From assembly GCA_964630225.1 (NCBI GenBank), contig CAZVUK010000002.1, forward strand, positions 1-59,504: a stretch of 59,504 bases of DNA, written 5' to 3'. The notes under the pieces were generated by a model, which did not search any database, had not been told where the DNA came from, and was given only the letters and a program-made list of their open reading frames with translations. Numbering within the stretch: the first letter of the stretch is position 1; each line of letters begins with the position of its first letter. The translations under genes and the position numbers were made by a program. Shown here in pieces: positions 1 through 59,504 of this stretch. Source of the stretch: an uncultured Muribaculaceae bacterium (GTDB lineage Bacteria > Bacillota_I > Bacilli_A > RF39 > UBA660).

Positions 1-606
1 TTCTTTTTTGTCGCTTTTATTAAAATCTTTTTTGCTTTCCATTATTTCCGCTTGAATCTTTTTTACACTCATCGTTGCTAGATCAGCTTCATCATACTTG
101 CTACCAGCTTGCACCGCTTTGGTGATAAGTAACATTTTACCACTACTTATTCCATACTTTTCAGCACTTTCTCTTACCGCTTCACTGACACCACCGATAT
201 TTATCTCGGCCATGATATTGTGCTTTTCAAGTTTTTGACTGATTTCTTTTTTGAGTGTTTTGCTTATTCTATCATTTCTCGCTTCTTTAGCAGAAACGGT
301 ATTTAAATCGATGAGTCTCGTCTCGTTTTCACTTAAAAAACCAAGCTTGATCATTTCATCTGTTAAAAGGCCAACAAGCGCCGTCAAATCTTTGTTTTTA
401 AGTGATAAATCAGAAAGTAATAGTTCAGCCCCTTCGTTAAGAGCGTTTATTTCTATAACCTTATCATCTTTATTAACAACTAGTTGTAAGCTTGGATTTA
501 CTTCTAAAAAAACATATGCAGTATCGTCATTGATGAGAAGTATAACTCCTAGACTGATAGCAAATACGGCAATAACAGCGACTATTATGCCTATTGTTTT
601 TTTCAT
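1..606 (-). CDS. Membrane-anchored protein of unknown function; partial, 3' end lies left of the window
   Basis: Absent from the ORF track because it runs off the edge. Reverse-strand ATG at 606-604, with GGAGG 5 nt upstream (plus-strand cctcc 612-616). My translation is MKKTIGIIVAVIAVFAISLGVILLINDDTAYVFLEVNPSLQLVVNKDDKVIEINALNEGAELLLSDLSLKNKDL... and stays open to nt 1. N-terminal TM helix. Confidence 0.6.
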   Translation of the reverse strand, partial: MKKTIGIIVAVIAVFAISLGVILLINDDTAYVFLEVNPSLQLVVNKDDKVIEINALNEGAELLLSDLSLKNKDLTALVGLLTDEMIKLGFLSENETRLIDLNTVSAKEARNDRISKTLKKEISQKLEKHNIMAEINIGGVSEAVRESAEKYGISSGKMLLITKAVQAGSKYDEADLATMSVKKIQAEIMESKKDFNKSDKKE

Positions 607-725
607 AAAAACCTCCATATTTATTAAGTCTATTATAATCCCAAATAAAGAAAAAGGCAAATACTGGCACTCCATATTGACAAGTGCTAAATAATTGGTT
701 AGACTTATTACTAGAGGTGATTTAT

Positions 726-2591
726 TTGAAACAATTTAAAACAGAGTCTAAGAAAATTTTAGACATGATGATTAATTCGGTATATACGAATAAAGATATC
801 TTTCTTAGAGAGATTATTTCCAACGCTAGTGATGCTCTAGATAAGATTAATTATCTATCACTAACAGATAAGAAACTTAAGATTGATAAAGATAATTTGC
901 ATATTAGAATTAAGCTTGATGAAAAAAACAGAATTCTTACTATTTCTGATAATGGAATAGGTATGACTAAAGAAGAACTGGAAAACAACTTAGGAACGGT
1001 TGCTCGCAGTGGTTCTTTAGAGTTTAAAGAAGAAAATAAGAAAAAGAAAGATATAGATATTATCGGTCAGTTTGGAGTGGGATTTTATTCTGCTTTCATG
1101 GTCGCAGATAAAGTTGAAGTGATAAGTAAAGCAAGTGGAAGTAACAAGGCTTTCTTATGGTCTAGTCATGGAAGTGAAGGTTTTGAGATAAAAGAAGCAC
1201 AAAAGGAAGAAAGTGGAACTGATGTTATACTGTATTTAAAGAATTCTGATGACGAAGACTTCGATAAGTATTTAAATTCTTCGTTTATCAAAAGTATAAT
1301 TAAAAAATATTCAGATTATATTACTTATCCGATTAAAATGGAAACAAGTCATAAGCATCTTAAGGAAGGATCTAAAGATGAATATGAAGATCATAACGAA
1401 GATGAAATTTTGAATTCATTAATTCCTTTGTGGAAGCGAAATAAAAAGGATATAAGTGACGAAGAATACAGTGTCTTTTACCAAGATAAGTTTAATGATT
1501 ATGCTGACCCTGTCCATGTTATTCATACTAAAGCCGAAGGTAAGATCGAGTTTAGTAGTCTCTTGTTTATTCCATCGAGATTGCCAAATGATATCTTCAC
1601 TAAAGAATATAAGAAAGGACTCCAGCTATATTCTAATGGTGTTCTAATCATGGAAAATTACGAAGATTTACTTCCTGATTATTTAGCTTTTATCAAAGGA
1701 GTTGTCGATTGCAGTGATCTTCCACTTAATATATCAAGGGAAGTCCTTCAGCAAAATCAAGTGGTAGCTGTTATTAAGCAAAATATCGAGAACAAAGTTC
1801 TAAAAGAACTGACTGATATGCTGAAAGAAGAGAGAACTAAATACGAAGCCTTATGGACTAGCTTTGGAACTCATCTAAAGTTTGGAACTTACAATAACTT
1901 TGGAATGGATGCCGACAAACTAAAAGACTTGATCCTTTTTTACTCATCTAGTAAAAAAGAGTTGGTGACTTTCAAGGAATACGTAGAACGTACGGATAAG
2001 AAACAAGACAAAATCTATTATGCTGTCGGAGAGACAATCGATAAAATAGATTTGTTACCACAGGTTGAAAGGTATAAAGAAAAAAATATCGAAATATTAT
2101 ACTTAACAGAATATGTCGATGAGTTTGCCCTGCAAGCGATAGCAACATATGATAAAAAGACATTTGCTAATGTAAGTAGTTTGCCTGATTATGAAGAAAC
2201 AGATGAAGTTAAAGAGCTAAATGAAAAAGAAAAAGACTTATTGGCAGCTATGCTTAAGCCACTTGCAGGTGATATCAAAGAAGTTAGATTCACATCTAAA
2301 CTAAAAAATCATCCGGTTTGTTTAAGCAGCGAAGGCGATCTATCAACTGGAATGGAAAAGCTATTAAATGCTCTTCCACAAACAGAAAAAGTCAAGGCAG
2401 AAACGATTTTAGAAATAAATTATCAACATCCTATAAGTGATAAACTAAGAAAAATTTACAAGAAAGAAAAAAGAGACAAACTTGAGAACTACGTCAAAGT
2501 ATTGTATGCTCAAGCAAGATTGATCGAAGGATTAACTATCGAAAATCCAACAGAAATAAGTAATATCATGACTGATATTATGGCTGATTAA
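726..2591 (+). CDS. htpG: Hsp90-family molecular chaperone HtpG
   Basis: GHKL/Hsp90 motifs FLREIISNASDALDKI and GQFGVGFYSAFMVA; length about 620 aa. The tracked ORF starts at 684, but TTG 726 follows SD agaggtga (713-720) and gives the usual HtpG N-terminus (MKQFKTESKKILDMMINSVY). Confidence 0.93.
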   Translation: MKQFKTESKKILDMMINSVYTNKDIFLREIISNASDALDKINYLSLTDKKLKIDKDNLHIRIKLDEKNRILTISDNGIGMTKEELENNLGTVARSGSLEFKEENKKKKDIDIIGQFGVGFYSAFMVADKVEVISKASGSNKAFLWSSHGSEGFEIKEAQKEESGTDVILYLKNSDDEDFDKYLNSSFIKSIIKKYSDYITYPIKMETSHKHLKEGSKDEYEDHNEDEILNSLIPLWKRNKKDISDEEYSVFYQDKFNDYADPVHVIHTKAEGKIEFSSLLFIPSRLPNDIFTKEYKKGLQLYSNGVLIMENYEDLLPDYLAFIKGVVDCSDLPLNISREVLQQNQVVAVIKQNIENKVLKELTDMLKEERTKYEALWTSFGTHLKFGTYNNFGMDADKLKDLILFYSSSKKELVTFKEYVERTDKKQDKIYYAVGETIDKIDLLPQVERYKEKNIEILYLTEYVDEFALQAIATYDKKTFANVSSLPDYEETDEVKELNEKEKDLLAAMLKPLAGDIKEVRFTSKLKNHPVCLSSEGDLSTGMEKLLNALPQTEKVKAETILEINYQHPISDKLRKIYKKEKRDKLENYVKVLYAQARLIEGLTIENPTEISNIMTDIMAD

Positions 2592-2660
2592 CAGGCTTTA
2601 ACAAGCTTGTTTTCTTTTGTGATTTTAACTTGGCATGATATAATTTATAAAGAGGCAGAT

Positions 2661-3080
2661 ATGATAATAAAGAATTTAGATAAAAAAGATATAGCTAGTT
2701 ATAAAGCACTTATGGATAAAGTTTTCGGAGGAAGTGCCGATCTTTCTTCATATGAAAAATATGAGAGTGGCCCATATGAGATTATCGTTGCGATGGAGAA
2801 AGAAAAAGTCATCGGAGCAATTACTTTATATAAGATAGAGCTCTTTACTTTTGATCACTATCCGGCCCTGGAACTGTTTAATCTCGGTGTCGATTCTGAT
2901 TACAGGGGACAAGGTATAGCTGAAAAGATTTTTGACTATGTTCTAGCATATGCTAAAGAAAAGGGCTATCGGTCGATCAGTGTTAACTGTGGAGCCAATG
3001 CTCATGCTGCTCATAAGTTATATGAGAAGATGGGTTTTAGTCAAGGTGGAAGCGTACGCTTTAATAGGGCGGTGGAATAA
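2661..3080 (+). CDS. GNAT-family N-acetyltransferase
   Basis: Acetyl-CoA pocket motif YRGQGIAEKIF; about 140 aa. ATG 2661 follows agaggcag. The stop overlaps the next start (TAATG at 3078-3082). Confidence 0.8.
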   Translation: MIIKNLDKKDIASYKALMDKVFGGSADLSSYEKYESGPYEIIVAMEKEKVIGAITLYKIELFTFDHYPALELFNLGVDSDYRGQGIAEKIFDYVLAYAKEKGYRSISVNCGANAHAAHKLYEKMGFSQGGSVRFNRAVE

Positions 3081-4423
3081 TGAAATATGAAGAGTTAAAA
3101 GAAAAATATCCTAGATTTATATATCGCAGTTATGATGTTGAAGAAAGTGATGAAGAAATGATTCTTCGCTTCAATTTTGAAATCGAAGGACTTGCTTCCT
3201 TTCATCCTGAAACAAGAATAGCTAAAAAATATATAATTAATGAATCTATCGATAAGAAATTTTTAAATGACTTAGTTTTTCATATTGGTTTAATTGAAAT
3301 GATAAGTTATTATAAAGCTACTGTTTCAAAAGAAATAATTATCGAGGCCGGTCATCTTGAAGAAAAACAGATAGAATTTATTAAAAAGCTTATTTTTAAC
3401 GGTTTGGGAGAGTTTTTTCATGTCAATGGTATTAATATAGACAATGATTTTGTCAAAATTACCACGACTGGTTCTAAAGCATTATATGATAATAAGTCGT
3501 ATAAAGGTGATGGAAACATGATTTTAGTCGGTGGAGGAAAAGATTCTAATGTAAGTCTAAAACTATTAAAGGGTATGAATAATGATGTGATGATACAAAA
3601 TATTAAAGATGTAACACTAAATTGTGCCTTGATCGGTGGGGTTTCTGAAAAAAACATCGTTTCGATTAAGCGTAGTATCGACCCTGAGTTGATAAGACTA
3701 AACAAAGAAGGATTCTTAAATGGCCACACCCCCTTTTCATCACTGCTTGCTTTTCAGTCATATTTAGTAGCATATCTTAGAAATAAGAAATACATTGTTT
3801 TGTCAAACGAAGACAGTGCCAACGAAGGAACGGTCATCGGAACTAATATCAACCACCAGTATTCTAAAAGTTATGAGTTTGAAAGTGACTTTCAAAACTA
3901 TGTTAGAAAATTTTTGCCGATCGATATTAATTACTTTAGTTTATTAAGACCTCTTTCTGAATATCAAATCGCGATGCTATTTTCTAAATATACGGAGTTT
4001 CATAGCGTTTTTCGAAGCTGTAATGTCGGAAGTAAAGAAAAACCTTGGAAATGGTGCTGCAACTGCTCGAAATGTCTATTTGTTTATATCGTTTTATCAC
4101 CATTTCTTAAAAAAGAAGAGCTAATTGCTATTTTTGGTGAAGATTTATACGATAAGGCATCACTGCTTGAAACTTTCCAAGAAATACTTGGTGAAACAGG
4201 TATTAAACCATTTGATTGCGTGGGATCATACAGTGAAGCTAAATATGCAGTAAGCAAAGTTATCGCCACGTATGAGGGGGAACTTCCATATTTATTAAAA
4301 TATTATAAAGATACCCATGAACTTGATTTAGTAAGTGATTATGAACATTTTTATAATGATGATCATAGTGTTCCTAATCAGTTTGAAACTATTTTGAAGG
4401 AGGAATTGGCTAAATATGTATGA
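3080..4423 (+). CDS. PP-loop (SGGxDS-like) ATP-pyrophosphatase-fold protein; candidate UDP-MurNAc-L-Ala-L-Glu epimerase (MurL-like)
   Basis: Has ILVGGGKDSNVS (PP-loop-like) and a C-terminal Cys cluster SCNVGSKEKPWKWCCNCSKC. 447 aa. Translationally coupled (8-nt overlap) to the MurD-family ligase downstream, which mirrors the murL-murD2 arrangement recalled from Xanthomonas. Confidence 0.5.
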   Translation: MKYEELKEKYPRFIYRSYDVEESDEEMILRFNFEIEGLASFHPETRIAKKYIINESIDKKFLNDLVFHIGLIEMISYYKATVSKEIIIEAGHLEEKQIEFIKKLIFNGLGEFFHVNGINIDNDFVKITTTGSKALYDNKSYKGDGNMILVGGGKDSNVSLKLLKGMNNDVMIQNIKDVTLNCALIGGVSEKNIVSIKRSIDPELIRLNKEGFLNGHTPFSSLLAFQSYLVAYLRNKKYIVLSNEDSANEGTVIGTNINHQYSKSYEFESDFQNYVRKFLPIDINYFSLLRPLSEYQIAMLFSKYTEFHSVFRSCNVGSKEKPWKWCCNCSKCLFVYIVLSPFLKKEELIAIFGEDLYDKASLLETFQEILGETGIKPFDCVGSYSEAKYAVSKVIATYEGELPYLLKYYKDTHELDLVSDYEHFYNDDHSVPNQFETILKEELAKYV

Positions 4424-5756
4424 GAATATTGCTCGCGAGCTTAACGGAAAAAAAATAGCGATACTTGGCTTTGGAAGAGAGGGTAAGTCTTCTTATCGTT
4501 TTATTGTCAAACACTGCACGAATGTCGATCTTACGATAATAGATGGAGCAGATATAAGAGAATCATTTACTAAGGAGTTTCCCGAGGGAAATGTCTCTTT
4601 TGTCATTGGTGCTAATTATTTAGATAATTTATCTGTTTACGATATGATAATTAAAACACCGGGCATAAGTCTTAAAGATATAGATATTTCAGCATTCAAA
4701 AGCAAGATAAAGTCACAGCTTGAACTGTTTTTAAAATACTATGGACAGCAAGCTATCGCTATAACTGGAACCAAAGGAAAGAGCACTACAACTTCGCTAA
4801 TCTACGAAATGATTCTTGCTCAAAAAGCCAATACCTTTTTAATGGGTAATATCGGTATTCCAGTCTTTGACAAAATCGAAGAATATGATGAGTCATCGAC
4901 ACTCGTTGTCGAAATCTCGAGTCACCAATTAGAATATTTGGATTACTCTTCGCACATAGGAGTTATTTTAAATCTTTTCGAAGATCACTTAGATAAAGCC
5001 GGTACTCTTGAGAATTATCACAATATTAAGATGAAGCTGTTTAAAAATCAAAAAGAGGGCGATTACGGATTGTATTTTTATGACAATGAAGTTTTAAAAA
5101 ACAAAGTAAGTGAACTTAATTATCCTGGTCATCTTTATGCTTTTTCACTCAAAGAAAAAACTGATATCTATAAAGAAGGTGATAAATACTTCTTTATGGG
5201 AGAGGAAATATACGATAGTAGCGCTTCACGTTTATTACTTGGAGAGCACAACACTATCAATATTGTTTTGGCACTAGCGGTAGTTAAAATACTGGGTCTT
5301 GATAACGAGTTAGCGCGAAATACGGCAGCTAGTTTTAAACCGGTTGAATACCGCAACGAATTTGTTGGTAAATACGACGGAATAAACTTTTATGTCGATA
5401 CTTTAGCTACCATCCCTGAAGCGACGATTGCTAGCTTAAAGGCACTTAAAACCACCGAAACAATTATCTTCGGTGGGATGGATAGAGGCATAGATTATTC
5501 TTCGTTAATAGAGTATTTTAATAATAGCTCTATAACTAACTTTATTTGTATGCCCTCAACTGGTCAAAAGATCGGTAAAGAAATTAAAAGAGGAAATGTT
5601 TATTTTATCGAAAGTCTAAAAGATGCTGTTGTTAAAGCCAAAGAAATAGGTAGTGCAGGATCTATTTGTCTGCTTTCACCAGCCGCAGCAAGTTATGAGT
5701 TTTATAAAGACTATAAAGAGAAGGCCGAGGCTTTCAAGAAGTATATAAAAAAATAA
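4416..5756 (+). CDS. murD: UDP-N-acetylmuramoyl-L-alanine--glutamate ligase (MurD family; context suggests the L-Glu-adding MurD2 type)
   Basis: N-terminal Rossmann motif KKIAILGFGREGKS and Mur-ligase P-loop ITGTKGKSTTT; 446 aa. SD ggagga upstream. Confidence 0.88.
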   Translation: MYENIARELNGKKIAILGFGREGKSSYRFIVKHCTNVDLTIIDGADIRESFTKEFPEGNVSFVIGANYLDNLSVYDMIIKTPGISLKDIDISAFKSKIKSQLELFLKYYGQQAIAITGTKGKSTTTSLIYEMILAQKANTFLMGNIGIPVFDKIEEYDESSTLVVEISSHQLEYLDYSSHIGVILNLFEDHLDKAGTLENYHNIKMKLFKNQKEGDYGLYFYDNEVLKNKVSELNYPGHLYAFSLKEKTDIYKEGDKYFFMGEEIYDSSASRLLLGEHNTINIVLALAVVKILGLDNELARNTAASFKPVEYRNEFVGKYDGINFYVDTLATIPEATIASLKALKTTETIIFGGMDRGIDYSSLIEYFNNSSITNFICMPSTGQKIGKEIKRGNVYFIESLKDAVVKAKEIGSAGSICLLSPAAASYEFYKDYKEKAEAFKKYIKK

Positions 5757-5802
5757 TTGAAAATAATGACACTATATATTATAATATTACAAGTCTGAAA
5801 GG

Positions 5803-7452
5803 GTGATACTTTTGAATAATGAAGAATATGCTAAACTTATAATTCCAAATGTCGAATTTGATTATAAATACTATGAGGAAAAATATCCTCCTAGAAACTT
5901 AAAAGAAGGAGCGATGGTTACAAGATTTGCTCCTAGTCCTACTGGTTTTGTTCATATGGGAAGTCTATATGCTTCTTTTGCTGATCTCCAAATGGCCCAG
6001 CAAAGTGAGGGGGTAGCCCTCCTGCGCATCGAGGACACTGATCAGAAAAGAGAAGTTGAAAATGGTATTGAAGGTATCATCAAAGACTTCGATAATCTAG
6101 GCATTGCCTGGGATGAAGGCCCAGCACAAGGCGGATTATACGGTCCTTACGTGCAAAGTGAGCGTGGTGATATTTACAGAGCTTTTGCTAGAAAGCTTTT
6201 AGCCGAAGATAAGGCTTATCCATGTTTTTGTACTAGCGAAGAGCTAGATATAATGAGACAAGAACAAGAGCTTCAAAAGTATCGTTTAGGATATTACGGA
6301 TCTTGGGCAACGTGTAGGCACCTATCCAAAGAAGAAGTAAGCAAAAAAGTTAAACAGGGCGAGCCTTATATAATTAGGCTGAAATCTCCGGGTAACTTCA
6401 ATAACAAAATTGTTTTAGAAGATCTTATCAAAGGAAATATCGAAATGCCTGAAAATGATATCGATATTGTTCTGATTAAATCAGATGGTCTTCCAACGTA
6501 TCATTTTGCTCACGCTGTCGATGATCACTTAATGAGAACAACTCACGTCATAAGAGGTGATGAATGGGTATCATCATATCCAATTCATCATCAGTTATTT
6601 GATATCTTAGGCTTTGACAAGCCGTTCTATGCTCACGTGGCTCCGATTACGATTAGAGAAGGCGAAACAGTAAGGAAACTATCTAAAAGAAAAGATCCTG
6701 AAGCGTCGATATCCTTTTATCACGAACTCGGAATACCAGCTGAAGTTATCAAATTATATTTAGCGACTATCAATAATTATGATTTTGAAGAATGGTATAG
6801 CGCTAATCCTGATAAAAAAGTTGATGACTATAATTTTGAATTTTCTAAAATGCCTGTCGGTGGATCACTATTTGATATTGAAAAACTATATAGCATAGCT
6901 AAAATATATTTCTCTAAAGCATCAGCTGAATATATTTATAATAATTTAATCCGTTATACGGCCGAATATGACAAAGATTTTCATAGTTTGTTACTAAATA
7001 ATAAAGACTATTCTATTGCTCTATTAAATATTGAAAGAGAAGTAGAAAAGCCTCGCAAAGATATAGCTAAATATAGCGATATTAAAGGTCTTACCTGGTA
7101 TATGTATGACGAGCTATTCAAGCCAGAAATTTATCAGTGGCAAAAGATTAATGATTCATCACTTATTGAAAAAATAACTAGTAGCTACATAGAAAAATAC
7201 TATGATGAAGCTGACGATAAAGATACGTGGTTTAACAAAATTAAAGATCTAAGTGAAGATTTAGGTTTTGCAAGAGAAGTCAAAGACTACAAAAAAGATG
7301 CCGATAAATATCTAGGTCACGTCGGAGATGTAAGCACTGTTCTAAGAGTAGCTCTAACTAGCGAAAGCAGAACTCCTGATTTGTATGAACTAATGAAACT
7401 GCTTGGAAAAGATAGAATAAGTAAGAGATATAATAAATTAAAAGAAGTCTAA
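5803..7452 (+). CDS. gltX: Glutamate--tRNA ligase (long form)
   Basis: Class I aaRS motifs RFAPSPTGFVHMGS (HIGH position) and KLSKRK (KMSKS position), plus IEDTD. The start is either GTG 5803 or, more likely, TTG 5812 after gaaagggtga. Confidence 0.88.
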   Translation: MILLNNEEYAKLIIPNVEFDYKYYEEKYPPRNLKEGAMVTRFAPSPTGFVHMGSLYASFADLQMAQQSEGVALLRIEDTDQKREVENGIEGIIKDFDNLGIAWDEGPAQGGLYGPYVQSERGDIYRAFARKLLAEDKAYPCFCTSEELDIMRQEQELQKYRLGYYGSWATCRHLSKEEVSKKVKQGEPYIIRLKSPGNFNNKIVLEDLIKGNIEMPENDIDIVLIKSDGLPTYHFAHAVDDHLMRTTHVIRGDEWVSSYPIHHQLFDILGFDKPFYAHVAPITIREGETVRKLSKRKDPEASISFYHELGIPAEVIKLYLATINNYDFEEWYSANPDKKVDDYNFEFSKMPVGGSLFDIEKLYSIAKIYFSKASAEYIYNNLIRYTAEYDKDFHSLLLNNKDYSIALLNIEREVEKPRKDIAKYSDIKGLTWYMYDELFKPEIYQWQKINDSSLIEKITSSYIEKYYDEADDKDTWFNKIKDLSEDLGFAREVKDYKKDADKYLGHVGDVSTVLRVALTSESRTPDLYELMKLLGKDRISKRYNKLKEV

Positions 7453-7488
7453 GTTGCTTCTTTTTCTTTTTAAATATATAATTGTATT

Positions 7489-8784
7489 ATGAAAAAAGAA
7501 AACAAGAGAAAGAAACCCAATACTTTAAATAAAAAACCAGCATCGGGTTTTAAGATTTCTTATTTGATTGTACTTATTCTAATAATCGCTTTAATATCGA
7601 TTACTTTCATTTTATATGGTTATAAAAACAAAACAATTAATGATAAAAAACGTAGTAAAGATGAAGAAATAGCCCATCGCACAGCTATTATAAAAAGTCA
7701 TTATGCCAAGCGTGTATCCTTAGTTAAAGATGCTGATATATATGAAAAAGATGGAAAAAACTTTAATGATATTGGTGATATTTCAAAGGGTTATTTTATA
7801 TCATTAGATGAAGTTGAAATAAACGAAAACACTTTGTATTTCCCTGTAGCGGATAGTAAATATTATTTGAAATATGATACCGTTATTCCGCAGGAAGGAA
7901 TAAATGAATATATAGATTTTAATTACGTTTTATTTAATAAAAATGCCCACGCTAAGGCTGGAGCTCCACTTTATCAAAATGGTAAAGAAGTACTTCGTTA
8001 TAATAAAGAAAAGACTTATCCTATCTTAATTAAAGAAGATGATCACTATATCGTAAAATACCGAGAAGAGTTGTTTAAATTACTTAAAACAGATGTTTCT
8101 AAAACAACTGATGCAAACAATACTAATGAAGCAGTAGCTAGTTCTATTCCAATATTAAATTATCACTTTTTATATGATCACAGTAAAAATGATTATTGCA
8201 GAGAAAGTATCTGCTTGCGTTTAGATTATTTTGAAAGTCATTTAAAATATCTTAAAGACAATGAATTTTACTCTTTAAAGATGGAAGAGATGGCTATGTG
8301 GATGGACAAAAAGATTAGACTACCTAAGAAAAGTGTTGCCATAACCTTCGATGATGGAACTTTAAAAACCGATGAGTATTTACCTGCTAGTTTAGATAAA
8401 TATGAAGTTAATGGCGTCTTATTTCTAGTTACAAGTTGGTTTGATTATAAGATGTTTGCTAGTCCCTATTTAGAAGTTCAATCTCACGGACATAAACTTC
8501 ACGGTATAACGGGTAATACGAGTAAGGGTCTTGCGATGAACGACGAACAAATAGACAAAGATTTTAAAGATTCAATCGCTTCATTAGATGGGGCTGATGA
8601 TGCTTTTGCTTATCCATACTACCAGTATAATAATACGATGTTAAGAGCGGTCAAAGACAACTTTAAAATAGCCTTTATCGGTGGTAACAGAAGAGCAAAA
8701 CAAAGTGACAATAGATATCTATTACCTAGAATTGTTATTTATAGTGGACATGACTTAAAGCGCTTTAAGTCACTCGTTAATTAG
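7489..8784 (+). CDS. Membrane-anchored polysaccharide deacetylase (NodB homology domain)
   Basis: N-terminal TM (ISYLIVLILIIALISITFILYGY). NodB motifs AITFDDGT and QSHGHKLH in the C-terminal half. Confidence 0.8.
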   Translation: MKKENKRKKPNTLNKKPASGFKISYLIVLILIIALISITFILYGYKNKTINDKKRSKDEEIAHRTAIIKSHYAKRVSLVKDADIYEKDGKNFNDIGDISKGYFISLDEVEINENTLYFPVADSKYYLKYDTVIPQEGINEYIDFNYVLFNKNAHAKAGAPLYQNGKEVLRYNKEKTYPILIKEDDHYIVKYREELFKLLKTDVSKTTDANNTNEAVASSIPILNYHFLYDHSKNDYCRESICLRLDYFESHLKYLKDNEFYSLKMEEMAMWMDKKIRLPKKSVAITFDDGTLKTDEYLPASLDKYEVNGVLFLVTSWFDYKMFASPYLEVQSHGHKLHGITGNTSKGLAMNDEQIDKDFKDSIASLDGADDAFAYPYYQYNNTMLRAVKDNFKIAFIGGNRRAKQSDNRYLLPRIVIYSGHDLKRFKSLVN

Positions 8785-8791
8785 GTGAAAC

Positions 8792-9556
8792 ATGAAAGAA
8801 AAGACTAAAATAAGTATTTTGATAAGAAATCTATTGTTTTTAACAATCATTTTAGCGGGAAGCTTCTTTATTTACGATAGAGTCATTCTTCCAACCCTTA
8901 AAGATGAAGAAAAAGTGCCTGTCTTGCAGGAGGCAGAAACTTTTGAAGCCGATGTCGATATGAACTATATATCTGATTTTGTAAACTTCTTTAATAATTC
9001 TTCTTATAATGATTTGGAAGCATATTTTTTCAGGCAAGAGAGTATGAGTGGTAGCCAGGTGAATAATAAAGTCAAAACAAGTATAGCCATAGTAAGACTC
9101 TTAAATACTGAAACCAATGTCATATCAGCAGATGCAGTAAGGCAAGAAGTAAAAAAGATATTTGGTAATAATACGGTATATGAGCCAGTTAGTCCTATCG
9201 TATTAGGATACACAATTAACTATGATAAAGACAATGATAATTTTCATATTATCAATGATGGAAACGTTCCAAAAGAGACAATGGTTTTTACTAAAGTTGC
9301 CGATAGTTTTATAAAAAAAGATAATACTATCGAAATCGAAGTTAAGTTTGCCTATATGAAAGTTACTAGTGAAAACGGAAAATTTCTTATCAAAGTTCAC
9401 AGTGCTATTGAAACAAGTAATTATAATAATTTAGGTTACATTATAGATGGTGAGATAAGTGATGATATGATTCAAACTTTCCCCACCTATATATTTACCT
9501 TTAGCTCAGAAGGAGACAATGTTATCTTTAAATCAGTACATATTAAAAGTAAGTAG
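8792..9556 (+). CDS. Hypothetical membrane-anchored protein
   Basis: 254-aa ORF starting 7 nt after the previous stop, with a single N-terminal TM (LIRNLLFLTIILAGSFFIY). No recognisable motif. Confidence 0.6.
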   Translation: MKEKTKISILIRNLLFLTIILAGSFFIYDRVILPTLKDEEKVPVLQEAETFEADVDMNYISDFVNFFNNSSYNDLEAYFFRQESMSGSQVNNKVKTSIAIVRLLNTETNVISADAVRQEVKKIFGNNTVYEPVSPIVLGYTINYDKDNDNFHIINDGNVPKETMVFTKVADSFIKKDNTIEIEVKFAYMKVTSENGKFLIKVHSAIETSNYNNLGYIIDGEISDDMIQTFPTYIFTFSSEGDNVIFKSVHIKSK

Positions 9557-9575
9557 AAACTACTTACTTTTTTTA
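9548..9575. terminator. Bidirectional rho-independent terminator between convergent genes
   Basis: Perfect 9-bp stem agtaagtag / ctacttact with loop aaa. Flanked by an A-run (9544-9547) and a T-run (9569-9575). Overlaps both stop codons. Confidence 0.7.
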
Positions 9576-11644
9576 TATTGTTTAGCTTTTTCTTTAACTG
9601 CCTCTAAGTTAAAGTCGATACTTAGATGATCTTCGTCATAGCTGCACGCTTTAACCAGTATTTCATCAGCTACTGAAAGTTCTAGTTTACACTGTTTGCT
9701 CTTTAAGCTATGACCATTAAAATATGTATCAAGAGGAAGAGAATCAAACGAAATTCTTCCAGATATTAGATTATCTGTTCTAATTTCGATACCATCGTTA
9801 TCTAAATCCATTATATTAGCTGTAAATACTTCGTCAGGATGCTCTTTAATATATTCTATACACTTTAATTTAAAAACATCACTTTCCGCTCTAGCTGCTT
9901 CACGTTCTTTTTTTGAAGCATGAAATGAAGCTTTGGCTAGGTAGTCCTTAATGTTATTTAGTTTTCGCTTATCTAGCGTCTTATCTAAATGTTCTTTAAT
10001 CACGGTATGAATTAGTAAGTCAGGCAGCCTTCTAATGGGTGATGTGAAATGTGTATATATTTCTGACCCAAGTCCAAAATGACCACAGTTATCGACCGAA
10101 TATTTAGCTTTCGGCATAGATCTTAAAATATAAGATGAAGTAACTGGATAATCTTTGCAAAGTGAACACTGCGCTAATAGTACTTGATAAAGTTTATTAA
10201 TATCGCGAAGATGAAGGCCCTTTAAACTATGTCCTAACTTCTCGATACTGTCAATTACTTTATCGATAGTCTTATCATCTGGTTCTTCATGAACGCGATA
10301 GACAAAAGGCAAGTTCTCATGAAGACCAAACTCGCTAGCGACCACTTCGTTAGTACAAATCATAAAGTTTTCGATAATCTCTTCGGCGGCCTTTTGCTCA
10401 CGTTTACTTATCGACAGAATCTCGCCGTTTTCTCCGAAGGAGAGCTTAGATTCATTAGAGTCAAAATCAAGCTTACCACGAGCTTTAGTTTTACTGTTTA
10501 ATAATTTTGATAGCTTTCTAGCCAGCGTTATTTCATTAAGATAATCTTCATAAGCATCGGCAACTTTTCCTTCTTCGATTATTTTATTAACATCTTCATA
10601 AGTCATTTTCATCTTTGAATTTATGACTGATTTAAAGATGTCGTAAGCGATTATGTTAGCTCTACTATCTATTTCAATAATGCAGCTTAGTGCTAAACGA
10701 TCAACGCCAGGATTAAGTGAACATATCCCATTAGATAACTGATGAGGAATCATTGGAATAACCGAATTAGCTAAATAGACGCTTGTTCCTCTTTGATAAG
10801 CATCTTTAAATAAACTTGAATCTTTGTGTACGTAGTGACTGACATCAGCGATGTGAACTCCAAGTTCAAAATTACCATTATCTAATAGTCTAATCGATAT
10901 AGCATCATCTATATCTTTAGTATCTATACCGTCTATCGTAAAAATTTTTTCATCTCTTAGATCGACTCTATCGTTTATATATTCACCACTTATATCACTT
11001 GGAATGTTTTTAAGTTCATCTATCGCTTCTTTTGAAAAGTTAATATCAATGTTATGAGCAAGAGCAATTTGTTTAATCTTGATATTTGGATCATCTCTAT
11101 GTCCTACAACTGAATCAAGCTTACCTTCATAATAGCCATTTCGTATTTGAGTACCAACATTTACATAAATAATGTCCCCATCAACTAAATGATCATCATC
11201 ACTTAGTTTTAATTTTATACTATTGCCAATCGGCCTAAAGCATTTATTTACTCCGTCATCAATCACTTCAAAAAGAGCTCTTTCATCGTCTCTTTTAATA
11301 ATCTTTTTGATCTCGCCTTGTTTTCTTCCGAAAAGTTCAACAACGACAGTGTCATATTCTTTAACTCCACATAAGTCACAGTTTAAAAATAGTCTTTCAC
11401 CATCGTTATTAATTATATATTTATGCCCTTTAGAATTTGTAAAAACCTGTCCAACTTTAAAACTAGAAGACATTATTTTATATCCTTCGTCTAAATGTAA
11501 AATTCTACCTTCTAACTCCATTTTTGAAAGAGTATCACAAACAGTTATATATTCTTCGTTACATAGGTCAGCTATATCTTTTAAAAAAAGTGAATTGCCT
11601 TTCTGTTTTCTTAAAATGTCAATTATCAACTTCTCTAAATTCAT
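9560..11644 (-). CDS. rnr: Ribonuclease R (RNase II/R family 3'-5' exoribonuclease)
   Basis: RNB-domain motifs FTIDGIDTKDIDDAISI and HFGLGSEIYTHFTSPIRRLPDLLIH, with a C-terminal S1-like region. 694 aa. SD ggagg precedes ATG 11644. Confidence 0.92.
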   Translation of the reverse strand: MNLEKLIIDILRKQKGNSLFLKDIADLCNEEYITVCDTLSKMELEGRILHLDEGYKIMSSSFKVGQVFTNSKGHKYIINNDGERLFLNCDLCGVKEYDTVVVELFGRKQGEIKKIIKRDDERALFEVIDDGVNKCFRPIGNSIKLKLSDDDHLVDGDIIYVNVGTQIRNGYYEGKLDSVVGHRDDPNIKIKQIALAHNIDINFSKEAIDELKNIPSDISGEYINDRVDLRDEKIFTIDGIDTKDIDDAISIRLLDNGNFELGVHIADVSHYVHKDSSLFKDAYQRGTSVYLANSVIPMIPHQLSNGICSLNPGVDRLALSCIIEIDSRANIIAYDIFKSVINSKMKMTYEDVNKIIEEGKVADAYEDYLNEITLARKLSKLLNSKTKARGKLDFDSNESKLSFGENGEILSISKREQKAAEEIIENFMICTNEVVASEFGLHENLPFVYRVHEEPDDKTIDKVIDSIEKLGHSLKGLHLRDINKLYQVLLAQCSLCKDYPVTSSYILRSMPKAKYSVDNCGHFGLGSEIYTHFTSPIRRLPDLLIHTVIKEHLDKTLDKRKLNNIKDYLAKASFHASKKEREAARAESDVFKLKCIEYIKEHPDEVFTANIMDLDNDGIEIRTDNLISGRISFDSLPLDTYFNGHSLKSKQCKLELSVADEILVKACSYDEDHLSIDFNLEAVKEKAKQYKKSK

Positions 11645-11745
11645 AGTAAACCTCCAATTAAGTTATTATAATATCAAAAATAAATAATTTTGTAAATTGT
11701 AAAATTAATTTTTGTTTTATGATACAATAATTCTTAGGTGATGAT

Positions 11746-12363
11746 ATGCAGCAAATTATGATTAATTTAATAAATGACTTTGGATATCTAGGTATCTTTC
11801 TTCTAATAACGATTGAAAATGTTTTTCCGCCAATTCCTTCGGAAGTAATTTTAACCTTCGGTGGCTTTATGACAACTACGACTAAGATGAGTATTGTAGG
11901 TGTTATCTTCTGGGCAACTTTAGGCGCAGTCGTCGGGGCCATAATTCTTTATTATGTTGGTAAGATTTTTAATAAGGAACGCTTAAAGAAGTTTACTCAT
12001 ACTAAACTAGGTAAGTTTATCAGACTGAAAGAAAAAGATATAGATCTAGCCGATAAGTGGTTTGATACCCAAGGAGCTAAAGCTGTTTTAATCGGTCGAT
12101 GTGTGCCGATCGTGCGCAGTTTGATTTCTATTCCAGCTGGAATGAGTGCTATGCCTTGGCCCAAATTTTTATTATATACGACCATTGGTAGTGCTGTATG
12201 GAATACAGTTTTAGTTGTTCTTGGAGCCCAAGCAGGTAAGAACTGGGAGTCGATAGTAAGTGCTATCGATAAATATAAATATTTAACAATAGCTGTTTTA
12301 GCGGTTGTTGCTCTAGTATTTTTATACATATATATAAAAGGAAGAAAGAAAAATGTTAAGTAG
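11746..12363 (+). CDS. DedA-family (SNARE-associated) membrane protein
   Basis: Motifs ENVFPPIPSEVIL and GRCVPIVRSLISIPAG are typical of DedA. 205 aa, multi-TM. Confidence 0.85.
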   Translation: MQQIMINLINDFGYLGIFLLITIENVFPPIPSEVILTFGGFMTTTTKMSIVGVIFWATLGAVVGAIILYYVGKIFNKERLKKFTHTKLGKFIRLKEKDIDLADKWFDTQGAKAVLIGRCVPIVRSLISIPAGMSAMPWPKFLLYTTIGSAVWNTVLVVLGAQAGKNWESIVSAIDKYKYLTIAVLAVVALVFLYIYIKGRKKNVK

Positions 12364-12436
12364 TTTTACTTTTTAGGAATTTTTATTATAATAGTAATAT
12401 GATATAATTTATATATCTATAGAAAGGAGAAAAGTT

Positions 12437-12745
12437 ATGGCAGTAATTAAGCTAGAAAGCAAAGATTTTAAAGCTGAAGTTCTAGAAGCTAAAGGAAAAG
12501 TCTTAGTTGACTTCTACGCCGATTGGTGTGGACCTTGCCGCATGATGGGACCGGTTTTTGAAGAGCTTTCAAATGAAAAAGAAAATGTCAAATTTTACAA
12601 GCTAAACGTTGATGAAAGTGGTGAAATAGCTCAACAATATGGAGTTATGAGTATCCCGACATTCATTGTATTTGAAGATGGTCAGATTGTTAACAAGATG
12701 ATCGGAGGCCGTTCTAAAGATGAGCTGGCTAAATCAGTAGAGTAA
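12437..12745 (+). CDS. trxA: Thioredoxin
   Basis: WCGPC active site; 102 aa. Strong SD aaaggaga. Confidence 0.93.
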   Translation: MAVIKLESKDFKAEVLEAKGKVLVDFYADWCGPCRMMGPVFEELSNEKENVKFYKLNVDESGEIAQQYGVMSIPTFIVFEDGQIVNKMIGGRSKDELAKSVE

Positions 12746-12754
12746 GGAGTATAT

Positions 12755-12868
12755 ATGTATATTTGTGATGTATGCGCATTTCAAGTGGAAGGACCAGTTG
12801 CGGAAGGTTATATCTGTCCCGTCTGTGGAGTCGATCATACTCATTTCCATCCTGTAGAAAGTGAGTAA
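12755..12868 (+). CDS. Small rubredoxin-like / zinc-ribbon protein (37 aa)
   Basis: Below the ORF-track size cutoff. SD aaggag (12744-12749), ATG 12755. My translation is MYICDVCAFQVEGPVAEGYICPVCGVDHTHFHPVESE, with two CxxC knuckles (YICDVC ... YICPVCG). Confidence 0.5.
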   Translation: MYICDVCAFQVEGPVAEGYICPVCGVDHTHFHPVESE

Positions 12869-12873
12869 TAAAG

Positions 12874-12966
12874 ATGAACATAAAACTATTTTTATATATC
12901 ATTCTAGCAATCATGGCAATCGCAGCAATTACGCTATTCATCATTGCCAAAAATAAGACAAAATAA
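12874..12966 (+). CDS. Possible 30-aa single-TM micropeptide
   Basis: ATG 12874 lies 5 nt after the previous stop. Translation MNIKLFLYIILAIMAIAAITLFIIAKNKTK. Immediately followed by a terminator. No clear SD of its own. Confidence 0.3.
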   Translation: MNIKLFLYIILAIMAIAAITLFIIAKNKTK

Positions 12967-12990
12967 AGTTGATTATATCAACTTTTTTGT
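12965..12990 (+). terminator. Rho-independent terminator of the trxA unit
   Basis: 9-bp stem aaagttgat / atcaacttt with loop tat, followed by a T-run. Confidence 0.65.
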
Positions 12991-12998
12991 TGGCAATA

Positions 12999-13007
12999 TG
13001 GTATAAT
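12999..13007 (+). promoter_or_regulatory. Candidate extended -10 (TGgTATAAT) for the 13.0-23.3 kb operon
   Basis: tggtataat sits 27 nt upstream of ATG 13034, directly after the terminator. The -35 is weak. Confidence 0.4.
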
Positions 13008-13033
13008 AAGGGCGAAGAAAAGCGAGGCATAAG

Positions 13034-13735
13034 ATGGCATATATAGAATTTAATAATGTAGTAAAAGAATATCGTATGGGCGAAGTTGCAATAAGAGCTG
13101 TCGATGAAAGTAGTTTTGCCATCGATAAGGGCGAACTCGTAGTAATCGTCGGTCCAAGTGGAGCGGGAAAGACAACCGCTTTAAACCTTTTAGGAGGCAT
13201 GGATAATGCAAGTAGCGGTCAAATTATTTTTGATGGTGAAGATATAACTGCCTATAATAAGAAGAAGCTGACTCTCTACCGCCGTAACGATATCGGTTTT
13301 GTCTTTCAATTTTATAATCTTGTTCCCAATCTAACAGCGCTTGAAAATGTCGAATTGGCAACTCAAATTAGAAAGAATCACTTAAGTCCTAAAAAAACTT
13401 TGGAAAAAGTCGGTTTAAAAGATCGGATGAACAATTTTCCATCACAGTTATCAGGAGGGGAGCAGCAACGCGTAGCTATAGCTAGAGCCATTGCTAAGAA
13501 TCCTAAACTTTTACTTTGTGATGAACCAACCGGAGCGCTTGATTATGTTACAGGAAAACAGATCCTCAAGCTTTTACAAGATACAGCAAGACAAGAAAAA
13601 ATGACAGTGGTCATAATTACTCACAATACCGCGATTACCCCGATGGCTGATAAAGTAATAAGTTTTAAAAACGGTAAAGTAGAACGCATATCTGTCAATA
13701 TGACTCCAACTTCGATAGAGGAGATCGAGTGGTAA
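13034..13735 (+). CDS. ABC transporter ATP-binding protein (MacB/LolD/FtsE-like)
   Basis: Walker [10 protein letters not shown], signature [14 protein letters not shown], Walker B LLLCDEPT. 233 aa. Confidence 0.9.
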
Positions 13736-16083
13736 TGAATAAAATACTACTTAAAGACACTGCTAGATCGATAAGAAAAAGAATGAAGATTTTTTTATCG
13801 ATAATGATAATGGCTTTTTTAGGAGTCGGTTTTTATTCTGGCTTAAAGATAACAGCCCCTAATATGGCTCTAACGCAGAAGAAGTATTTTGATAAAACTA
13901 ATATGTATGATCTTCAGGTATATACAAAAGAAGGAATCTTTAATAATGAAGATATAGAAAAAATCAAGCAATTAGATGCTTTTAAAGAATATCAAGAAGA
14001 TTTTTCAGTTGATAGTGAGATTAAATTAAATGATAAAAACAAAATAGTTAAGATAATTACTTCAAACGATAAACTTAATAAAGTTATCGCAAGTAAGGGG
14101 AGTAAGACCGTAAAAAAAGGCACAGTCCTTTTAGATAGAATGTTAGCTAAAACGGAAAAAGCTAAAATCGGTGACAAACTTTACTTAAATCATCAATTGT
14201 TTCAAAAAAATGAATATGAAATAATCGGTTTTGTTGATTCACCTCTATATATATCATTAGAGCGAGGGACTACGACAATAGGAACTGGTAAATTAGATGG
14301 TTTCATCTATTTATCCAAAGAAGATTTAACAAATGAAATGGTATCTTCTATATATATATACTTTGAAAAAGACGCGTCTGTTTTTGCCAAGTCTTATAAA
14401 AAACAAATAGCGGAATTTAAAAAAGAAGTTAAAGCTATAAATAAAAATTATATTGTTATGACTAGAAGTGATAACTACGGAGCATCAATATTTGATGATG
14501 ATGTTAAACGCATCTCTAACATTGCCACCCTTTTCCCCGTAATATTTTTTCTAGTTGCAGCACTCATATCACTTACTTCAACCACGAGAATGGTCGAAGA
14601 AGAACGTGTTCAAATAGGAACGCTTAAAGCTCTCGGCTATAAAAATAGTAATATTTTAGCTAAATATGTGACCTTTGCTATGCTCGCTTCATTAATTGGT
14701 GGAACATTAGGTTTTTTAGTGGGTGTTAGAGCCTTACCTATCATGGTCTATTCGATGTATAGAACAATGTATAATATGAAAAATATAGCTTTGTCAAACA
14801 ATATGATTTATCCTTTGCTTGGTACTTTATTTTTAACTGCTTCAGTAGTTGGAGCAACTATTTATTCATGCATGAAAGAACTAAGAATTAAACCAGCTCA
14901 GTTGATGAGACCTAAAGCTCCAAAGCATGGCAAGAGAGTTTTAATTGAAAGATATAAACCGCTTTGGAAAAGATTATCTTTTACTTCAAAAGTAACTTTG
15001 CGTAATCTTTTTCGATATAAGAAAAGATTTGTCATGACTGTCGCCGGAGTTGCTGGTTGTATGTCTTTAATTATCGCTGGTTTTGGTCTTCGCCAATCTG
15101 TTAGTTCAGTTATAATAAGACAGTATGAAGATATCTTTGTCTATAACTTAATGCTTATCAGCAAAAACAAAATCGATACAAGCCAGATGCAATGGATAAA
15201 CGAATATCCAGTATCAACTTACGAAACAGCAAGCAAAAGTTTAATTTTAATCAAAGATAAGAAAAAAGTAAATGATGTTATGCTCTTCACAATTAATCCT
15301 GAATATGATGAGTATATTAAACTTCGTCATAAGAAAAAAGAACTTAAACTAAAAGACGATGAAGTAGCTCTAAGCAAAAAGGCAGCTAGTTTGTTATCAG
15401 TTAAAGCAGGAGATACAATTAAGATAAAAAGTGGCAATGAAGAAAGGTATGTAAAAATAGATCTCATTGTCGATAACTATATACTTCATTACATATATAT
15501 GAGTTCTGACAAGTATGAGTCTATCTTTAGTAAAAAGTTAGGTAATAATGCTTTATTAATTAAATATAATAAGAGCTTAGATGAAAATAAACTCAGTAAA
15601 AAAATCCTCGAAGGAGATAATATTGCTACGCTTCAGTCGATGGCTGAAAACAAGAAAAGTTTAGATGATGTTATGAAAAACTTGAACTATGTAGCTATTA
15701 TTTTAATAGTAGCAGCCGCCGCCTTGGCTCTCGCAGTATTATATACTCTTTCTAACGTCAATATAAGTGAACGTATTAGAGAGGTTGCCACCATCAAAGT
15801 TTTAGGCTTTAAAGATAACGAAGTATATAATTATATAGCCAAAGAAAACACTATTTTAGTAGCTATCGGTATCTTATTTGGAATCATCAGTGGTTACTTT
15901 GTTAACGCCATGATATTAAAAACAGCAGAAATAGATATGATCCTTTTACCTACCGATATACCTTGGTATTATTATCTCTTATCCGTATTGATAACAATTG
16001 TTTTTAGTTATATTGTATCAGTGATGAATTATTTTGCTTTAAAAAAAGTAAATATGATAGAATCACTTAAAAGTGTGGAGTAA
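13735..16083 (+). CDS. ABC transporter permease with duplicated FtsX-type domains and large extracytoplasmic loops
   Basis: TAATG overlap with the ATPase gene. About 782 aa. Two TM bundles (about aa 270-390 and 650-780), each preceded by a large soluble segment, which is the MacB/FtsX-type layout. Confidence 0.85.
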   Translation: MNKILLKDTARSIRKRMKIFLSIMIMAFLGVGFYSGLKITAPNMALTQKKYFDKTNMYDLQVYTKEGIFNNEDIEKIKQLDAFKEYQEDFSVDSEIKLNDKNKIVKIITSNDKLNKVIASKGSKTVKKGTVLLDRMLAKTEKAKIGDKLYLNHQLFQKNEYEIIGFVDSPLYISLERGTTTIGTGKLDGFIYLSKEDLTNEMVSSIYIYFEKDASVFAKSYKKQIAEFKKEVKAINKNYIVMTRSDNYGASIFDDDVKRISNIATLFPVIFFLVAALISLTSTTRMVEEERVQIGTLKALGYKNSNILAKYVTFAMLASLIGGTLGFLVGVRALPIMVYSMYRTMYNMKNIALSNNMIYPLLGTLFLTASVVGATIYSCMKELRIKPAQLMRPKAPKHGKRVLIERYKPLWKRLSFTSKVTLRNLFRYKKRFVMTVAGVAGCMSLIIAGFGLRQSVSSVIIRQYEDIFVYNLMLISKNKIDTSQMQWINEYPVSTYETASKSLILIKDKKKVNDVMLFTINPEYDEYIKLRHKKKELKLKDDEVALSKKAASLLSVKAGDTIKIKSGNEERYVKIDLIVDNYILHYIYMSSDKYESIFSKKLGNNALLIKYNKSLDENKLSKKILEGDNIATLQSMAENKKSLDDVMKNLNYVAIILIVAAAALALAVLYTLSNVNISERIREVATIKVLGFKDNEVYNYIAKENTILVAIGILFGIISGYFVNAMILKTAEIDMILLPTDIPWYYYLLSVLITIVFSYIVSVMNYFALKKVNMIESLKSVE

Positions 16084-16086
16084 ATT

Positions 16087-16950
16087 ATGTTAGAAATTAA
16101 AAAGCTATCTAAATCATATGGAAAAGTCAAAGCTGTAAAAACTATTTCTTTAACTGTCGCAAAGGGTGAAATATTTGGTTTTATCGGTCCTAATGGAGCT
16201 GGTAAATCAACAACTATTAGATCGATTATGAATTTTATTAATAAAGATTCAGGGAAAGTTATTTTCGCTGGTAAAGAGCTCTTAAAAGATGATAAAGAGA
16301 GCTATGAAAAAATTGGTTATCTTCCTTCAGAGCTCAATATATACGACGATATCTTAGTAAGAGATCTTCTTACTTATAATGCATCTTTCTATAAAAAAGA
16401 CACTAAGAAAAAAACTGATGAACTAGTAAAATATCTTGATTTAGACACTAGTAAAAAAGTCGAAGAATTATCATTTGGAAATAAAAAGAAATTAGGTATC
16501 GTAATTGCTTTGATGCATGATCCTGAACTGATTATTATGGATGAACCATCTAACGGACTCGATCCTTTGATGCAAGAAAAGTTCTATGATCTATTAAAAA
16601 AAGAGAAAAAACTTGGTCATACCATTTTCTTCTCATCACACAACCTACTTGAAGTATCGAAAGTATGCGATGAAGTAGCCATCATTAAAAATGGTGAAAT
16701 ATTAGTCAAAGAAGATATGAAAAAGTTTATGAAAAGTAAGATAGTAACTATTAAAAGCAGTGACTTAACAAGACTTCCTCAAAGCCTTATAAAAAACATA
16801 ATACATGAAGAAGCTAATGTTCTAACTTTTCCATATTCTGGCCCTTATAACGACCTATTAGAAAAATTAAGTAAAATAAAAATAGATGATATCAAAATAG
16901 AAGAACCGTCGCTCGAAGATATGTTTTTATCTTATTATAAGGAGGATTAA
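16087..16950 (+). CDS. ABC transporter ATP-binding protein (ABC-2 subfamily type)
   Basis: Walker A GPNGAGKST, signature-like SFGNKKKLGIVIAL, Walker B LIIMDEPSNGLD. Confidence 0.88.
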   Translation: MLEIKKLSKSYGKVKAVKTISLTVAKGEIFGFIGPNGAGKSTTIRSIMNFINKDSGKVIFAGKELLKDDKESYEKIGYLPSELNIYDDILVRDLLTYNASFYKKDTKKKTDELVKYLDLDTSKKVEELSFGNKKKLGIVIALMHDPELIIMDEPSNGLDPLMQEKFYDLLKKEKKLGHTIFFSSHNLLEVSKVCDEVAIIKNGEILVKEDMKKFMKSKIVTIKSSDLTRLPQSLIKNIIHEEANVLTFPYSGPYNDLLEKLSKIKIDDIKIEEPSLEDMFLSYYKED

Positions 16951-17742
16951 ATGTTTAAAAGAGAATTTAAAGTAAATTTCAAATCATTACTTATATGGAC
17001 TGGGGTTATATGTGCTTTATTTTTACTTGTTTATTTAGTTTATCCTAGTATGAGTGATGCCATGAAAGAAGGAGGAATGGATGACCTCTTAAAAGCCTTT
17101 CCTGAAGATATCTTAAAATCTTTCAATATGGATATCATTGCTATCGATACAGCATTTGGTTGGTATAAGACCGAAGGTTATGTCTTTCTCTTGCTGATTG
17201 GTGGTATTTATTCAGCAATGCTTGGAGCTAACATCTACCTAAAAGAAGAAAATGATAAAACAATTGATTTTCTCCTTGCTAAACCGATAAAACGAAAAGA
17301 TATTTTAATCGCAAAAATACTTTGTGGCATTAGCAACATAAGCATTCTTATTGCGATTACAACAATCTTTAACTACTTTGGATTATTATTTAACGGGGAC
17401 TTTGATCAGAAAGTATTCTTTATTGCCTCGATTGCTCCGATCCTAATTTTCTATTCACTTTTTTCAGTAAGTCTATTCATCTCGAGCTTCTTTAGAAGAA
17501 ACAAAAGTGCTGTCAGTCTTTCTATTGGAATAGTATTTATGACATATATTTTTCAAATGATAGGTAATTTATCAGATAAATATTCCTTTCTAAAAAACAT
17601 ATCCTTTTTTGAACTTTCTCCGATAAGATACATAGTATTAAATAGACAATTACCGCTTAGAAATGTTATAATTACTTTAATAATAATGATAATATTTTTT
17701 GGAGCCAGTTATTATAGATATAGCAAAAAAGAATTTATGTAG
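16951..17742 (+). CDS. ABC-2-type transporter permease
   Basis: Starts 1 nt after the ATPase stop. 263 aa with about 6 TM segments. Confidence 0.75.
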   Translation: MFKREFKVNFKSLLIWTGVICALFLLVYLVYPSMSDAMKEGGMDDLLKAFPEDILKSFNMDIIAIDTAFGWYKTEGYVFLLLIGGIYSAMLGANIYLKEENDKTIDFLLAKPIKRKDILIAKILCGISNISILIAITTIFNYFGLLFNGDFDQKVFFIASIAPILIFYSLFSVSLFISSFFRRNKSAVSLSIGIVFMTYIFQMIGNLSDKYSFLKNISFFELSPIRYIVLNRQLPLRNVIITLIIMIIFFGASYYRYSKKEFM

Positions 17743-17749
17743 GTGATTT

Positions 17750-18808
17750 ATGTTTCTATCAGTTTGTACTAATTCAAATCTTTTAAGTGTAATCAGTGTA
17801 GTAAAGTTCTTACTTGATTTAATATGTACGGTAATTCCCATTATTTTAATTATAATGGTAACTTTCGACATAGCTAAAATTGTAATCAGTCCTGATGAGA
17901 AAACGATGTCAGGAGCATCATCTGCTCTTGCCAGAAGAATGATTGCAGCGGCAGCTATTTTCTTTGTTCCTATTTTTGTTAATATTATTACAACTAGAGC
18001 AGAAAAGACAAACTATAATAATACTTCTTGTTGGAAGAATGCCAATACTGTGTCTATTGAACGATTTTCCGCTTTAGAAAAAGAAGCTAAAAAAACAGAA
18101 GAGTTAAAACTAAAAACAGCAAAAGAAGAAGCAAAAGCCATCAGAGAAACGCTCGATAAAGAAAGAGAAAACGAGCGATTAAAGGCCGAGGCTAAAGCTA
18201 AAGACGAAGCATCAAGAGCTTCGGCTACTACGCCGGTAGCGACGCCTGCGACAAACACAAGTAATTATGACCTATTAGCTTCTAGAAATAAAATTAAATA
18301 TTATTATCAAACTGATTATCTAGGTGAGCCTTACGGTAATATAAAACATAAAACGATGGTTTCAAGTGGATGTGGTCCAACTTCGGTTGCCGTCGTTGCA
18401 ACAGCTTTTCTTGGCGAAGCCGGAAACGATCCAATAACGGTCAAAAATTGGATATGTAAACAAGGTGGTTGTTCTAATAATGGTACATACTGGCAACAGA
18501 TGAAAGATTATCTTACTAACAGAGGTCTTAAAGTAGAAGCGATATGGAACAAAACGGCTAATGTCAATACAAGCTTTAGAAATGCCCTTGCTGATAACGC
18601 CCTAATCATTATTCTAGTTAGAGATAATGGTCATTGTTCTAACGAATTCACTAGTGGAGGACATTACTTTGTTCTTACTGGTCTAACAAGTGATGGAAAG
18701 GTCGAAATAGCCGAAGTAAATAGTCGTTCTCGCACTGCAAGAAAATGGAATATGTCTGAACTTACTAGATGTATGAATTCGGCAACGATAGTAAGAGGTA
18801 GGTCATGA
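17750..18808 (+). CDS. Cassette 1 hydrolase: 2-TM N-terminal module, coiled coil, and C39-like (Peptidase_C39_2-type) cysteine peptidase domain
   Basis: N-terminus MFLSVCTNSNLLSVISVVKFLLDLICTVIPIILIIMVTFDIAKIV, then a second TM and an SCWKNAN motif. K/E-rich linker KEAKKTEELKLKTAKEEAKAIRETLDKERENERLKAEAKAK. C-terminal motifs YYQTDY...SSGCGPTSVAVVATAF...GGHYFVLTG. Confidence 0.78.
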   Translation: MFLSVCTNSNLLSVISVVKFLLDLICTVIPIILIIMVTFDIAKIVISPDEKTMSGASSALARRMIAAAAIFFVPIFVNIITTRAEKTNYNNTSCWKNANTVSIERFSALEKEAKKTEELKLKTAKEEAKAIRETLDKERENERLKAEAKAKDEASRASATTPVATPATNTSNYDLLASRNKIKYYYQTDYLGEPYGNIKHKTMVSSGCGPTSVAVVATAFLGEAGNDPITVKNWICKQGGCSNNGTYWQQMKDYLTNRGLKVEAIWNKTANVNTSFRNALADNALIIILVRDNGHCSNEFTSGGHYFVLTGLTSDGKVEIAEVNSRSRTARKWNMSELTRCMNSATIVRGRS

Positions 18809-19428
18809 AAAAAACACTTATATTATCAGTTATACTTTTACTTACAGCTTGCAATGTAGATTATAGAGTAAAATATATAGATGGTAAATTTACCGAGTCA
18901 GCAGTAATTAGCTTACAACTTGATGAAAACTCTGAGACGATGGAAAAAATATCCGGTGGTAATTCCGGAAAAATATTTAAAAATGAAGATGATATTCCCT
19001 ATAATGTTAAATTTTCAACTAATAACAAAATAGAGACACTTGAACTAAATAAGTTTTATGAAAGTAGTAGTTTTCTTAAAACAAGAGCTATTAAGTGTTT
19101 TGAGTATAGTGATGTAAATGAAAGCGATGATTATTATATAATTAGATTATGGGGGGGAATAGGTAAATGTCAGTATGTCGATACAGTTAAATTTACTTTT
19201 GAAACTAATATGGATGTTTATCAGACCAATGCTCATGAAGTTAATATAGATAAGGGCAAATATATATGGAACAATGTAGATGATGGTATAGAAATACAAG
19301 TAAGCAAGAACTTTACAAAAAAAGACACCGAAAAAACAAATACCCCCTTGAGGTTTTTTATAGTTCTTATTGTAACAGCAGTAGCCACGATCATCATCGT
19401 CTTTAAATTAAAGAAAGATAGGGATTAG
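18805..19428 (+). CDS. Cassette 1 lipoprotein with an additional C-terminal TM anchor
   Basis: ATGA overlap with the upstream gene. Lipobox LLLTAC. C-terminal RFFIVLIVTAVATIIIVFKLKKDRD. Paralog of 20428-21051 and 22659-23309. Confidence 0.75.
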   Translation: MKKTLILSVILLLTACNVDYRVKYIDGKFTESAVISLQLDENSETMEKISGGNSGKIFKNEDDIPYNVKFSTNNKIETLELNKFYESSSFLKTRAIKCFEYSDVNESDDYYIIRLWGGIGKCQYVDTVKFTFETNMDVYQTNAHEVNIDKGKYIWNNVDDGIEIQVSKNFTKKDTEKTNTPLRFFIVLIVTAVATIIIVFKLKKDRD

Positions 19429-19436
19429 GAGGAAAT

Positions 19437-20426
19437 ATGTTTTTAACAGTATGTGAAAGCTCAAGTTTATTAAATTTAATTAGTTTGGTTAAAAGTTTAT
19501 TAGAAATTATAACTACTATAATACCAATCGTATTAATACTTATGATAACGTTTGATTTATCGAAGTTAGTTATCGATGTTGATGAAAAAACGAAGCAAGC
19601 AATTACTAAAAAAGTAATTAACAGATCGATTGCGGCTGTGGCAGTGTTTTTTATTCCTACTTTGGTAAACGTTTTTACCAATCGTTTAGGACAACAAAGT
19701 TATTCGCAGATGACTTGTTGGACAAATGCGACAACTGAAAAAATAGCAAGATACACCGCTAAAGAAGAGGAAGCCAAAGCTCTAGAACAAGAAAAAATTA
19801 CGATAGCCAAAGGTGAAGCAGCAATTGAAAGAGCCCTAGTCGAGCAAGAACGTGAAAAAGCTCGTAAAATAGCCGAGGAAAAAGCAGCGTCGGTAAAAAA
19901 TAGAATTAAACCGTACTTCCAAACAGATTATCCACATCTACCATATAATCCATATAACACAGCGATGTGTGGCTCTATGGCTGGTTGTGCATGCGGCTTA
20001 ACATCAGTGGCAGTTGTAGCCACAGCTTTTAATGGTGAAGCCGGAAACGATCCAGTATCAGTTAGAAATTGGATATGTAAGACTGGATCATGCACTGACT
20101 CAGGAACAGCTTGGGCGGGAATGATTTCTTATCTTCGACAAGGAGGATTAAACGTAACTGAAGTTCAGTATACAAATTCTCCAGAAAGAATAATGAACTC
20201 TCTTAGAAGCGGAAGAGAACTAATTATACCTTTATATCATAACAATGGTTCTTGCGATACACCATTCACAACCGGTGGTCACTACTTTGTTTTAACCGGA
20301 ATTGCTACCAATGGTGAAATTGAAATAGTCCAAGTATCAAGCAGACGTCAGACGGCTCAAACATGGCCTATAAGTACAATCACAAAATGTATGAATGGTG
20401 CTATTTACGTATCGAAAGGAGCATAA
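19437..20426 (+). CDS. Cassette 2 hydrolase: 2-TM module, coiled coil, C39-like cysteine peptidase
   Basis: N-terminus MFLTVCESSSLLNLISLVKSLLEIITTIIPIVLILMITFDLSKLV, then TCWTNAT. E/K-rich linker. C-terminal motifs YFQTDY...GCACGLTSVAVVATAF...GGHYFVLTG. Confidence 0.78.
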   Translation: MFLTVCESSSLLNLISLVKSLLEIITTIIPIVLILMITFDLSKLVIDVDEKTKQAITKKVINRSIAAVAVFFIPTLVNVFTNRLGQQSYSQMTCWTNATTEKIARYTAKEEEAKALEQEKITIAKGEAAIERALVEQEREKARKIAEEKAASVKNRIKPYFQTDYPHLPYNPYNTAMCGSMAGCACGLTSVAVVATAFNGEAGNDPVSVRNWICKTGSCTDSGTAWAGMISYLRQGGLNVTEVQYTNSPERIMNSLRSGRELIIPLYHNNGSCDTPFTTGGHYFVLTGIATNGEIEIVQVSSRRQTAQTWPISTITKCMNGAIYVSKGA

Positions 20427-20427
20427 T

Positions 20428-21051
20428 ATGAAAAAGAAATTAATATTATTAATTGGACTGTTACTCCTCACGGCTTGTGATGTCGATTACCATTTTTCTT
20501 ACAAAAAAGGAGTCTTTAGTGAAAAAGTCACTTTCTCTGAAGAAGCAAATCCTGCGATAGACAATTTTGAAAAAAGATTTGGACCAGTAGATGGAGATTC
20601 CTTCAAACATGGAACAGAGCGATACAAAGCAAGATATAGAAATGAAGGGAATATGAATTATTTAGACCTTTCCTTTACTTACGATAATATGTCGTTTAAA
20701 GAATCAAAAATATTTAAATGCTTTGATTACTCGACTTTTGAAGATGAAAAAGATTATTATTCAATTAGATTATCGGGTAATACGGCAATGTGTCCATATA
20801 TTAATAAGGTATCAGTAACGTTTGAAACCGATAGGGAAGTACTTACAACTAATGCAACAAAGCAAGATACTAAAAACGGTATATATAAATGGGATACACT
20901 TGATAAAGGAATTGAACTACAAATAAGTAAGACCTTTGCTTTAAACCAAAAAGAATCGAGTACTATGCCAATAAGATTTATTGCGATTGCTGTTACTGTT
21001 CTACTTGGTGCAGCTTTTGTCTTTCTAAGAAAGAGGCAGCAAAATGACTAA
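20428..21051 (+). CDS. Cassette 2 lipoprotein with C-terminal TM anchor
   Basis: SD aaaggagc, ATG 20428 (the tracked ORF starts at 20395). Lipobox LLLTAC, conserved CDVDY. C-terminal TM IRFIAIAVTVLLGAAFVFLRKRQQ. Confidence 0.75.
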   Translation: MKKKLILLIGLLLLTACDVDYHFSYKKGVFSEKVTFSEEANPAIDNFEKRFGPVDGDSFKHGTERYKARYRNEGNMNYLDLSFTYDNMSFKESKIFKCFDYSTFEDEKDYYSIRLSGNTAMCPYINKVSVTFETDREVLTTNATKQDTKNGIYKWDTLDKGIELQISKTFALNQKESSTMPIRFIAIAVTVLLGAAFVFLRKRQQND

Positions 21052-21706
21052 GAAAAAATTAAGCATCATATATGAAGATAACGATATTTTAGTAGTTAAT
21101 AAACCGTCTAATTTACTGAGTATTTCGACTGACAACGAAAAAGAAAAAACACTTTTCCATGAAGCATTTACTTATATCAAAGCTAAAAATAAAAATAATA
21201 AAATATTTATCGTTCATAGACTGGATAAAGGCACTAGTGGACTGCTTGTCTTTGCTAAAAGTGAAGCGATAAAGAAAACACTTCAGGATAATTGGGAAAC
21301 GATTGTTAAACTAAGACAATATGTAGCAATCGTCGAAGGTGTTCCGCAAAAACAAAGCGATCGTATTCTTAACTATTTAAAAGAAACTAAAACATTATTG
21401 GTTTATGAAAGTAATAAAAAAGATGGTAAGTTGGCAATTACTAATTATCGAACGATAGCGACGAATGGTAATTTTACGCTCTTAGCAATCGAACTAGAAA
21501 CGGGTCGTAAAAATCAAATCAGAGTACATATGGCTGGAATAGGTCATCCTATTATTGCCGATAAAAAGTATGGTTCAAAAACAAATCCAATTAGACGTAT
21601 GGGACTTCATGCCAATAAGTTAATTATCGAGCACCCACGCACAAAAAAAGAGATGATTTTTGAAACCGATATTCCAAATCAATTCTTAAGTTTAATAAAC
21701 AGTTAG
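21044..21706 (+). CDS. RluA-family pseudouridine synthase (no S4 domain)
   Basis: Catalytic motif HRLDKGTSGLLVFAK and GRKNQIRVH. 220 aa. Overlaps the preceding lipoprotein gene by 8 nt. Confidence 0.85.
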   Translation: MTKKKLSIIYEDNDILVVNKPSNLLSISTDNEKEKTLFHEAFTYIKAKNKNNKIFIVHRLDKGTSGLLVFAKSEAIKKTLQDNWETIVKLRQYVAIVEGVPQKQSDRILNYLKETKTLLVYESNKKDGKLAITNYRTIATNGNFTLLAIELETGRKNQIRVHMAGIGHPIIADKKYGSKTNPIRRMGLHANKLIIEHPRTKKEMIFETDIPNQFLSLINS

Positions 21707-21716
21707 GAGGTAAAAT

Positions 21717-22655
21717 ATGAAATATCTTACATTTTGTGAAGAACCAGCAGTCTTAAGTACAATTAGTTTTGTTAAAACGATAATTGATTTTATAACAATT
21801 ATCGTTCCGGTAATTTTGATCCTATTAATGGCTATTGAGATAGCTAAAATAGTTATTAATCCCGACGAGAAATTGACAAGACAAGTTTTTAAATCGATTA
21901 CTAATAAAATGTTAGCAACGGCTACCATATACTTTATTCCTATTATTGTCAGTCTTCTTATGTCGATGATTCAAGTTGATTATCAAAAAAACTCTTGTTG
22001 GCTTAACTCTACTGATGATGGAATAGCTTCGGCAAAAATAAAAGCTGAGGCATATAATGAAGCCAATTATAAAAGTATTTTTACTGAAAAAGAAAATGCC
22101 AAAATCGAACGTGAACGTATTGCCAAAGAACGTGAGAAAGCTCGCCTAGAGGCAGAGAAAAAAGCAAAGTCAAGTGATGCAAGTTTTGGTGTTAGAACTG
22201 TTCCGCCAACACCAAATGATTATTACTATACATACTATAGAGGTCTGGTTAGTCAGTGTCCTTGGTATGCAATAGCAAGGGCTATGGAGATAGTATCGGG
22301 ATCTAACCTTTCTGAAGCAGATAAAGAAAGAAAGCTTGCATATCTTTATGATACTCATGGAAATGGCAAAGAAATTTTTGGAATAATAAAAAATAGAGGT
22401 ACATTTCCGGTAGGTCAAGAACCTAGAGCACCAGCAATTTTAACATATGGTGGAAGTTTGACCAAATATGGTCATGTCGCTATACTTGAGAAAATAGAAA
22501 ATGGAGTTGCAACCATAACCGATAGCCGTAACAAAAATGGAGCCGATGCAACTAATGGTTGGCATGCAGTTGACTGGAGAACAAGAACTATGTCAATTTC
22601 AGAAATGGAAAATTGGATGTATATCTTTCAAGGTTATGTCTATATTTTGGAGTAG
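21717..22655 (+). CDS. Cassette 3 hydrolase: the same 2-TM module and coiled coil, but with a CHAP-domain amidase/peptidase
   Basis: N-terminus MKYLTFCEEPAVLSTISFVKTIIDFITIIVPVILILLMAIEIAKIV, then SCWLNST. Linker KENAKIERERIAKEREKARLEAEKKAK. CHAP Cys/His motifs QCPWYAIARA and GHVAILEKI. Confidence 0.78.
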   Translation: MKYLTFCEEPAVLSTISFVKTIIDFITIIVPVILILLMAIEIAKIVINPDEKLTRQVFKSITNKMLATATIYFIPIIVSLLMSMIQVDYQKNSCWLNSTDDGIASAKIKAEAYNEANYKSIFTEKENAKIERERIAKEREKARLEAEKKAKSSDASFGVRTVPPTPNDYYYTYYRGLVSQCPWYAIARAMEIVSGSNLSEADKERKLAYLYDTHGNGKEIFGIIKNRGTFPVGQEPRAPAILTYGGSLTKYGHVAILEKIENGVATITDSRNKNGADATNGWHAVDWRTRTMSISEMENWMYIFQGYVYILE

Positions 22656-22658
22656 TAT

Positions 22659-23309
22659 ATGAAAAATAAAAAAATATTGTTAATTATAGTTATTCTATTT
22701 ATGACAGCTTGTCAAACTAATTATTCTCTCAAGTACGACGGAAGCAATTTAGAAGAAACAATATCTGCAAGTGGGATAAGTGAAGAAGATATGCTTGAAG
22801 GAAGTTTTCCATTATCAAGTTTAGAAGATAAACAAGTAAAGCTTTTTCCTGATAGTAAAACTAACTTCGAACAAAATTATATTGTTGATGAAAATATGTA
22901 TACCATCACATATAAAGCGAAACATAACTTGGACAGCTTCTCTAAAGAGAGTTATCTAAACAATTGTTTTGATAAAGTAAAAACCATTAAAGGCGACAAT
23001 ACTTTTTACATTTCAGCGTATCGCGATAATTCAAATGGTCGTTGTTTCCAAAAAAACTCACTGGCAAAATTTATAACGGATTACGAAGTATTATCATCAA
23101 ATGCTGATAGAAAAGAAGGCAACAGCTATATATGGGATGTTGATAAGCACGCTAATGGTATAGAAATAATGATAAATACAAGTAAGTTAACTAATGAAAA
23201 AAGCACGCCATTTTTAGGGGTAGGACTGTTTAAAATAATATTTGCTATCGTAATTGTAGTCTTACTTGTACCTACTTACATAATACTAAAAAAGAAAGTC
23301 GAAGATTAA
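22659..23309 (+). CDS. Cassette 3 lipoprotein with C-terminal TM anchor
   Basis: Lipobox LFMTAC. C-terminal TM FKIIFAIVIVVLLVPTYIILKKK. Shares the ...C(F)...YY.IR/...W(D/N)...GIE(I/L)(Q/M)I pattern with the other two lipoproteins. Confidence 0.72.
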   Translation: MKNKKILLIIVILFMTACQTNYSLKYDGSNLEETISASGISEEDMLEGSFPLSSLEDKQVKLFPDSKTNFEQNYIVDENMYTITYKAKHNLDSFSKESYLNNCFDKVKTIKGDNTFYISAYRDNSNGRCFQKNSLAKFITDYEVLSSNADRKEGNSYIWDVDKHANGIEIMINTSKLTNEKSTPFLGVGLFKIIFAIVIVVLLVPTYIILKKKVED

Positions 23310-23310
23310 A

Positions 23311-23337
23311 AAGATATATGAAACTATATCTTTTTTT
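23311..23337 (+). terminator. Rho-independent terminator ending the 13.0-23.3 kb operon
   Basis: 8-bp stem aagatata / tatatctt with loop tgaaac, followed by a T-run. It is the first convincing terminator after 12990. Confidence 0.7.
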
Positions 23338-23362
23338 GATATACTTATATTGTAGGTGACAT

Positions 23363-24010
23363 ATGTTAGTAACAAATTTAAGCTTTAGAGATTTGGATAA
23401 AAAATGGGTCCTAATCGAAAATAAAAAGCAAATTAAAAAACTTGTTAAAAAACTCAAGATTGCTAAAACCAAAGATCCACTCATAGCATATTTTTTTGTC
23501 GACCAAGAAGATGGCTTTTGTATGAAAGTAATAGGAAATGTCTTTAAAGATGAAAAAGATAATCTCTTTTTGGAAGATGATTATATCTATGAAGATAAGC
23601 ATATCAATTATGCTGAAATACTAAAGTACGAACTAACTATTTTAGATAATAAAATAACTAATTATATAAAGGGTATTAAAAGTGTCGAAGGATCAACTGG
23701 TCTTATCATCGATGACAAACTTAAACTAAAAGAAACGAGAGTTATGACCAATATCGATCCTTTTAGAAATGATGCTTATCCTGACGATATCGAAGTTCTT
23801 TTAAAAGTAAAAGAAGATGAAGAGTATCTTTGGGCTAGAATAGAGGGTGTAATGCGTGAAGATGTCCTGATATGTAGACTTTTAACCGGATCGGAATTAT
23901 CACCTGAAAAACACGCCGAAGGAGAGTTGATCGGAGTTCGGTACAAGAAAGATGAAGAAAATGAAACACTTGAAATAGTCGGTCTTTTAAAACCAAAGAA
24001 AAACAGTTAA
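23363..24010 (+). CDS. Hypothetical cytoplasmic protein (215 aa)
   Basis: Long ORF in coding-like sequence with no TM and no recognisable motif. SD gtaggtga precedes ATG 23363. Confidence 0.55.
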   Translation: MLVTNLSFRDLDKKWVLIENKKQIKKLVKKLKIAKTKDPLIAYFFVDQEDGFCMKVIGNVFKDEKDNLFLEDDYIYEDKHINYAEILKYELTILDNKITNYIKGIKSVEGSTGLIIDDKLKLKETRVMTNIDPFRNDAYPDDIEVLLKVKEDEEYLWARIEGVMREDVLICRLLTGSELSPEKHAEGELIGVRYKKDEENETLEIVGLLKPKKNS

Positions 24011-24076
24011 AAAAGATAGCTAGTCATAGACTGCTCTTTTTTTTATGTTATAATTTTTATGATAGGAGTACTGTAT

Positions 24077-24214
24077 ATGCGACTATATATTTTAGAAAAA
24101 GAAAAACTACATAAATTTGATTTACCTCCTACAATCGAAGGGTCTTTTTTATTCTCCTATAAGAGTAATGGTATAGAAAAGATTATATTTCAGAAGTCAA
24201 AGCAGTTGCATTAA
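24077..24214 (+). pseudogene. 45-codon stub resembling the N-terminus of an EssC/FtsK-SpoIIIE type VII secretion ATPase
   Basis: Keeps a tataat box (24047-24052) and SD taggag. Translation MRLYILEKEKLHKFDLPPTIEGSFLFSYKSNGIEKIIFQKSKQLH. The beginning resembles the S. aureus EssC start MHKLIIKYNKQLKMLNL (from memory). Ends in TAA inside the next fragment. Confidence 0.3.
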
Positions 24215-24432
24215 CTGATGTTTGTAATGCAGCAGACGAAACTCAAGATTTATTCAGAATAATTGATGAAAATTGGGTTGGAGAAGCAAGCAATAGGTAT
24301 AAAGACAATCTTATAAAGGACATTAGAGTTTTAAAAAACGCTGTAGGAGATCTTTATACAATTTTTGAATCAGAAGTTAGAAACGTACAACATAAAATGG
24401 ATCAGTTTGATAAAAAACTGATTGAGAGATAG
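24169..24432 (+). pseudogene. WXG100 (ESAT-6-like) family gene fragment lacking a start codon
   Basis: Open frame from 24169 to TAG 24430-24432: ...DYISEVKAVALTDVCNAADETQDLFRIIDENWVGEASNRYKDNLIKDIRVLKNAVGDLYTIFESEVRNVQHKMDQFDKKLIER. It has a central W-x-G motif (NWVGEA). There is no in-frame ATG/GTG/TTG before codon 80. Confidence 0.45.
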
Positions 24433-24441
24433 GAGGATAAA

Positions 24442-24894
24442 ATGGCAGTAAGTGGAACTACAGAAACAATTAATACAGAATTAAGAGATAGTTTACAACA
24501 AAACATAACTGAAAAAGTTGATACATTTAAGACAACCGTTGGCACAAATCCATATGGACTTTGGGCGAGCTCAGGAGCACTAGCTGGAGTTACTCCTTTG
24601 ATGGGTACAAAAATTGTTACCGCTCTAGAAGATTATAAAACAAACTTGGAACTTGCCCTTAAAAAAATGACCAGCCCGGATATTAATAAAGGATTTAAGG
24701 GTGCAAAATTAGAGGCTTCGCTTAAAACATTTGTCGATTCTGTAATAGCAGAAGCACAAGCATACATCAATCATTTGGTTTTTGCACAAAATCAAATAAT
24801 TTGGAGTGTTAAACAGCCGTATGGTATTCAAATTGAAGCAGTTGCTAGTTCAGTTACAAGTGACGCATCTTTTGGATCTACAACCACAAGCTAA
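24442..24894 (+). CDS. Hypothetical helical protein (150 aa), possibly a T7SS-associated substrate or partner
   Basis: Strong SD ataggagga, 9 nt after the WXG-like stop. Predicted helical, with a Ser/Thr-rich tail. No motif recognised. Confidence 0.6.
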   Translation: MAVSGTTETINTELRDSLQQNITEKVDTFKTTVGTNPYGLWASSGALAGVTPLMGTKIVTALEDYKTNLELALKKMTSPDINKGFKGAKLEASLKTFVDSVIAEAQAYINHLVFAQNQIIWSVKQPYGIQIEAVASSVTSDASFGSTTTS

Positions 24895-24961
24895 GAGTAC
24901 GGAAGTGCTTTTTTCTTTGCCAAACTATATGATATAATATATTCATATTAAGGAGTGAATA

Positions 24962-25663
24962 ATGAGTACACACATAGCAGCTAAAAATGGAGATATAGCA
25001 AAACTTGTAATCATGCCAGGTGACCCTAAAAGAGCAGAGCATATGGCTCATCAGTTTTTAGAGAATCCTAAATGCATTAATAATATCAGGGGAATGCTTG
25101 GTTTTACCGGAAAGTATAAAGATAAAGAAGTTACGATTATGGCCTCAGGTATGGGTATGCCTAGTATGGGTATATATGCTTATGAATTATATAAAGATTA
25201 TGGGGTAGAAAAAATAATTAGAGTAGGCTCGATGGGAGCTTACAGTGACAAACTAAAATTATTTGATGTCGTATTGGCCCTAGAAGCTTACACTGACTCT
25301 TCTTTTGCTAAAGTTCAAAATAACGATGATAGAAACGTCATAGCATCAAATCCCAAACTAAATCTTCTTTTAGAAGAATCAGCAAAGGAACTCGATGTTA
25401 AAATAAATAAGGGAAGAATATATACATCAGACGTTTTTTATAAAGGTAAAGAAAACTATAAAGAAATAGCAGCTACTCATAATTGTGTCGGCGTAGAAAT
25501 GGAGGCCTTTGCATTATTTGCAACAGCAGACTACTTCGGCAAGGAAGCAGCGTGTCTTTTGACTGTATCAGATCATTTTGTAAGTAAAGAAGAAACAAGT
25601 CCAAAAGACAGAGAGATATTATTCTCGGATATGTTTGAAATAGCGCTTAACATCAAATTGTAA
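24962..25663 (+). CDS. deoD: Purine nucleoside phosphorylase, DeoD type
   Basis: MSTHIAAKNGDIAKLVIMPGDPKRAEHMA..., GMGMPSMGIYAYEL and GVEMEAFALF are typical of hexameric PNP. 233 aa. Confidence 0.92.
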   Translation: MSTHIAAKNGDIAKLVIMPGDPKRAEHMAHQFLENPKCINNIRGMLGFTGKYKDKEVTIMASGMGMPSMGIYAYELYKDYGVEKIIRVGSMGAYSDKLKLFDVVLALEAYTDSSFAKVQNNDDRNVIASNPKLNLLLEESAKELDVKINKGRIYTSDVFYKGKENYKEIAATHNCVGVEMEAFALFATADYFGKEAACLLTVSDHFVSKEETSPKDREILFSDMFEIALNIKL

Positions 25664-25687
25664 GAGACTAAGTCTCTTTTTTTCTTC
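25663..25687 (+). terminator. Rho-independent terminator after deoD
   Basis: Stem agagac / gtctct with loop taa, followed by a T-run. Confidence 0.6.
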
Positions 25688-25744
25688 TAACTTGCAAAAT
25701 TAAGTAAAATATGATAATATTATTCTACTTTTATGAGGTGGAAT

Positions 25745-26368
25745 ATGAAAACAAGACATGCTGTATTATTTGTCTTGCTTATAATGATAATACTAGTAAC
25801 TAGTACAATTGCCATGAGTGATGATATGACTAAAGTAACGGCTAACATCAGCTCACGAAACATAAGAAGAGAGAGTGCTAAACTAACTCTTCCAAAAGAA
25901 AATAATAAAATCCTAGCAACTGTTGCTCTTAATAAAACTAAACGAGTTGTTGTGTTCAACAACATGACTCTAGCTGAACTTGGAGATAAACTAAACAGAT
26001 CGATGAATGGTCTTTTAGCTGGGCAAGGTCATTACTTTGCGGCAAAGAGTTTAGAGCTGGGAATAGATCCATATATGGCACTAGCGATATCCTTGCATGA
26101 AACCGGATGTGAATGGACATGCAGCTACTTAGCTAGAACGTGTTACAACATCGGTGGGCAAAAAGGTTATCCTGGATGCGGTGGTGGTGGTGATTACAAG
26201 CGCTTTAACAGCCTAAAAGAGGGAATAGATGAATTTCTATACAATCTTCATGGAAACTACGTTAAAAGAGGTTTAACAACGCCTGAGCGTATCAACCCTG
26301 TCTATGCTGAAAATCCGTTATGGCATCAAAAAGTAAGACATTACATGGCAAAAATTGCTAGCAAGTAA
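25745..26368 (+). CDS. Secreted or membrane-anchored glucosaminidase-domain (LytD/FlgJ-type) peptidoglycan hydrolase
   Basis: N-terminal TM/signal AVLFVLLIMIILVTSTIAM. Motifs ALAISLHETGCEW...NIGGQKG...FNSLKEGIDEFLYNL resemble the mannosyl-glycoprotein endo-beta-N-acetylglucosaminidase family. ATG 25745 follows gaggtgga. Confidence 0.65.
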   Translation: MKTRHAVLFVLLIMIILVTSTIAMSDDMTKVTANISSRNIRRESAKLTLPKENNKILATVALNKTKRVVVFNNMTLAELGDKLNRSMNGLLAGQGHYFAAKSLELGIDPYMALAISLHETGCEWTCSYLARTCYNIGGQKGYPGCGGGGDYKRFNSLKEGIDEFLYNLHGNYVKRGLTTPERINPVYAENPLWHQKVRHYMAKIASK

Positions 26369-26390
26369 ATGTTCGTTAAATACTGTCTAA

Positions 26391-26426
26391 AAGAGAGTGA
26401 CCAAAAATGGTCAACTCTCTTTTTTC
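26391..26426 (+). terminator. Rho-independent terminator
   Basis: Stem aagagagtgacc / ggtcaactctctt (one bulge) with loop aaaaat, followed by a T-run. Confidence 0.65.
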
Positions 26427-26493
26427 TCTTGACACTTTTTCAATAACTAAAGCAAGTTTCTAAAAGCTTTATTTTACGGGCTTTTTAAAAATA

Positions 26494-26568
26494 AAAAACT
26501 TAAAAAATCAAAAATATGAAAAACTCAAAATTAATAAAAGTGCAAAAAACTCAAAAAAAATAAAAGTG
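26494..26568. repeat. Three tandem ~25-nt A-rich units upstream of nrdD
   Basis: AAAAACTTAAAAAATCAAAAATATG / AAAAACTCAAAATTAATAAAAGTGC / AAAAAACTCAAAAAAAATAAAAGTG, read directly from the sequence. Confidence 0.7.
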
Positions 26569-26806
26569 AAAAAAATGACAAAATCCTTATATAGTATAGT
26601 TGTTAGTAAAAACAACAAAAATATAAAATCGACAAAAAAAGAAAAATACTTAAACTGTAAAGTTAGCAAAAGTTATTTTTCTCTAAAAACCATATGCAGC
26701 AAGGTTGTGCGTAAAAACACGAAAAAACAAGCTGTTTTTCTCACTTAAATCGATTGACTTTAGGTCCTGATTTTTCATAAAATGATAATACAGAGAGGAA
26801 AATATT

Positions 26807-29113
26807 ATGGAGAGTGAAGAAAAATTAAAAACGCTAAATGTTATTAAGCGAAATGGCAAAAGAGTCGAGTTTAATGCACCTAAAATAGCGGTAGCAATCA
26901 AGAAGGGATTTGATAGTGTAAATAATGTTTCCTCCGAAGAGGGCGGTGTTAAATACACTGAAAAAGACGTTCAAAAAGTTTATCAGGCTGTACTTAAGAG
27001 AATTGATAGTGAATATGAAGCCGAAGATAGGATTAAAATAGAAAGCATTCAAAATCTTATCGAAGATGAATTAAAAAATAAAAATTATCAAGAAGTATAC
27101 GATTCTTTCTCAGCTTATAGGGAGCGCAGAAACCAGTCTCGTGAAATGTTCTTTGATGATAAGCGAAAACACAAGTTTTTAAAGACGATCGAAGATCTAG
27201 GTCTAAAGTCATCTAACGAAGATGATACTAAAAGAGAAAATGCTAACGTCGATGGCGATACAGCAATGGGAACTATGCTTCAATATGGTTCAACTATCTC
27301 TAAAGAGTTTGCCAAGACATATCTGATCAAGAAAAAATACAGTGAAGCTCATGATGAAGGATATATACACATTCACGATATGGATTTTTACCCGATGGGA
27401 ACGACAACGTGTACACAAATTGATTTAGATAAACTATTTAAAAATGGTTTTTCGACAGGACACGGACATCTTAGAGAACCAAATGACATTATGTCATACT
27501 CGGCTTTAGCTGCAATAGCTATTCAAGCAAATCAAAATGATCAACATGGTGGACAAAGTATCCCTGCTTTTGATTATTACATGGCTCCTGGAGTCTTAAA
27601 AACCTATCGCAAGCAATTAAAACAAACATTAGCTGATATGATGGACTACGCAGGTTTTGCAACATTCATCAATATGGATACCGTTGCTAAAGAAATAGAT
27701 AAATTGGATTCTATCGATCACAATATTTCAGTATTCGATAGATTTATGAAAGATAATGAACAGTTACTTAGACTCTTTACCATGTCAACGATAAAAGCAA
27801 GAGCTAAGACAAATCGTATTACTTACCAGGCAATGGAAGCTTTTGTTCATAATTTAAATACGATGCATTCGCGTGCCGGAGCACAAGTCCCATTTTCTTC
27901 GATTAACCTTGGGACCGATACGACTCCAGAAGGAAGGATGGTTATAACAAACTTTCTAAAGGCTGTTGATTCAGGACTAGGTCTAGGAGAAACACCAATA
28001 TTCCCAATTTCAATATTCAAAGTTAAAGAAGGAATAAACTATAATAAAGAAGACCCTAACTATGATTTATTTAGACAGGCGTGCGCCGTTTCAGCAAAAA
28101 GACTATTCCCCAACTTCTCATTCCTTGATGCGCCGTTTAACAAAGCAGCGTACAAAGGAACTTATCAAACAGAAGTAGGATATATGGGATGCCGCACGAG
28201 AGTTCTAGCGAACGTTATCGACGAAGATAAAGCGGTAACACCAGGACGAGGTAATTTATCGTTTTCAACTATTAACTTACCTAGGCTTGGTCTTAAACAC
28301 GGTATTGTTCAAGGTGAGACGAAAGCCAATATGAAAGAGTTCTACAAAGAACTCGAAGAGGTTATGGAACTAGTCAAAGATCAGTTACTTGATCGCTTTG
28401 AGCATCAATGTAGCAAGAAAAGTTATAACTTCCCTTTCTTACTAGGACAGGGGTTATGGATAGACGCTGAAAAACTCAAAGCCGGAGATCGCATTAGAAA
28501 GGTTCTTAAAAACGGAACTTTAAGTATCGGTTTCATCGGTCTAGCTGAGTGTTTGAAAGCACTAACTGGAAAACACCACGCTGAAAGTGAAGAATCACAA
28601 AAGCTTGGACTTGAAATAATAAGTTTCATGCGTAAAAAGTGTGACGAGTTTGCCAAAGAGTACAATCTTAACTTTACTTGCCTAGCAACCCCAGCCGAAG
28701 GGCTATCGGGAAGATTTACCGGCATAGATAAAGCTATCTATGGAAAGATTAAAGGAATAACTGACAGAGATTATTATACTAACTCATTTCATGTACCGGT
28801 TTACTATCCGACCACGATTAAAAACAAAATAAATTTAGAAGCACCATATCATGCATTTACTAATGCAGGACACATAAGCTATATTGAGCTCGATGGTGAT
28901 ACCACCGAAAATCTTGATGCCTTTGAAAAGGTTGTCAGAATTATGAAGGAATCAGGCATTGGTTATGGAGCAATAAATCACCCGGTCGATAGAGATCCGG
29001 TCTGTGGATACATCGGAGTCATTAAAGATGTATGTCCAGGTTGTGGCCGTAAAGAAGGAGAGGGAGTAAGTATGGAACGGCTCTCTACTCGAGGAAGATC
29101 TTGTGGAATGTAA
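26807..29113 (+). CDS. nrdD: Anaerobic ribonucleoside-triphosphate reductase, large polypeptide lacking the glycyl-radical C-terminus
   Basis: N-terminal ATP-cone (VIKRNGKRVEFNAPKIAVAIKKGF). Class III RNR core. C-terminal Zn ribbon DPVCGYIGVIKDVCPGCG. It then runs through 14 unrelated codons to TAA 29111-29113, with no RxxGY radical motif. Confidence 0.9.
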   Translation: MESEEKLKTLNVIKRNGKRVEFNAPKIAVAIKKGFDSVNNVSSEEGGVKYTEKDVQKVYQAVLKRIDSEYEAEDRIKIESIQNLIEDELKNKNYQEVYDSFSAYRERRNQSREMFFDDKRKHKFLKTIEDLGLKSSNEDDTKRENANVDGDTAMGTMLQYGSTISKEFAKTYLIKKKYSEAHDEGYIHIHDMDFYPMGTTTCTQIDLDKLFKNGFSTGHGHLREPNDIMSYSALAAIAIQANQNDQHGGQSIPAFDYYMAPGVLKTYRKQLKQTLADMMDYAGFATFINMDTVAKEIDKLDSIDHNISVFDRFMKDNEQLLRLFTMSTIKARAKTNRITYQAMEAFVHNLNTMHSRAGAQVPFSSINLGTDTTPEGRMVITNFLKAVDSGLGLGETPIFPISIFKVKEGINYNKEDPNYDLFRQACAVSAKRLFPNFSFLDAPFNKAAYKGTYQTEVGYMGCRTRVLANVIDEDKAVTPGRGNLSFSTINLPRLGLKHGIVQGETKANMKEFYKELEEVMELVKDQLLDRFEHQCSKKSYNFPFLLGQGLWIDAEKLKAGDRIRKVLKNGTLSIGFIGLAECLKALTGKHHAESEESQKLGLEIISFMRKKCDEFAKEYNLNFTCLATPAEGLSGRFTGIDKAIYGKIKGITDRDYYTNSFHVPVYYPTTIKNKINLEAPYHAFTNAGHISYIELDGDTTENLDAFEKVVRIMKESGIGYGAINHPVDRDPVCGYIGVIKDVCPGCGRKEGEGVSMERLSTRGRSCGM

Positions 29114-29152
29114 TTAAATATTTGTAATAATATAAAGAAGGAGAGGATTATT

Positions 29153-29329
29153 ATGAAAACAGAAAAAGATGTAAAAAGCGCAAAAATGGTTGGAGAGGGA
29201 GTAGGTTTCGAAAGAATCCGTAGAATTACTGGATATCTAGTTGGAACAGTCGATCGCTTCAACAACGGAAAAAAAGCTGAAGAGCATGATCGTGTTAAAC
29301 ATTCTGGCATTAACGACATATATCTATAA
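29153..29329 (+). CDS. Stand-alone NrdD glycyl-radical C-terminal domain (58 aa)
   Basis: Below the ORF-track cutoff. SD aaggagagg (29138-29146), ATG 29153. Same frame as nrdD. Translation MKTEKDVKSAKMVGEGVGFERIRRITGYLVGTVDRFNNGKKAEEHDRVKHSGINDIYL carries the RRITGYL glycyl-radical motif and an NxGKxxE...RVKH tail. The stop overlaps the nrdG start (TAATG). Confidence 0.7.
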   Translation: MKTEKDVKSAKMVGEGVGFERIRRITGYLVGTVDRFNNGKKAEEHDRVKHSGINDIYL

Positions 29330-29883
29330 TGAAAATTAGATTATCTGGTCCTATGACAAAGGACAGTATAGTCGATGGTGAAGGACTTAGGGCAGTGGTG
29401 TGGACGCAAGGATGTCCGCATAACTGCCCTTCTTGTCATAATCCTAGCACTCATAGCTATACTGCTGGAGAAATGATTGATATCTCTGCTATAAAACGAG
29501 AAATAGATACACTAGAAGGTCACGATGGAATAACATTATCTGGTGGCGACCCTTTAGAGCAAGTCGAAGCTTGCCTTGAAATAGCTAAGTATAGTCATAA
29601 AAAGGGACTAAATGTCTGGTGCTACACAGGTTATCGATACGAAGAGCTAATGCACATGGCCAAAGAAAAACCAGTCATCATCGATTTTCTCAAGGAAATT
29701 GATAGACTGATAGATGGTAGATTCTTAATAGCTCTAAAAAGTTTTGAAGCACCTTTTAGAGGATCGAGAAACCAAAGAATTATTGATGTAGCTGCTTCCC
29801 TAGCAGCAGGTGTAGTTATCGAAGATGAAAAGTATATGCTCAAGGATGATGCTAAACACGATAGTGAGAAAGTTTACATTTAA
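29329..29883 (+). CDS. nrdG: Anaerobic ribonucleotide reductase activating protein (radical SAM)
   Basis: Radical-SAM cluster motif GCPHNCPSCHN and SGGDP; 184 aa. Translationally coupled to the upstream ORF. Confidence 0.9.
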   Translation: MKIRLSGPMTKDSIVDGEGLRAVVWTQGCPHNCPSCHNPSTHSYTAGEMIDISAIKREIDTLEGHDGITLSGGDPLEQVEACLEIAKYSHKKGLNVWCYTGYRYEELMHMAKEKPVIIDFLKEIDRLIDGRFLIALKSFEAPFRGSRNQRIIDVAASLAAGVVIEDEKYMLKDDAKHDSEKVYI

Positions 29884-29884
29884 A

Positions 29885-29941
29885 AAGGTGATAACACCTT
29901 TTTTTGCATTAAAAAAAAGGTATCGTACAATACCTTTTTTT
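29885..29941. terminator. Pair of hairpin terminators between convergent nrdG and the NPKTG-protein gene
   Basis: Hairpin 1: aaggtg-ataa-cacctt plus T-run (29885-29905). Hairpin 2: aaggtat-cgtaca-atacctt, flanked by an A-run and a T-run (29911-29941). Confidence 0.75.
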
Positions 29942-29946
29942 CTGAA

Positions 29947-30630
29947 TTAAATATATCTTTTCTTACGACTTACCATAAGTGCTGTAGCAGTAATTGCTGT
30001 GCTGACACCACCTAGGACGTAAGGGTTAGCGATACCAGTTTTTGGATTTGGTGTTGTTACAGGTGTTGGAGTAGGTGCTTCACAAACTTCTGGATCTTTT
30101 AATTCTTGTAATTTATAACCGTCATAAATTGTAGATTCTACAGTTAATCTGAAGAAAACAAGTGTATAAGTTGTTGTTTGCTCACAATCAATCCAGTTAA
30201 GACTGTCTTTTGTAATTGTAAAATATTGATTTGGTATTGTAACTAAGTTATCACATTCTGCGGCGATAACAGCTTCTAACGCTTTTTTAACTGCATCAAT
30301 TTCTTCTGTAGTAGCGGTAGAATCATCCTTAATTGCTTCATATGCTTCTTCAGCTGCTTTGATTTCATCAAATTTAGCTTTTGTTAAAGCCACAACTTCG
30401 TATTGTCGTATAACATCTTCCGGTGCAACGCCGACCATATCAATCCCTTCTATTTCAGGTGTTCCTTCAATGTCTTTAGCTGCTAAGAATTCTAATTGCT
30501 TATCTACTACCAACTCTGGAACAACAATATATTCATGCAAATTGACATTTGGCACAGCTTTTACTATAAATGTTCCTCCAAAGAATAATCCGATAGCAAA
30601 TAAAGTCGCTAATATTTTTTTCCCTTTCAT
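29947..30630 (-). CDS. Cell-wall-anchored surface protein with an NPKTG (sortase B-type) sorting signal
   Basis: Signal peptide MKGKKILATLFAIGLFFGGTFIVKA. C-terminus PNPKTGIANPYVLGGVSTAITATALMVSRKKRYI (motif, hydrophobic stretch, basic tail). ATG 30630 follows AGGAGGAG; the tracked ORF extends to 30681. Confidence 0.8.
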   Translation of the reverse strand: MKGKKILATLFAIGLFFGGTFIVKAVPNVNLHEYIVVPELVVDKQLEFLAAKDIEGTPEIEGIDMVGVAPEDVIRQYEVVALTKAKFDEIKAAEEAYEAIKDDSTATTEEIDAVKKALEAVIAAECDNLVTIPNQYFTITKDSLNWIDCEQTTTYTLVFFRLTVESTIYDGYKLQELKDPEVCEAPTPTPVTTPNPKTGIANPYVLGGVSTAITATALMVSRKKRYI

Positions 30631-30645
30631 TTCTATTCTCCTCCT

Positions 30646-30681
30646 ATAAGTAAAGTCTAACACATAAGTAAAGTCTAACAC
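30646..30681. repeat. Perfect 18-bp tandem direct repeat (x2) immediately upstream of the NPKTG-protein SD
   Basis: ataagtaaagtctaacac at 30646-30663 and again at 30664-30681. Lies in the divergent intergenic region shared with srtB. Confidence 0.9.
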
Positions 30682-30818
30682 ACCAATTTACACAAGTGAA
30701 AGTAAAAAAGCAAAAGTTTCTGTAAATAGACACTTCACTTGACAGCCGGTGCAAACACAAATAAATGTTTAAGTTTCAAAAGAATTATGCTATTCTATAT
30801 ATAGAATAGGAGTACTAT

Positions 30819-32450
30819 ATGTCAAAGATATCGATAATAACATATGATAAAAAGCTTATATTTGATACAGTAAACTTTATCGAAGAAAAAGTTAATTTAA
30901 ATAACACTAATGTTATCGATGTCGAAACTATGTATTTTAGCGATATATATATTGCTAAAAACATGTACACTATGACTAGTTTTTTAAATCTGATTGTTGC
31001 TAAAAAGAATATAAAAGAACTTGTCATAAAGAAAATAAATATAGCTCCACTAGTTCTTAAATTGACAAAAGATATCCCGATACTAAGTAAAGTAACTATC
31101 GAAGAAGATGTAAACATTAACTATGAAACATACGAGGCTTTAACCTTAGCTGAACATCTTAAAGAAGTCGAATGTTTTTCGATGCCTCCGTTTATGTTTG
31201 ATAGTTTAGATCACAAATATAATAAAACCATAAAGCTACGTCAAAAAGAGATGTTCTACAGTCCCTTTATGAAGGTTAATAAATTAGAAAGCTTCGATGA
31301 AATATATTATTGTCGTAAGATAATCATCGCTGAAAAACCAAGTAGCACAGATCTCGAAGACATAGCATCATTTTTTAGAATCAATAATAGAATAAGATTG
31401 ATAGAGTTTCACTATTACGATTACAATCTAGTAACGACTATTATCGCTTATTTGAACAGAAATAATGCTCAAAACGTTTTGATTAAAATTAAACATATTG
31501 AAAATGAGAATGTTATCTCGCTTGTAAATCAGTTAGAAAAAAGCCATGCTCGGTATTTTAAGAACAACAAAGTCAGAATTAAAATTGATTACAAGAATGA
31601 ACACAAAAGCAAATACTTCTTAAAACAGTTTAATCTTAGTTTATTTAGAGCGATACTAATTATTGCAATAGTTATTATTTTACTTTTACTAAGCGTATTT
31701 AATTACAAGGAAAGACAGGATGCCAAAGCTAGCAAAAAAATAGACCAAGTAACTCAAGGAATTGGTGATGAAATGAGTGGTATTCAAGCAGCTATCGATA
31801 GCGAAATGGATGCCCAGGAAGCAATCATGGCCGCTGAAGCTAGTGGTACTGAACTTCCACACGATGCTTCTTATGATATTTATTTTCAAAAACTTGAAAA
31901 AGTTTGGGATAGCTTAATAAGTAAAAACGAAGACACGGTAGGCTGGCTAAAAGTAAATGGCAGTAAAGTTGATTACCCGGTCGTACAGGCCAAAGATAAT
32001 ATCTATTATCTAAACCGCAACTTTTACAAAAAAAGAAATATCTATGGTTGGATATTTATGGATTATCGTAACAAAAAAGCTAAGATGGATCAAAATACTA
32101 TTATATATGGTCATAGAACTAACAACGGCATTATGTTTGGTACACTTAAAAATGTGTTAAAGAAATCGTGGTACACAAATCCTGCTAATCAGGTGATAAG
32201 TTTCAATACGACAGCTGAAACTCATAACTGGAAAATATTTTCTATTTATACAATCGGTGCAACCGATGATTATTTATACAATAATTTTTATAACGATAAT
32301 CAAAGAGTCGATTTTTTCAACAAACTTAGAAATCGCAGTATTCATAACTTTGCAGTCGAAGTCGGAGCTAAAGATAAAATTCTCACTTTGTCTACATGTT
32401 ATGAGGGAGCAGAAAAACGATTAGTCATCCACGCAAAGATGATTGACTGA
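30819..32450 (+). CDS. srtB: Class B sortase fused to a ~270-aa N-terminal cytoplasmic domain of unknown function
   Basis: The C-terminal ~200 aa match SrtB hallmarks: VGWLKVNGSKVDYPVVQAKDN, IFMDYRN, TIIYGHR, ILTLSTC, RLVIHAK. TM at LFRAILIIAIVIILLLLSVF (about aa 273-292). Nothing is recognisable in aa 1-270. Confidence 0.85.
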   Translation: MSKISIITYDKKLIFDTVNFIEEKVNLNNTNVIDVETMYFSDIYIAKNMYTMTSFLNLIVAKKNIKELVIKKINIAPLVLKLTKDIPILSKVTIEEDVNINYETYEALTLAEHLKEVECFSMPPFMFDSLDHKYNKTIKLRQKEMFYSPFMKVNKLESFDEIYYCRKIIIAEKPSSTDLEDIASFFRINNRIRLIEFHYYDYNLVTTIIAYLNRNNAQNVLIKIKHIENENVISLVNQLEKSHARYFKNNKVRIKIDYKNEHKSKYFLKQFNLSLFRAILIIAIVIILLLLSVFNYKERQDAKASKKIDQVTQGIGDEMSGIQAAIDSEMDAQEAIMAAEASGTELPHDASYDIYFQKLEKVWDSLISKNEDTVGWLKVNGSKVDYPVVQAKDNIYYLNRNFYKKRNIYGWIFMDYRNKKAKMDQNTIIYGHRTNNGIMFGTLKNVLKKSWYTNPANQVISFNTTAETHNWKIFSIYTIGATDDYLYNNFYNDNQRVDFFNKLRNRSIHNFAVEVGAKDKILTLSTCYEGAEKRLVIHAKMID

Positions 32451-32454
32451 TAAA

Positions 32455-32482
32455 AAAAGATAGCTTTTAGCTATCTTTTTGT
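32455..32482 (+). terminator. Rho-independent terminator after srtB
   Basis: Stem aagatagc / gctatctt with loop tttta, followed by a T-run. Confidence 0.7.
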
Positions 32483-32527
32483 TGCTCTAATTTAACCAAT
32501 AAGCTAAACTAAAGCCAGGAGGAATTT

Positions 32528-34162
32528 ATGAAAAAAAATCAAAAAAATTGTTCATTTTCAATCAAGTCATTTCTCATTACTGTGGTATTAATGACAGCTT
32601 ATTATTACTTCTTACTACCACCGATGAACTTACATAGTCCAGAGTTTTGGGTGTTTATATCGCTCTTTTTATTCATCTATGGAATATCAGCATCAATATT
32701 TGAAGGAGCGGCCTTGTTTGATGCTAAAAAAACAAAAACTAAAACGCCAGCACCGATGCCGCGCAGTTTTAGAATTGTTTTAGTCATCCCCGCAATCATT
32801 TTGGTGATTATGCTAATCAATTTTATTGCCTCACCAGTATTTAATGCAAAAACTTATTCTAAACGTATTACTATTGACGAAGGAACAGACTTCGCCGAAG
32901 AAGTAGCCGAAGTAGATTTTGCTAAGATACCGCTACTTGATAAGGCGTCAACTAGAAAAGTTGGTGATAGAGTAATGGGGGAGTTACCAGAACTTGTATC
33001 ACAGTTTGATGTATCTAATTTATACACACAGATCAATTATAAAGATACGATTGTCAGAGTTACACCATTAGAATACTCAGATGTCATCAAATACTTTACT
33101 AATCGTAAAGATGGAATCAAAGCATATATAATGGTTGATTCAACTACCGGAAAAAGCAGCCTTGTAAAGCTTGATAAAGGTATGAAATACATGCCTAGTG
33201 CTATATTTGGTGAAGACTTATATCGCAAACTTCGTTTTTCATATCCATTTGATATCTTTGGAGAAATTTCATTCGAAGTAGACGATGAGGGTAATCCATA
33301 CTGGATAATCCCAGTTAAAACCTATACAGCTGTTGGTATGAGAGAAGAAATCAGTAGTTTAATTATCTTTAATCCAGCGGATGGAACAAGTGTTAAACAT
33401 AAAGTTAAAGACGTCCCAACTTGGGTTGATCACGTCTTTACATCGGAACTTGTTTTATCTCAAACTAACGACTGGGGTTCATATCGCGGAGGATATTTTA
33501 ACTCAATTTTCGGTCAAAAGAATGTCGTTAAGACAACCGAAGGATACAATTATGTCGTTATGAATGACGATGTATACTTATACACAGGTATAACATCAGC
33601 TGTTAGAGATGAATCTAATATCGGTTTTATTTTAACTAATCTAAGAACTAAAGAAACACGTTACTATAAGGTTGCTGGTGCTGAAGAGTTCTCGGCTATG
33701 TCTAGTGCCGAAGGGCAAGTGCAACAGATGAAGTATCGCTCTACGTTCCCGCTACTAATTAATTTAAAAGGAAAACCTACCTATTTAATATCATTAAAAG
33801 ATAATGCTGGTCTTGTCAAAATGTATGCTTTCGTCGATGTTCAAAACTATCAAAATGTTACTGTTACTAGTGCTAGTGAAGGAATTGAACAAGCAGCTAC
33901 TAACTACTTAAGTGGTCGCAAAGATACTGTTTCTCCTAGTGAGAACTTAGTTTCTAAAATCACGGTTAAGCAAATAAACTCAGCTTCAAATGACGGAGAA
34001 ACTTCATATTACATTCTAGATAATGAAAATAAAAAGTATAAGGCTCCAATTAAAGCTGGTGAAGCTATTCTTCCATTCTTAAGAAGTGGAGAAGTTATAA
34101 AAATCACTTACTTTGAAGGAGACAAAATAAATACTATTACAAAGGTCGAAGCCAATGATTAG
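32528..34162 (+). CDS. Hypothetical membrane protein with a large extracytoplasmic domain (544 aa)
   Basis: Three N-terminal TM segments followed by about 440 aa of soluble sequence. SD aggagga upstream. No motif recognised. Confidence 0.65.
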   Translation: MKKNQKNCSFSIKSFLITVVLMTAYYYFLLPPMNLHSPEFWVFISLFLFIYGISASIFEGAALFDAKKTKTKTPAPMPRSFRIVLVIPAIILVIMLINFIASPVFNAKTYSKRITIDEGTDFAEEVAEVDFAKIPLLDKASTRKVGDRVMGELPELVSQFDVSNLYTQINYKDTIVRVTPLEYSDVIKYFTNRKDGIKAYIMVDSTTGKSSLVKLDKGMKYMPSAIFGEDLYRKLRFSYPFDIFGEISFEVDDEGNPYWIIPVKTYTAVGMREEISSLIIFNPADGTSVKHKVKDVPTWVDHVFTSELVLSQTNDWGSYRGGYFNSIFGQKNVVKTTEGYNYVVMNDDVYLYTGITSAVRDESNIGFILTNLRTKETRYYKVAGAEEFSAMSSAEGQVQQMKYRSTFPLLINLKGKPTYLISLKDNAGLVKMYAFVDVQNYQNVTVTSASEGIEQAATNYLSGRKDTVSPSENLVSKITVKQINSASNDGETSYYILDNENKKYKAPIKAGEAILPFLRSGEVIKITYFEGDKINTITKVEAND

Positions 34163-34835
34163 AAAATTATTAATCTTAATTCTTGTGGCCTTTATTGTCA
34201 CGGCTTGTGCTAAAGAAACTAAATCGCCTCTTCCCTTTGTCAAAGAGTATGAAGCATTAAATGAATCTAAGACTCAGTCGGGTAAAACATACAGCAGTCT
34301 AAAACTTAAGAATGCTGAACGTATCAAATATGCTAATTATGATGAAATTGATAAAGCCTTAGAGAAAGATGCCATAATCTACTTTGGATTTCCAGAATGT
34401 CCATGGTGTCGAACGCTAGTTCCGGTCTTACTCGAAAGTGCTAAAGAGGCAGGAATCAAAGAGATACTGTATATGAACATTCTAAACGAAAGAAATTCAT
34501 ATGAACTAGATGAAAATGGCAAAGCAGTTTTAAAATCAAATGGTACTAAAGGCTATAACGCCCTAGTCGAAAAATTAGCAAATCATTTAGATGATTATAC
34601 ATTAACTAGTGAAGATGGCCAAAAGATTGAAACAGGAACTAAACGAATATTTGCTCCAACTTTAATCTTTGTATCTAAAGGGAAAGTAATCTATGTTCAT
34701 AAAGGAACAGTTGATTCACAAGAAGATCCGTATCTAGAATTAACTAAAGAACAAAAAGAAGAACTTATGAAAGTACTTATCGATAATATGAATAAAGTAC
34801 TAGACATCACTTGTGAAGAAGAGACAAAGTGCTAA
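34155..34835 (+). CDS. Thioredoxin-fold lipoprotein (CxxC)
   Basis: 8-nt overlap with the upstream gene. Lipobox FIVTAC. Redox motif FGFPECPWCRTLVP. Confidence 0.75.
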   Translation: MIRKLLILILVAFIVTACAKETKSPLPFVKEYEALNESKTQSGKTYSSLKLKNAERIKYANYDEIDKALEKDAIIYFGFPECPWCRTLVPVLLESAKEAGIKEILYMNILNERNSYELDENGKAVLKSNGTKGYNALVEKLANHLDDYTLTSEDGQKIETGTKRIFAPTLIFVSKGKVIYVHKGTVDSQEDPYLELTKEQKEELMKVLIDNMNKVLDITCEEETKC

Positions 34836-34898
34836 AGCGTTTTGTCTTTTTTCTTTGTTATTTTACAAAAAAGATATACAATTATATTAGGTGATAAT

Positions 34899-35945
34899 AT
34901 GAATGAAGGAAATAATAAATACGATAAGTTTAAAACCCCTGATTATATTAGATATGGAGGGGATGACCCTCTAGCTCAAACTAAAGAGTTAGAAAAATTT
35001 AGAAGACAACAGGATTTATATATAAGAAGTAAGAAAACAAGGGGGAAGTTTTTTAAATCTTTATTAAGTATATTAATAATTATCTTAATTATCTATATTG
35101 GTTTTTGGACCTATAAAGAATTCTTTAAGGCAATTGATCCCAATCTTCAAGTAGATAAGTCCTCTCCTCATTATGTTAATGATTTATATGCATCTGATGG
35201 TAGATTCTATGAAAAACTTCTAGATGAAAATCAAAAGAAAGCTTATATGGAGTGGCTTAATGTTATTAAAAAGGTAGAAAAAGAATTTGTTGTTAGTTAT
35301 GATTACTTTAAAGGTCAAGAAATAGATACAATGAAAGTAAATGTCGAGATGATATATAAAGTTATGTCGATGGATCATCCAGAATTATTTTATTTATCTG
35401 ATTATACTTTTTCAGGTTATGACGTATATGAAATGAAGATAACAAATAATTATATTGTTGATAGTAAAGTAATAATTGATTTTTATGAAAAAAGATTACT
35501 TAGAAAATTAGATGATTTGTATTATAAATGGAAAGATATAAAAACAGATTATGCTAAAGAAGTGGCAGTTTATAATTGGATCTCTAAAAATAAAATACCA
35601 GCTGGTGAGACGAGGATTACTAGTACGGCAACTTCGGCCCTATTAGATGGTAGAACTAATCATATAGGTGCTGCTAAAGCTAGTCAGATTTTGATGAGGA
35701 GATTAGATGTGCGCAGTGATTTAGTCTTTGGTTATTATGAATTTCCTCGTGTCTTTAATCTCGTTTATCTAGATGACGGAGTATACTATTACGATTCTGG
35801 TAGAGGAGTAGAAACAGTCGATAAAAAAGTAATTGGCCGAAAAAATGCTGGTCTAAATATCAGTGATAATGAAAAATATGGTGTATACATGATTAAACCA
35901 GATGAAAGAATGCTGGGTCAAAAGTATTTAAATGAAATAAATTAA
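34899..35945 (+). CDS. Hypothetical bitopic membrane protein (possible degenerate transglutaminase-like domain)
   Basis: ATG 34899 follows taggtga (the tracked ORF starts at 34842). TM LLSILIIILIIYIGFWTY. The segment DGRTNHIGAAKASQILMRRLDVRSDLVFGY resembles a transglutaminase core with His in place of the catalytic Cys. Confidence 0.55.
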   Translation: MNEGNNKYDKFKTPDYIRYGGDDPLAQTKELEKFRRQQDLYIRSKKTRGKFFKSLLSILIIILIIYIGFWTYKEFFKAIDPNLQVDKSSPHYVNDLYASDGRFYEKLLDENQKKAYMEWLNVIKKVEKEFVVSYDYFKGQEIDTMKVNVEMIYKVMSMDHPELFYLSDYTFSGYDVYEMKITNNYIVDSKVIIDFYEKRLLRKLDDLYYKWKDIKTDYAKEVAVYNWISKNKIPAGETRITSTATSALLDGRTNHIGAAKASQILMRRLDVRSDLVFGYYEFPRVFNLVYLDDGVYYYDSGRGVETVDKKVIGRKNAGLNISDNEKYGVYMIKPDERMLGQKYLNEIN

Positions 35946-36010
35946 AGTCAAGCTTGCTTGACTTTTTTCTTTTTTATTGTAAACTTAAAACTTGATTGGA
36001 GGCGAGTGTT

Positions 36011-37603
36011 TTGTTACAAGTTGTCGATGTAAGTTTACGTTTTGGAAAGAGAATTCTCTTCGAGGGCGTTAACGTTAAATTTTCACCAGGTAATTGCTAC
36101 GGTATTATCGGAGCAAATGGTTCTGGTAAATCAACATTTTTAAAAATACTATCGGGAGAGATAGATACAACTCACGGAGAAGTTATTATTCCTAAGGGAC
36201 AGAGAATAGCTATTTTAAAGCAGGACCATTATGAATTTGATGAAAAAAGAGTGATCGATACTGTTATCATGGGAAACGCTAGACTCTTTAAAATAATGGA
36301 AGAGAAAAATATCCTATATAGTAAGGAAGATTTTAACGATGCTGATGGGATGAAGCTGGCTGAATTGGAAGCAGAATTTTTAGAAATTAATGGTTGGGAA
36401 GCCGAAAGTGAAGCAGCAATCCTTTTAAACAATCTCGGTATCGAAGAAGAAAGTCATGAGCTTTTAATGAAGGAATTGCCAAATCCTAAAAAAGTCAAAG
36501 TATTACTGGCTCAAGCTCTATTTGGCAACCCTGACATATTACTATTAGACGAACCAACCAACCACTTAGATATCGATGCGATTAACTGGCTAGAAGAGTT
36601 TTTAATTGACTATCCCAACACGGTTATTGCTGTATCTCACGATCGACACTTTTTAAATAAAGTTTGCACTCATATTGTCGATATCGATTATAACAAGATG
36701 AAACTTTATACCGGTAATTATGATTTTTGGTATGAATCATCCCAGTTAGCAGCAAGACAGGTCAAAGAACAAAATAAGAAAAAAGAAGAAAAAATCAAAG
36801 AACTTCAAGAGTTTATTGCTCGCTTCTCGGCTAATGCATCTAAGTCAAAACAGGCGACATCGCGCAAGAAAATACTCGATAAAATCGAGCTTGAAGAGAT
36901 TGTTCCGTCATCTAGAAAATATCCATACATCGATTTTAAACCAGAAAAAGAATCTGGTAAAGAAGTCTTAGTTGTTAAAAAACTAAGCAAGACGGTCGAG
37001 GGTAAAAAGATTTTAAACAATGTTAGTTTCATTGTTCAAAAGGGAGACAAGATAGCTTTTGTCGGAAGTAACAACATTGCTAAAACGACTCTCTTTAAAA
37101 TTCTTATGGGTGAACTAGAAGCCGATAGTGGTTCTATTACCTGGGGAGCTTCGGTTCATAAGTCATATATTCCAACGGATAATACATCATATTTTTATGA
37201 TGACAGTACTATTATGCAGTGGATAGGTAATTATTACGACGTTAAAGATGAAACCATTTTAAGAGGTTTTCTTGGTAGAATGTTATTTTCGGGAGATGAA
37301 GTCTTTAAGAAAGTTCCAGTCTTATCAGGTGGAGAAAAAGCAAGATGTATGTTTTCAAAAGCGATGCTTGAATCTCCTAACTTACTTATTATGGATGAAC
37401 CAACCAACCACTTAGATTTAGAAAGTATTACCTCACTAAATAACGGTCTTATAAAGTTCTCTGGTGAAGTTCTATTCTCATCACACGACCACCAGTTTAC
37501 TCAAACAGTTGCTAATCGCATTATCGAAATAAAAGAAGAAGGAATAAATGATCGCATGGTTAGATACGATGACTATCTCGCAGAACAAAAGAAAACATCC
37601 TAA
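36011..37603 (+). CDS. ABC-F family ATPase (two ABC domains, no TM; translation-factor type)
   Basis: Two Walker A motifs (GANGSGKST, GSNNIAKTT) and two signature/Walker B sets (LLLDEPTNHLD, LIMDEPTNHLD) joined by a K/E-rich linker. The start is TTG 36011 after ttggagg, or the tracked 35996. Confidence 0.88.
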   Translation: MLQVVDVSLRFGKRILFEGVNVKFSPGNCYGIIGANGSGKSTFLKILSGEIDTTHGEVIIPKGQRIAILKQDHYEFDEKRVIDTVIMGNARLFKIMEEKNILYSKEDFNDADGMKLAELEAEFLEINGWEAESEAAILLNNLGIEEESHELLMKELPNPKKVKVLLAQALFGNPDILLLDEPTNHLDIDAINWLEEFLIDYPNTVIAVSHDRHFLNKVCTHIVDIDYNKMKLYTGNYDFWYESSQLAARQVKEQNKKKEEKIKELQEFIARFSANASKSKQATSRKKILDKIELEEIVPSSRKYPYIDFKPEKESGKEVLVVKKLSKTVEGKKILNNVSFIVQKGDKIAFVGSNNIAKTTLFKILMGELEADSGSITWGASVHKSYIPTDNTSYFYDDSTIMQWIGNYYDVKDETILRGFLGRMLFSGDEVFKKVPVLSGGEKARCMFSKAMLESPNLLIMDEPTNHLDLESITSLNNGLIKFSGEVLFSSHDHQFTQTVANRIIEIKEEGINDRMVRYDDYLAEQKKTS

Positions 37604-37618
37604 ATGGATGTCTTCTTT

Positions 37619-38134
37619 TTATTTTACATATCCGTTAGCGACGAGTCTACTATCAGTTACGACAATGAAGGCATCATGATCGTTTTCTCTAATAAACTTC
37701 TTTAACTTTTGTACACTATGATTTTTAACTTCGATAATAAGCATATCTTTTTTTACATCTTCTTTTCCTTTGACTGCAATCTGTGAAACACCATATCCTT
37801 TAGCTCTTAAAAGATGGACAAGTTCAGGGTGATCAGTAATTACTTGAACACTAGATGATCCTTTTATAAGCCTTTTGGCTAAAAATCCTCCGATATATGT
37901 GCCAAAAGCAAATCCCCCAGCATAACCGATAACGATAAAAGGACTGTTTATATTGGTATTAATAGCTTGTTTAACTATTAAAAACCAAATAGCTGCTTCA
38001 AAAAAACCGATTGTGCTTGCCAGAAAACTTTTTCCTTTGACTGTAATTACCATTCTTAAAGTTCCCAAACTGACGTCGACCATTCTAATTAAAAATATCT
38101 TTAACGAAAATAAAAGAATCGTTGATGTTGCCAT
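37619..38134 (-). CDS. UPF0316 family membrane protein (DUF5698 plus DUF2179-like C-terminus)
   Basis: RMVDVSLGTLRMVITVKGK and a following soluble C-terminal domain resemble B. subtilis YebE-type proteins. ATG at 38134. Confidence 0.65.
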   Translation of the reverse strand: MATSTILLFSLKIFLIRMVDVSLGTLRMVITVKGKSFLASTIGFFEAAIWFLIVKQAINTNINSPFIVIGYAGGFAFGTYIGGFLAKRLIKGSSSVQVITDHPELVHLLRAKGYGVSQIAVKGKEDVKKDMLIIEVKNHSVQKLKKFIRENDHDAFIVVTDSRLVANGYVK

Positions 38135-38226
38135 ATTATCACCTATCAAAATTATATATTAATTATAATAAAAGTCAATTGTTTACAAATCTATTAATAT
38201 AAAATAGAATATTAATAGGAGGACAT

Positions 38227-38769
38227 ATGAAAAAACTTAAAGATTTTTTTGTCGAATATTTTTTCTATTTTTTCATATATGCCATTTTTGGTTGGCTCTA
38301 TGAAATTATTCTATTTTTAATTGTCGATCACAAATTTATCAACAGAGGATTCTTATTTGGTCCATATCTACCTGTGTATGGTTTTGGAGCAATATTATTA
38401 ATTTATATTCTGAGGAAGAATATCGTTAAAAAAAGAAGTTTTTGGCAGCATGTCCTAAACATCATCTTTGTCTTTATCGTCGTTTTTATAATAACGACTG
38501 TTGTTGAATATATAGCTCACTATGTCCTTGATACTTATTTTGATATTATTCTTTGGGATTATAGTCATGATTATTGGAACATTAACGGAAGAGTATGTTT
38601 TGCCGCTTCCCGTAACTTTGCTATCGGTGGAACATTCCTTGCTTTGATTGTTCAACCATGGCTTTTTAACTATAGTAAGAAATATCCATATAAAAAGAGA
38701 GCCTGGATATCACTAATTCTTTTTGCGTTTGTGATTATCGACTTCATAATTAGTATTACTTATAGATAG
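38227..38769 (+). CDS. Membrane protein of the 'putative ABC-transporter type IV' (CmpB-like) family
   Basis: The N-terminal motif FFIYAIFGWLYEIILF is typical of that family. 180 aa, multi-TM. SD taggagga. Confidence 0.55.
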   Translation: MKKLKDFFVEYFFYFFIYAIFGWLYEIILFLIVDHKFINRGFLFGPYLPVYGFGAILLIYILRKNIVKKRSFWQHVLNIIFVFIVVFIITTVVEYIAHYVLDTYFDIILWDYSHDYWNINGRVCFAASRNFAIGGTFLALIVQPWLFNYSKKYPYKKRAWISLILFAFVIIDFIISITYR

Positions 38770-38805
38770 TTTCCCTAAAATATACTATAATGTAATGGGA
38801 GACTT

Positions 38806-39381
38806 ATGATTGAAGAACTAATTATAAAATTTAATATTCTAGTTAATTACTTAGCAAGTTTAGGACCGCTAGCGGGCTTTTTTCTAATTGTTTTAGAATC
38901 GATTTTGCCAATCTTACCTTTAGGTGTTTTTATCGCCATGAACGTCGAAGCGTTCGGGCCCTTTGTAGCCTATATTGTTTCGTATACGGCCACAGTCATG
39001 GGTTGTATAATTTCTTATTATGTTTTTAGATATTTTTTAGCTAAGTACTACGATAAGATAATAGCTAAAAGTGAAAAGAGGATCAAAGCTAGTAAACGAA
39101 TGAAGAAAGTTAAATTCTCTCATTTAGTTTTGCTACTATCACTTCCGTTTACACCTGCTAGTTTAGTAAATGCTTTGTGCGGAGTAAATAAAATATTGCA
39201 GCTTAAATTTATCTCAGCGATACTTATTTCAAAAATATTTACCATTTATTTTTGGGTTTTTGTGGGAAAGAACTTTATAGATAGTTTAAAAAACATCAAA
39301 GTTATGGCCCTTATTGGCTTTATGCTGGTAACAGCTTATGCATTATCTAAAATAGTAAGTAAAAAAATGGATTTAGAATAA
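38806..39381 (+). CDS. TVP38/TMEM64 (DedA-related) family membrane protein
   Basis: 191 aa, multi-TM. LESILPILPLGVFIAMN and PFTPASLVNALCG motifs. Confidence 0.65.
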   Translation: MIEELIIKFNILVNYLASLGPLAGFFLIVLESILPILPLGVFIAMNVEAFGPFVAYIVSYTATVMGCIISYYVFRYFLAKYYDKIIAKSEKRIKASKRMKKVKFSHLVLLLSLPFTPASLVNALCGVNKILQLKFISAILISKIFTIYFWVFVGKNFIDSLKNIKVMALIGFMLVTAYALSKIVSKKMDLE

Positions 39382-39390
39382 GGAGAAAAC

Positions 39391-40494
39391 ATGGAAATAG
39401 CAACTTTAGTAATTATCGCTGTTATATTATTAATTAATATAATAGTTTTAGTTAAACTTTTCATCGATAAGAAAGATGAAAAAGATACGATAGAGCGTCT
39501 TGGACGCTTTGAGTTTAACATTAGCAAGGAAATAAATAACTTTAAAACGGACTTTAACAAAAGTCTTTCAGGTGATTTCGATAAGTTAAATGAAAAGTTG
39601 GAAAACAGATTACTACAAATAAATGATCGCGTTAATGCTCGTCTTGATCAAAACTTTGAAAAGAGTAACAAGACATTTAATAATATTTTAGAAAGACTTA
39701 CTCGTATCGATGAAGCCCAAAAGAAGATTGAAACTCTTTCACATGATATCGTCTCTCTTCAAACGGTCTTAACCGATAAGAAGAGTCGTGGTATCTTTGG
39801 TGAGGTTAATTTAAAACATATCCTAAGCAGTGTCTTTGGTGAAAAAAGCGATACTATCTATCGTCTCCAATATCAACTTAAAAACGGGACGATGGTCGAT
39901 TCGATTTTATTTGCTCCCGAACCGCTTGGAACAATAGGGATTGACTCTAAGTTTCCGCTTGAAAACTATCAGCAAATGGTCGATAAAAAACTTTCGCCTG
40001 AAGCACGTAACCAATTTGAAAAAGCTTTTAAATCAGATGTAAAAAAACATATCGATGCTATTGCTAGTAAGTATATAGTGCCAGGTGAAACCAGTGATCA
40101 AGCGATCATGTTTCTCCCGGCCGAGGCTATCTTTGCCGAGCTTAATGCTTATCATCAAGATATTATCGATTACTCTTATAAGAAGAAGGTATGGATAACA
40201 TCCCCAACTACTTTGATATCGACCCTTACCGTTATTCAAATGATCCTGAAAAATATCGAAAGAGACAAATATACTTCGATTATTCATGAAGAGTTAAATA
40301 AACTTGGAATTGAATTTAGACGTTATCGTGAAAGATGGGATCATTTAGCTAAGGCTATTCAAACCGTTAATAAAGATGTCGAAAATGTTCATTTAACTAG
40401 TGAAAAAATCAGTAAAAAGTTCGAAGCTATTAGTAAAGTGGAAATCGAAGTAGAAAACGAAATAGTCGAGATTGAAAATTTAGATATAGAATGA
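39391..40494 (+). CDS. rmuC: DNA recombination protein RmuC
   Basis: N-terminal TM, a long coiled coil, and a C-terminal nuclease-like region with MFLPAEAIFAE and WITSPTTL motifs. Confidence 0.82.
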   Translation: MEIATLVIIAVILLINIIVLVKLFIDKKDEKDTIERLGRFEFNISKEINNFKTDFNKSLSGDFDKLNEKLENRLLQINDRVNARLDQNFEKSNKTFNNILERLTRIDEAQKKIETLSHDIVSLQTVLTDKKSRGIFGEVNLKHILSSVFGEKSDTIYRLQYQLKNGTMVDSILFAPEPLGTIGIDSKFPLENYQQMVDKKLSPEARNQFEKAFKSDVKKHIDAIASKYIVPGETSDQAIMFLPAEAIFAELNAYHQDIIDYSYKKKVWITSPTTLISTLTVIQMILKNIERDKYTSIIHEELNKLGIEFRRYRERWDHLAKAIQTVNKDVENVHLTSEKISKKFEAISKVEIEVENEIVEIENLDIE

Positions 40495-40541
40495 TATAAT
40501 TTTAGTGTTGAAAAAATAATTTTTCATAAAGGGAGGAAAAT

Positions 40542-41081
40542 ATGGAATTAAAAGGTTCTAAAACAGAAGAAAATTTAAAGATTGCTTTTGCAGGAGAGGC
40601 TAGTGCTCGTACTAAGTATGATTATTATGCATCTCAAGCTAAGAAAGATGGTTATGAGCAAATAGCAGCTTTTTTTGACGAAACAGCAAGAAACGAAAAG
40701 GAACATGCAAAACTTTGGTTTAAGTATCTTCATGGTGGAAGTGTTCCGGGTACTATTCAAAATTTAAACGATGCCGCTGATGGTGAAAATTATGAGTGGA
40801 CTGACATGTATAAAAAGATGGCTGCAGAAGCTCGCGAAGAAGGTTTTGAAGAAATCGCTAAAGACTTCGAAGGGGTCGCAGGAGTCGAAGCTCATCACGA
40901 AAAAAGATATAGAGCACTACTTGCTAATATCGAAGATGGAAGAGTCTTCAAAAGAGATGACGAAAGAGTTTGGCTATGCCGTAACTGTGGTCATGTTTAT
41001 GTAGGAAAAGAAGCACTAGATGAGTGCCCTGTTTGTAAACATGCTAAAAGTTATATGGAACTTAGAGCAGACAACTATTAA
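40542..41081 (+). CDS. rbr: Rubrerythrin
   Basis: Diiron four-helix motifs ([29 protein letters not shown]) plus a C-terminal rubredoxin knuckle pair CRNCGH...CPVCKH. Confidence 0.92.
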
Positions 41082-41089
41082 AAACGATA

Positions 41090-41119
41090 AAGATAGTCTT
41101 AAAAAGATTATCTTTTTTT
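41090..41119 (+). terminator. Rho-independent terminator after rubrerythrin
   Basis: 11-bp stem aagatagtctt / aagattatctt (one G-U pair) with loop aaa, followed by a T-run. Confidence 0.7.
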
Positions 41120-41185
41120 CTTTATTTCCTTTAAAAATATACTTACTTATGATAATATATTTAGTATAAGGGTAGGAGGCATTAT

Positions 41186-44100
41186 ATGTTTAATAGGAAG
41201 CTCGAAAATGATAAAGGTTTTACCCTAGTAGAAATCATATCGACAGTAATTATACTATCGATAATATTATTAATTGCAGTACCTGCAATTGGAAATTTAC
41301 TAAATGGATTTAGGACAGATTATTATAAGAAATTACAAAAGACTGTTAAAACCAGTGGTCAAGATTATATAAATGATAATCGCCGACTTAGACCTTCAGG
41401 AGTTTTTGAATCCTATGTTATTACAACTAAAGTTTTAGAGACCGATAAAAAAATAGATAAAGTAGTAGACTATCGTAAGAAAGCTTGTTCTAATACAAGC
41501 TATGCGATAGTTATTAAAACGGCAGATAAAAAATATCAATATGAAAGTTGTCTTTCTTGCCCGGAAGATAGTTATACAACGACTCTTAAAGATCGTCCAT
41601 ACTGTCACCCAGCGTGGAAGAACAATGATAATATATCTATAGAATTGTCTACCCCGCCAAAAGATATTTATATTCCTATAAATGCAAATATGGCATACAT
41701 AAGAGAAAAATTAGGAATAAAGAAACAGATTGTTAAAAAAGACAGTAGTGGCAAGATTATTGCTGCTCTTACGGTTGATGATGAAGATGTTATCCTGCCA
41801 GAAAATATCAATGGTTTTGTTGGTACAACAGCTGTTTCAGGACAAGCTATTTATAATTATGGAGGAAAGACGATTCAAACGAATGTTCATATCTTCCAAA
41901 ATGAAGCACCTAAAGTTACGATGACTAACATAAGAAATGGAACTCCTTATACAGCAGGAACCTGGACTTCAGGAGTTAGAGTAATACTGGCAGCCAACGA
42001 TGAATATTTTAATATCTTAAACTTAAAGATTTCAGAATATCAAGTATATGATGTTGCGAAAGGCACTTGGACAAAAATTACTTCTTGTCCAGCGGAATCT
42101 ACTTCTTGTACGATCAACTATAATACGACGATGGTTAGAAATTACCGATATAGGATTATCGTAGCGGGAGGATCGACAAGTAAAATAACGGCAGCTTATA
42201 GCTTCAAAATAGATGCTTCAGTGCCAAATTGTAATATAAACATGATTGATGGAAGTGGCGGTGCATATACAGGTGCTTACATCAACACTAATCAAGTGAC
42301 CATTAGATACTCGGCAGATGATCCGCAGTATGAAGGACTTCCGTTAAGTAGTATGTCTAAAGCAGAACTTTATATCACTAGCTCAAATCCAAATGAACCT
42401 GTTGTTACACAGACACTTACTGCAAACGTTGCACCTTGGCGAACAATTCATACGATAACCGATGAGGGAAGCTACAGCATCATGCTGAAATGCTACGATA
42501 CTGTTGGTAACTATAATACAGCCAGCGCAAACATAAATATTTTACGCGATATATCAGTTAAGTTTTATTCGCCAACTTCGACAACCTTATATGCAACGAC
42601 AACTTATCAATATAATAAAGCCCTTGGAACTCTTCCTACGCCAGCGCGTACTGGACATACTTTCCAAGGATGGTTTACAACGCCAACAACTGGTGGAACG
42701 AAGGCGGTTGCTACGACAGTGCTTACAACAACATCTAATACTTACAGTCTATTTGCTAGATGGACCGCAAATATATATACATTAACATATAATTCAAATG
42801 GTGGAACAACCGTTACTAACCCAACTAGTTATACCTATGGTGTTGGGGTATCATCGTTTACCAACCCAACGAGGACGGGATATCGTTTTGCTGGCTGGCA
42901 TGATGGAACATCGGTTAAAGCTAGTATCACGGCAACCGATCTTGGGAACAAAACTTTAACAGCGCAGTGGACAGCTAACACCTATACCATTGTTTATAAT
43001 GGTGCTGGAAATACGTCAGGTACGATGGCTAATACGAAATGTACTTACAACGCAACTTGTACTCTTCGAGCTAATGCTTTTGTTAGAACGGGAAATAATT
43101 TCATGGGATGGTCTTTAACTAATGGAGGAGTGGTTGCTCACAACAACAGTGCCACCGTTAGTAACTTAAGTTCGACTCATAATGCAACGATCAATCTTTA
43201 TGCTATCTGGAGTCGCAGTAGTTATACAATTACATATAACTTAAACGGCGGAACTAATCCATCTACCAATCCAGGATCATATACATATGGAGATACTATT
43301 ACCTTTGCCAGTCCAACAAGAACAGGATATCGTTTTGATGGATGGTATAAAGAAGCAGCTTTTACAAATAGAGTTACGGGCATTACAGCAACAGGTACCG
43401 GAGCGGTAGTTGTCTATGCTAAATGGCTTGCCAACACTTATTTCATCGATTATGCAGCTAATGGTGCAACTAGTGGTACGATGGCTAGAACAACCTGTAC
43501 TTATGGAACTGGTTGTACCCTTCGAACTAACACTTTTGCTAGAACTGATTATCGTTTTAACAACTGGAGTTCGGGTGGTAAGACTTATGCTGATTTAGCT
43601 AACGTCACAAATCTTACAGCAACCCATAATGGAGTAATAACTATGACTGCTAACTGGGTTCAACGTGTAAATTATATATATCTTCTTCATGGATTTAGTG
43701 GAGGAACCTCCAATCTCTATGGCTTTGGAACCCAATCTATAAATATGAATGCCAATGCACCATATTATTTGGATACAGCGGGTTATGTCGATGCCACAGC
43801 TCAAGCCAATGGGTATAGCTTAGCTACTTATGTATATCCTGCAGCAGGGTGGACTTGGAGTACAAGAACGCTAATTTCTGGTCTGGCGCCAAATAAATAT
43901 AATGGTGTATACTTCACTGCTCCAGAGACACAAGAATATAGAGTAACATCATATATGTTTCCAAATGGAGGAACACGTCTTGGGACTGTAACTTGGTCGG
44001 GAAGCACTCTTTACCAAGATCAAACCTTCCAACAAGGAAGCATTTGGAAGACGGTCGATACCGGAACTAATATTACAGTCCCGGCTGTCGCGGCGGCTAG

Positions 44101-45127
44101 GACGGGTTATAGCTTCACTGGCTGGCTCGGGGAGAATGGAACAATTTACAATGCTAGCAATGTTGTAGGAATGACCGCAGCTTTAGCGGGAACAGACTTA
44201 AACTTTGTCTTTAGAGCACAATGGCTGGGTAATCCTTACACCGTTAGTTTTAATGCTAACGGCGGAACCGGAACAATGGCAGCTCTTAACTGCCGTATTG
44301 GTCAAACCTGTACTCTTCCTGCCGAAGCTTACACTAACAACTGTTATAAATTTGATGGTTGGGCAACAAGTGCCGCTGGTGCTGTTGTTTATAGTGATAG
44401 AGCGACCGTCGCTCTTACCGCAAATGTAACCCTTTATGCGAAATGGAGTGCCAACTATGTTAACAACACAACTACTTGTGCTGCTTGTAGCGTATCCTGT
44501 GGCGGCGGAACACAAACTTGTACCGTCACGAAAAAAGATACGGCAACCGGTGTTGCCTGCCCAGCAAGTTTAAATACCAGTTACTCTCAAGCTTGTAATA
44601 CACAATCGTGCTGTTCGTCAGTAACGACAAGTTATGGTGCATGGGGTGCTTGTAGTGCATCTTGTGGTGGCGGAACGCAAACAAGATCAGTAACGACAAA
44701 AAGTACATATAATGGAGCAACCTGCAGTACTTCGACGCAAAGTCAGGCATGTAACACCCAAACTTGTCTTGTCGAACCTAACGCAACAATATATGCCCAA
44801 CAGTTAACGACATGTGTAAACGGTGTTTACTTTTACACAACACAGGCGCAAAACCCATCGAGATGGATAACAACAGAAATGACAGTACACTGGGTTATAA
44901 GTGGTGCCGTGGTTGCAACCTATTACGGTGATTTAGCAGGAACGAATCCGGGAGGTTTTGGTCCATGGTATGCTTATAATTTTGGAGCACCACCACCTGC
45001 TCCAGCAACGACTAGTGGCTACTATGTAACTAGACATACGGAACTATACTTTAGGTTAAAAGGTAAAATAGCAACGACTGGAGCGGCAATTATTAACCAG
45101 TCAGGATATGGAGGATGTTCAGTATAA
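41186..45127 (+). CDS. Giant (1,313 aa) type IV pilin-like modular surface protein A: prepilin leader, pilin-like head, about 7 Listeria-Bacteroides-type repeats, 2 TSP1-like repeats, C-terminal domain
   Basis: Strong SD gggtaggagg. N-terminus MFNRKLENDKG|FTLVEIISTVIILSIILLIAVP is a class III signal with Glu+5. Seven T(G)Y.F.GW motifs. TSP1-like motifs CSVSCGGGTQTC and WGACSASCGGGTQTR. Confidence 0.85.
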   Translation: MFNRKLENDKGFTLVEIISTVIILSIILLIAVPAIGNLLNGFRTDYYKKLQKTVKTSGQDYINDNRRLRPSGVFESYVITTKVLETDKKIDKVVDYRKKACSNTSYAIVIKTADKKYQYESCLSCPEDSYTTTLKDRPYCHPAWKNNDNISIELSTPPKDIYIPINANMAYIREKLGIKKQIVKKDSSGKIIAALTVDDEDVILPENINGFVGTTAVSGQAIYNYGGKTIQTNVHIFQNEAPKVTMTNIRNGTPYTAGTWTSGVRVILAANDEYFNILNLKISEYQVYDVAKGTWTKITSCPAESTSCTINYNTTMVRNYRYRIIVAGGSTSKITAAYSFKIDASVPNCNINMIDGSGGAYTGAYINTNQVTIRYSADDPQYEGLPLSSMSKAELYITSSNPNEPVVTQTLTANVAPWRTIHTITDEGSYSIMLKCYDTVGNYNTASANINILRDISVKFYSPTSTTLYATTTYQYNKALGTLPTPARTGHTFQGWFTTPTTGGTKAVATTVLTTTSNTYSLFARWTANIYTLTYNSNGGTTVTNPTSYTYGVGVSSFTNPTRTGYRFAGWHDGTSVKASITATDLGNKTLTAQWTANTYTIVYNGAGNTSGTMANTKCTYNATCTLRANAFVRTGNNFMGWSLTNGGVVAHNNSATVSNLSSTHNATINLYAIWSRSSYTITYNLNGGTNPSTNPGSYTYGDTITFASPTRTGYRFDGWYKEAAFTNRVTGITATGTGAVVVYAKWLANTYFIDYAANGATSGTMARTTCTYGTGCTLRTNTFARTDYRFNNWSSGGKTYADLANVTNLTATHNGVITMTANWVQRVNYIYLLHGFSGGTSNLYGFGTQSINMNANAPYYLDTAGYVDATAQANGYSLATYVYPAAGWTWSTRTLISGLAPNKYNGVYFTAPETQEYRVTSYMFPNGGTRLGTVTWSGSTLYQDQTFQQGSIWKTVDTGTNITVPAVAAARTGYSFTGWLGENGTIYNASNVVGMTAALAGTDLNFVFRAQWLGNPYTVSFNANGGTGTMAALNCRIGQTCTLPAEAYTNNCYKFDGWATSAAGAVVYSDRATVALTANVTLYAKWSANYVNNTTTCAACSVSCGGGTQTCTVTKKDTATGVACPASLNTSYSQACNTQSCCSSVTTSYGAWGACSASCGGGTQTRSVTTKSTYNGATCSTSTQSQACNTQTCLVEPNATIYAQQLTTCVNGVYFYTTQAQNPSRWITTEMTVHWVISGAVVATYYGDLAGTNPGGFGPWYAYNFGAPPPAPATTSGYYVTRHTELYFRLKGKIATTGAAIINQSGYGGCSV

Positions 45128-45138
45128 TGAAAAACAAA
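43649..45138 (+). repeat. Copy 1 of a 1,490-bp perfect direct repeat (3' third of giant gene A plus the first 12 nt of the downstream gene)
   Basis: Line-by-line comparison at a constant 6,300-nt offset. Mismatches occur up to 43648/49948, identity runs from gctaactgggtt... through ...agtataatgaaaaacaaa, and the copies diverge at 45139/51439. Confidence 0.9.
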
Positions 45139-45891
45139 AAAATACCAATAATTTTTATAATTATTCTAGGTTTAATCTTAATAGGAGTAGGAGTCTTCTT
45201 TCTAAAAGATTCCAAAATTACTAAACCTAATACAAAAACAGAAAGTCAGAAGGTCGAAGCAGCTTTAAAACTATTGATCGATGATCTATTAACTAAAGAT
45301 GCTTCACCCGAAGCTTTCAATACTAAATACAATGTCGATTATTTCAGCGACGCATATTTACCGTTTGCTGAGAAAACAATTGTTACTTATAAAGCAAAAA
45401 TTTCCTCACCAGATACTGAACAACAGGCATGTCTAGCTTTTGTTGATGTCAACTACAATGATTTAATCAAAGCCTACAAAAAGGCCTTAGATTACAAAGT
45501 ATCGATTGATGAAACAAAGAAAGAAGCATCCTTAACGATCAAAGTCTATCAACTTCGTCATTATCACAATGTTTTAACCAAAGTTAGCGATTTAATAATG
45601 GCAGATATTGAAGATAAGTCGGCTCTTGGTGAAGAAGTGTTTTTCGCTAATAGGTGTCTAGCTTTAAAAGCAATGAATAAAAACACGGATGAGTTTAACA
45701 AAGGTGAGAACTTAAACGTCAAAGTAAATTATAAATTTGATGGTGATAAATTTATCCTTGAAGATTATAGTTTATTAGGAAACGCTCTTTCAGGAATGAC
45801 TTATATTATGCAACTTGGAGGAAACGATGAGATTGAAGCAGTTATGAAACCGTTGGCAGAAAAGATTTACAAAGATGTTCAAAAAAATTGA
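45127..45891 (+). CDS. Bitopic membrane protein, accessory family 1 (copy a)
   Basis: TAATG overlap with giant gene A. MKNKKIPIIFIIILGLILIGVGVFF TM, then a soluble domain of about 225 aa. Paralog of 45875-46651 (shared ...DYK(V/I)(S/D)ID..., ...RC(L/Q)A(L/I)KAM(N/D)K...). Confidence 0.7.
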   Translation: MKNKKIPIIFIIILGLILIGVGVFFLKDSKITKPNTKTESQKVEAALKLLIDDLLTKDASPEAFNTKYNVDYFSDAYLPFAEKTIVTYKAKISSPDTEQQACLAFVDVNYNDLIKAYKKALDYKVSIDETKKEASLTIKVYQLRHYHNVLTKVSDLIMADIEDKSALGEEVFFANRCLALKAMNKNTDEFNKGENLNVKVNYKFDGDKFILEDYSLLGNALSGMTYIMQLGGNDEIEAVMKPLAEKIYKDVQKN

Positions 45892-46651
45892 TAAACAAAA
45901 AGTATTAATTATTCTTATTGCTATTATATTAGTCATAGGGATATTAGAATTCAGTAAAAGCTTTAAGTCTAAAACAACTAATTCATACGACAAAAACTTA
46001 ATTAAAGATGAAGTTATCAATCTAATAAAAGATATGACTGCTAAAGATGTAGTAATCGAAGACTTTAAATTAAAGTATAATTATTATGAATTCTCAAATG
46101 AATTTAATAGCGATAGTTTTCCTTTTAGTAACAAAAACATCTTAGCTTATATACCAGAATCAGCTATCGCTAATTCGAAAACTAGAGAGTGCATCGAAAT
46201 AGCCCACAACAGTTATCAAAAGATATATGATATGTATATTGATAATCTTGATTACAAAATCGATATCGATAGTGATAATAATTTAATAGATATCAAACTA
46301 AAAAATTTTTATCTGATTAGATATCACTATATTTTGACTCTTGTTACTGATATGTACAAGGGAGAAAGCAACGTCAAATTAAATGAAAATGAATTCTTTG
46401 GATATCGCTGTCAAGCAATAAAAGCTATGGACAAAGAACTTGATAACTTTAAAAATAAAGCTACTTACGTCAGAGTAAAATTAAAGTTTGAACTCGATGA
46501 TGAAAGAATTAAAATAGCTAATACTGATACATTAGGTTATTATCTTACAGCTAGAAACTACATAGATACTTCTAATGACACATCGATGGCTAAAGGAACT
46601 GAAAAAATCAAAGAAGAAGCTAAACGCTACTTTGAAAAAGCTCAAAAATAA
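45875..46651 (+). CDS. Bitopic membrane protein, accessory family 1 (copy b)
   Basis: Overlaps the previous gene by 17 nt. MFKKIDKQKVLIILIAIILVIGILEF TM. Same length (258 aa) and colinear similarity to copy a. Confidence 0.7.
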   Translation: MFKKIDKQKVLIILIAIILVIGILEFSKSFKSKTTNSYDKNLIKDEVINLIKDMTAKDVVIEDFKLKYNYYEFSNEFNSDSFPFSNKNILAYIPESAIANSKTRECIEIAHNSYQKIYDMYIDNLDYKIDIDSDNNLIDIKLKNFYLIRYHYILTLVTDMYKGESNVKLNENEFFGYRCQAIKAMDKELDNFKNKATYVRVKLKFELDDERIKIANTDTLGYYLTARNYIDTSNDTSMAKGTEKIKEEAKRYFEKAQK

Positions 46652-46696
46652 ACTTTAATTTGATTTGTATATGTTATAATATTCATAGGAGGATAT

Positions 46697-47407
46697 ATGA
46701 AAAATAAAAAGATTCAAGTATTGATTTATATTTTATTGATCGTAGTTGCAATAATTATTTTAGTTTTTGCTTTACCTAAGCTGTTCAGTAATAAGAAAGC
46801 TGACAAAGCAGGCGAAAAACCAGCAGAACAAAAATATAAAATAGTAAAACAATCTAAATCAGATAAAATAATTTATGATTATAAGAAATTTAAAACAGAG
46901 TTTATCAAAGTTGGTTTTGAAGAGACGAGTTGTAATGATGATGTAATAAGCGGTTTAGATCCACTTATATGTCATGCAAAGCGTAATGTTTTTGCCGAAA
47001 AAGAAATAGATGACATCCTATCATTAACCTTTAATGGGGAAGTGGTAGAAACTATGAGTGTCAATTTAAAATACGATGGCGATGACTTTAAAACTAAAAC
47101 ATTAGTCAAAGATGCTAATAACATCGTAAATAACTTAATTGATTATAAAGTTGATGATGCTATCATCAAAGATTTACTTGAAAAAATAACTAAGACCCCT
47201 ACTGAGCTTGGTGTATCAACCCATAAAGACAGTAAAGATTATAGAGTATTTTATAATATGAAATTTGTCGAAGGAAATGAAATAAATCCAAGATACTTCG
47301 ACCTAAGTATAATCTTTTATCAAAAGTCGACGATAATTGACTTAGAAACACCTGTTACTGAAGCAGAAAAAGAAACGGAATCAAGTAAATCAATTATGGA
47401 GAGATAG
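46697..47407 (+). CDS. Bitopic membrane protein, accessory family 2 (copy a)
   Basis: SD taggagga. TM VLIYILLIVVAIIILVFAL. Paralog of 51427-52029 (YDYKKFKTEFIKVGFEETSCNDDVISGL vs YPYNKFKTELIKIGFVQAKCNDDKVSGM). Confidence 0.7.
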   Translation: MKNKKIQVLIYILLIVVAIIILVFALPKLFSNKKADKAGEKPAEQKYKIVKQSKSDKIIYDYKKFKTEFIKVGFEETSCNDDVISGLDPLICHAKRNVFAEKEIDDILSLTFNGEVVETMSVNLKYDGDDFKTKTLVKDANNIVNNLIDYKVDDAIIKDLLEKITKTPTELGVSTHKDSKDYRVFYNMKFVEGNEINPRYFDLSIIFYQKSTIIDLETPVTEAEKETESSKSIMER

Positions 47408-47431
47408 AAAAAGTGCTATTGCACTTTTTTT
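47408..47431 (+). terminator. Rho-independent terminator between the two giant-gene units
   Basis: Stem aaagtgc / gcacttt with loop tatt, followed by a T-run. Confidence 0.7.
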
Positions 47432-47441
47432 GTTGATTTCA

Positions 47442-47470
47442 ATTTACTTTTCAAATACTTATGATATAAT
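47442..47470 (+). promoter_or_regulatory. Candidate promoter of giant gene B (extended -10 TGaTATAAT)
   Basis: tgatataat at 47462-47470, with tttact about 16 nt upstream. A similar acttatgataat box precedes giant gene A (about 41143-41156). Confidence 0.4.
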
Positions 47471-47497
47471 TTATTTAATAATATAATAGGTAAGAGT

Positions 47498-50400
47498 ATG
47501 AAAAAGATTAATAATAATGTCAAGGGCTTCACACTTATAGAAATAATATCGACAGTTATCATTTTGTCGATAATTTTATTGATAGCAATACCAACTTTTA
47601 GTAGAATTTTGGCAGGATTTAGAAAAGATTACTACAGTAAATTACAAGATACTGTTCAAAAAGTAGGTAAAGACTATATAAATGATAATAGGCGTCTTAG
47701 ACCAGTTGGAGTATTTCAGACAAGGATTATTAAAGTACCTGTTTTAGTTCAGGCTAAAAAGATGGATGCTCTAATTGATTACAAAAAGAAACCTTGTTCA
47801 ACGGATAGTTATATAGTTGCAGTTAAAACAGCTGATAAAAAATTTGAATATACGAGCTGTTTAACTTGTTCGGAAGATCAGTATCAAACCGATGTAAATG
47901 ATTATAAATATTGTCATCCTGCGTGGCTTACTAACGATAATATATTTGTTGAAATGTCGCCACCTCCGGCAGATATATACATACCACTTAATGCAAGTAT
48001 CGATTACATAAAAAGTAAATTAGGTATTACTAAAAGTATCGTTAAAAAAGATAGTACAGGTAAAATAATAGCTTCATTACCGGTTGATGATAAAGATATT
48101 ATCTATCCTAATAATATAAATTCATTTATTGGGACAACTGCTCAAGATGGAGTAGCTTTCTATCAGTATGGAAGTCAAACCATTCAAACCAATGTTCATA
48201 TTTATCAAAACTCAGCACCTAAGTTAAGTTTTGTTAATGTTAAGAATGGAACTGATTATGTACCGGGTACTTGGTCTTCGGCAGTTAGACTTACGATCGA
48301 AGCAAATGACCAGTATTTTGGAATATTAAATCTAACTATTAAAGAATATCAATATATGGACGAAAGTGGCGTATGGAAAAAGATTGATAATTGTACGGCC
48401 GGTTTAAAGTCTTGTACTTTCACATATAATGAAACAATGAATTCATCGATGAAGTTTAGAATTATCAATAACGGAGATGCAGCTAGTAAAGAGACGTCTT
48501 TCTATAGTGTCAGAGTTGATGCTTCGACTCCAAACTGTTATATGAGCATGCTCGATGCAAGTGGTGCTGCCTACAGTGGTAATTACATCAACACTTCATC
48601 AATAAGAGTTAATTATAAAGCCGATGATCCGCAGTATGCAGGTTTACCTGCTAGTAGCATTCAAAATGTTGAACTATATATAAATGGAGTACTTACTGAT
48701 ACACATAATCTAAATGGAACAAACGTCTATACATGGACGACAATTAAAACCATTACTAATGAAGGATCCTACAGCGCGATGCTAAAGTGTTACGATACCG
48801 TAGGAAACTTTAGTACGGCAAATGGAACAATTAATATTTTAAGAGATATCGATGTTCAGTTCTATTCACCATCTTCAACGACGCTATTCCAAACACTTTC
48901 ATATCAATATAACAAAGCCATGGCAAGTCTTCCAACTCCAAGTAGAACGGGATATACTTTTAATGGCTGGTTTGATACTCCGGCATCAGCGGGAACGCAG
49001 TATCTTGCTACAACCGTTTTGGATACGACAATAGAACCACTTAAGTTGTTCTCGAGATGGACAGCTAATATCTACAATATATCTTATGTATATAATGGAG
49101 GAACAACTGTCTCTAACCCAAGTAGCTATGTTTTTGCTACCGGTGTTGCTGGTTTTGCAAGCCCAAGTAGAACCGGATACATATTCGGTGGATGGTATAA
49201 AGAAGCATCACTAGTTACGAGAGTTACTAGCATATCGACAACTGATTATGGAAACTATACACTCTATGCCAAGTGGACCCCAATTACTTATACGATGACT
49301 TATAATGCTAATGGTGGTGCAGGTACGATGGCAAGTACCGTCTGTACTTATGATACAGTTTGTACTTTGAGAACTAATACTTTCACCAAAACGGGAACGA
49401 GCTTTATCGGCTGGGCAAACAGCACTACAGGAGCGGTTGTCTATGCCAATGGTGATACCATTAACAACTTGACGACAACTAACGGAGCAAGTTTTACCCT
49501 CTATGCAAAATGGCAAAATAATACTTACGGAATAACATACAGTTTAGGCGGAGGAACTCATAGTGGAAATCCGACCTTCTATACATATGGAACAGGAACA
49601 GCTAGTTTTGCCAATGCGAGCAGAACCGGATATATATTCGGTGGATGGTATAGCGACTCAGCACTAACTGTTAGAGTGACAAGTATTTCTACGACCGCAA
49701 CAGGCGATATTACCCTCTATGCAAAATGGACCGCTATTACTTACACTATAGCTTATGCTGCAAATGGTGGAAGTGGCGCAATGTCCAATACAACTTGTAC
49801 TTATGGTGTAGGCTGTGTGCTAAGATCTAACGCCTTTACGCAAACTGGATATCGTTTTACCCTATGGTCATACGGCGGAAGTAATTACAATGACGGAGCA
49901 ACCGTAACTAATTTAACAACAACTAATGGAGCTGTTTTAACATTTACAGCTAACTGGGTTCAACGTGTAAATTATATATATCTTCTTCATGGATTTAGTG
50001 GAGGAACCTCCAATCTCTATGGCTTTGGAACCCAATCTATAAATATGAATGCCAATGCACCATATTATTTGGATACAGCGGGTTATGTCGATGCCACAGC
50101 TCAAGCCAATGGGTATAGCTTAGCTACTTATGTATATCCTGCAGCAGGGTGGACTTGGAGTACAAGAACGCTAATTTCTGGTCTGGCGCCAAATAAATAT
50201 AATGGTGTATACTTCACTGCTCCAGAGACACAAGAATATAGAGTAACATCATATATGTTTCCAAATGGAGGAACACGTCTTGGGACTGTAACTTGGTCGG
50301 GAAGCACTCTTTACCAAGATCAAACCTTCCAACAAGGAAGCATTTGGAAGACGGTCGATACCGGAACTAATATTACAGTCCCGGCTGTCGCGGCGGCTAG

Positions 50401-51427
50401 GACGGGTTATAGCTTCACTGGCTGGCTCGGGGAGAATGGAACAATTTACAATGCTAGCAATGTTGTAGGAATGACCGCAGCTTTAGCGGGAACAGACTTA
50501 AACTTTGTCTTTAGAGCACAATGGCTGGGTAATCCTTACACCGTTAGTTTTAATGCTAACGGCGGAACCGGAACAATGGCAGCTCTTAACTGCCGTATTG
50601 GTCAAACCTGTACTCTTCCTGCCGAAGCTTACACTAACAACTGTTATAAATTTGATGGTTGGGCAACAAGTGCCGCTGGTGCTGTTGTTTATAGTGATAG
50701 AGCGACCGTCGCTCTTACCGCAAATGTAACCCTTTATGCGAAATGGAGTGCCAACTATGTTAACAACACAACTACTTGTGCTGCTTGTAGCGTATCCTGT
50801 GGCGGCGGAACACAAACTTGTACCGTCACGAAAAAAGATACGGCAACCGGTGTTGCCTGCCCAGCAAGTTTAAATACCAGTTACTCTCAAGCTTGTAATA
50901 CACAATCGTGCTGTTCGTCAGTAACGACAAGTTATGGTGCATGGGGTGCTTGTAGTGCATCTTGTGGTGGCGGAACGCAAACAAGATCAGTAACGACAAA
51001 AAGTACATATAATGGAGCAACCTGCAGTACTTCGACGCAAAGTCAGGCATGTAACACCCAAACTTGTCTTGTCGAACCTAACGCAACAATATATGCCCAA
51101 CAGTTAACGACATGTGTAAACGGTGTTTACTTTTACACAACACAGGCGCAAAACCCATCGAGATGGATAACAACAGAAATGACAGTACACTGGGTTATAA
51201 GTGGTGCCGTGGTTGCAACCTATTACGGTGATTTAGCAGGAACGAATCCGGGAGGTTTTGGTCCATGGTATGCTTATAATTTTGGAGCACCACCACCTGC
51301 TCCAGCAACGACTAGTGGCTACTATGTAACTAGACATACGGAACTATACTTTAGGTTAAAAGGTAAAATAGCAACGACTGGAGCGGCAATTATTAACCAG
51401 TCAGGATATGGAGGATGTTCAGTATAA
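47498..51427 (+). CDS. Giant (1,309 aa) type IV pilin-like modular surface protein B (paralog of A)
   Basis: N-terminus MKKINNNVKG|FTLIEIISTVIILSIILLIAIP. Same domain order as A. The first ~820 aa are diverged from A (roughly half to two-thirds identical by eye). The last ~490 aa are identical. Confidence 0.85.
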   Translation: MKKINNNVKGFTLIEIISTVIILSIILLIAIPTFSRILAGFRKDYYSKLQDTVQKVGKDYINDNRRLRPVGVFQTRIIKVPVLVQAKKMDALIDYKKKPCSTDSYIVAVKTADKKFEYTSCLTCSEDQYQTDVNDYKYCHPAWLTNDNIFVEMSPPPADIYIPLNASIDYIKSKLGITKSIVKKDSTGKIIASLPVDDKDIIYPNNINSFIGTTAQDGVAFYQYGSQTIQTNVHIYQNSAPKLSFVNVKNGTDYVPGTWSSAVRLTIEANDQYFGILNLTIKEYQYMDESGVWKKIDNCTAGLKSCTFTYNETMNSSMKFRIINNGDAASKETSFYSVRVDASTPNCYMSMLDASGAAYSGNYINTSSIRVNYKADDPQYAGLPASSIQNVELYINGVLTDTHNLNGTNVYTWTTIKTITNEGSYSAMLKCYDTVGNFSTANGTINILRDIDVQFYSPSSTTLFQTLSYQYNKAMASLPTPSRTGYTFNGWFDTPASAGTQYLATTVLDTTIEPLKLFSRWTANIYNISYVYNGGTTVSNPSSYVFATGVAGFASPSRTGYIFGGWYKEASLVTRVTSISTTDYGNYTLYAKWTPITYTMTYNANGGAGTMASTVCTYDTVCTLRTNTFTKTGTSFIGWANSTTGAVVYANGDTINNLTTTNGASFTLYAKWQNNTYGITYSLGGGTHSGNPTFYTYGTGTASFANASRTGYIFGGWYSDSALTVRVTSISTTATGDITLYAKWTAITYTIAYAANGGSGAMSNTTCTYGVGCVLRSNAFTQTGYRFTLWSYGGSNYNDGATVTNLTTTNGAVLTFTANWVQRVNYIYLLHGFSGGTSNLYGFGTQSINMNANAPYYLDTAGYVDATAQANGYSLATYVYPAAGWTWSTRTLISGLAPNKYNGVYFTAPETQEYRVTSYMFPNGGTRLGTVTWSGSTLYQDQTFQQGSIWKTVDTGTNITVPAVAAARTGYSFTGWLGENGTIYNASNVVGMTAALAGTDLNFVFRAQWLGNPYTVSFNANGGTGTMAALNCRIGQTCTLPAEAYTNNCYKFDGWATSAAGAVVYSDRATVALTANVTLYAKWSANYVNNTTTCAACSVSCGGGTQTCTVTKKDTATGVACPASLNTSYSQACNTQSCCSSVTTSYGAWGACSASCGGGTQTRSVTTKSTYNGATCSTSTQSQACNTQTCLVEPNATIYAQQLTTCVNGVYFYTTQAQNPSRWITTEMTVHWVISGAVVATYYGDLAGTNPGGFGPWYAYNFGAPPPAPATTSGYYVTRHTELYFRLKGKIATTGAAIINQSGYGGCSV

Positions 51428-51438
51428 TGAAAAACAAA
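49949..51438 (+). repeat. Copy 2 of the 1,490-bp perfect direct repeat
   Basis: See copy 1. The identical antisense ORFs in the track (44198-44515 = 50498-50815; 44526-44750 = 50826-51050) corroborate it. Confidence 0.9.
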
Positions 51439-52029
51439 TATTATTTATTAATAAGCATAATAGTTATCGCGTTAATTACTGGAATCGTAATACTCTTAAT
51501 TAGGATTCCAATCAATAAAGAGGGAACATATAAAACGCTTAAACAAAGTCAGGAAACTAAAACGATAATTTATCCCTATAATAAGTTTAAAACAGAACTG
51601 ATCAAGATCGGTTTTGTGCAAGCTAAATGTAATGACGACAAAGTAAGTGGTATGGAAAACATTGTCTGTGCCGCTACCAAAGATAACAATGTACTTCAAA
51701 ATGTCGATTCGCTTAACTTCACTTATAATGGCGATGTTATAGAAACTTTAATTCTAAAACTAAATTATGAATCATTTGATTCTAAAACAGTAAAAAGAGA
51801 CATAAAAGCAATTATTAATAATTTCATCGTCTTAAATTTAGAAGAAAAAACAGTCGCTCAGCTAAAAGAAAAATTAGATCGTAAGAACACTGTTCATGGT
51901 TCAACAACATCCTTAGTTGTCGGAGATTATTACACTCATTATAATCTCAAAGAACATGAAAGTGAAAATGATAATTATTATAGCGTTTCAGTAACAATGT
52001 ATTTAAAAGCAACTCCAACTGTAGAATAA
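51427..52029 (+). CDS. Bitopic membrane protein, accessory family 2 (copy b)
   Basis: TAATG overlap with giant gene B. TM YYLLISIIVIALITGIVILLI. Paralog of 46697-47407. Confidence 0.7.
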   Translation: MKNKYYLLISIIVIALITGIVILLIRIPINKEGTYKTLKQSQETKTIIYPYNKFKTELIKIGFVQAKCNDDKVSGMENIVCAATKDNNVLQNVDSLNFTYNGDVIETLILKLNYESFDSKTVKRDIKAIINNFIVLNLEEKTVAQLKEKLDRKNTVHGSTTSLVVGDYYTHYNLKEHESENDNYYSVSVTMYLKATPTVE

Positions 52030-52049
52030 AAGGCAAGTAATTGCCTTTT
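52029..52049 (+). terminator. Rho-independent terminator ending the giant-gene locus
   Basis: 8-bp stem aaaggcaa / ttgccttt with loop gtaa, followed by a short T-run. Confidence 0.65.
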
Positions 52050-52063
52050 CTCTTTGTCAAACA

Positions 52064-52092
52064 TTGACTTTTTCCTTCATTTATAGTATAAT
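52064..52092 (+). promoter_or_regulatory. Near-consensus sigma-A promoter
   Basis: TTGACT (52064-52069), a 17-nt spacer, then TATAAT (52087-52092). Followed by ggagg and ATG 52114. Confidence 0.6.
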
Positions 52093-52113
52093 ACGCCTTG
52101 ATTTGGAGGCCCT

Positions 52114-52569
52114 ATGTTAAGAAATATTAAAATATATTCCCAAATAGTCTTAAAATCTAACTTCAATCTTCGTATCTATAAAATTTCGCTAGTTCATTTA
52201 GGTGATAAAAAATATACTAAAGGAAGATTAATTCCGCTTAGAACGATCAGTAAAAACGCTAGACCAGTATTAGTTAAAAAGTTATCATTTGAAAACAAAG
52301 AATTGGATAAATTCAAGAGAATAGATAAATATAATGACTGCTTTGTCTTTGTTAAAAACGAAAAAAAGGGGCAAAGTACCTTAGGTATTGATATTGTTAA
52401 AAAAAGCAATCATAGTCTTGATCTAAGTGATTCTTTAATTAAAAGAAATGCAAGACAAGAGTTGATCCATATGAATTTTGATGATAGGAAATCGATCACC
52501 AGTAAAAATATAATGCTTGTAAGTAGCAAGTTCAAATATGAGTTTATGAATAATTATACTAGTTTTTAA
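52114..52569 (+). CDS. Hypothetical basic protein (151 aa)
   Basis: Has its own strong promoter and SD. K/R-rich, no TM, no recognisable motif. Confidence 0.5.
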   Translation: MLRNIKIYSQIVLKSNFNLRIYKISLVHLGDKKYTKGRLIPLRTISKNARPVLVKKLSFENKELDKFKRIDKYNDCFVFVKNEKKGQSTLGIDIVKKSNHSLDLSDSLIKRNARQELIHMNFDDRKSITSKNIMLVSSKFKYEFMNNYTSF

Positions 52570-52611
52570 TCATTAATTACTGTATAATTATTTTTGTTTG
52601 AGGAGGTAATT

Positions 52612-53988
52612 ATGGACGTAAAAGATCTATATTTAGAATATAAAAAATATCTTGATCAAGATATAAAGTTAGAAGGGTGGGTAAGGAACCATAGAAAGCA
52701 GAAAGAATTTGGTTTTATCGAGTTTTCTGATGGTACTTATTTTAAGACTGTTCAAATTATCTATGATGATAAATTAAAAGATTTTGATGAGATACAAAAA
52801 CTTAAAGTAGGATCGGCTATCGAAGTGATTGGAACTGTCGTATCTTCACCTAAAGAAGGGCAGGAATTTGAAGTATTAGTCAAAGAGCTAACGGTAGTTG
52901 GTGATTGTCCTGATGACTATCCTATTCAGCCAAAAAGACATACACGGGAGTTTTTAAGAGAGGTTGCCTATTTAAGGCCAAGGACTAATCTTTTTCAAGC
53001 AGTCTTTAGAATAAGAAGTATTGCCGCTCACGCTATTCATAGTTATTTTCAGGAAAGAGGATATGTCTATCTTCATTCGCCAATTATAACTGCTAACGAT
53101 GGTGAAGGAGCTGGAGAAATGTTCCAGGTAACAACTCTTAATTTAGATAAGTTAAAAGAGGTAAAAGAGATAGATTATTCACATGATTTCTTTGCTAAGA
53201 AAGTTGGTCTTACAGTAACAGGACAGTTAGAAGGAGAAACTTTTGCGTTAGCATTTAAAAAGATATATACCTTTGGTCCAACCTTTAGAGCGGAGAATTC
53301 TAATACTAAAACACATGCATCAGAGTTTTGGATGATAGAGCCAGAAATAGCCTTTTGTGATATTGAGGGCTTGATGGATATCGAAGAAGATATGCTTAAA
53401 TATATAATAAATTATTTATTTGACCATGCTAAAATTGAACTAGAGTTTTGCGATAAATTTGTCGAAGAAGGTTTGATCGATAAGCTAAAAGCGGTTGTTT
53501 CTAAAACAGCTAAGCGAATTACTCACGAAGAAGCAATTGATATATTAATTAATGCTAATCACAAATTTGATGTTCTTCCAAAACACGGTGAAGATCTAGC
53601 GACCGAGCATGAAAAATATCTGACCAAAGAACATTTTGATAGTCCGGTCTTTGTTTATAACTGGCCAAAAGATATCAAAGCTTTCTATATGCGCAGTAAT
53701 GATGATGGTAAGACGGTAGCAGCTGTCGATCTTTTAGTTCCAGGAGCAGGAGAGTTAATGGGTGGATCACAAAGAGAAGAACGGCTAGAAGTCCTCGAAA
53801 AGAGAATGGAAGATATGAATGTCCCTAAAGAAGGATTAGAATGGTATATTAAACTTAGAAAGTACGGTGGCTGTAAGCACTCAGGATTTGGAATGGGCTT
53901 TGAAAGACTATTAATTTATCTAACTGGTATTGAAAATATCAGAGACGTTATTCCATATCCTAGAACACCGAAGAATTGTGAATATTAA
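52612..53988 (+). CDS. asnS: Asparagine--tRNA ligase
   Basis: Class IIb aaRS: OB-fold N-terminus (GWVRNHRKQKEFGFIEFSDGT), motif 2 FRAENSNTKTHASEFWMIEPE, motif 3 GFGMGFERL. SD aggagg (52601-52606), ATG 52612. Confidence 0.92.
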   Translation: MDVKDLYLEYKKYLDQDIKLEGWVRNHRKQKEFGFIEFSDGTYFKTVQIIYDDKLKDFDEIQKLKVGSAIEVIGTVVSSPKEGQEFEVLVKELTVVGDCPDDYPIQPKRHTREFLREVAYLRPRTNLFQAVFRIRSIAAHAIHSYFQERGYVYLHSPIITANDGEGAGEMFQVTTLNLDKLKEVKEIDYSHDFFAKKVGLTVTGQLEGETFALAFKKIYTFGPTFRAENSNTKTHASEFWMIEPEIAFCDIEGLMDIEEDMLKYIINYLFDHAKIELEFCDKFVEEGLIDKLKAVVSKTAKRITHEEAIDILINANHKFDVLPKHGEDLATEHEKYLTKEHFDSPVFVYNWPKDIKAFYMRSNDDGKTVAAVDLLVPGAGELMGGSQREERLEVLEKRMEDMNVPKEGLEWYIKLRKYGGCKHSGFGMGFERLLIYLTGIENIRDVIPYPRTPKNCEY

Positions 53989-53989
53989 T

Positions 53990-54721
53990 ATGGAAAGATT
54001 ACAAAAAGTAATAGCCGCCAGCGGCGTTGCTTCAAGAAGAAAAGCCGAGGACTTAATAACGAGTGGCAAGGTCACAGTAAATGGTGAAATTGTAAAAGAG
54101 TTAGGCACTAAAGTTAGTTCATCTGATGAAGTAATGGTGAAAGGACAGCTTCTTGCTCGTGAAGATAAAGTTTACTATCTATTAAATAAACCACGCGGCG
54201 TTGTTACAACGACAAGTGATGATAAAAACAGAGAAACTGTCATCGATTTAATTAAAGAAGATAAAAGAATCTATCCAGTTGGCAGACTTGATTACGATAC
54301 AACCGGAGCTCTAATTTTAACTAATGATGGAGAACTAACTAATTTACTTACTCATCCATCAAATGAGATAGAAAAAATATATGTTGCTAAAATAAAGGGC
54401 AAGCTTTCTATCCAGGCACAAATGGCTCTTAAAAAAGGATTAAAGATAGACGGAGAATTAACCGCTCCGGCTAAAGTAAAAATTAAGTCCCAGGATCCAA
54501 AAACAGATACATCATTAATTGAACTTACACTTCATGAAGGGAAGAATCATCAAGTTAAAAAGATGTTCGAAGCAGTAGGACACGATCTTATCAAATTAAA
54601 AAGAGAGAGAATAGCTTTTCTAGATCTCAAGGGATTAAGCTCTGGAAAATACCGTTTTCTATCACCTAAAGAAGTGAAAAAATTATATTTCATAAGTCAA
54701 AATAAAAAGGATATCGATTAA
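53990..54721 (+). CDS. rluB: RsuA/RluB-family pseudouridine synthase with N-terminal S4 domain
   Basis: MERLQKVIAASGVASRRKAEDLITSGKVTVNG (S4 domain). Catalytic motif GRLDYDTTGALILTNDG. ATG 53990 (the tracked ORF starts at 53930). Confidence 0.85.
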   Translation: MERLQKVIAASGVASRRKAEDLITSGKVTVNGEIVKELGTKVSSSDEVMVKGQLLAREDKVYYLLNKPRGVVTTTSDDKNRETVIDLIKEDKRIYPVGRLDYDTTGALILTNDGELTNLLTHPSNEIEKIYVAKIKGKLSIQAQMALKKGLKIDGELTAPAKVKIKSQDPKTDTSLIELTLHEGKNHQVKKMFEAVGHDLIKLKRERIAFLDLKGLSSGKYRFLSPKEVKKLYFISQNKKDID

Positions 54722-54730
54722 TCGATATCC
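54709..54730. terminator. Palindromic hairpin between convergent rluB and ferredoxin genes
   Basis: ggatatcgattaatcgatatcc is a near-perfect palindrome with A/T-rich flanks. Confidence 0.5.
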
Positions 54731-54732
54731 CT

Positions 54733-54915
54733 TTATTCTGATACTATAGCTCCAGTTGGACAAGATTCTTGCGCTTCTTTAGCATCATCCATTAATTCTT
54801 CAGGAATTGGATTGAGCTTAACTTTTGCATAGCCCTCGTCAGTCATTTCAAAGACTTCTGGTGCAATTGCACTGCACGCACCACAACCGATGCACTGTTC
54901 TGTAATTACTCTCAT
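54733..54915 (-). CDS. Small 4Fe-4S ferredoxin
   Basis: MRVITEQCIGCGACSAIAPEVFEM...SCPTGAI (CxxCxxC...CP). SD ggagg precedes ATG 54915. Confidence 0.85.
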   Translation of the reverse strand: MRVITEQCIGCGACSAIAPEVFEMTDEGYAKVKLNPIPEELMDDAKEAQESCPTGAIVSE

Positions 54916-55065
54916 ATATGCCTCCAATAAAATTATATATTAAGTAAATAGAAAAAACAAACTTTATAAGTTTAACTTTACATTAAAAGCTTTCTTTAAA
55001 ACAATACTTATCTATTTTAAAACTAAATTAACTATGGTAAAATGTAATTATATAAGGAGGTATAA

Positions 55066-55821
55066 ATGGAAACTAGAACGACAAGAAGAACAACTAAAAA
55101 TAGTAGAGCATCTAAAAATAGTCATTTATATGATAACTTAGAACGTTTAGCAACTAATGAACATGTTATAGACTTAAATACCCAGACTAAAATAGATTTA
55201 AATATGCTCGACAAGCCTCCGATGTTAAGGAAAGAATTTCGTGCTGAGGAAAAGTTTAGTGAAGAAGTTATTGAACTTCAAAATAAAATTTATGATATAA
55301 ACAAAGTCTTAGAAGAAGCACGCAAATCAAAACCAGAGGATGATAAAGATCGCTTTAGAGCCCAAGAGTATTCTTTGATTGCTGATCTAAATAGAAAATA
55401 TATAGAGCAACGAGAAAGACAAACGGAAGAGTTAGAACGTGAAGGAATAGAAGAAGTAATAAAAAGTATCACTAATAGTGATCTTAAAGAAGAATTTAGA
55501 GAGCTTCTCGAATATGATACTAATGAAAAAGAGTTAATGGGTGACTTGATAGCAACAAACGCTGACTTAAATTCACAACTTGAAGATGGTAAGTTTATGA
55601 CAGATGAGGGTATTAACACCGAGGATATGAGTGACAGTGGACATCTAGTTAATTCCTTTTATACTAGATCGATGGACTTATCTGAAGACGATTTTGAATT
55701 TAAAGATTTAGTTGAAAAAGAAAAATCAAACATGAAGATAATTATTTTGGTCGTTGCAATTACTTTGCTAATATTAACGATGATAGGAATATTTGTCTTA
55801 AGCAAAATAGGGGTCATTTAG
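55066..55821 (+). CDS. Hypothetical acidic coiled-coil protein with a C-terminal TM anchor
   Basis: SD aaggagg. E/D/K-rich. C-terminal MKIIILVVAITLLILTMIGIFVL. Confidence 0.6.
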   Translation: METRTTRRTTKNSRASKNSHLYDNLERLATNEHVIDLNTQTKIDLNMLDKPPMLRKEFRAEEKFSEEVIELQNKIYDINKVLEEARKSKPEDDKDRFRAQEYSLIADLNRKYIEQRERQTEELEREGIEEVIKSITNSDLKEEFRELLEYDTNEKELMGDLIATNADLNSQLEDGKFMTDEGINTEDMSDSGHLVNSFYTRSMDLSEDDFEFKDLVEKEKSNMKIIILVVAITLLILTMIGIFVLSKIGVI

Positions 55822-55829
55822 GGGGATAG

Positions 55830-56108
55830 ATGAAAAATATAACAGTACTGGATACAGAATATGTATTAGAGCGAGAGTATAAGGACGGATTTGTCCTAGA
55901 TGAGTTCCAAGAATTATGCACTGATTATTTTTTGGATTTCGATTATATATTCGGAGACTATTCATACGGGAAACTAAGATTAAAAGGATATCGAGACAAG
56001 GGTCCAAAGACGACAAAAATCAATGACATCAAAGAGCTTGATAACTATATTAAGAACAATTGTGCATTTGAATGCAAATATTTTTTGTTAGCCAAGAAAA
56101 AGCAATAA
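55830..56108 (+). CDS. yutD: YutD-like protein (DUF1027)
   Basis: YKDGFVLDEFQELCTDYFLDFDYIFGDYSYGKLRLKGY resembles B. subtilis YutD. Confidence 0.65.
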   Translation: MKNITVLDTEYVLEREYKDGFVLDEFQELCTDYFLDFDYIFGDYSYGKLRLKGYRDKGPKTTKINDIKELDNYIKNNCAFECKYFLLAKKKQ

Positions 56109-56173
56109 AATAGTTGTCAAATGCTATTTTTGTGGTAAAATTATTGTAGAAGGAATAAAAGGGAGGCATTGCC

Positions 56174-56467
56174 ATGGGAGAATATGAAGATAAAAAGATA
56201 ATGTCAATCGTTTTAGAAGATGGTTCGATCGATGAAGTCGAAGTATTATTGACGTTTGAATTTACAGATACAAAGAAAGAATATATTGTCTATACAAAAA
56301 ACGAGACAGATGAGAATGGTAATGTGACAATCTATGTTGCAGCACTTAATCGTAAACCAGAAGAAGATCCAGTTTTAGGAAGTATTGAAACCGACGAAGA
56401 ATGGACGAGAATAAAAGGTGTTCTAAAAGAATTGTCAAAAAGTGATGAGGACGTAGAACAACAATAA
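56174..56467 (+). CDS. DUF1292 (UPF0473) family protein
   Basis: IVLEDGSIDEVEVLLTFEF...KEYIVYT...YVAAL pattern and an acidic tail. SD gggagg. Confidence 0.65.
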   Translation: MGEYEDKKIMSIVLEDGSIDEVEVLLTFEFTDTKKEYIVYTKNETDENGNVTIYVAALNRKPEEDPVLGSIETDEEWTRIKGVLKELSKSDEDVEQQ

Positions 56468-56480
56468 AGGAGGTTTTGAA

Positions 56481-58577
56481 ATGGATGGTTTAGAGCCAAT
56501 GACAGGGATACCGTCATATGAAAGTGGTCCGGTTCGAATAACAGAAGCGGATTTTGATCGTGTGTATCAGCCGAAGGGTGTAACGCCTAATATGGCAGCA
56601 ATGACTAGTAAGACTTATAGAGGTTTTAGAGGTTTTGTGCAAAATTTAAGATCTGATTTACATAGAGGTAAAGTAGATAAGAAGATCAAAGAATACAACA
56701 CTAAACTAAGAGAGATTGAGACCTATTCAAATCGCGTTGAATCGCGGCTTGCAGAAGGTAAATCTTCTAATTTATTGGCGATTAAACTTAGAGTTAGAAA
56801 AGCTGAAAAAGCCGGTAAAGAGCTTGCAAAACTAGGTGTTAAAATCTTTGCTTTAGAAAATAAACAAGCTAAACTTGAAGGTAAACCAAAAGCTATTAAA
56901 GTACCTTCGGAAGTAGTAGATAAATCTATTATACTTTCTGCGATAGGGTTGATGAAACTCCTCGATCGTAGACAAGAGAAGAAAATTATTCGTGAAGAAG
57001 TAAGTAAAATTATGAAAGAAGTTCAGAAGGGTGAAACCGGTGACTTCGAATCATTGCAAAAAGAAAATTTAGCTGATTTCGTCATCCAAAAGATGAAGGA
57101 AAAAGGCATAGATAGAGAAATGGAAGCAGCAGAGCGTGCTTCTATAGAACAGTTGGGTGGAGAAGCAGTTATTAACTTCCGTGGGGAATTTGTAAATGCT
57201 ATCAACGAAGGAAATCTATCTCCAGAAGATGAAGCTAGATTCCGCAAGTTCTGTGCTGACAACGGACTAGACTTTAGTAAAGAGTTAAAACTTGCATATG
57301 ATACGGATATGGCTCTAGGTGGGCACGATGGACCAGCTATAAGCTCTCAAGCAGAAATGCCACCAGTCGCAGCTTTTGATATAAAAGAGGCAATAAGGAA
57401 TGATTGGGGAACACAAATTCCAGATTTTACTAAAACAGCAGGAACTCCACCAGTGCAAGAAGAAGCGGCGTTTGACTTACAAAAATATTTAAAAGAAAAT
57501 AGAGCAGAATTAATAAGCGAATTTAACAAGTTTTTAGAACAAAGAAAGACAAACACAGAGCCTCAAAGTGAATTAGCAAAAGCTCTTCAAGAAAAGATAA
57601 AAGCTGATGCAGCTCTTCAAGCGTACAGATTCTCTGGTGAAAACAACCCAGAGCGCGAAGCAGAGCTTTTAGCAGCAGTAGAACGTAGTAAAGCAAAAAT
57701 AAGCAGCATTACAGAGGAAACAGTAATCAAAGCTGATGATGTAATTAATAGACAGAGTGAAGCGGTTGTTCAAGAGCAAGCCCAAGTAGATCCGGAAGAA
57801 GCAAGCCCGAGAATAACAATCGAACCCGTAGTAGAACAAGTTGAAAAAGAACCAATAGCACCAATTAGAATACCAAGTATCGAAATAGATGATAATTATA
57901 ATCCTATTATTGATAGTTACAGTATGGCTGATATCATTGCTGAAATATTACCAGATGCGGATATCAGAAATGAAAAAGGTAAAATTGATGCCGATAAAAT
58001 TCTAACTGTTCAAAGAACAAGAAGACTAGAACTCGATAATTTCTTAGTGGATCACCCGGAATATGAGGATAGATTCGCACAGCTACAAATACTTGATACA
58101 ATTAGAAATAAAGATGGATCATTAAGTAAAACCAAACTTAAATTAAATCCAGAAATAATCGATAAACTGACCGAGATTAATCAACGTCAAACTGCACGTC
58201 ACGAGCAGTACTTAGCAAACGAAAGAGCAAAATTTGAAGAAGGACGCCAAGGCATTATTGAAAAAAACAGAGAACGTTCAGAAGCGCTTAGACAATCAAT
58301 TGCAGCACGTAAAAATCGTGAGATGTTCTATAAAGTAGGATCTGACTATTCATCAGTATCAGATAAAGATTTAAATGAATTAGTTACTACTCTTTCACCA
58401 ACAGCTGTTTCGGCTTTTGAAGAAAGAGGACGTTACTTCGATGAAGTAGCAGCAGAGATACCTATGAGTCAATTTAGAGATGATAAAGACCGTTGGTACT
58501 CACATGTCGTATCACTTTCGAAAGCACGATATGAAGAAGCCAAAACAGTAAGCCAAGAAGAAAGTAGAACAAGATAA
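56481..58577 (+). CDS. Hypothetical large acidic, coiled-coil-rich protein (698 aa)
   Basis: SD aaggagg. Long uninterrupted ORF with no TM and no recognisable catalytic motif. Confidence 0.6.
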   Translation: MDGLEPMTGIPSYESGPVRITEADFDRVYQPKGVTPNMAAMTSKTYRGFRGFVQNLRSDLHRGKVDKKIKEYNTKLREIETYSNRVESRLAEGKSSNLLAIKLRVRKAEKAGKELAKLGVKIFALENKQAKLEGKPKAIKVPSEVVDKSIILSAIGLMKLLDRRQEKKIIREEVSKIMKEVQKGETGDFESLQKENLADFVIQKMKEKGIDREMEAAERASIEQLGGEAVINFRGEFVNAINEGNLSPEDEARFRKFCADNGLDFSKELKLAYDTDMALGGHDGPAISSQAEMPPVAAFDIKEAIRNDWGTQIPDFTKTAGTPPVQEEAAFDLQKYLKENRAELISEFNKFLEQRKTNTEPQSELAKALQEKIKADAALQAYRFSGENNPEREAELLAAVERSKAKISSITEETVIKADDVINRQSEAVVQEQAQVDPEEASPRITIEPVVEQVEKEPIAPIRIPSIEIDDNYNPIIDSYSMADIIAEILPDADIRNEKGKIDADKILTVQRTRRLELDNFLVDHPEYEDRFAQLQILDTIRNKDGSLSKTKLKLNPEIIDKLTEINQRQTARHEQYLANERAKFEEGRQGIIEKNRERSEALRQSIAARKNREMFYKVGSDYSSVSDKDLNELVTTLSPTAVSAFEERGRYFDEVAAEIPMSQFRDDKDRWYSHVVSLSKARYEEAKTVSQEESRTR

Positions 58578-58599
58578 AAAGACACGCAAGTGTCTTTTT
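58578..58599. terminator. Rho-independent terminator (bidirectional context)
   Basis: Stem aaagacac / gtgtcttt with loop gcaa, followed by a T-run. Confidence 0.7.
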
Positions 58600-58601
58600 C
58601 A

Positions 58602-58829
58602 TTAGTCTACTTTAATTATTCCTCTAACTTCTGGTATTTCATCGACAAGCATTGCCTCTATACCATCACTTATCGTAACATCGGCATGAGGGCAGTTGCT
58701 ACATGCTCCAAGTAGCTTTAAATGGACAAAACCATTTTCGAACTTAATGTATTGAAGGTTACCCCCATCGCTTATTAGAAAGGGTCTAATACGCTCTAGG
58801 ACCTCTTTAATTTTATTTTCAATTTCCAT
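58602..58829 (-). CDS. NifU-like (Nfu C-terminal domain) Fe-S cluster protein
   Basis: IRPFLISDGGNLQYIKFENGFVHLKLLGACSNCPHADVT (CxxC). ATG at 58829 (the tracked ORF extends to 58847). Confidence 0.8.
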   Translation of the reverse strand: MEIENKIKEVLERIRPFLISDGGNLQYIKFENGFVHLKLLGACSNCPHADVTISDGIEAMLVDEIPEVRGIIKVD

Positions 58830-58910
58830 AATATCACCTAGAAGCATTATACTTAAGATTTTTTAAACTGTAAAGCTTATTATATGATATAATTATTTTA
58901 TAGGTGAATT

Positions 58911-59249
58911 ATGTCTAATTATGAAGTAGGAAAAATTATTAACGGAAGTGTTACCGGTATTGAATCATACGGGATTTTTGTCAATCTTTTAGACTACTAT
59001 AGTGGACTTATTCACATATCAGAAATATCTGATGGTTTTGTTAGAGATATATCTGATTATGTCAAGATTGGCGATACAGTTAAAGCTAAGGTTTTAGAGG
59101 TAGATGATGAAAAGTTTCAAGTGAAATTATCGATCAAAGGAATAGACTACCAAGATAAAAAATCTAAGCGTCAACCAGTTGTCGAAACAGGCAGTGGATT
59201 TGAAATTTTGCGTGATAATCTTAAAGAGTGGGTGGAAAACTACAAATAA
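58911..59249 (+). CDS. S1 RNA-binding domain protein (YugI/GSP13-like)
   Basis: GKIINGSVTGIESYGIFVNLLDYYSGLIHISEISDGFVRDISDYVKIGDTVKAKVLEVD is a canonical S1 motif. Confidence 0.85.
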   Translation: MSNYEVGKIINGSVTGIESYGIFVNLLDYYSGLIHISEISDGFVRDISDYVKIGDTVKAKVLEVDDEKFQVKLSIKGIDYQDKKSKRQPVVETGSGFEILRDNLKEWVENYK

Positions 59250-59282
59250 GCTTGTCTAGTATATAAAAAATCGGTTTTTTTG

Positions 59283-59311
59283 TTGACATTAAATTGATAA
59301 AATGGTATATT
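59283..59311 (+). promoter_or_regulatory. Sigma-A promoter of the tRNA cluster
   Basis: TTGACA (59283-59288), a 17-nt spacer ending in TGg, then TATATT (59306-59311). Lies 20 nt upstream of tRNA-Val. Confidence 0.6.
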
Positions 59312-59331
59312 CTATATTGTCAATTACTAAC

Positions 59332-59408
59332 GGGTGATTAGCTCAATTGGTCAGAGCACCTGCCTTACAAGCAGGGGGTTATAGGTTCGAGTCCTATATC
59401 GCCCACCA
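59332..59408 (+). tRNA. tRNA-Val (anticodon TAC), CCA encoded
   Basis: Hand-folded cloverleaf. Acceptor gggtgat/atcgccc, D arm gctc..gagc, anticodon stem cctgc/gcagg with loop cttacaa, T arm atagg-ttcgagt-cctat, then A-CCA. Confidence 0.9.
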
Positions 59409-59417
59409 TTTATAGAT

Positions 59418-59493
59418 GCCGAAATAGCTCAATTGGTAGAGCAACTGATTTGTAATCAGTAGGTTCCGGGTTCAAGTCCTGGCTTCGGCACCA
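59418..59493 (+). tRNA. tRNA-Thr (anticodon TGT), CCA encoded
   Basis: Hand-folded cloverleaf. Acceptor gccgaaa/cttcggc (one A-C mismatch at pair 7-66), anticodon stem actga/tcagt with loop tttgtaa, T arm ccggg-ttcaagt-cctgg, then A-CCA. Confidence 0.85.
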
Positions 59494-59504
59494 TTTTTTT
59501 GGAG

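Follow-up and report, generated by a model that had tools for sequence, protein, structure and literature searches.

A compact run of eleven genes at 13034-23309 of the window (the whole 59,504-nt stretch of DNA that was analysed) places two ABC transporters beside three candidate cell-wall hydrolases and raises the question of whether these genes form one ABC-controlled system or whether the hydrolases constitute units of their own. A preliminary description of this DNA had listed 11 open reading frames (g1 to g11) and 10 junctions, and all were recovered at identical coordinates, with spacings of -8 to +10 nt. The junctions from g1 to g6 are TAATG at 13733-13737, 16083/16087, 16950/16951, 17742/17750, and ATGA at 18805, and those from g6 to g11 are 19428/19437, 20426/20428, an 8-nt overlap at 21044-21051, 21706/21717, and 22655/22659. 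Two of them rest on choosing an internal ATG (13735 and 20428, respectively) over the longest open reading frame. In the rest of the window, 12 of 36 same-strand junctions measure 11 nt or less, and a run of 10 such junctions has a probability of ~2e-5 if junctions are assumed to be independent. All genes of the cluster (11/11) were confirmed on the + strand; orientation alone is uninformative here, as 50 of the 53 genes in the window share that strand.

The cluster is bounded by two AT-rich hairpins with T-runs on the + strand. The upstream hairpin (12957..12991; -10.3 kcal/mol, z -3.4 against shuffles) is a putative terminator of the thioredoxin/small-ORF unit, and an extended -10-like element, TGGTATAAT, was read by eye from the sequence downstream of it at 12999-13007 (+). 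The second hairpin (23308..23335; -7.8 kcal/mol, z -3.2 against shuffles) is a putative terminator of the cluster. Flanking terminators had been claimed before, and both hairpins are indeed present with folding energies below those of shuffles; they are AT-rich and fall under the criteria of the consensus terminator scan, which therefore did not list them. Inside the cluster, the same scan gave four weak + strand terminator-like matches, all within coding sequence. The highest-ranking + strand promoter-like match in the region (TAGACA-18-TATAAT with TG, 11/12 matches; 17643-17672) lies in the 3' end of g4, 78 nt upstream of g5. In locus L005, from the same clade, both hexamers are identical and the spacer differs, and in the compared locus L050 the site is not conserved. 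The cluster is best explained as a composite transcription unit whose distinctive content is three paralogous two-gene modules, read as chromosomal, T4SS-related, membrane-tethered wall hydrolase modules, and we give this explanation as a whole a probability of about 60%.

The first gene of each module encodes a hydrolase paralogue (all +). Paralogue A (g5, 17750..18808, 352 aa) consists of a pilin-like hairpin of two TM helices (17750-18064), a charged helical stalk (18059-18208), a Thr/Pro-rich linker, and a Peptidase_C39_2 domain (18290-18700; 2.1e-10) with the conserved Gln/Cys/His catalytic motifs YYQTD, CGPTS, and GGHYF. In paralogue B (g7, 19437..20426, 329 aa), the hairpin, stalk, and Peptidase_C39_2 domain (2.8e-5) occupy 19437-19751, 19734-19883, and 19908-20315, respectively. 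Paralogue C (g10, 21717..22655, 312 aa) combines a hairpin (21717-22031) and stalk (22014-22163) with a CHAP domain (22242-22517; 1.7e-7; motifs SQCPWY and YGHVAI), and also matches Mycoplasma ICE transmembrane-protein families (2.7e-6 and 4.9e-4). The architecture proposed earlier was thus found in all three, i.e., two TM helices, a 50-residue stretch with 50-60% K/E/R/D, and C39_2 (g5, g7) or CHAP (g10). In the AF2 model of g7 (pLDDT 80), residues 100-151 form a single long helix and the papain-like domain is predicted with confidence, while confidence in the hairpin is low (pLDDT 50-72). Its best PDB matches are papain-like, among them staphopain and the C39 domain of PCAT1, and PcsB showed no significant structural match (E 1.5).

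Each hydrolase gene is paired with a gene for a partner lipoprotein, namely A (g6, 18805..19428, 207 aa), B (g8, 20428..21051, 207 aa), and C (g11, 22659..23309, 216 aa), again on the + strand. The lipobox of g6 (LLTAC with Cys16) is followed by a beta-rich domain with two conserved Cys and a C-terminal TM helix with a basic tail, a layout repeated in g8, and the orthologue of g11 comes after the CHAP paralogue in L005. For the AF2 model of g8 (pLDDT 76.5, built from 5 sequences), the top PDB match was LppM (Rv2171) of M. tuberculosis (2nc8, E 3.9e-5), a moderate match with TM-scores of 0.48/0.57, i.e., only ~0.5. LppM has a lipobox signal peptide, a folded domain of ~160 residues, and a C-terminal transmembrane segment (PMC5217060), and so shares the unusual lipobox plus C-terminal TM layout with the partner lipoproteins. 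Sequence similarity between them is not detectable; work on LppM has dealt with its influence on macrophage uptake, and no role as a partner of hydrolases is known for it. The organism has a cell wall, as shown by the presence of MurD/MurL, a polysaccharide deacetylase, and a glucosaminidase. The earlier proposal of membrane-embedded hydrolases with dedicated lipoproteins is supported by these predictions, and g5, g7, and g10 very probably encode peptidoglycan hydrolases that are tethered to the membrane and lie outside the cytoplasm.

Homologues were collected as 104 loci anchored on the N-terminal module (N-module), which stands at the N-terminus of 61 proteins of at least 250 aa. A partner of family c1 or c13 adjoins 37 of the 57 fused genes that could be assessed. 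The module recurs in uncultured gut Bacilli amid unrelated housekeeping neighbourhoods, with neighbours including CobW, a histidine kinase, LigA, ValRS, and MltG-YrrM-U32. Judged from sequence, the conserved core is the two-gene unit of a putative pilin-hairpin-anchored wall enzyme and a lipoprotein anchored at both ends; the cluster has three copies of this unit. The cysteine pair of the hairpin is invariant in 102 diverse sequences and is carried by pilin-only proteins as well, some of which have cleavable signal peptides. The C-terminal domain is swapped among C39_2, CHAP, NlpC/P60, VanY/M15_4, Amidase_3, YkuD, M23, and others. In 102 fused representatives, CHAP (21) and NlpC/P60 (10) were followed by ELLD, C39_2, and M15_4/VanY with 7 each, GDSL with 6, M23 with 3, and Glucosaminidase with 2, plus S11/S13. 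This exchange among wall-enzyme folds, together with the catalytic Gln/Cys/His that are invariant in the homologue alignments, was counted for a wall-enzyme function.

C39_2 is not an experimentally established wall hydrolase, and the predicted fold alone would fit a protease equally. The C39-like domains could accordingly be read as leader-peptide proteases, with the cluster as a locus for bacteriocin or peptide processing, export, and immunity whose ABC transporters export the product or protect the producer. C39 peptidases classically go with ABC exporters, the PCAT1 C39 domain is among the structural matches, and g1 resembles TIGR03608, a putative bacteriocin-export ATPase family, below its cut-off. 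PCAT C39 domains are cytoplasmic, whereas the domain in g5 and g7 follows an N-out/C-out hairpin and stalk and is predicted to lie outside the cell. Its interchangeability in homologues with CHAP, NlpC/P60, amidase, and carboxypeptidase domains, the occurrence of the hydrolase-lipoprotein pair without ABC genes at most loci, and the lack of a precursor-peptide gene candidate among open reading frames of at least 60 aa in the cluster make this reading very improbable.

The N-terminal hairpin points to conjugative T4SS. It is related to the Pfam family T4SS_pilin (PF18895), with matches at or just under the gathering score (GA 26.6): 25.8 bits (1.1e-5) in g7 and 26.6-29.7 bits in relatives. With an HMM of the N-modules, T4SS-cluster proteins of ~110 aa are recovered at 1e-15 to 1e-30, and NCBIfam Mycoplasma ICE TM families match the N-module. 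VirB2/TrbC-like pilins, including PF18895 as reported for Patescibacteria T4SS loci, share the two-TM hairpin of ~70-100 residues, and arrays of small pilin-like paralogues adjoin VirB6 and VirB4 genes in related loci. In contrast to these pilins, the module hairpin is an N-terminal enzyme anchor and not a free pilin, and no pilus is implied. Gram-positive T4SSs are described as being without VirB2 homologues, Patescibacteria excepted (PMC12102498; PMC12857230).

Both parts of the module have homologues in conjugative T4SS clusters of the same bacteria, the hairpin in small pilin-like proteins and the lipoprotein in a family member encoded behind a wall hydrolase. Locus L019 encodes TrbL/VirB6, a VirB4-like protein, and VirD4, plus a CHAP hydrolase and then a c1-family lipoprotein (hmmsearch, 6.8e-29), and its hydrolase matches the CHAP domain of g10 with E 1.5e-8. 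The same order was found in L030, L032, and L043, where the hydrolases are NlpC/P60 or M15_4. These T4SS-cluster hydrolases, each followed by a lipoprotein of the g6/g8/g11 family, tie the modules to VirB1-type hydrolases (PrgK of pCF10, TraG of pIP501, Orf14 of Tn916, and CwlT of ICEBs1), which likewise have an N-terminal membrane anchor and an extracytoplasmic wall-enzyme domain. VirB1-type hydrolases open the wall locally with extracytoplasmic CHAP, NlpC/P60, or muramidase-type domains (PMC12857230). Unlike these, the module enzymes are anchored by a fused VirB2-like hairpin of two helices, for which the literature searched offers no description, and have a single catalytic domain each; the modules are also triplicated, among housekeeping genes outside a VirB4, VirD4, VirB6, or relaxase context. 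A search of the window gave no VirB4, VirD4, VirB6, or EssC and no phage family match, and the cluster is therefore not a mobile element.

The architecture, with its constant N-terminus, its exchangeable C-terminal enzyme, a small membrane protein next to it, and paralogous pairs in tandem, would also fit polymorphic toxin-immunity pairs, in which a trafficking domain carries a wall-degrading toxin against neighbouring bacteria, perhaps via a T4SS or T7SS encoded elsewhere, and the lipoprotein confers the matching immunity. In L001, one module is directly followed by a T7SS cluster with an EssC-type ATPase, but the window is without a secretion ATPase. The partner family tracks the lineage of the N-module (41 of 44 nearest neighbours) and not the catalytic fold. 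Both c1 and c13 pair with several unrelated catalytic folds, c1 with at least five groups (C39_2, CHAP, Amidase_3, M15_4, and one unknown). Release from the producer is unlikely for a protein with a two-TM hairpin, and in T4SS clusters the hydrolase-lipoprotein pair occupies the place of the self-acting VirB1-type hydrolase. Toxin-immunity pairs are thus an improbable reading, though less so than leader-peptide proteases.

Upstream of the modules lie the transporter genes g1 to g4 (all +). The first, g1 (13034..13735, 233 aa), encodes an ABC ATPase of the MacB/LolD/FtsE-like group (ABC_tran, 2.7e-35), and g2 (13735..16083, 782 aa) a fused-dimer type VII ABC permease (FtsX in 2 stretches, 8.5e-28; MacB_PCD, 2.3e-7). 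The TM map of g2 gives 2 x 4 TM helices with two FtsX domains and two extracytoplasmic domains of ~200 aa each (residues ~40-256 and 453-645). They are followed by a DrrA-like ABC ATPase (g3, 16087..16950, 287 aa; ABC_tran, 1.4e-25; DrrA1-3_C, 1.6e-4) and an ABC-2 permease with 6 TM helices (g4, 16951..17742, 263 aa; ABC2_membrane_2, 3.4e-29). The domain HMMs bear out the MacB/FtsX-type (g1-g2) and ABC-2 (g3-g4) transporters described before, and the FtsX, MacB_PCD, CHAP, and Peptidase_C39_2 assignments earlier suggested as a check were all matched. FtsE was rejected as an identity for g1, which falls under every NCBIfam equivalog cut-off including that of FtsE (197 against 265 bits), and FtsX for g2, a fused double 4-TM permease and not a protein of ~300 aa, which fails the equivalog test. 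The family of the g1-g2 pair is very large (for g2, more than 7,900 members at E <= 1e-20) and stands alone in other contexts. Also within the tight cluster, g9 (21044..21706, +, 220 aa) encodes a cytoplasmic housekeeping enzyme, an RluA-family pseudouridine synthase (PseudoU_synth_2, 2.4e-32; TIGR00005, 7.9e-52), whose gene is near the module in L001, L004, L005, L006, L050, and L051 as well.

The preliminary description had proposed an ABC-controlled hydrolase system analogous to FtsEX. In such a model the type VII ABC pair g1-g2, possibly with g3-g4, would be a mechanotransmitter that switches on three membrane-embedded coiled-coil hydrolases, as FtsEX does with PcsB, CwlO, RipC, or EnvC. 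The likeness is that of a type VII ABC transporter encoded, in this lineage, together with hydrolases that combine a helical or coiled-coil element with a CHAP or NlpC/P60-type domain, and the two large extracytoplasmic domains of g2 and the helical stalks of the hydrolases would suit it. Beyond the failed equivalog tests and the non-significant PcsB match, the hydrolases here are themselves integral to the membrane and have a single helix of 50 residues, whereas FtsEX partners are secreted and have a multi-helix coiled-coil domain. The B. subtilis YtrBCDEF operon is a comparable case, in which ABC-2-like membrane proteins and a protein with MacB_PCD and FtsX domains are encoded with two ABC ATPases. 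When the operon is overexpressed the wall becomes thicker, and the authors speculate on control of wall enzymes via the FtsX-like domain (PMC8060467). It resembles g1-g4 in its types of parts and encodes no hydrolases.

The distribution of the ABC genes bears on the same proposal. Linkage to FtsX-type transporters, whose consistent absence from homologous cassettes had been named as evidence against coupling, was found in two clades. Operonic linkage is confined to the clade of the window itself (L055, L005, and L050), in which three genomes with g2 identity down to 51% retain the tight 7-nt g4/g5 junction. The second clade (L029/L100 and L053) has a different, fused MacB-type gene ~1 kb from the pilin-anchored enzyme, with another gene in between in L053 and L029, and on the opposite strand in L053. 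Linkage is rare across the homologues, FtsX-type genes being near 4 of the 61 fused genes and absent near the other 57. None of the four FtsX genes in the 1.05 Mb of flanks is more than 3 kb from an N-module gene (p ~0.04, ~0.09 after dereplication), so that proximity is weakly non-random and does not demonstrate coupling. Together with the kept g4/g5 junction, it indicates that the ABC genes may be more than bystanders. Known FtsEX partners are often unlinked to ftsEX, and absent synteny elsewhere therefore does not refute coupling. On the other side stand the strong promoter-like site directly upstream of g5 and the RluA gene, given which tight junctions and co-location here do not imply shared function. 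The hydrolases, lipoproteins, and transporter types of the earlier proposal were supported, an FtsE/FtsX identity and a PcsB match were not, and ABC control of the hydrolases is rather unlikely. The two ABC transporters and RluA are regarded as co-located neighbours of the modules, with a functional ABC-hydrolase link possible.

In the preferred reading of T4SS-related, membrane-tethered wall hydrolases, the anchor of each enzyme would be a hairpin of two helices in N-out/C-out orientation, a homologue of the VirB2-like T4SS_pilin proteins of monoderm conjugation systems, with one invariant cysteine in each extracytoplasmic tail and probably a disulfide staple between them. The stalk, a single charged helix of ~50 residues (~7-8 nm if extended), would carry the Cys-His papain-fold domain (C39_2 twice, CHAP once), which may cut peptidoglycan stem peptides or the MurNAc-L-Ala bond. 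The partner lipoprotein, presumably held in the membrane at both ends by its N-terminal lipid and C-terminal helix, would dock with its LppM-like beta-rich domain on the conserved hairpin or stalk and position or gate the enzyme. As chromosomal units, the modules may descend from, or be related to, the "pilin-like" and "wall hydrolase + lipoprotein" components that conjugative T4SS clusters have in this bacterial group, and would now serve local, membrane-proximal wall remodelling.

The eleven-gene cluster at 13034-23309 (+ strand; g1-g11) is read here, with a probability of about 0.6, as carrying three copies of a T4SS-related module for local wall remodelling, with the two ABC exporters and the RluA gene happening to lie alongside in this lineage. 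Each module would consist of a wall hydrolase anchored by a pilin-like hairpin and an LppM-like lipoprotein, namely g5-g6 and g7-g8 with C39_2 enzymes and g10-g11 with a CHAP enzyme. The preliminary description had proposed FtsEX-like ABC control of membrane-embedded hydrolases with dedicated lipoproteins; the hydrolase and lipoprotein parts of that interpretation were supported, but the control was unproven.

The eleven + strand ORFs and their ten junctions were recovered at the positions described before. With the internal ATGs at 13735 and 20428 taken as starts, the junction gaps were -1, 3, 0, 7, -4, 8, 1, -8, 10, and 3 nt. As only one third of same-strand junctions outside the cluster in the window are 11 nt or shorter, ten tight junctions in a row are far from chance (~2e-5). 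The shared strand is by itself unremarkable, since the + strand holds 50 of the 53 genes of the window. The flanking hairpins exist (-10.3 and -7.8 kcal/mol; z about -3.3), but they are AT-rich and absent from a consensus terminator scan, whose terminator-like hits within the cluster were all weak and in frame. Two features had gone unmentioned. One is a promoter-like site, the best on the + strand in this region, which falls within the end of g4 and 78 nt ahead of g5; it is conserved in the related locus L005 but not in another, L050, and was therefore rejected as proof of separate transcription. The other is g9, which encodes an RluA pseudouridine synthase, and its place within the cluster indicates that close gene spacing in this compact genome brings unrelated functions together.

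Between the thioredoxin gene and the cluster lie two small ORFs (12756-12868 and 12874-12965, +), one rubredoxin-like with two CxxC pairs and the other short and hydrophobic; locus L055 has a 37-aa gene call at the matching position. Past the terminator hairpin, a 215-aa protein without family match (23363-24010, +) is a conserved neighbour, located 3' of the module and RluA in the window, L001, L004, L005, and L006 with 39-74% identity.

The catalytic domains named earlier for the hydrolases were confirmed by Pfam, with Peptidase_C39_2 in g5 (41.8 bits) and g7 (25.2 bits; GA 24) and CHAP in g10 (32.0 bits; GA 26). The alignments showed no variation at the catalytic Gln, Cys, and His. Each hydrolase starts with a short N-terminal tail holding an invariant Cys and is anchored by a TM helix pair whose connecting loop is net positively charged. 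A second invariant Cys follows TM2 within a CW-N-A motif, and the next 50 residues, 50-60% of them charged, form one long helix in the AF2 model. The C-terminal part was modelled as a confident papain-like domain bearing the Gln/Cys/His motifs, and its fold matched staphopain and the PCAT1 C39 domain in a structure search. Bacteriocin processing as the task of these peptidases is extremely doubtful and less likely than wall remodelling by the modules. A prophage or endolysin origin was rejected for lack of meaningful PHROGs matches. PDB sequence searches with the hydrolase, lipoprotein, and hairpin profiles returned nothing useful, and a dN/dS selection test against L055 was uninformative with just 17 differences in 10.3 kb, L005 being too diverged.

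The N-terminal two-TM hairpin, hereafter N-module, resembles T4SS pilins. T4SS_pilin (PF18895) scored 25.8 bits against g7, with a gathering score of 26.6, and no match at E ≤ 0.01 was reported for g5 and g10. Homologues in L011, L022, L024, L028, and L041 reached 26.6-29.7 bits, and 25 of 102 fused representatives, in which an N-module is joined to an enzyme domain, matched at E ≤ 1e-3. Among NCBIfam models, families of transmembrane proteins from Mycoplasma ICEs matched the hairpin as well. Cysteines occur in g5, g7, and g10 at residues 6/7, ahead of TM1, and at residue 94, past TM2 (g5 codons at nt 17765-17767 and 18029-18031). They are the sole invariant columns among the 102 diverse fused representatives, and pilin-only proteins have both as well. 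The pair suggests a disulfide that would link both extracytoplasmic tails.

Close homologues were rare in a word-indexed database. By contrast, an exhaustive HMMER search using the three N-modules recovered 4,890 representative clusters (50% identity) at E ≤ 1e-3, of which 772 reached E ≤ 1e-10, and the top 150 matches were mostly 290-430 aa long with the module at the N-terminus. The C-terminal domains of the 102 fused representatives were CHAP (21), NlpC/P60 (10), endolysin-like ELLD (7), C39_2 (7), M15_4/VanY (7), GDSL (6), and M23 (3), along with glucosaminidase, Amidase_3, and S11/S13. The putative action of g5, g7, and g10 on peptidoglycan is argued mainly from this swapping with established wall-enzyme domains. 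That the organism has a wall is indicated by its MurD/MurL, deacetylase, and glucosaminidase genes.

Genome and metagenome scans yielded 104 N-module-anchored loci with 61 fused genes, and an adjacent partner was present at 37 of the 57 assessable fused genes. Partners were of the lipoprotein family c1 or of a second family, c13, with a single N-terminal TM helix. Neighbouring genes were otherwise unrelated (CobW GTPase, histidine kinase, DNA ligase, ValRS, and HlyIII), and in Erysipelotrichaceae-like MAGs the module is inserted between mltG(yceG)-yrrM and U32 peptidase genes. One C39-type module gene in L050 is split into a 151-aa ORF with hairpin and stalk (6358-6813) and a 105-aa ORF with the C-terminal piece and its GGHY motif (7095-7412); it is probably a pseudogene, as the catalytic Cys region is missing.

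The partner genes g6, g8, and g11 encode a lipobox, two conserved Cys, a C-terminal TM helix, and a basic tail; lipobox and C-terminal TM segment were seen in c1-family members. The best structural match of the AF2 partner model (pLDDT 76, built from 5 sequences) was M. tuberculosis LppM (2nc8; E 3.9e-5, TM 0.48/0.57), and LppM and the partner lipoprotein had no sequence-level match. LppM has the same layout of lipobox and C-terminal TM (PMC5217060). The partner family tracks the N-module lineage in 41 of 44 nearest neighbours, and c1 and c13 each pair with several unrelated catalytic folds. Both observations suit an immunity protein less well than a scaffold or regulator with the conserved hairpin or stalk as its target. 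Toxin-immunity pairs, in which the lipoprotein would protect against its neighbouring enzyme, were down-weighted because the partner family does not track the catalytic fold; they are very improbable and less likely than the wall-remodelling modules.

Small hairpin-only proteins of about 110 aa (104-161 aa) match the N-module HMM at 1e-15 to 1e-30. Many loci carry them alone, often in arrays, and in related loci, unlike in the window, they adjoin TrbL/VirB6, VirB4-like, and VirD4 genes. The gene order in L019, a locus of Clostridium sp. CAG:710, is hairpin proteins, TrbL/VirB6-like, VirB4-like ATPase, CHAP hydrolase (611 aa), lipoprotein, and VirD4, and its lipoprotein was assigned to c1 at 6.8e-29 by a model built without it. 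The same order is kept in L030, L032, and L043, with NlpC/P60 or M15_4 as the hydrolase. Both halves of the module thus have homologues in monoderm T4SSs, where hydrolase and lipoprotein are already paired in this order. A tblastn search of the window with L019 VirB4, VirD4, and VirB6 and L001 EssC gave zero matches, on which a degenerate ICE was rejected, and the genes flanking the cluster in the rest of the window are housekeeping. The modules are therefore considered chromosomal and detached from a transfer apparatus.

One to five small VirB2-like (PF18895) genes were found 5' of VirB6- and VirB4-like genes in the T4SS clusters of L019 (6311-19768), L011, L012, L018, L030, L032, L037, L040, L042, and L043, with uncultured gut Bacilli and Clostridium sp. 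CAG:710 as hosts. Larger proteins with a C-terminal hairpin occur in some of these clusters as well. According to reviews, VirB2 homologues are missing from Gram-positive T4SSs, the recently described Patescibacteria excepted (PMC12102498; PMC12857230), whereas these clusters of gut Bacillota carry VirB2-like genes. Plasmid searches matched just C39_2 catalytic domains with g7 and nothing with the lipoprotein. One of the g7 matches is a protein of 678 aa, annotated as a C39 peptidase, on C. botulinum plasmids; on p12/29 (L046, 3176-9828) it lies directly 3' of a DUF87 (VirB4-like) gene and an 864-aa hypothetical gene. This arrangement is suggestive, and on clostridial plasmids, too, C39_2 domains may act as wall hydrolases of T4SSs.

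Several other genes were recorded in the window. A 150-aa protein is encoded 3' of the cluster (24442-24894, +), and its L001 homologue (48% identity) ends a cluster between RluA and DeoD (L001 2680-9057) that starts with a 1,394-aa FHA+FtsK_SpoIIIE ATPase (EssC-like, type VII secretion), absent from the window by tblastn, and five small ORFs. A 543-aa protein (30819-32450, +) has a sortase domain confined to its last 165 residues and is followed 3' by ORFs of 544, 226, and 367 aa without Pfam match. The paralogues at 41186-45127 and 47498-51427 (+), each of about 1,310 aa, have a type IV pilin methylation motif (N_methyl) at the N-terminus and also carry 5-6 Listeria-Bacteroides repeats and one thrombospondin type-1 domain. 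GC at these genes is 0.38-0.40, above the rest of the window, and small ORFs without family matches come 3' of each.

The assignments of g1-g2 to type VII (MacB-type) ABC transporters (ABC_tran 2.7e-35, FtsX 8.5e-28 in two stretches, MacB_PCD 2.3e-7) and of g3-g4 to the ABC-2 type (g3 ABC_tran and DrrA1-3_C; g4 ABC2_membrane_2 3.4e-29, 6 TM) were upheld. An identity with FtsE and FtsX was not: g1 scored 197.3 bits against the TIGR02673 cut-off of 264.85, and higher on LolD and DevA, though below those cut-offs as well, and g2 matched no FtsX equivalog. With 782 aa, 2 x 4 TM, and two extracytoplasmic domains, g2 is a fused double unit, whereas FtsX comprises a single 4-TM unit (about 300 aa) and a single extracytoplasmic domain. 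FtsEX hydrolases bind that domain through a coiled coil; the window hydrolases have a predicted helical stalk, and their fold match to PcsB was non-significant (E 1.5).

The g1-g2 family exceeds 7,900 matches at E ≤ 1e-20, and elsewhere the pair stands alone beside ClpB, MutS, or other genes. Operonic linkage of ABC genes and modules was found in three places: L055, which is of the same strain level as the window, L005, where the g5-g6 pair is absent, and L050. The last has a g2 with 51% identity to that of the window and the order ABCx2, lipoprotein, C39, split C39, lipoprotein, RluA, CHAP-type gene. At similar RluA divergence, ABC genes are lacking beside the module and RluA in L004, L006, and L051. 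In a second clade the MacB-type gene is a different, fused one, and its L029 and L053 copies share 65% identity. Its distance is about 1 kb from a pilin-anchored YkuD protein in L029 (= L100) and about 1 kb from an M15_4 protein and c1 lipoprotein in L053; the arrangements differ among loci and one other gene intervenes. FtsX-type genes were detected by jackhmmer on FtsX domains, as the g2-family HMM was too specific. Four occurred in the anchored flanks (1.05 Mb), all within 3 kb of an N-module gene (p about 0.04, or about 0.09 after dereplication; 476 kb within 3 kb vs 570 kb beyond), and 4 of 61 fused genes had one nearby. This proximity is weakly suggestive of ABC coupling but cannot demonstrate it. 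Genes for known FtsEX partners often lie apart from ftsEX, so missing synteny does not refute a coupling. B. subtilis YtrBCDEF offers a parallel, as one operon with ABC-2 and FtsX-like parts that affects the wall (PMC8060467). FtsEX-like ABC control of the hydrolases is judged unlikely. The L005 contig (CAYZRY010000008.1), titled uncultured Muribaculaceae bacterium, shares 20 kb of synteny with the window, its proteins being 67-94% identical to those of Bacilli-type genes, and is probably mis-binned or mislabelled.

A more elaborate possibility, quite improbable, is that the modules are a domesticated monoderm T4SS sub-assembly and form a new class of ABC-controlled, membrane-embedded autolysin made from conjugation parts. 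The VirB2-like hairpins, stapled by the invariant Cys pair like cyclised T-pilin, would oligomerise in the membrane and display the wall-cutting domains on 7-8 nm stalks, and the doubly anchored LppM-like lipoprotein would gate these domains. In the lineage of the window the fused type VII ABC g1-g2 would give ATP-driven mechanical activation, for use in growth or division of uncultured gut Bacilli.

Membrane-tethered and T4SS-associated wall hydrolases are already known. The searchable literature contained no description of a VirB2-like hairpin anchoring a whole range of wall enzymes, of the pairing of such an anchor with a conserved, doubly anchored lipoprotein, or of pilin-anchored wall enzymes away from secretion systems. 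The operon itself is of less interest than this architecture, which is widespread and apparently undescribed, and than the VirB2-like genes of T4SS clusters in gut Bacillota. If the ABC link were true, the idea of FtsEX mechanotransmission would extend to integral-membrane hydrolases. As the N-module family is large and its best matches are mostly hairpin-enzyme fusions, such fusions may be a main means of positioning autolysins in poorly studied, small-genome gut Bacilli.

Follow-up and report, generated by a model that had tools for sequence, protein, structure and literature searches.

To our knowledge, glycyl-radical enzymes are thought to have the radical glycine and the active site together in one polypeptide, and GrcA/YfiD, the back-up of pyruvate formate-lyase (PFL), is the only known exception. 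This free radical domain can be activated and complements PFL, and a June 2026 review names the formate lyases as the sole glycyl-radical enzymes with known spare-part proteins (PMC13450708). In NrdD, the class III ribonucleotide reductase (RNR), the radical domain moves as a unit, and dATP renders it disordered (PMC11226230). RNRs encoded in pieces have been described elsewhere: NrdJa/NrdJb of Pseudomonas aeruginosa is a split class II RNR produced from consecutive ORFs (PMC9669993), and the phage genes in pieces include Aeh1 nrdA, the T-even nrdD with its intron and phiAS4 nrdD (PMC3653736). The literature that we searched described no split NrdD and no NrdD spare part, only the split class II enzyme and phage genes divided by an intron, an intein or an endonuclease gene.

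The stretch of DNA analysed here (the window, 59,504 nt) contains an nrdD locus in which the radical glycine is encoded apart from the rest of the enzyme. The large ORF (26807–29113, plus strand) encodes 768 residues with an ATP-cone (residues 11–109, Pfam match), a catalytic barrel and a zinc ribbon. A profile search aligned it with positions 3–715 of 746 of NF005497 (996 bits) and with positions 1–532 of 562 of the Pfam model NRDD (PF13597, E = 1.3e-187), and it also aligned with residues 8–705 of the Prevotella copri NrdD chain (8P23). The residue number of the P. copri cysteine given below follows PMC11226230, relative to which the PDB chain numbering is offset by +4. Alignment with relatives and P. 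copri NrdD showed that the thiyl cysteine and the NxN flap are kept; the former is Cys462 in the finger-loop motif GYMGCRTRV (codon at 28190–28192, plus strand), aligned to Cys416 of P. copri. The chain breaks directly 3' of CPGCGR, the final cysteine pair of the zinc ribbon (residues 743–748; 29033–29050, plus strand): the protein ends 20 residues further on as ...CPGCGRKEGEGVSMERLSTRGRSCGM, with a TAA stop at 29111–29113, and the glycyl-radical motif RxxGY is absent from it. Upstream of nrdD, a promoter-like site with a weak consensus match (TTGACT-18-TAAAAT) lies at 26754–26783 on the plus strand; sites of this kind were no more frequent in the region than the shuffled expectation, and inspection by eye found no convincing NrdR box 5' of the gene.

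The missing motif, as RRITGYL, lies on a separate 58-aa ORF (29153–29329, plus strand; MKTEKDVKSAKMVGEGVGFERIRRITGYLVGTVDRFNNGKKAEEHDRVKHSGINDIYL), which starts in the same frame 39 nt past the stop of the large ORF and amounts to a stand-alone glycyl-radical domain. Its predicted radical glycine, Gly27 in RRITGYLVG (GGA codon at 29231–29233, plus strand), aligned to Gly711 of P. copri NrdD. The ORF matched positions 711–744 of 746 of NF005497, positions 533–562 of 562 of Pfam NRDD and residues 707–740 of the P. copri chain (8P23). The large and small ORFs tile a single-chain NrdD exactly, with a break that separates the zinc ribbon from the glycine loop. In Pfam and NCBIfam the small ORF matched NrdD models only, with no Gly_radical or PFL-family match, and its homologues were short proteins throughout the best 120 matches and the best 150 representative matches. 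In the existing annotation, the large piece is labelled plain NrdD, while small copies mostly carry no source name and one is labelled as a full reductase. The non-coding spacer (29114–29152, plus strand) contains the Shine-Dalgarno (SD) sequence AAGGAGAGG (29138–29146); neither a terminator-like site nor, on the plus strand, a promoter-like site lies in it. Adjoining the small ORF is nrdG (29329–29883, plus strand; 184 aa), which encodes the radical-SAM activating enzyme (TIGR02491, 136.6 bits against a cutoff of 126.1) and whose ATG shares one base with the small-ORF stop (TAATG). An earlier note on this DNA had placed the ORFs, the SD sequence and the repeats described below at these same positions, and our analysis confirmed all of them.

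That note described nrdD as interrupted by a 135-nt in-frame insertion between 12-nt direct repeats and listed an error as one of four possible causes. Beyond the oddness of the arrangement, nothing supports the view that sequencing or assembly produced the 135 nt. The interval 28700–29700 is covered by four independent metagenome assemblies, of bioreactor, food-production and wastewater origin, with 0–3 substitutions and without any indel or joint, and the layout is common to dozens of other genomes. The independent assemblies exclude an artifact for practical purposes, and we give this explanation next to no weight. A single low-depth metatranscriptome contig, in which DNA carry-over is possible, was likewise colinear over the stop, the spacer and the start.

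The comparison with relatives that the earlier note had proposed as a check returned the same split in each of the three closest relatives (93, 85 and 83% identity), with the same synteny, and at the same place in 57 of 81 related species-level loci; two further loci were cut by contig ends. The split loci span Bacilli-like and Clostridia lineages, and the gene order of large ORF, small ORF and nrdG is repeated in relatives. One identical 57-aa small protein was found on 192 contigs, always in the order NRDD, small ORF, radical-SAM gene. When 52 small ORFs were aligned, 39 DNA columns were invariant, of which 17 were first codon positions, 22 were second ones and none was a third, and the codon of the radical glycine was GGN in all 52 (columns 43–44). 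As judged by codon-position patterns in such alignments, the small ORF is under strong purifying selection. Fused and split forms were interleaved in an unbootstrapped neighbor-joining tree of 53 taxa. The split arrangement is probably old.

These results bear directly on whether the locus is a pseudogene in the making, nrdD having recently been disrupted by a duplication or insertion and its two parts now decaying, as the earlier note had also considered. The large ORF does lack the radical glycine, its distal tail and the spacer are variable among the closest relatives, and decayed NrdD homologues exist in the family. However, decay looks different where it has truly occurred: L075 has lost the catalytic cysteine, L058 has replaced the glycine by serine, and neither retains nrdG, whereas the locus in the window keeps the catalytic residues and nrdG. 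Together with the recurrence of the split in 57 of the 81 loci and the purifying selection seen in the small ORF as well as in the proximal tail of the large ORF, this makes a recent disruption very unlikely.

The 12-nt string GGAGAGGGAGTA (codons Gly-Glu-Gly-Val) occurs once in the tail of the large subunit (29057–29068, plus strand) and again, 135 nt away, at Gly14-Glu-Gly-Val17 of the small subunit (29192–29203, plus strand), and the similarity extends to 21 nt at 86% identity. A further partial copy noticed earlier was also found as described: TAAAGAAGGAGAGG lies at 29050–29063 and at 29133–29146, and its second occurrence contains the SD sequence. Exact identity over the 12 nt is not general: of the 17 genomes compared, only the window and L172 have two fully identical copies, and the other 15 have 9–11 of 12 matches. 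The GEGV peptide is retained in both the large and the small protein, while the DNA copies of relatives usually differ at synonymous sites. The repeat is a conserved peptide motif of both proteins and not a target-site duplication from a recent insertion; to frame the locus as nrdD with a 135-nt in-frame insertion is misleading.

The same strings could in principle serve recoding, whereby a bypass, hop or read-through between them, or RNA splicing, would yield a single fused NrdD with the junction peptide ...CGRKEGEGVGFER..., and in the window the shared frame of the two ORFs and the identity of the strings are in keeping with this. In relatives, however, the small ORF lies in the three frames relative to the large ORF about equally often (20/22/15 of the 57 split loci), the stop-to-start gap varies from 1 to 66 nt, and the strings differ synonymously in 15 of 17 genomes. 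The small ORFs also have starts of their own, with ATG in 56 of 57 and an SD-like sequence in nearly all. The RNA contig is colinear with the DNA, and an Rfam search found no intron or other RNA family at the nrdD region, two tRNAs being its only matches in the window. The bypass of T4 gene 60 resembles the window in having a non-coding gap bordered by short strings that are identical and share a reading frame, but it depends on matched codons, a stop after the take-off codon and a fixed frame and distance. In the window no stop immediately follows the putative take-off codon and the downstream ORF has its own start, and neither frame, distance nor strings are conserved among the relatives. 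Recoding, which the earlier note had likewise raised, is accordingly as improbable as a recent pseudogene.

The 3' end of the large ORF after the zinc ribbon (KEGEGVSMERLSTRGRSCGM followed by TAA; 29051–29113, plus strand) had been read in part as 14 unrelated codons. Instead, relatives share this C-terminal tail in conserved form, and its opening part is similar to that of the radical domain. Variation of the tail is mainly at third codon positions, and the proximal part is under purifying selection; the spacer varies freely in length and sequence, indels included, even among the closest relatives. In the sub-lineage of the window the distal tail is decaying and its CxC motif is gone, and in L172 the tail is truncated, so the role of the tail, whatever it is, may not be essential. 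The long tails of relatives aligned gaplessly with the whole radical domain (E = 0.002), and hhalign gave E = 2.5e-4 over 38 columns at a probability of 43%. A BLASTP comparison of the L080 long tail with the L080 small ORF gave no match, and Pfam Gly_radical matches on long-tail proteins lay mostly upstream of the tail and add nothing to its homology. Since long tails align with the entire radical domain, the tail may be a vestige of that domain, which suggests, with modest support, an old tandem duplication. Locus L088 may be an intermediate, having retained RIKGY in the tail alongside a separate small ORF.

Mobile elements offer another origin for what would still be a functional pair. The split could have arisen through a homing endonuclease, an intron or a prophage end that inserted where the zinc ribbon meets the radical domain and subsequently disappeared, rather than by simple tandem duplication. 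Related loci are in keeping with this: the nrdD pieces of L085 and L088 are separated by inteins and NUMOD4 endonuclease genes, a split-type large ORF and the small ORF of L100 lie about 1.9 kb apart with phage-like genes between them, and phage nrdA and nrdD genes split in this way are on record (PMC3653736). The small gene is itself carried by phages, on contigs where it stands alone amid replication, packaging and lysis genes. No remnant of an element was found in the 39-nt spacer of the window or in the 1–66-nt spacers of relatives, however, and a simple insertion alone leaves the radical-domain-like tail unexplained. We regard this origin as unlikely, though clearly less so than a pseudogene or recoding. 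The lone phage copies fit a small protein that would work in trans; PHROGs holds no dedicated family for it.

Among the possibilities raised earlier, the comparative evidence supports a functional NrdD in two pieces whose radical domain acts in trans, and we consider it likely that the locus is a naturally split, functional class III RNR operon consisting of nrdD-large, nrdD-small and nrdG. In the model that we favor, the three genes would be co-transcribed, the small ORF would be translated from its own ribosome-binding site, and translation of nrdG would be coupled to that of the small ORF. The large protein would provide the ATP-cone, the barrel with Cys462 and the zinc ribbon, and the small protein would provide the glycyl-radical loop with Gly27. 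NrdG would take the hydrogen from Gly27 on the free or loosely bound small protein, which would then dock non-covalently in the barrel of the large subunit, at the site of the attached domain in ordinary NrdD, and hand the radical to Cys462. AlphaFold2, run on the two proteins joined into one chain, gave a poor model that is uninformative on docking (mean pLDDT 59.5, with residues 688–826 below 50); the underlying alignment was too shallow, with 60 rows for the large subunit and 44 for the small protein and with listed homologues all at least 72% identical. As to origin, the pair most likely arose by tandem duplication of a segment comprising the linker and the radical domain, after which the upstream duplicate would have stayed fused and decayed to the conserved tail, while the downstream duplicate would have become a separate gene.

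The radical glycine is the position at which oxygen cuts glycyl-radical proteins, and one may speculate that a separate radical subunit could be exchanged after such cleavage without the 768-aa protein having to be remade. More broadly and only tentatively, since we hold this extension to be somewhat doubtful, many anaerobic Bacillota might possess a class III RNR with an exchangeable radical subunit, which NrdG would activate as a free protein of ~6 kDa and which would be swapped after oxygen damage or to set the number of armed sites. The orphan copies in phages of these hosts might then be auxiliary metabolic genes that re-arm or boost the host large subunit while the phage infects, suggesting a new kind of such genes. 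If true, this would be the first radical domain of the spare-part or subunit type outside the formate lyases. It would also be a minimal natural substrate with which to address the long-standing question of activase access to the glycine buried in the barrel, and it would allow anaerobes of gut and digester a cheap repair once they have met oxygen. If the two-chain NrdD is obligatory, the radical domain of an enzyme essential for making DNA precursors would work as a diffusible subunit.

Compared with single-chain NrdD (P. copri 8P23, phage T4 1H7A), the locus has the same domain order of ATP-cone, barrel, zinc ribbon and glycine loop, and the thiyl cysteine, the NxN flap, RxxGY and the adjacent activase gene are common to both. 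The difference is that here the glycine loop is on its own polypeptide and the large chain has a conserved extra tail past the zinc ribbon. As in the split and genes-in-pieces RNRs, two consecutive ORFs jointly cover a single-chain homologue, and in this case they do so across species. However, NrdJa/NrdJb belongs to another RNR class and has another break point, and the NrdJb piece bears C-terminal zinc-finger/IscU-like domains that shuttle reductant, not the radical-bearing element. The phage RNRs are interrupted by introns, inteins or endonuclease genes, whereas no such gene intervenes in the window. A close parallel is with GrcA/YfiD, which, like the 58-aa protein with its own SD sequence and ATG, is a small free-standing protein that is essentially a glycyl-radical domain. 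Each of the two presumably receives its radical from the cognate radical-SAM activase and inserts in trans into the barrel of a large enzyme. The two differ in descent, GrcA being homologous to the C-terminus of PFL and the small subunit to that of NrdD, without a match to PFL models. They also differ in their partners: GrcA accompanies a full-length PFL, equipped with a radical domain of its own, which it rescues after oxygen cleavage. Unlike PFL, the large NrdD protein of the window has no radical glycine, and the small protein would thus be an obligatory subunit rather than a back-up like GrcA.

The class III reductase gene nrdD is encoded in two pieces in the window. The large ORF (26807-29113, 768 aa) ends in ...DPVCGYIGVIKDVCPGCGRKEGEGVSMERLSTRGRSCGM-TAA, and 39 nt past its stop, in the same frame, a small ORF (29153-29329) encodes the 58-aa glycyl-radical domain MKTEKDVKSAKMVGEGVGFERIRRITGYLVGTVDRFNNGKKAEEHDRVKHSGINDIYL, preceded by the Shine-Dalgarno (SD) sequence AAGGAGAGG at 29138-29146. 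The activase gene nrdG (29329-29883, a TIGR02491 match) begins on the last base of the small-ORF stop codon. The string GGAGAGGGAGTA occurs at 29057-29068 and 29192-29203, and TAAAGAAGGAGAGG at 29050-29063 and 29133-29146; re-reading of the region confirmed the ORFs, the SD, both repeats and all coordinates described in the earlier note. A scan of the interval between the large and small ORFs revealed neither a terminator-like site nor a promoter-like site on the plus strand, and of the ORFs with 600 aa or more in the 59.5-kb window none encodes another ribonucleotide reductase (RNR). An Rfam scan of the window returned two adjacent tRNA genes at its right end (59332-59490) and nothing else. 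Elsewhere in the window, a 543-aa ORF (30819-32450), which the closest relatives also keep beside the nrd operon, has a sortase domain confined to its last 165 residues and a 375-aa N-terminal part with no Pfam match. Two paralogous ORFs of about 1310 aa each (41186-45127 and 47498-51427) carry Listeria-Bacteroides repeats and, near the C-terminus, a thrombospondin type 1 (TSP1) domain, which is unusual for a bacterium.

Profile searches placed the large and small ORFs at positions 3-715 and 711-744 of NF005497 (746 positions) and at 1-532 and 533-562 of Pfam NRDD (562 positions), indicating that the two ORFs tile one family. Alignment with the single-chain NrdD of Prevotella copri, whose structure is solved (8P23 chain), matched the large ORF to residues 8-705, stopping at the zinc-ribbon motif CPKCGSH, and the small ORF to residues 707-740, IDKLQRITGYLVG.... 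The thiyl cysteine Cys416 and the radical glycine Gly711 (P. copri numbering, PMC11226230) aligned with Cys462 of the large ORF and Gly27 of the small ORF, respectively, and the large subunit retains the NxN flap and the catalytic cysteine.

A sequence error, one of the options in the earlier note, was ruled out by independent contigs across the junction. Public runs containing the 1-kb junction came from several independent studies, which had sampled metagenomes of bioreactors, wastewater, food production and manure. Contigs from four runs covered 28700-29700, differing from the window by 0-3 substitutions and showing neither an indel nor a joint. A single metatranscriptome contig (206 nt, depth 3.9) was colinear with the DNA over the stop, spacer and start (28990-29195), providing weak evidence for co-transcription without splicing.

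Scanning one genome per species yielded 80 related loci, mostly from uncultured gut or digester 'Bacilli/Tenericutes' MAGs and some from Erysipelotrichaceae and Clostridia. With the window counted, 57 of 81 loci showed the same split, two more were cut by contig ends, and 18 were scored as ordinary fused genes; the fused loci L070, L073 and L079 fall outside the 18, being unmatched or not scored by the pattern. The three closest relatives (large subunits 93, 85 and 83% identical) have both the split and the neighbours seen in the window. Among the 57 split loci, the stop-to-start gap ranged from 1 to 66 nt, the small ORF started with ATG in all but one, and an SD-like sequence lay upstream in nearly all. 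Relative to the large ORF, the small ORF was in frame 0, +1 and +2 in 20, 22 and 15 loci (counted by hand), a nearly even spread, as expected of two independent genes, which rules out family-wide read-through, hop or frameshift and with it the recoding or bypass that had been entertained.

Both pieces are under selection at the codon level. Alignment of the 114-nt core of 52 small ORFs gave 39 invariant columns, of which 17 were first and 22 second codon positions and none a third; the radical-glycine codon was GGN in every ORF. Within a sub-clade of eight species, the large-ORF tails (the C-terminal stretch past the zinc ribbon) differed mainly at third positions, and the spacer was unalignable except for the SD and ATG. 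Genuinely decayed relatives look different: the homologue at L075:2995-5166 has lost the zinc ribbon and radical domain and has Ile for the thiyl Cys, that at L058:2977-5334 has Ser for the radical Gly (RKITSYL), and nrdG is absent after both. The wide occurrence of the split, the codon-position selection on both pieces and the distinct appearance of decayed genes led us to reject a recent disruptive insertion or pseudogene.

The earlier note had also read the 12-nt repeats as flanking a 135-nt insertion. The peptide Gly-Glu-Gly-Val that they encode is kept in both proteins, after the zinc ribbon in the large subunit (...CGR-x-E-G-E-G-V-x-phi-E-K/R-phi...) and ahead of FERIRR in the small one. 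Of 17 genomes compared, only the window, where both copies are GGAGAGGGAGTA, and the related locus L172 (1365-1563), where both are GGAGAGGGCGTA, have identical DNA copies; in the remaining 15 the copies agree at 9-11 of 12 positions. Because the peptide is kept and its DNA copies usually differ, the repeat represents a motif that two related coding segments have conserved rather than the scar of a recent insertion. The two perfect matches, one with a synonymous change common to both copies, could be a sign that the segments occasionally undergo gene conversion with each other. The 14-nt copy supplying the SD is specific to the window's genome.

The split form is abundant. The best 120 database matches to the small ORF were all proteins of 51-73 aa, and one identical 57-aa sequence was recorded on 192 contigs of up to 251 kb, with a 762-aa NRDD gene on one side and a radical-SAM gene on the other on every contig examined. 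A library of 50%-identity representatives gave 2056 matches to the small ORF at E <= 1e-3 (620 at E <= 1e-10), the best 150 of which were short without exception (mostly 55-85 aa, range 49-162 aa); among the longer of these, a few whose match is C-terminal are probably fragments of fused genes. The best 120 matches to the large ORF had 761-802 aa, and all 20 aligned from among them ended in a split-type tail. In source records the large piece is labelled just 'anaerobic ribonucleoside triphosphate reductase', and most copies of the small piece are unnamed.

When IMG/VR was scanned with the alignment of small ORFs, 551 stretches were confirmed. Among the best 80 viral loci, only about 10 had large-subunit motifs (HP.DRDP or GCRTR) in the fetched flanks, against almost all bacterial loci. 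On five phage or prophage contigs, stand-alone NrdD-type glycyl-radical proteins of 54-116 aa sit amid replication, packaging and lysis genes: 54-aa ORFs between DNA methyltransferase and endolysin genes (L092:3507-3671, 52-kb contig) and between RusA-like resolvase and large terminase genes (L102:3483-3647, 92-kb contig), and further small ORFs at L093:3447-3653, L090 (about 3475-3638) and L153:3285-3635. No NrdD large-subunit motif was found within about 3.5 kb of these copies, and PHROGs held no family for the phage proteins. Such orphans are readily understood if the small protein works in trans on the large subunit of a host. At L100:79-3638, the stretch of about 1.9 kb after a split-type large piece is taken up by phage-like genes resembling those of L092, and the small ORF and an endolysin-like gene come next; the small gene is thus not always beside the large one.

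The tail of the large ORF bears on the origin of the split. Its proximal part is conserved as E-G-V-x-phi-E-K/R-phi, its distal part often has a CxC or CC pair, and MAFFT places it against the beginning of the small ORF. In Clostridia-type split genes the tail is longer (29-50 aa), and a search with one such tail retrieved a family of them that align column for column with the true radical domains of fused relatives: both have GE at the start, an aromatic residue in the centre and EE-x-DR-x-x-N/H distally. The L067 tail matched its own small ORF (BLASTP E = 0.002, 12/34 identical, ungapped), the L080 tail alone gave no BLASTP match to its own, and hhalign of 15 long tails against 24 small ORFs gave E = 2.5e-4 over 38 columns (32% identity, probability 43%). 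K/R-I-K-G-Y persists at the radical position of some long tails, among them the conserved ones, about 45 aa long, that end the Clostridia-type large pieces L088:5001-5972, P0408, P0411, P0456 and P0457. L088 also encodes a canonical small ORF separately, together with nrdG, and such genes may represent an intermediate stage with cis and trans radical domains together.

With moderate confidence, and from sequence comparison, we propose an origin by tandem duplication of the linker and radical-domain segment, after which the fused copy would have decayed (long tail to 29 aa to 10-25 aa) and the downstream copy become its own gene. Being rich in purines and similar to an SD, the GEGV codons may have made it easier for that copy to gain a ribosome-binding site. 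Origin through a mobile element is a live alternative, favoured by the phage-like genes inside L100 and by related nrdD genes (L085:384-5361 and L088:847-5510) that lie in several pieces with intein (Intein_splicing/LAGLIDADG) and NUMOD4 homing-endonuclease genes between them; several gene calls there start at one point, M-L/I-W-VPVYY, suggesting that insertions recur at this site. Split and fused forms interleave in an unbootstrapped NJ tree, reflecting either repeated fission, re-fusion by deletion between GEGV copies, or 3'-end exchange.

Layout, conservation and selection, together with the homology of each piece to its part of single-chain NrdD, support the two-piece enzyme with a trans-acting radical domain put forward in the earlier note, and the split NrdD is likely a functional two-subunit class III reductase. 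In the proposed mechanism, the operon would be co-transcribed, the small protein translated independently and NrdG translationally coupled to it; NrdG would generate the radical on Gly27, and the glycine loop would insert beside Cys462 of the large subunit. The radical domain of P. copri NrdD behaves as a mobile rigid body, disordered with dATP (PMC11226230), and the free radical domain GrcA/YfiD can be activated and serve PFL (PMC13450708), which together make a trans-acting small subunit plausible. One could speculate that the arrangement lets an oxygen-cleaved radical domain be replaced cheaply, or lets arming be controlled separately.

The literature searched contained no account of a class III RNR whose radical domain has a gene of its own; as this literature did not cover all journals, an earlier published description is possible. 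A June 2026 review lists formate lyases as the sole glycyl-radical enzymes with known spare-part proteins (PMC13450708). The split class II NrdJa/NrdJb and the phage genes-in-pieces RNRs resemble the window's nrdD only in being split RNRs. GrcA/YfiD resembles the small protein in its proposed way of working, but the latter is NrdD-type and outside that family, and whereas GrcA/YfiD is a back-up, the small protein would be, on our reading, an obligatory subunit.

Follow-up and report, generated by a model that had tools for sequence, protein, structure and literature searches.

Modular pilins are an established concept, and the largest example in a 2021 InterPro survey was 860 aa, with no published modular pilin near 1,300 aa (PMC8179133). 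Streptococcus sanguinis provides two modular type IV minor pilins, PilB with a vWA module and PilC with a lectin module (PMC8179133, PMC9934059). PilB measures ~50 kDa and carries a single extra module; its gene lies within the pil locus. CofB of ETEC and TcpB of Vibrio cholerae are likewise large minor pilins, which sit at the filament tip and have the soluble, secreted partners CofJ and TcpF. Class III signals also occur on proteins that are not pilins, as in the Sulfolobus bindosome, whose sugar-binding proteins carry them (PMC3047682). Finally, proteins with Flg_new repeats (InlB B-repeat or Listeria-Bacteroides repeat) and BspA-type surface proteins of gut Bacillota are normally exported by Sec signal peptides and anchored through LPXTG, lipobox, or GW elements, rather than having a prepilin N-terminus.

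Here, we describe a locus from an uncultured, low-GC gut bacterium in which two prepilin-led proteins, giants A and B, far exceed these sizes. The whole stretch of DNA that was analyzed, 59.5 kb in length, is referred to as the window.

Organization of the locus

The locus comprises two operons, each consisting of one giant followed by small genes for N-terminally anchored proteins; the four small genes belong to two paralog families, fam1 and fam2 (Table 1). Upstream of operon 1, ACTTATGATAAT reads as a TG-extended -10 element at 41145, and an AGGAGG lies at ~41174. The ACTTATGATA motif found upstream of A recurs 5' of B at 47457. A TAATG stop/start overlap lies directly 3' of both A and B, as expected from the translational coupling that the sequence-only reading had described. 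Its gene order (A, fam1, fam1, fam2, terminator, B, fam2, terminator) was likewise recovered, with the ORFs at the positions it gave and both hairpins in place, and the locus is intact with an identical layout in at least nine sequencing runs.

Table 1. Positions of genes, domains, and putative signals of the two operons within the window.
Feature	Position	Strand	Remarks
Promoter-like region and ribosome-binding site, operon 1	41121..41185	+	Read from sequence
Giant A, modular prepilin-type protein, 1313 aa	41186..45127	+	
A: class III leader	41186..41218	+	Predicted cleavage after Gly11; N_methyl and TIGR02532 above cut-offs
A: pilin module, aa 12-145	41219..41620	+	Helix alpha1 and small beta head; AlphaFold pLDDT 91.5
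A: conserved stalk, aa 146-460	41621..42565	+	Tandem Ig-like beta-sandwich domains; AlphaFold model
A: Flg_new (Listeria-Bacteroides) repeats 1-5, aa 461-821	42566..43648	+	
A: 129-aa insert domain, aa 822-950	43649..44035	+	Without family match
1,490-nt block, first copy	43649..45138	+	aa 822 of A, through stop codon, to start of downstream gene
A: Flg_new repeats 6-7, aa 951-1084	44036..44437	+	
A: two thrombospondin type 1-like repeats, aa 1094-1143 and 1147-1194	44465..44767	+	
A: C-terminal domain, aa 1195-1313	44768..45124	+	
fam1a, N-terminally anchored	45115..45891	+	Likely start is ATG of TAATG at 45127 (254 aa)
fam1b, paralog of fam1a, 258 aa	45875..46651	+	17-nt overlap with fam1a
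fam2a, N-terminally anchored, 236 aa	46697..47407	+	Own AGGAGG ribosome-binding site
Terminator-like hairpin closing operon 1	47403..47434	+	
Promoter-like site and ribosome-binding site, operon 2	47443..47497	+	TTTACT, 16 nt, TATAAT, TG extension
Giant B, 1309 aa	47498..51427	+	Architecture as in A
B: leader, aa 1-10; pilin module, aa 11-144			
B: Ig-like stalk, aa 145-455			
B: Flg_new repeats, aa 456-817 and 947-1080; insert, aa 818-946			
B: thrombospondin type 1-like repeats, aa 1090-1190; C-terminal domain, aa 1191-1309			
1,490-nt block, second copy	49949..51438	+	100% identical to first copy
fam2b, paralog of fam2a	51415..52029	+	Likely start at TAATG, 51427, giving 200 aa
Terminator-like hairpin closing operon 2	52028..52049	+	

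Architecture of the giants

Both giants begin with a short, charged leader that ends in Gly(-1), MFNRKLENDKG/F in A and MKKINNNVKG/F in B. The proposed class III signal with Glu+5 held up in both proteins: Pfam N_methyl scored 22.1 and 23.5 bits against a gathering score of 21.2, and TIGR02532 scored 20.2 in B and 22.4 in A against a cut-off of 16.3. In a PDB sequence search, the N-terminal helix matched solved pilins at E-values from 8e-9 to 4e-6, including S. sanguinis PilE1 (E 4e-6); these matches cover alpha1 alone.

Confidence of the AlphaFold models is high (pLDDT 91.5 and 83), and they place an N-terminal helix ahead of a small beta head and a series of beta-sandwich domains. The pilin module of A is modeled (pLDDT 91.5) as a 51-residue helix alpha1 (aa 14-64), which carries Glu+5 and Pro+22, followed by strands at aa 76-80, 106-113, and 116-122. 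The anticipated C...CxxC...C pattern of the head was located at C101, C122, C125, and C140. Structure prediction had been suggested as a check for a pilin fold in this part of the protein; it returned the long helix and small beta head, but comparison of the head model with solved pilins by Foldseek produced no significant match (best E 1.1). A pilin fold of the globular head is therefore putative.

The ~300 aa beyond the head, which the sequence-only reading had left unassigned, are indeed present but are mostly modeled as tandem beta-sandwich domains. Top Foldseek matches to this stalk are adhesin stalks, with SiiE at E 4e-8, and an ice-binding adhesin was also matched; in A, the same region is kept in family members. 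Distal to the stalk, the expected series of about seven Flg_new-type repeats and two thrombospondin type 1-like repeats was borne out in both giants. Each contains seven Flg_new stretches (E 6e-60 and 1e-63), split 5 + 2 by the 129-aa insert, and TSP_1 scored 34.8 and 34.6 in the two proteins against a gathering score of 21.6. In A it is the second repeat that passes this score, and the motif CS(V/A)SCGGGTQT occurs in both repeats; a PDB sequence search also returned similarity to thrombospondin-1 (E 2e-7). The 119-aa C-terminal domain of A is unmatched in Pfam, NCBIfam, PHROGs, and the other family members sampled.

A large family encoded apart from pilus machinery

A search with the first 480 aa of the giants, in which hits are representative protein clusters, matched 2,062 clusters at a threshold of E<=1e-3, of which 73 also passed E<=1e-30. 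Pilin hallmarks are highly conserved among the best 149 of these 2,062 representatives: Glu+5 is present in 148, Phe+1 in 140, Gly+14 in 121, and Pro+22 in 110, while position -1 is Gly in 139 and Ala in the other 10. The head residues are invariant family-wide. Retention of these features across so large a family argues that the class III signal is functional and not a signal anchor that resembles one by chance. Members share a ~350-aa N-terminal module and differ in their C-terminal modules, which include TSP1, DUF285/LRR, Ephrin_rec_like, and PT-HINT; the commonest architecture, N_methyl + Flg_new, accounts for 24 of the 53 members scanned. The longest matches reach 1,614 aa, and at least 1,000 aa is attained by 34 of the 149 best representatives. 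Hosts are uncultured gut "Bacilli/Tenericutes" genomes, in which the genes are located amid housekeeping genes. By sequence, A and B are ordinary members of this very large and unstudied family from uncultured gut Bacilli. An earlier statement that no described system has this composition is not supported: the family numbers at least 2,062 clusters, the N_methyl + Flg_new pairing is common in it, and modular pilins are published (PMC8179133).

The absence of pilus machinery nearby was confirmed: the window contains no gene for T2SSE (PilB/ComGA), T2SSF (PilC/ComGB), or Peptidase_A24 (PilD/ComC), and no prepilin motif besides those of A and B. Likewise, none of ~14 independent head-domain loci has pilus machinery within 10 kb. 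Type IV filament genes do lie near prepilin genes in two MAGs labeled Bacilli or Erysipelotrichia, with PilC and PilD (Peptidase_A24) at locus L043 and a T2SSE ATPase adjoining small pilins at L015. In Erysipelotrichales, comG is reported as vertically inherited (PMC12786226).

Accessory genes and the identical 3' block

The four small genes do form two paralog families, as the sequence-only reading had them. Identity is 32% within fam1 (fam1a with fam1b; E 1e-24) and 36% within fam2 (fam2a with fam2b; E 4e-36); the two families are unrelated. All share one topology, in which a single transmembrane helix separates a short N-terminus in the cytoplasm from a ~200-aa domain on the outside. No homolog of fam1 was found outside its own species among 5.8 billion protein clusters; fam2 was unmatched in JGI metagenomes and in every related locus. 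Neither family matched Pfam, NCBIfam, or PDB sequences, and none of the proteins resembles a pilus-assembly family. A tightly coupled, N-anchored downstream gene recurs at six of the nine assessable loci but is unrelated in sequence to fam1 and fam2. Genes in this position beside homologous giants elsewhere are also mutually unrelated; the one at L003, for example, encodes a WG_beta_rep protein. Synteny of fam1 and fam2 with homologous giants was not seen in other genomes, and their suggested role as dedicated assembly or chaperone factors is not supported. We propose instead that they may be fast-evolving, species-specific partners of the giants.

Across their first ~820 aa, A and B are ~57% identical, whereas their last 1,479 nt and the 11 nt downstream are 100% identical. 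The two proteins consequently share their last 492 aa, yet unrelated genes come next (fam1a after A and fam2b after B). The borders of this block are break points of independent short-read contigs. We suggest that the pair diversifies through recombination: gene conversion would have homogenized the 3' 1.49 kb, while the 5' 2.4 kb diverged to its present level of protein identity.

Interpretation of the locus

We propose that A and B are probably surface adhesins built as giant modular type IV (minor) pilins. On domain content, they are modular pilins as the term is defined, i.e., a pilin motif plus at least one non-pilus domain (PMC8179133), since they combine N_methyl with seven Flg_new repeats and TSP_1. 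A prepilin peptidase of the PilD/ComC type, encoded outside the window, would cleave A after Gly11 and B after Gly10. The hydrophobic alpha1N, with Glu+5 and Pro+22, would first retain the protein in the membrane and then permit its entry into a type IV filament (Com-type pseudopilus or pilus) encoded elsewhere. The filament body has no room for an appendage of 1,300 aa, so the giant would most likely sit at the tip, and its ~1,150-aa extracellular part may serve as a long, reach-out adhesin. Against this reading stand the absence of pilus genes from the window and from the 10-kb surroundings of the ~14 head-domain loci, and the lack of a significant Foldseek match between the head model and solved pilins; no published modular pilin comes close to the giants in size. 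Of the earlier proposal of pilus-displayed giant adhesins, the prepilin leader with grafted adhesin-type modules is retained, but the accessory assembly role is not.

Alternatively, A and B could be prepilin-peptidase substrates that are never polymerized. The class III signal would then serve for export and anchoring alone, and the processed helix alpha1N would tether to the membrane a long adhesin stalk that reaches through the wall. The near-invariant Glu+5, with Gly+14 and Pro+22, argues against this, as these residues matter in filament assembly rather than in membrane insertion, cleavage, or anchoring; moreover, the same head family includes pilin-sized members (131-148 aa) that carry the same four-Cys head. 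A lack of polymerization would fit the consistent separation of head-family genes from pilus machinery and their scattering amid housekeeping genes, and a 1,300-aa subunit is hard to accommodate in a filament. The presence of several paralogs per locus (e.g., two tandem head-family genes in L006) suits a surface-protein repertoire better than filament parts, and L054 features five tandem ~690-aa prepilin-led genes that match in alpha1N only. The bindosome proteins provide a precedent (PMC3047682). We consider this explanation less likely than display on a filament.

Two further explanations center on the small genes. If fam1 and fam2 were lineage-specific bitopic alignment proteins of the PilN/PilO (GspL/GspM) type, they would give the giants an assembly platform of their own; their topology is that of PilN/PilO, and their translation is coupled to that of the giants. 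Core assembly factors, however, are normally conserved alongside their substrate family, and the failure to find homologs of fam1 and fam2 outside one species, their lack of Pfam, NCBIfam, and PDB matches, and the unrelated genes in the equivalent position at other loci make such a platform very improbable. We regard it as very improbable that the giants are polymorphic toxins or contact-dependent effectors, in which the variable C-terminus would be the effector and cognate immunity would come from the small membrane proteins of the coupled genes. C-terminal modules do vary within the family, one member (P0029) has a pretoxin HINT domain, and the recurring downstream gene differs between loci; but searches of A and B found no toxin domain, their identical C-termini precede unrelated genes, and operon 1 holds three small genes of two families.

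Comparison with described systems

If A and B are indeed giant modular pilins, their closest counterparts include S. sanguinis PilB and PilC, which share a class III signal with Glu+5, a small pilin module that precedes grafted adhesive domains, and a monoderm Bacillota host. Unlike PilB and PilC, the giants are ~140 kDa, have at least 13 extra domains, and are encoded away from any machinery; they also belong to a separate head family, and a conserved Ig-like stalk of ~300 aa joins their pilin module to the variable part. CofB and TcpB resemble them in the order of pilin module and beta-rich extra domains, in having an operon-encoded partner, and, if the giants do sit at the filament tip, in location; however, CofB and TcpB are ~500-aa components of type IVb systems in diderm bacteria, their genes lie in the pilus operon, and fam1 and fam2 are N-anchored rather than secreted. 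The bindosome sugar-binding proteins are similarly large and non-filament-type, with a prepilin-like signal and genes scattered from the assembly genes, but they are archaeal, bind substrates rather than carry adhesin repeats, and depend on a dedicated Bas system (PMC3047682). With Flg_new and BspA-type surface proteins, the giants share the repeat type and a likely role as extended stalk or adhesin, and differ in the N-terminus and mode of anchoring. In summary, the giants extend the known idea of the modular pilin and are not a new kind of system.

Probable giant pilins of modular build

A and B, the two giant prepilin-type ORFs of the window, are most likely modular pilins of giant size, in a family that is large and unstudied. 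ORF calling returned all six ORFs of the locus where the sequence-only reading had placed them, and its observation was confirmed as a whole, from the prepilin signal (Pfam N_methyl, 22.1 bits in A and 23.5 in B against a curated threshold of 21.2) to the seven Flg_new stretches per giant (E 6e-60 and 1e-63) and the TSP_1 domain, which lies above the gathering score in A and in B. Both proteins also pass the curated threshold of TIGR02532. By PDB sequence search, the region of helix alpha1 matches solved pilins (geopilin, 8e-9; MshA, 2e-7; S. sanguinis PilE1, 4e-6), and the Cys-rich repeats match thrombospondin-1 (E 2e-7). The remainder of each giant is built like a long adhesin; the domain borders tabulated for A were set with our own repeat model.

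AlphaFold modeled aa 1-480 (20-sequence alignment, mean pLDDT 83) as a helix at 14-64, a small beta head, and a chain of beta-sandwich domains that, according to Foldseek, resemble the stalks of giant adhesins (SiiE, E 4e-8; an Antarctic ice-binding adhesin; GhpA). A head construct of aa 1-155 (40 sequences) reached a pLDDT of 91.5 with the same topology. On that topology, a pilin fold of the globular head is plausible; the head model itself had no significant PDB match in Foldseek (best E 1.1). The conserved head Cys of A, four in number, have the spacing C-x20-C-x2-C-x14-C and could form a metal (zinc) site instead of two disulfide bonds in an anaerobe. The giants have 38-40% G+C, versus 28-34% over most of the window, which may reflect Thr/Gly/Ala-rich repeats or foreign origin.

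Positions of the features described, in the window and in loci fetched from other genomes or metagenomes
Feature	Sequence	Position (nt)	Position in protein (aa)	Length
A	window	41186-45127		1313 aa
B	window	47498-51427		1309 aa
Head Cys of A	window	41486-41605	101-140	
Flg_new units of A	window		461-523, 531-592, 600-672, 680-744, 752-821, 951-1005, 1018-1084	
Insert of A, no family match	window		822-950	129 aa
TSP1-like units of A (two)	window		1094-1143, 1147-1194	
End domain of A	window			119 aa
Identical block, copy in A	window	43649-45138		1,490 nt
Identical block, copy in B	window	49949-51438		1,490 nt
Raised G+C	window	42001-46000, 48001-52000		
Stretch spanned by contig L081	window	45109-49984		
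ORF directly downstream of the locus	window	52064-52569		151 aa
Sortase-domain protein and three ORFs	window	30819-35945		
ABC transporter sets and Peptidase_C39_2 proteins	window	13034-20426		
Prepilin-led protein with TSP1-like repeats	L036	797-3814		1005 aa
Five tandem prepilin-led paralogs	L054	2752-12880		~690 aa each
T2SSF, Peptidase_A24, prepilin and N-anchored proteins	L043	7283-15499		

A conserved pilin-like module with variable C-termini

With aa 1-480 of A as query, a full HMMER search of 1.84 billion representatives recovered 73 family clusters at E<=1e-30, a number that grows to 412 at E<=1e-10 and to 2,062 at E<=1e-3. Type IV pilins need Gly-1, Phe+1, Glu+5, Gly+14, and Pro+22 for recognition by the peptidase and for the packing of alpha1 and its partial melting in filaments. 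Among the best 149 of the 2,062 clusters, these residues are present in 139/149, 140/149, 148/149, 121/149, and 110/149, respectively. That the hallmarks are retained in more than 100 clusters, at an identity of about 30%, argues for these proteins being genuine substrates of the type IV filament pathway. A chance signal anchor was rejected because the hallmarks are conserved family-wide.

At least 1,000 aa are encoded by 34/149 of the same best clusters (longest, 1,614 aa), and pilin-sized relatives having the head also exist (131-148 aa). The common N-terminal part of ~350 aa consists of alpha1, the head, whose four Cys are invariant or nearly so, and beta-rich domains. It is followed by variable C-terminal parts, with Flg_new in 24 of the 53 large members scanned and TSP1, Ephrin_rec_like, DUF285, Ig-like domains, and pretoxin HINT among the other modules. 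In a 5.8-billion-cluster database, N_methyl is combined, among others, with LRR_5, DUF285, Laminin_G_3, and Bact_surface_Ig-like. Where sources name these proteins, they appear as [quoted passage not shown].

A Hadza-gut Bacilli MAG (L036) encodes a prepilin-led protein with a run of TSP1-like repeats, in which TSP1_spondin and TSP_1 both score above cut-offs; thrombospondin-type repeats recur on prepilin proteins of these bacteria. The five tandem paralogs of L054, one of which was scanned and has BspA-type LRR_5 repeats, form a predicted array of prepilin-anchored surface proteins at one locus. P0029, a 1230-aa family protein from the representative library, has EGF-like or Ephrin_rec_like Cys-rich repeats and then, at its end, a pretoxin HINT/intein-like domain, which hints at release by autoproteolysis or at a toxin-delivery variant of the family.

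Hosts and distance from pilus machinery

Relatives found by a scan of genome collections come mostly from MAGs labeled uncultured Bacilli, Tenericutes, Mollicutes, Mycoplasmatota, or Erysipelotrichia, whose samples were taken from the guts of rabbits, ruminants, and humans (Hadza). No close relatives of A were found in JGI metagenomes. A locus from another metagenome (L001) carries a syntenic ortholog fragment, 64% identical, that follows RmuC-rubrerythrin genes as in the window. A phage or plasmid origin was rejected, as tblastn of phage and plasmid collections gave no match and a PHROG match was weak and limited to alpha1.

The reported lack of pilus machinery nearby held up. Pfam scans of 46 larger window ORFs detected no T2SSE, T2SSF, or Peptidase_A24 and returned instead genes of housekeeping and envelope functions (HtpG, MurD, GluRS, RNase R, NrdD/NrdG, ABC transporters, RmuC, rubrerythrin, and a sortase-domain protein); HMMs from machinery genes of other loci had no match in the window, and a six-frame motif scan of the window found no prepilin N-termini besides A and B. 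An HMM restricted to the globular head (aa 36-150 of A) picked out about 14 independent head-family loci (L001-L009, L013, L059, L078-L080). All lie amid housekeeping genes, and none has T2SSE, T2SSF, or A24 within 10 kb; distance from the machinery is therefore a family trait and nothing special to this window.

Other MAGs whose taxonomic labels are similar do contain type IV filament genes. At L043, a 533-aa prepilin protein and a 1267-aa N-anchored protein that matches nothing in Pfam are encoded directly downstream of PilC and PilD (a 625-aa T2SSF protein and a Peptidase_A24). We considered and rejected L043 as a machinery-linked family member because its prepilin gene has alpha1N in common but a different head domain; it shows only that type IV filament genes are present in another MAG, one labeled Bacillales. 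At L015, a T2SSE ATPase is located beside small pilins that, like the L043 protein, are not clear head-family members. Among Erysipelotrichales, comG operons are reported to be vertically inherited (PMC12786226).

Two other regions of the window deserve mention. The 543-aa sortase-domain protein has its sortase domain solely at the C-terminus (aa 377-541) and is followed by three ORFs (544, 226, and 367 aa), none of which matches Pfam; the region is a possible second locus for anchoring surface proteins. Elsewhere, two ABC transporter sets (ABC_tran + FtsX/MacB and ABC_tran + ABC2_membrane) precede genes for two Peptidase_C39_2 paralogs (352 and 329 aa), of which the second has in addition a sub-threshold T4SS_pilin-like N-terminus.

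Operon signals and the identical 3' block

Operon 1 (A-fam1a-fam1b-fam2a) and operon 2 (B-fam2b) show the translational coupling and the terminators first proposed for them: each giant's stop codon runs into the start codon of the following gene (TAATG), and terminator-like hairpins occur 3' of fam2a and of fam2b. A GGAGG lies 12 nt upstream of each overlap. An extended -10 motif, ACTTATGATA, precedes both operons and is identical in each. The region's best promoter-like site (TTGACT, 17 nt, TATAAT) precedes the 151-aa ORF directly downstream, which has no family match. Rfam gives no regulatory RNA at the locus; its only matches are two tRNAs at the window's far end.

A and B share about 57% protein identity over the first ~820 aa (5' 2.4 kb) versus 100% DNA identity over the last 1,479 nt and 11 nt past the stop codon. 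The identity begins exactly at aa 822, a domain border. L081, an independent short-read contig, is 99.9% identical to the window over 45109-49984, and each of its ends reaches roughly 30 nt into a copy of the 1.49-kb repeat; a genuine two-copy repeat should stop short-read contigs at its borders in this way. Gene order is unchanged in at least nine runs from three SRA series (contigs <=4.9 kb). Since independent contigs stop at its borders and gene order recurs across runs, the repeat is real; with the ORFs also intact, an assembly artefact or pseudogene is ruled out. The simplest explanation, we infer from these sequences, is recent gene conversion between paralogous adhesin genes.

Accessory genes and alternative readings

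The sequence-only reading had also suggested, as a possibility, that the four small N-anchored proteins are assembly factors or chaperones dedicated to the giants. Its two paralog families were recovered (fam1a/fam1b 32% identical, E 1e-24; fam2a/fam2b 36%, E 4e-36) and are unrelated to one another, with no match in Pfam, NCBIfam, PHROG, or PDB sequences. Homologs beyond their own species were absent for fam1 among 5.8 billion clusters and for fam2 from JGI metagenomes and every fetched locus; the fam2 90% cluster holds same-species members only. Neither family turned up beside giants of other genomes: phmmer over all ORFs of 78 loci returned nothing beyond the same species. Because both families are species-specific orphans, it is unlikely that they are private assembly factors. 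What may recur is position: six of the nine head-family genes with a readable downstream side (L002, L003, L078, L079, window A, window B) have a gene for an N-anchored protein directly 3', overlapping or within 19 nt, against a background of 25% of ORFs. This count is small and no more than suggestive. The six downstream proteins are mutually unrelated (that of L003 is a WG_beta_rep protein), so position and membrane topology recur rather than a protein family. The first interpretation is partly supported: the giants are best read as modular pilins, and the accessory genes are probably not assembly machinery. A toxin/immunity system of giants and small genes is likewise unlikely because the C-termini of A and B are identical, yet unrelated genes follow.

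The giants may be displayed at a filament tip or only anchored by alpha1N; for anchoring, the archaeal bindosome offers precedent (PMC3047682). A bolder reading, to which we give a low probability, is that in a clade of uncultured, probably reduced-genome gut Bacilli the prepilin (class III) signal has turned into a general display route, independent of classical pilus operons, for giant adhesins whose large repertoire recombines; their genes would often be paired with a translationally coupled, fast-evolving, membrane-anchored partner. The scale is indicated by clusters in the thousands, by protein lengths of up to 1,600 aa, and by loci with more than one gene. Such a route would parallel the archaeal bindosome in bacteria, with attachment to host or partner cells as a possible use.

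The proposed giant pilins among known modular pilins

Modular pilins are thought to explain many of the functions gained by simple type IV filaments, and those studied so far are, to our knowledge, only about 50 kDa. The locus and its family push this design to 140-180 kDa, with a conserved pilin and Ig-stalk as carrier, swappable adhesin modules, and genes away from any pilus genes. If truly loaded onto filaments, the giants would move the upper size limit of pilin subunits to a new value; if anchored only, they would show that bacteria put the prepilin pathway to a second use. In both cases, these proteins, whose current annotation is generic only, are probably major surface and colonization determinants of abundant uncultured gut Bacilli. 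Published modular pilins comprise more than 1,200 proteins in 264 architectures (InterPro, 2021), the largest of 860 aa (PMC8179133); A and B fit this concept and extend its known size range.

Follow-up and report, generated by a model that had tools for sequence, protein, structure and literature searches.

The window, i.e., the whole 59,504-nt stretch of DNA that was analysed, has a GC content of 32%, and its gene content includes a sortase, a YutD-like protein, a DUF1292 protein, NrdDG and rubrerythrin, a combination typical of nothing narrower than an anaerobic Bacillota-like bacterium. Downstream of the rubrerythrin gene we identified two very large tandem genes, A and B, accompanied by four small genes and by signals for transcription:

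41186-45127, plus strand: gene A (ORF), giant modular type IV pilin-like protein of 1313 aa (Pfam N_methyl, Flg_new and TSP1; TIGR02532)
45127-45891, plus strand: X1, small protein with an N-terminal membrane anchor; start codon overlapping the A stop (TAATG); 32% aa identity to X2
45875-46651, plus strand: X2, paralogue of X1 by sequence comparison
46697-47407, plus strand: Y, small membrane-anchored protein, 36% aa identical to its paralogue Y'
47403-47434: terminator-like hairpin after Y, found by a scan
47443-47470, plus strand: promoter-like site of B, TTTACT-16-TATAAT with upstream TG, downstream of the Y terminator (consensus match only)
47498-51427, plus strand: gene B, 1309 aa, organised like its paralogue A; first 817 codons 58% aa identical to A
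51427-52029, plus strand: Y', small protein with a membrane anchor; start codon overlapping the B stop
52028-52049: terminator-like hairpin after Y', found by a scan

None of X1, X2, Y and Y' belongs to a Pfam or NCBIfam family. Gene A has a -10-like element (tatgataatat, ~41148-41158; likewise a consensus match only) and the RBS ggaggc, both 3' of the rubrerythrin gene. Both A and B are full length, each with a start codon, an RBS, a promoter-like site and an upstream terminator, and they are probably transcribed independently.

Class III signal peptides (a short hydrophilic leader ending in Gly, a hydrophobic stretch of ~20 aa and Glu at +5, GFxxxE) are present in both proteins, the prepilin motif reading ...NDKG/FTLVEIISTVIILSIILLIA in A and ...NVKG/FTLIEII... 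in B. Pfam N_methyl scores were 22.1/23.5 (cut-off 21.2), TIGR02532 scored 22.4 (cut-off 16.3), and residues 4-65 weakly matched the alpha-1 chains of geopilin, PilE1 and MshA in PDB (E = 8e-4 to 0.2). In A, the leader MFNRKLENDKG/FTLVE opens a pilin module that extends to ~aa 140. Residues 141-454 form an unknown domain and residues 455-824 five Flg_new repeats; then comes a tail shared with B, in which an orphan domain is followed by two Flg_new repeats, two TSP1 repeats and, at the very end, a second orphan domain. No prepilin peptidase or type IV filament assembly genes were found within the 59.5-kb window. In such a layout, the pilin part would be the carrier and the repeats a stalk for the distal module, which would serve in binding, and the protein would be displayed on a pilus.

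Modular pilins are defined by an N-terminal IPR012902/N_methyl motif plus at least one additional domain that is not pilus-specific; over 1,200 of them, in 264 architectures including multi-repeat ones, were described by Raynaud et al. 2021 (PMC8179133). A and B belong to this class, as they combine N_methyl with six to seven Flg_new repeats and TSP1 by Pfam. Examples are PilB (vWA module) and PilC (lectin module) of Streptococcus sanguinis (PMC8179133, PMC9934059). Compared with these, A and B carry different grafted modules (Flg_new repeats, TSP1 repeats and two orphan domains), they are larger (1,300 aa vs the 860-aa extreme cited for modular pilins; PMC8179133, PMC9934059), and their resemblance to known pilins was compared at the level of solved pilin alpha-1 helices. 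Exact-protein look-ups of A, B and the 492-aa tail returned no recorded match. Homology searches with the whole proteins and the tail gave no close relative, with matches to the Flg_new and TSP1 repeats swamping the results, and a scan of GTDB species representatives with the tail yielded just remote TSP1 and Flg_new matches from candidate phyla and other bacteria.

The gene pair contains a perfect direct repeat covering this tail:

43649-45138, plus strand: identical block, copy 1, comprising A codons 822-1313, the stop and the first four codons (MKNK) of X1; 0 mismatches
49949-51438, plus strand: identical block, copy 2, comprising B codons 818-1309, the stop and the first four codons (MKNK) of Y'

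Direct comparison of both copies revealed 1,490 nt with 0 mismatches at an offset of 6,300, just as the initial annotation had read by eye, and this exact run could not be extended by even one base on either side. Over the 30-200 nt 5' of the block, where divergence had also been claimed, A and B are 53-61% (~58%) identical at the nucleotide level. The 5' parts of the genes, estimated at ~50-70% aa identity, proved to be 58% identical. The identity had further been said to run through the stop, the ATG and MKNK and then to end abruptly, and this too holds: the TAA stop (45125-45127 / 51425-51427) lies inside the block and overlaps the ATG of the next gene by one base (TAATG), the 3' edge is just past the MKNK codons of two unrelated downstream genes, and over 30-200 nt beyond it the identity is 38-48% (~47%). 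The block starts at codon 822 in A and 818 in B, and its 5' edge sits on a Flg_new repeat-end motif. No further copies were found within the window. Chance as the source of 1,490 identical bases was rejected, given that the adjoining sequence is just 58% identical.

Within copy 1, the tail is divided as follows:

43658-44050, plus strand: orphan domain D1 (~aa 825-955), conserved in the sister-species orthologue (66-74% aa)
44051-44446, plus strand: two Flg_new / Flg_new_2 repeats (~aa 956-1087; Flg_new_2 at 1018-1090), end motifs FRAQW and LYAKW
44468-44767, plus strand: two TSP1 repeats (~aa 1095-1194), Pfam TSP_1 and TSP1_ADAMTS above cut-offs
44768-45124, plus strand: orphan C-terminal domain (aa 1195-1313), no family found

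The two repeats and the terminal domain of the module had been recognised before, but the ~130-aa unrecognised domain preceding the repeats had been missed; beyond the sister-species orthologue, D1 has no homologue among the proteins retrieved. As to the two TSP1 repeats reported, Pfam gives one outright, and the second is backed by thrombospondin-1 matches in PDB that cover both; thrombospondin-1 and properdin chains match module residues 275-378, and TSP1_spondin remains below its Pfam cut-off in this region. The terminal domain has no homologue among the retrieved proteins, and against 1.84 billion representative proteins its only full-length match was the window's own protein. A single-sequence AlphaFold2 model of the tail (pLDDT 30, pTM 0.22) was unusable.

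Upstream of the block, the gene pair is old. The 821/817 codons preceding it are 58% identical in amino acids and ~65% in nucleotides, with dN of 0.35 and a saturated dS of 1.47, vs dN = dS = 0 inside; this profile of synonymous divergence along the pair had been proposed as a check by the initial annotation. Loci of a sister species (L017/L018), with flanks ~77% identical to the window in nucleotides, carry the same rubrerythrin gene followed by a gene that is 73-78% aa identical to A over the N-terminal part, as against 56% for B. The sister-species locus is represented by contig CAYZRY010000008.1 of assembly GCA_964481005.1 and by run SRR35836907. The dN of this gene to A is 0.16, compared with the paralogous 0.35, and the quartet count is 16:3:0. 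It is thus the orthologue of A, not of B, which places the A/B duplication before that speciation. Recent whole-gene duplication was rejected on the same grounds, namely dS ~1.5 upstream of the block and the orthology of L017 to A, and purifying selection was rejected as the cause of block identity because dS inside is 0.

Inside the block the relationship is inverted: A and B are 100% identical, and the block shares only 60-74% aa with L017 at a dN of 0.27, between the orthologous 0.16 and the paralogous 0.35. Paralogues are therefore closer within the tract and orthologues closer outside it, where A shares 73-78% aa with L017 and 57% with B, for the orthologue of A only, and 100% paralogue vs 60-74% orthologue identity is, as far as sequence comparison goes, the signature of concerted evolution. 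With a split older than the speciation, only a recent non-reciprocal transfer would explain the tail. The sister-species contigs end inside gene A, so that the 3' end of its A gene is absent from them, and no B orthologue was retrievable from this species, including the GTDB representative and JGI metagenome scans. The latter, by N-terminal protein alignment and by a 28-nt exact block pattern, gave no match, and clusters of the downstream genes contained conspecific strains only, with no sister-species B side.

A repeat of this length could also be created by assembly, either from one tail only or from two clearly different tails that were collapsed and written twice. The window is the whole 59.5-kb contig of a metagenome-type assembly; all retrieved independent assemblies of the species break at the block, none spans it, and its interior was recovered from no other strain. 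Several of the runs come from a project that sequenced 2x150-bp reads from 350-bp inserts, too short to span the 1.49 kb of the block. This is opposed by the topology of the contigs of conspecific strains from independent runs, which are 99.7-99.96% identical to the window in nucleotides. Four of them (L010-L013) end at 43678, two Logan contigs (L029/L030) start at 51409 (51438-29), and two others (L022/L023) span exactly 45109-49978 (4,870 nt), from the last 30 nt of the block to its first 30 nt, being thus flanked by block on both ends. Contigs distinct from this loop lead from the N-terminal part of A into the block, and from the block into Y'. All three unique edges, i.e., entry, exit and loop, are present in a single run, SRR8925755, with L013 and L023 also found in SRR8925743. 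Two ways in and two ways out mean that the path through any genome containing the inter-copy segment must cross the block twice. Both copies thus appear to be physically present in one genome and not to be an assembly duplication, a question we regard as largely answered.

The assembly hazard that had been pointed out is real, in that short-read contigs break at the edges, whereas a single-copy reading is very improbable, the inter-copy segment being bounded by block on both sides. Tails that differ strongly would stay apart at k = 31, yet a few SNPs could hide. Strain diversity at the locus is 0.07-0.3%, vs 0 differences in the 1,490 nt of the window, and contig ends in other strains imply variants just 6-36 nt inside the edges (49954, 49984 and 45123). 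Since graph assemblers collapse near-identical repeats and write the consensus twice, the 0 mismatches may be partly by construction, and the perfect identity may in part reflect such a collapse. As an account of the repeat itself, an assembly artefact is very improbable. Strain comparison for breakpoints, also proposed initially, has been informative here: the arrangement is unchanged in conspecific strains from three studies, with edges that shift by no more than 36 nt.

We consider that the locus has most probably experienced interlocus gene conversion, or segment replacement, between tandem and anciently diverged adhesin paralogues (probability roughly 70%). The recent recombination or gene conversion of the C-terminal module put forward in the initial annotation is supported by the sharp edges, the dS contrast and the orthology of L017. 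In this scenario, 1,490 nt of one paralogue would have been overwritten non-reciprocally with the sequence of the other, in an event that is recent on the scale of strain divergence; the tract would comprise the distal module in full, the stop codon and codons 1-4 of the gene that follows. Its 5' junction would coincide with a domain boundary, the T-A-N-W motif conserved at the end of a Flg_new repeat, and its 3' junction would lie where the homology of the two operons ceases. At 53-60% identity, the flanks as they are today lack any long homology from which RecA could start an exchange, and the founding event may therefore have been illegitimate or microhomology-mediated. Once established, the identical block would be a substrate for RecA-type recombination and would be kept homogeneous (concerted evolution), homogenisation failing only within a few tens of bases of the block edges. 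Both the recombination mechanism and its ongoing action are inferred from these patterns. We lean weakly towards B as the donor and A as the recipient.

A perfect direct repeat around a 4.8-kb segment, with a period of 6,300 nt, is also the exact product of a Campbell-type integration. A 6.3-kb circular or incoming DNA, made up of the block, X1-X2-Y and the N-terminal part of B, could have entered by a single crossover in a resident block, and the loop is equally compatible with the assembly-graph topology. Such an event creates a perfect direct repeat, and the reverse event can excise the inserted DNA. However, Y and Y' are old paralogues with 36% aa identity, and A and B share 58% in their N-terminal parts, so that the tandem arrangement looks ancient and not like a fresh insertion; tandem pairs with a small membrane-protein gene are the norm of the family in distant lineages (L032, L033); and no integrase, replication or mobile-element gene occurs in or beside the segment. 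Insertion-duplication is accordingly an unlikely origin. A mobile element, phage or plasmid origin of the locus was rejected, such genes being absent and the housekeeping flanks being syntenic in three lineages.

The distant lineages bear on one further point. In the tandem pair of L032, an exact block of 1,952 nt is shared at the N-terminal end, opposite to the one described here, and its edge lies in a Flg_new start motif. In two unrelated lineages, then, sharply bounded exact blocks have their edges on Flg_new motifs and occupy opposite ends of the gene pair; the edges differ slightly among strains, and the proteins are of the surface adhesin type. This could point to programmed variation, in which tandem expressed pilin genes swap modules at Flg_new junctions and/or lose and regain a unit via the 1.5-kb direct repeat; the outcome would be varied adhesin combinations within a population. 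In Neisseria, promoterless silent pilS cassettes donate variable C-terminal segments to the one expressed gene, pilE, the N-terminus of which is constant. That system resembles the present one in that non-reciprocal recombination between pilin gene copies results in mosaic pilin genes, but here the C-terminus is the common part, both A and B are complete with promoter-like sites, and neither promoterless or truncated silent donors nor a single expression locus were found. Site-specific recombinase genes and inverted repeats (0 inverted pairs) are absent as well, the third tandem pair (L033) has no shared block, and arrangement and edges (within 36 nt) are constant in conspecific strains from three studies. 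We therefore find a programmed system improbable. Of the cassette-like exchange considered initially, the programmed form is not supported, as A and B are each equipped with a promoter-like site, an RBS and a terminator, whereas a looser shuffling receives some support from L032. That tandem giant modular-pilin genes of anaerobic Bacillota-like bacteria form a recombination-driven shuffling site, with blocks of 1.5-2 kb swapped between expressed paralogues at Flg_new junctions, is a speculative and rather doubtful proposition. If true, the tip module would be swapped here and the carrier plus stalk in L032, the direct repeats would permit reversible loss or amplification of one unit, and the population would hold combinatorial stalk/tip adhesins without a dedicated recombinase.

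Gene conversion between A and B would have its closest parallel in babA/babB and homA/homB of Helicobacter pylori, paralogous adhesin genes whose 3' segments, according to Pride & Blaser 2002 as summarised in PMC2795765, are kept alike by gene conversion within the genome, in contrast to the diverging 5' and middle parts, so that within-genome identity exceeds orthologue identity. As described there, the H. pylori genes encode outer-membrane proteins of a diderm and occupy dispersed loci, their conserved 3' part is the membrane anchor, and conversion was shown experimentally; here we deal with a tandem pilin-like pair in a monoderm-type genome, the homogenised part is the distal, presumably ligand-binding, module, and conversion is deduced from sequence. 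PE/PPE and other repeat families of Mycobacterium tuberculosis likewise undergo gene conversion, which, according to PMC12046097 and PMC13061034, is poorly visible in short reads and resolved by long ones; the PE/PPE case is similar as interlocus conversion between surface-associated paralogues, in a different protein family and organism. The event is of a known kind and involves no new mechanism or system; it is the gene family that is uncharacterised. Short-read assemblies of this species always break at the block, and contigs of metagenome-assembled genomes need care at this position.

The locus thus represents a clean and well-bounded case of concerted evolution in an uncultured lineage from anaerobic digesters, restricted to a single functional module of two surface proteins, and it draws attention to a family of very large pilin-like proteins with TSP1 repeats and two orphan domains. 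The occurrence of an identical distal module on two different stalks suggests that selection or recombination acts on modules and not on whole genes.

Two tandem paralogous giant genes encoding pilin-like proteins, A and B, end in an identical 3' stretch, hereafter the block:

41186-45127, + strand, gene A, 1313 aa
47498-51427, + strand, gene B, 1309 aa
43649-45138, block copy 1, in A
49949-51438, block copy 2, in B

Comparison of the window with itself showed the two copies to be identical at every base over 1,490 nt, at an offset of 6,300, and the exact run cannot be extended at either end. Nucleotide identity is 53-61% over the 30-200 nt before the block and 38-48% over the 30-200 nt after it, which makes the transition abrupt on both sides. 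In A the block starts with the first base of codon 822, in B with that of codon 818; this 5' edge lies on a canonical Flg_new repeat-end motif (…T-A-N-W), i.e. at a domain boundary. The block runs through the TAA stop and the ATG overlapping it (TAATG) to the MKNK codons of the next gene, and its 3' edge is the point where the relatedness of the small genes X1 (after A) and Y' (after B) ceases. The initial annotation had reported this identity, the sharp switch from a diverged 5' part and the continuation into two different downstream genes, and all three observations hold. It had also proposed following synonymous divergence along the pair: upstream of the block A and B share 58% aa and ~65% nt identity with dN 0.35 and dS 1.47 (saturated), versus dN = dS = 0 inside it. 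With dS at zero, selection can be excluded as the source of this identity.

The A and B proteins each open with a class III signal of the prepilin type (…KG|FTLVEIISTVIILSIILLIA), score above the cut-offs of Pfam N_methyl and NCBIfam TIGR02532, and weakly match solved pilins in the alpha-1 helix. Their architecture is as follows:

gene A, to ~aa 140, pilin module with homologues in other pilin-like multi-domain metagenome proteins
gene A, aa 141-454, unknown domain
gene A, aa 455-824, five Flg_new (Listeria-Bacteroides) repeats
shared tail, part 1, orphan domain of ~130 aa
shared tail, part 2, two Flg_new-type repeats
shared tail, part 3, two thrombospondin type 1 (TSP1) repeats, with Pfam matches and PDB matches to thrombospondin-1 and properdin
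shared tail, part 4, terminal domain of 119 aa

The terminal domain had no relative among 1.84 billion representative proteins, and structure prediction of the tail gave no usable model (pLDDT 30). The published definition of modular pilins (PMC8179133) describes a pilin carrier onto which functional modules are grafted, with presumed display on type IV filaments; judged by domain content, A and B fit this definition and belong with the modular type IV pilins. Prepilin N_methyl and TSP1 repeats occur together in many metagenomic proteins (P0132, P0156, P0158, P0181, P0183, P0235; one cluster has 124 members), so that thrombospondin-repeat pilin-like proteins look like a sizeable uncharacterised class. 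The G+C content of both giant genes is 38-40%, above the ~28-35% of the surrounding genome, which may reflect their Thr/Gly/Ala/Asn-rich protein composition or a different origin.

Since the window is a complete 59.5-kb contig, an assembly artefact, against which the initial annotation had warned, needed to be considered. Exact-protein look-ups of neighbouring genes recovered conspecific short-read contigs (99.7-99.96% nt identity, several independent runs). Four contigs from the rubrerythrin side stop at 43678, 30 nt inside the block; two correspond exactly to 45109-49978, the inter-copy segment plus 30 nt of block per end; and two begin at 51409, 30 nt before the end of copy 2. All three unique edges are present in the single run SRR8925755. 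The Logan assemblies are k = 31 de Bruijn graphs, in which a repeat node leaves a 30-nt overlap, matching the contig ends seen. Any genome holding the inter-copy contig carries the block at least twice, because one contig both exits and re-enters it, and the linear order of the window is the sole path using each edge once. This topology supports two copies but does not prove their perfect identity, as graph assemblers pop small bubbles and write one consensus twice; the block interior was not recovered from any other assembly. Three runs of another study have an inter-copy contig whose start lies 16 nt further upstream and which contains 45123 T>C; in single runs its end lies 6 or 36 nt further on. 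Copy- or strain-specific variants are thereby implied, but none further than 6-36 nt from the edges. Biogas-plant digestate of project PRJNA533495 is the listed source of SRR8925715, SRR8925716 and SRR8925755 (PMC7842101), and the accessions of the other SRR89257xx and SRR89258xx runs lie in the same range.

Two sister-species assemblies (L017, from GCA_964481005.1, and L018), with flanks ~77% identical to the window at the nucleotide level, date the paralogues. Over its first ~820 codons, their gene after the same rubrerythrin gene is 73-78% identical in amino acids to A and only 56% to B; dN of the L017 gene is 0.16 versus A and 0.35 versus B, and quartet site patterns (16:3:0) favour (A, L017). 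It follows that A and B parted before this sister species split off, with synonymous sites by then already nearing saturation. A recent whole-gene duplication is thereby excluded. The sister-species B gene was not reached by our searches. Within the genome the two tails are 100% identical, whereas amino-acid identity to the matching part of the A orthologue is only 60-74%, the pattern characteristic of concerted evolution. Diversity among strains at the locus amounts to 0.07-0.3%; two copies that had evolved independently since those strains last shared an ancestor would probably differ at a few sites.

The best reading is a non-reciprocal exchange between tandem paralogues, probably by interlocus gene conversion or segment replacement; the dS contrast and the old paralogues bear out the recent recombination proposed initially for the C-terminal module. 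Flg_new end motifs, which recur across repeats and paralogues, may have provided microhomology for the founding event; alternatively, junctions at domain borders could simply be those giving functional chimeras. As they stand, the flanks are too dissimilar to start a RecA-type exchange. Once formed, the block could be kept uniform in its interior while its edges erode, and the edge-proximal variants in other strains, though few, are consistent with this. As to direction, dN of the block versus L017 (0.27) lies between orthologous and paralogous values, and beyond the second repeat L017 shows a minimum of three more Flg_new repeats in the position of the window's TSP1 repeats. Taken together, the two observations weakly favour B, or an outside allele, as donor. 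The extra repeats of the sister-species A orthologue (L017:10648-14286, L018:10648-13842) are nearly identical (GWATSAAGAVAY...), and both contigs end within them. The 3' architecture of gene A may thus differ between the two species.

Upstream of each giant gene lie a terminator, a -10-like element and an RBS of its own. Downstream of A come X1 and X2 (paralogues, 32% aa) and then Y, and downstream of B comes Y' (paralogue of Y, 36% aa); all four products are small and N-terminally membrane-anchored, and domain-family searches assigned them to no family. No pilus machinery was found in the 59.5-kb window; its remaining genes have housekeeping roles (ABC-F, RmuC, rubrerythrin, AsnRS, NrdDG and others). 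A second paralogous cluster (17750-23309) and further features are:

17750-18808, Peptidase_C39_2-domain protein
18805-19428, small protein following it
19437-20426, Peptidase_C39_2-domain protein, sharing a 94-nt stretch at 79% identity with the first
20395-21051, small protein following it, paralogous to 18805-19428
21717-22655, CHAP-domain protein
22659-23309, third, more distant paralogue, after the CHAP-domain protein
32528-34162, 544-aa ORF of no recognised family; in the same region (30819-34162) an adjoining 543-aa protein matches only a C-terminal sortase domain
52114-52569, 151-aa ORF without any family, after a strong promoter-like site (52064-52092)
56481-58577, 698-aa ORF of no recognised family
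59332-59490, two tRNA genes at the very end of the contig

The product called at 52114-52569 has just 88 aa in some conspecific strains, so this ORF is possibly spurious or not intact.

A distant relative (L032:8981-15116; ENA ERZ28614682 scaffold_5480), its pilin module 37% identical in amino acids, also has a tandem pair of giant pilin-like genes, with a small MKNK… membrane protein between. The pair has a 1,952-nt exact block in common (gene nt 82-2033; the assembly caveat is as for the window), spanning the pilin module, the unknown domain and the first Flg_new repeats, with its right edge in the Flg_new start motif FNANGGS. The two genes have unrelated promoters and C-terminal tips, so sharing here has the opposite polarity to that seen in the window. 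In a third tandem pair (L033) the genes differ along their whole length; block sharing thus recurs in the family without being universal. GTDB and JGI scans for relatives found nothing useful.

A Neisseria-type cassette system is rejected: in contrast to it, A and B are both complete with promoter-like sites, and the window holds no silent copies of the block. The closest analogues are babA/babB and homA/homB of H. pylori (PMC2795765), in which intragenomic conversion homogenises the 3' segments and only the 5' and middle parts diverge. The block is real, and the shared tail adds a new case of a known evolutionary process, here in a protein family not yet characterised.
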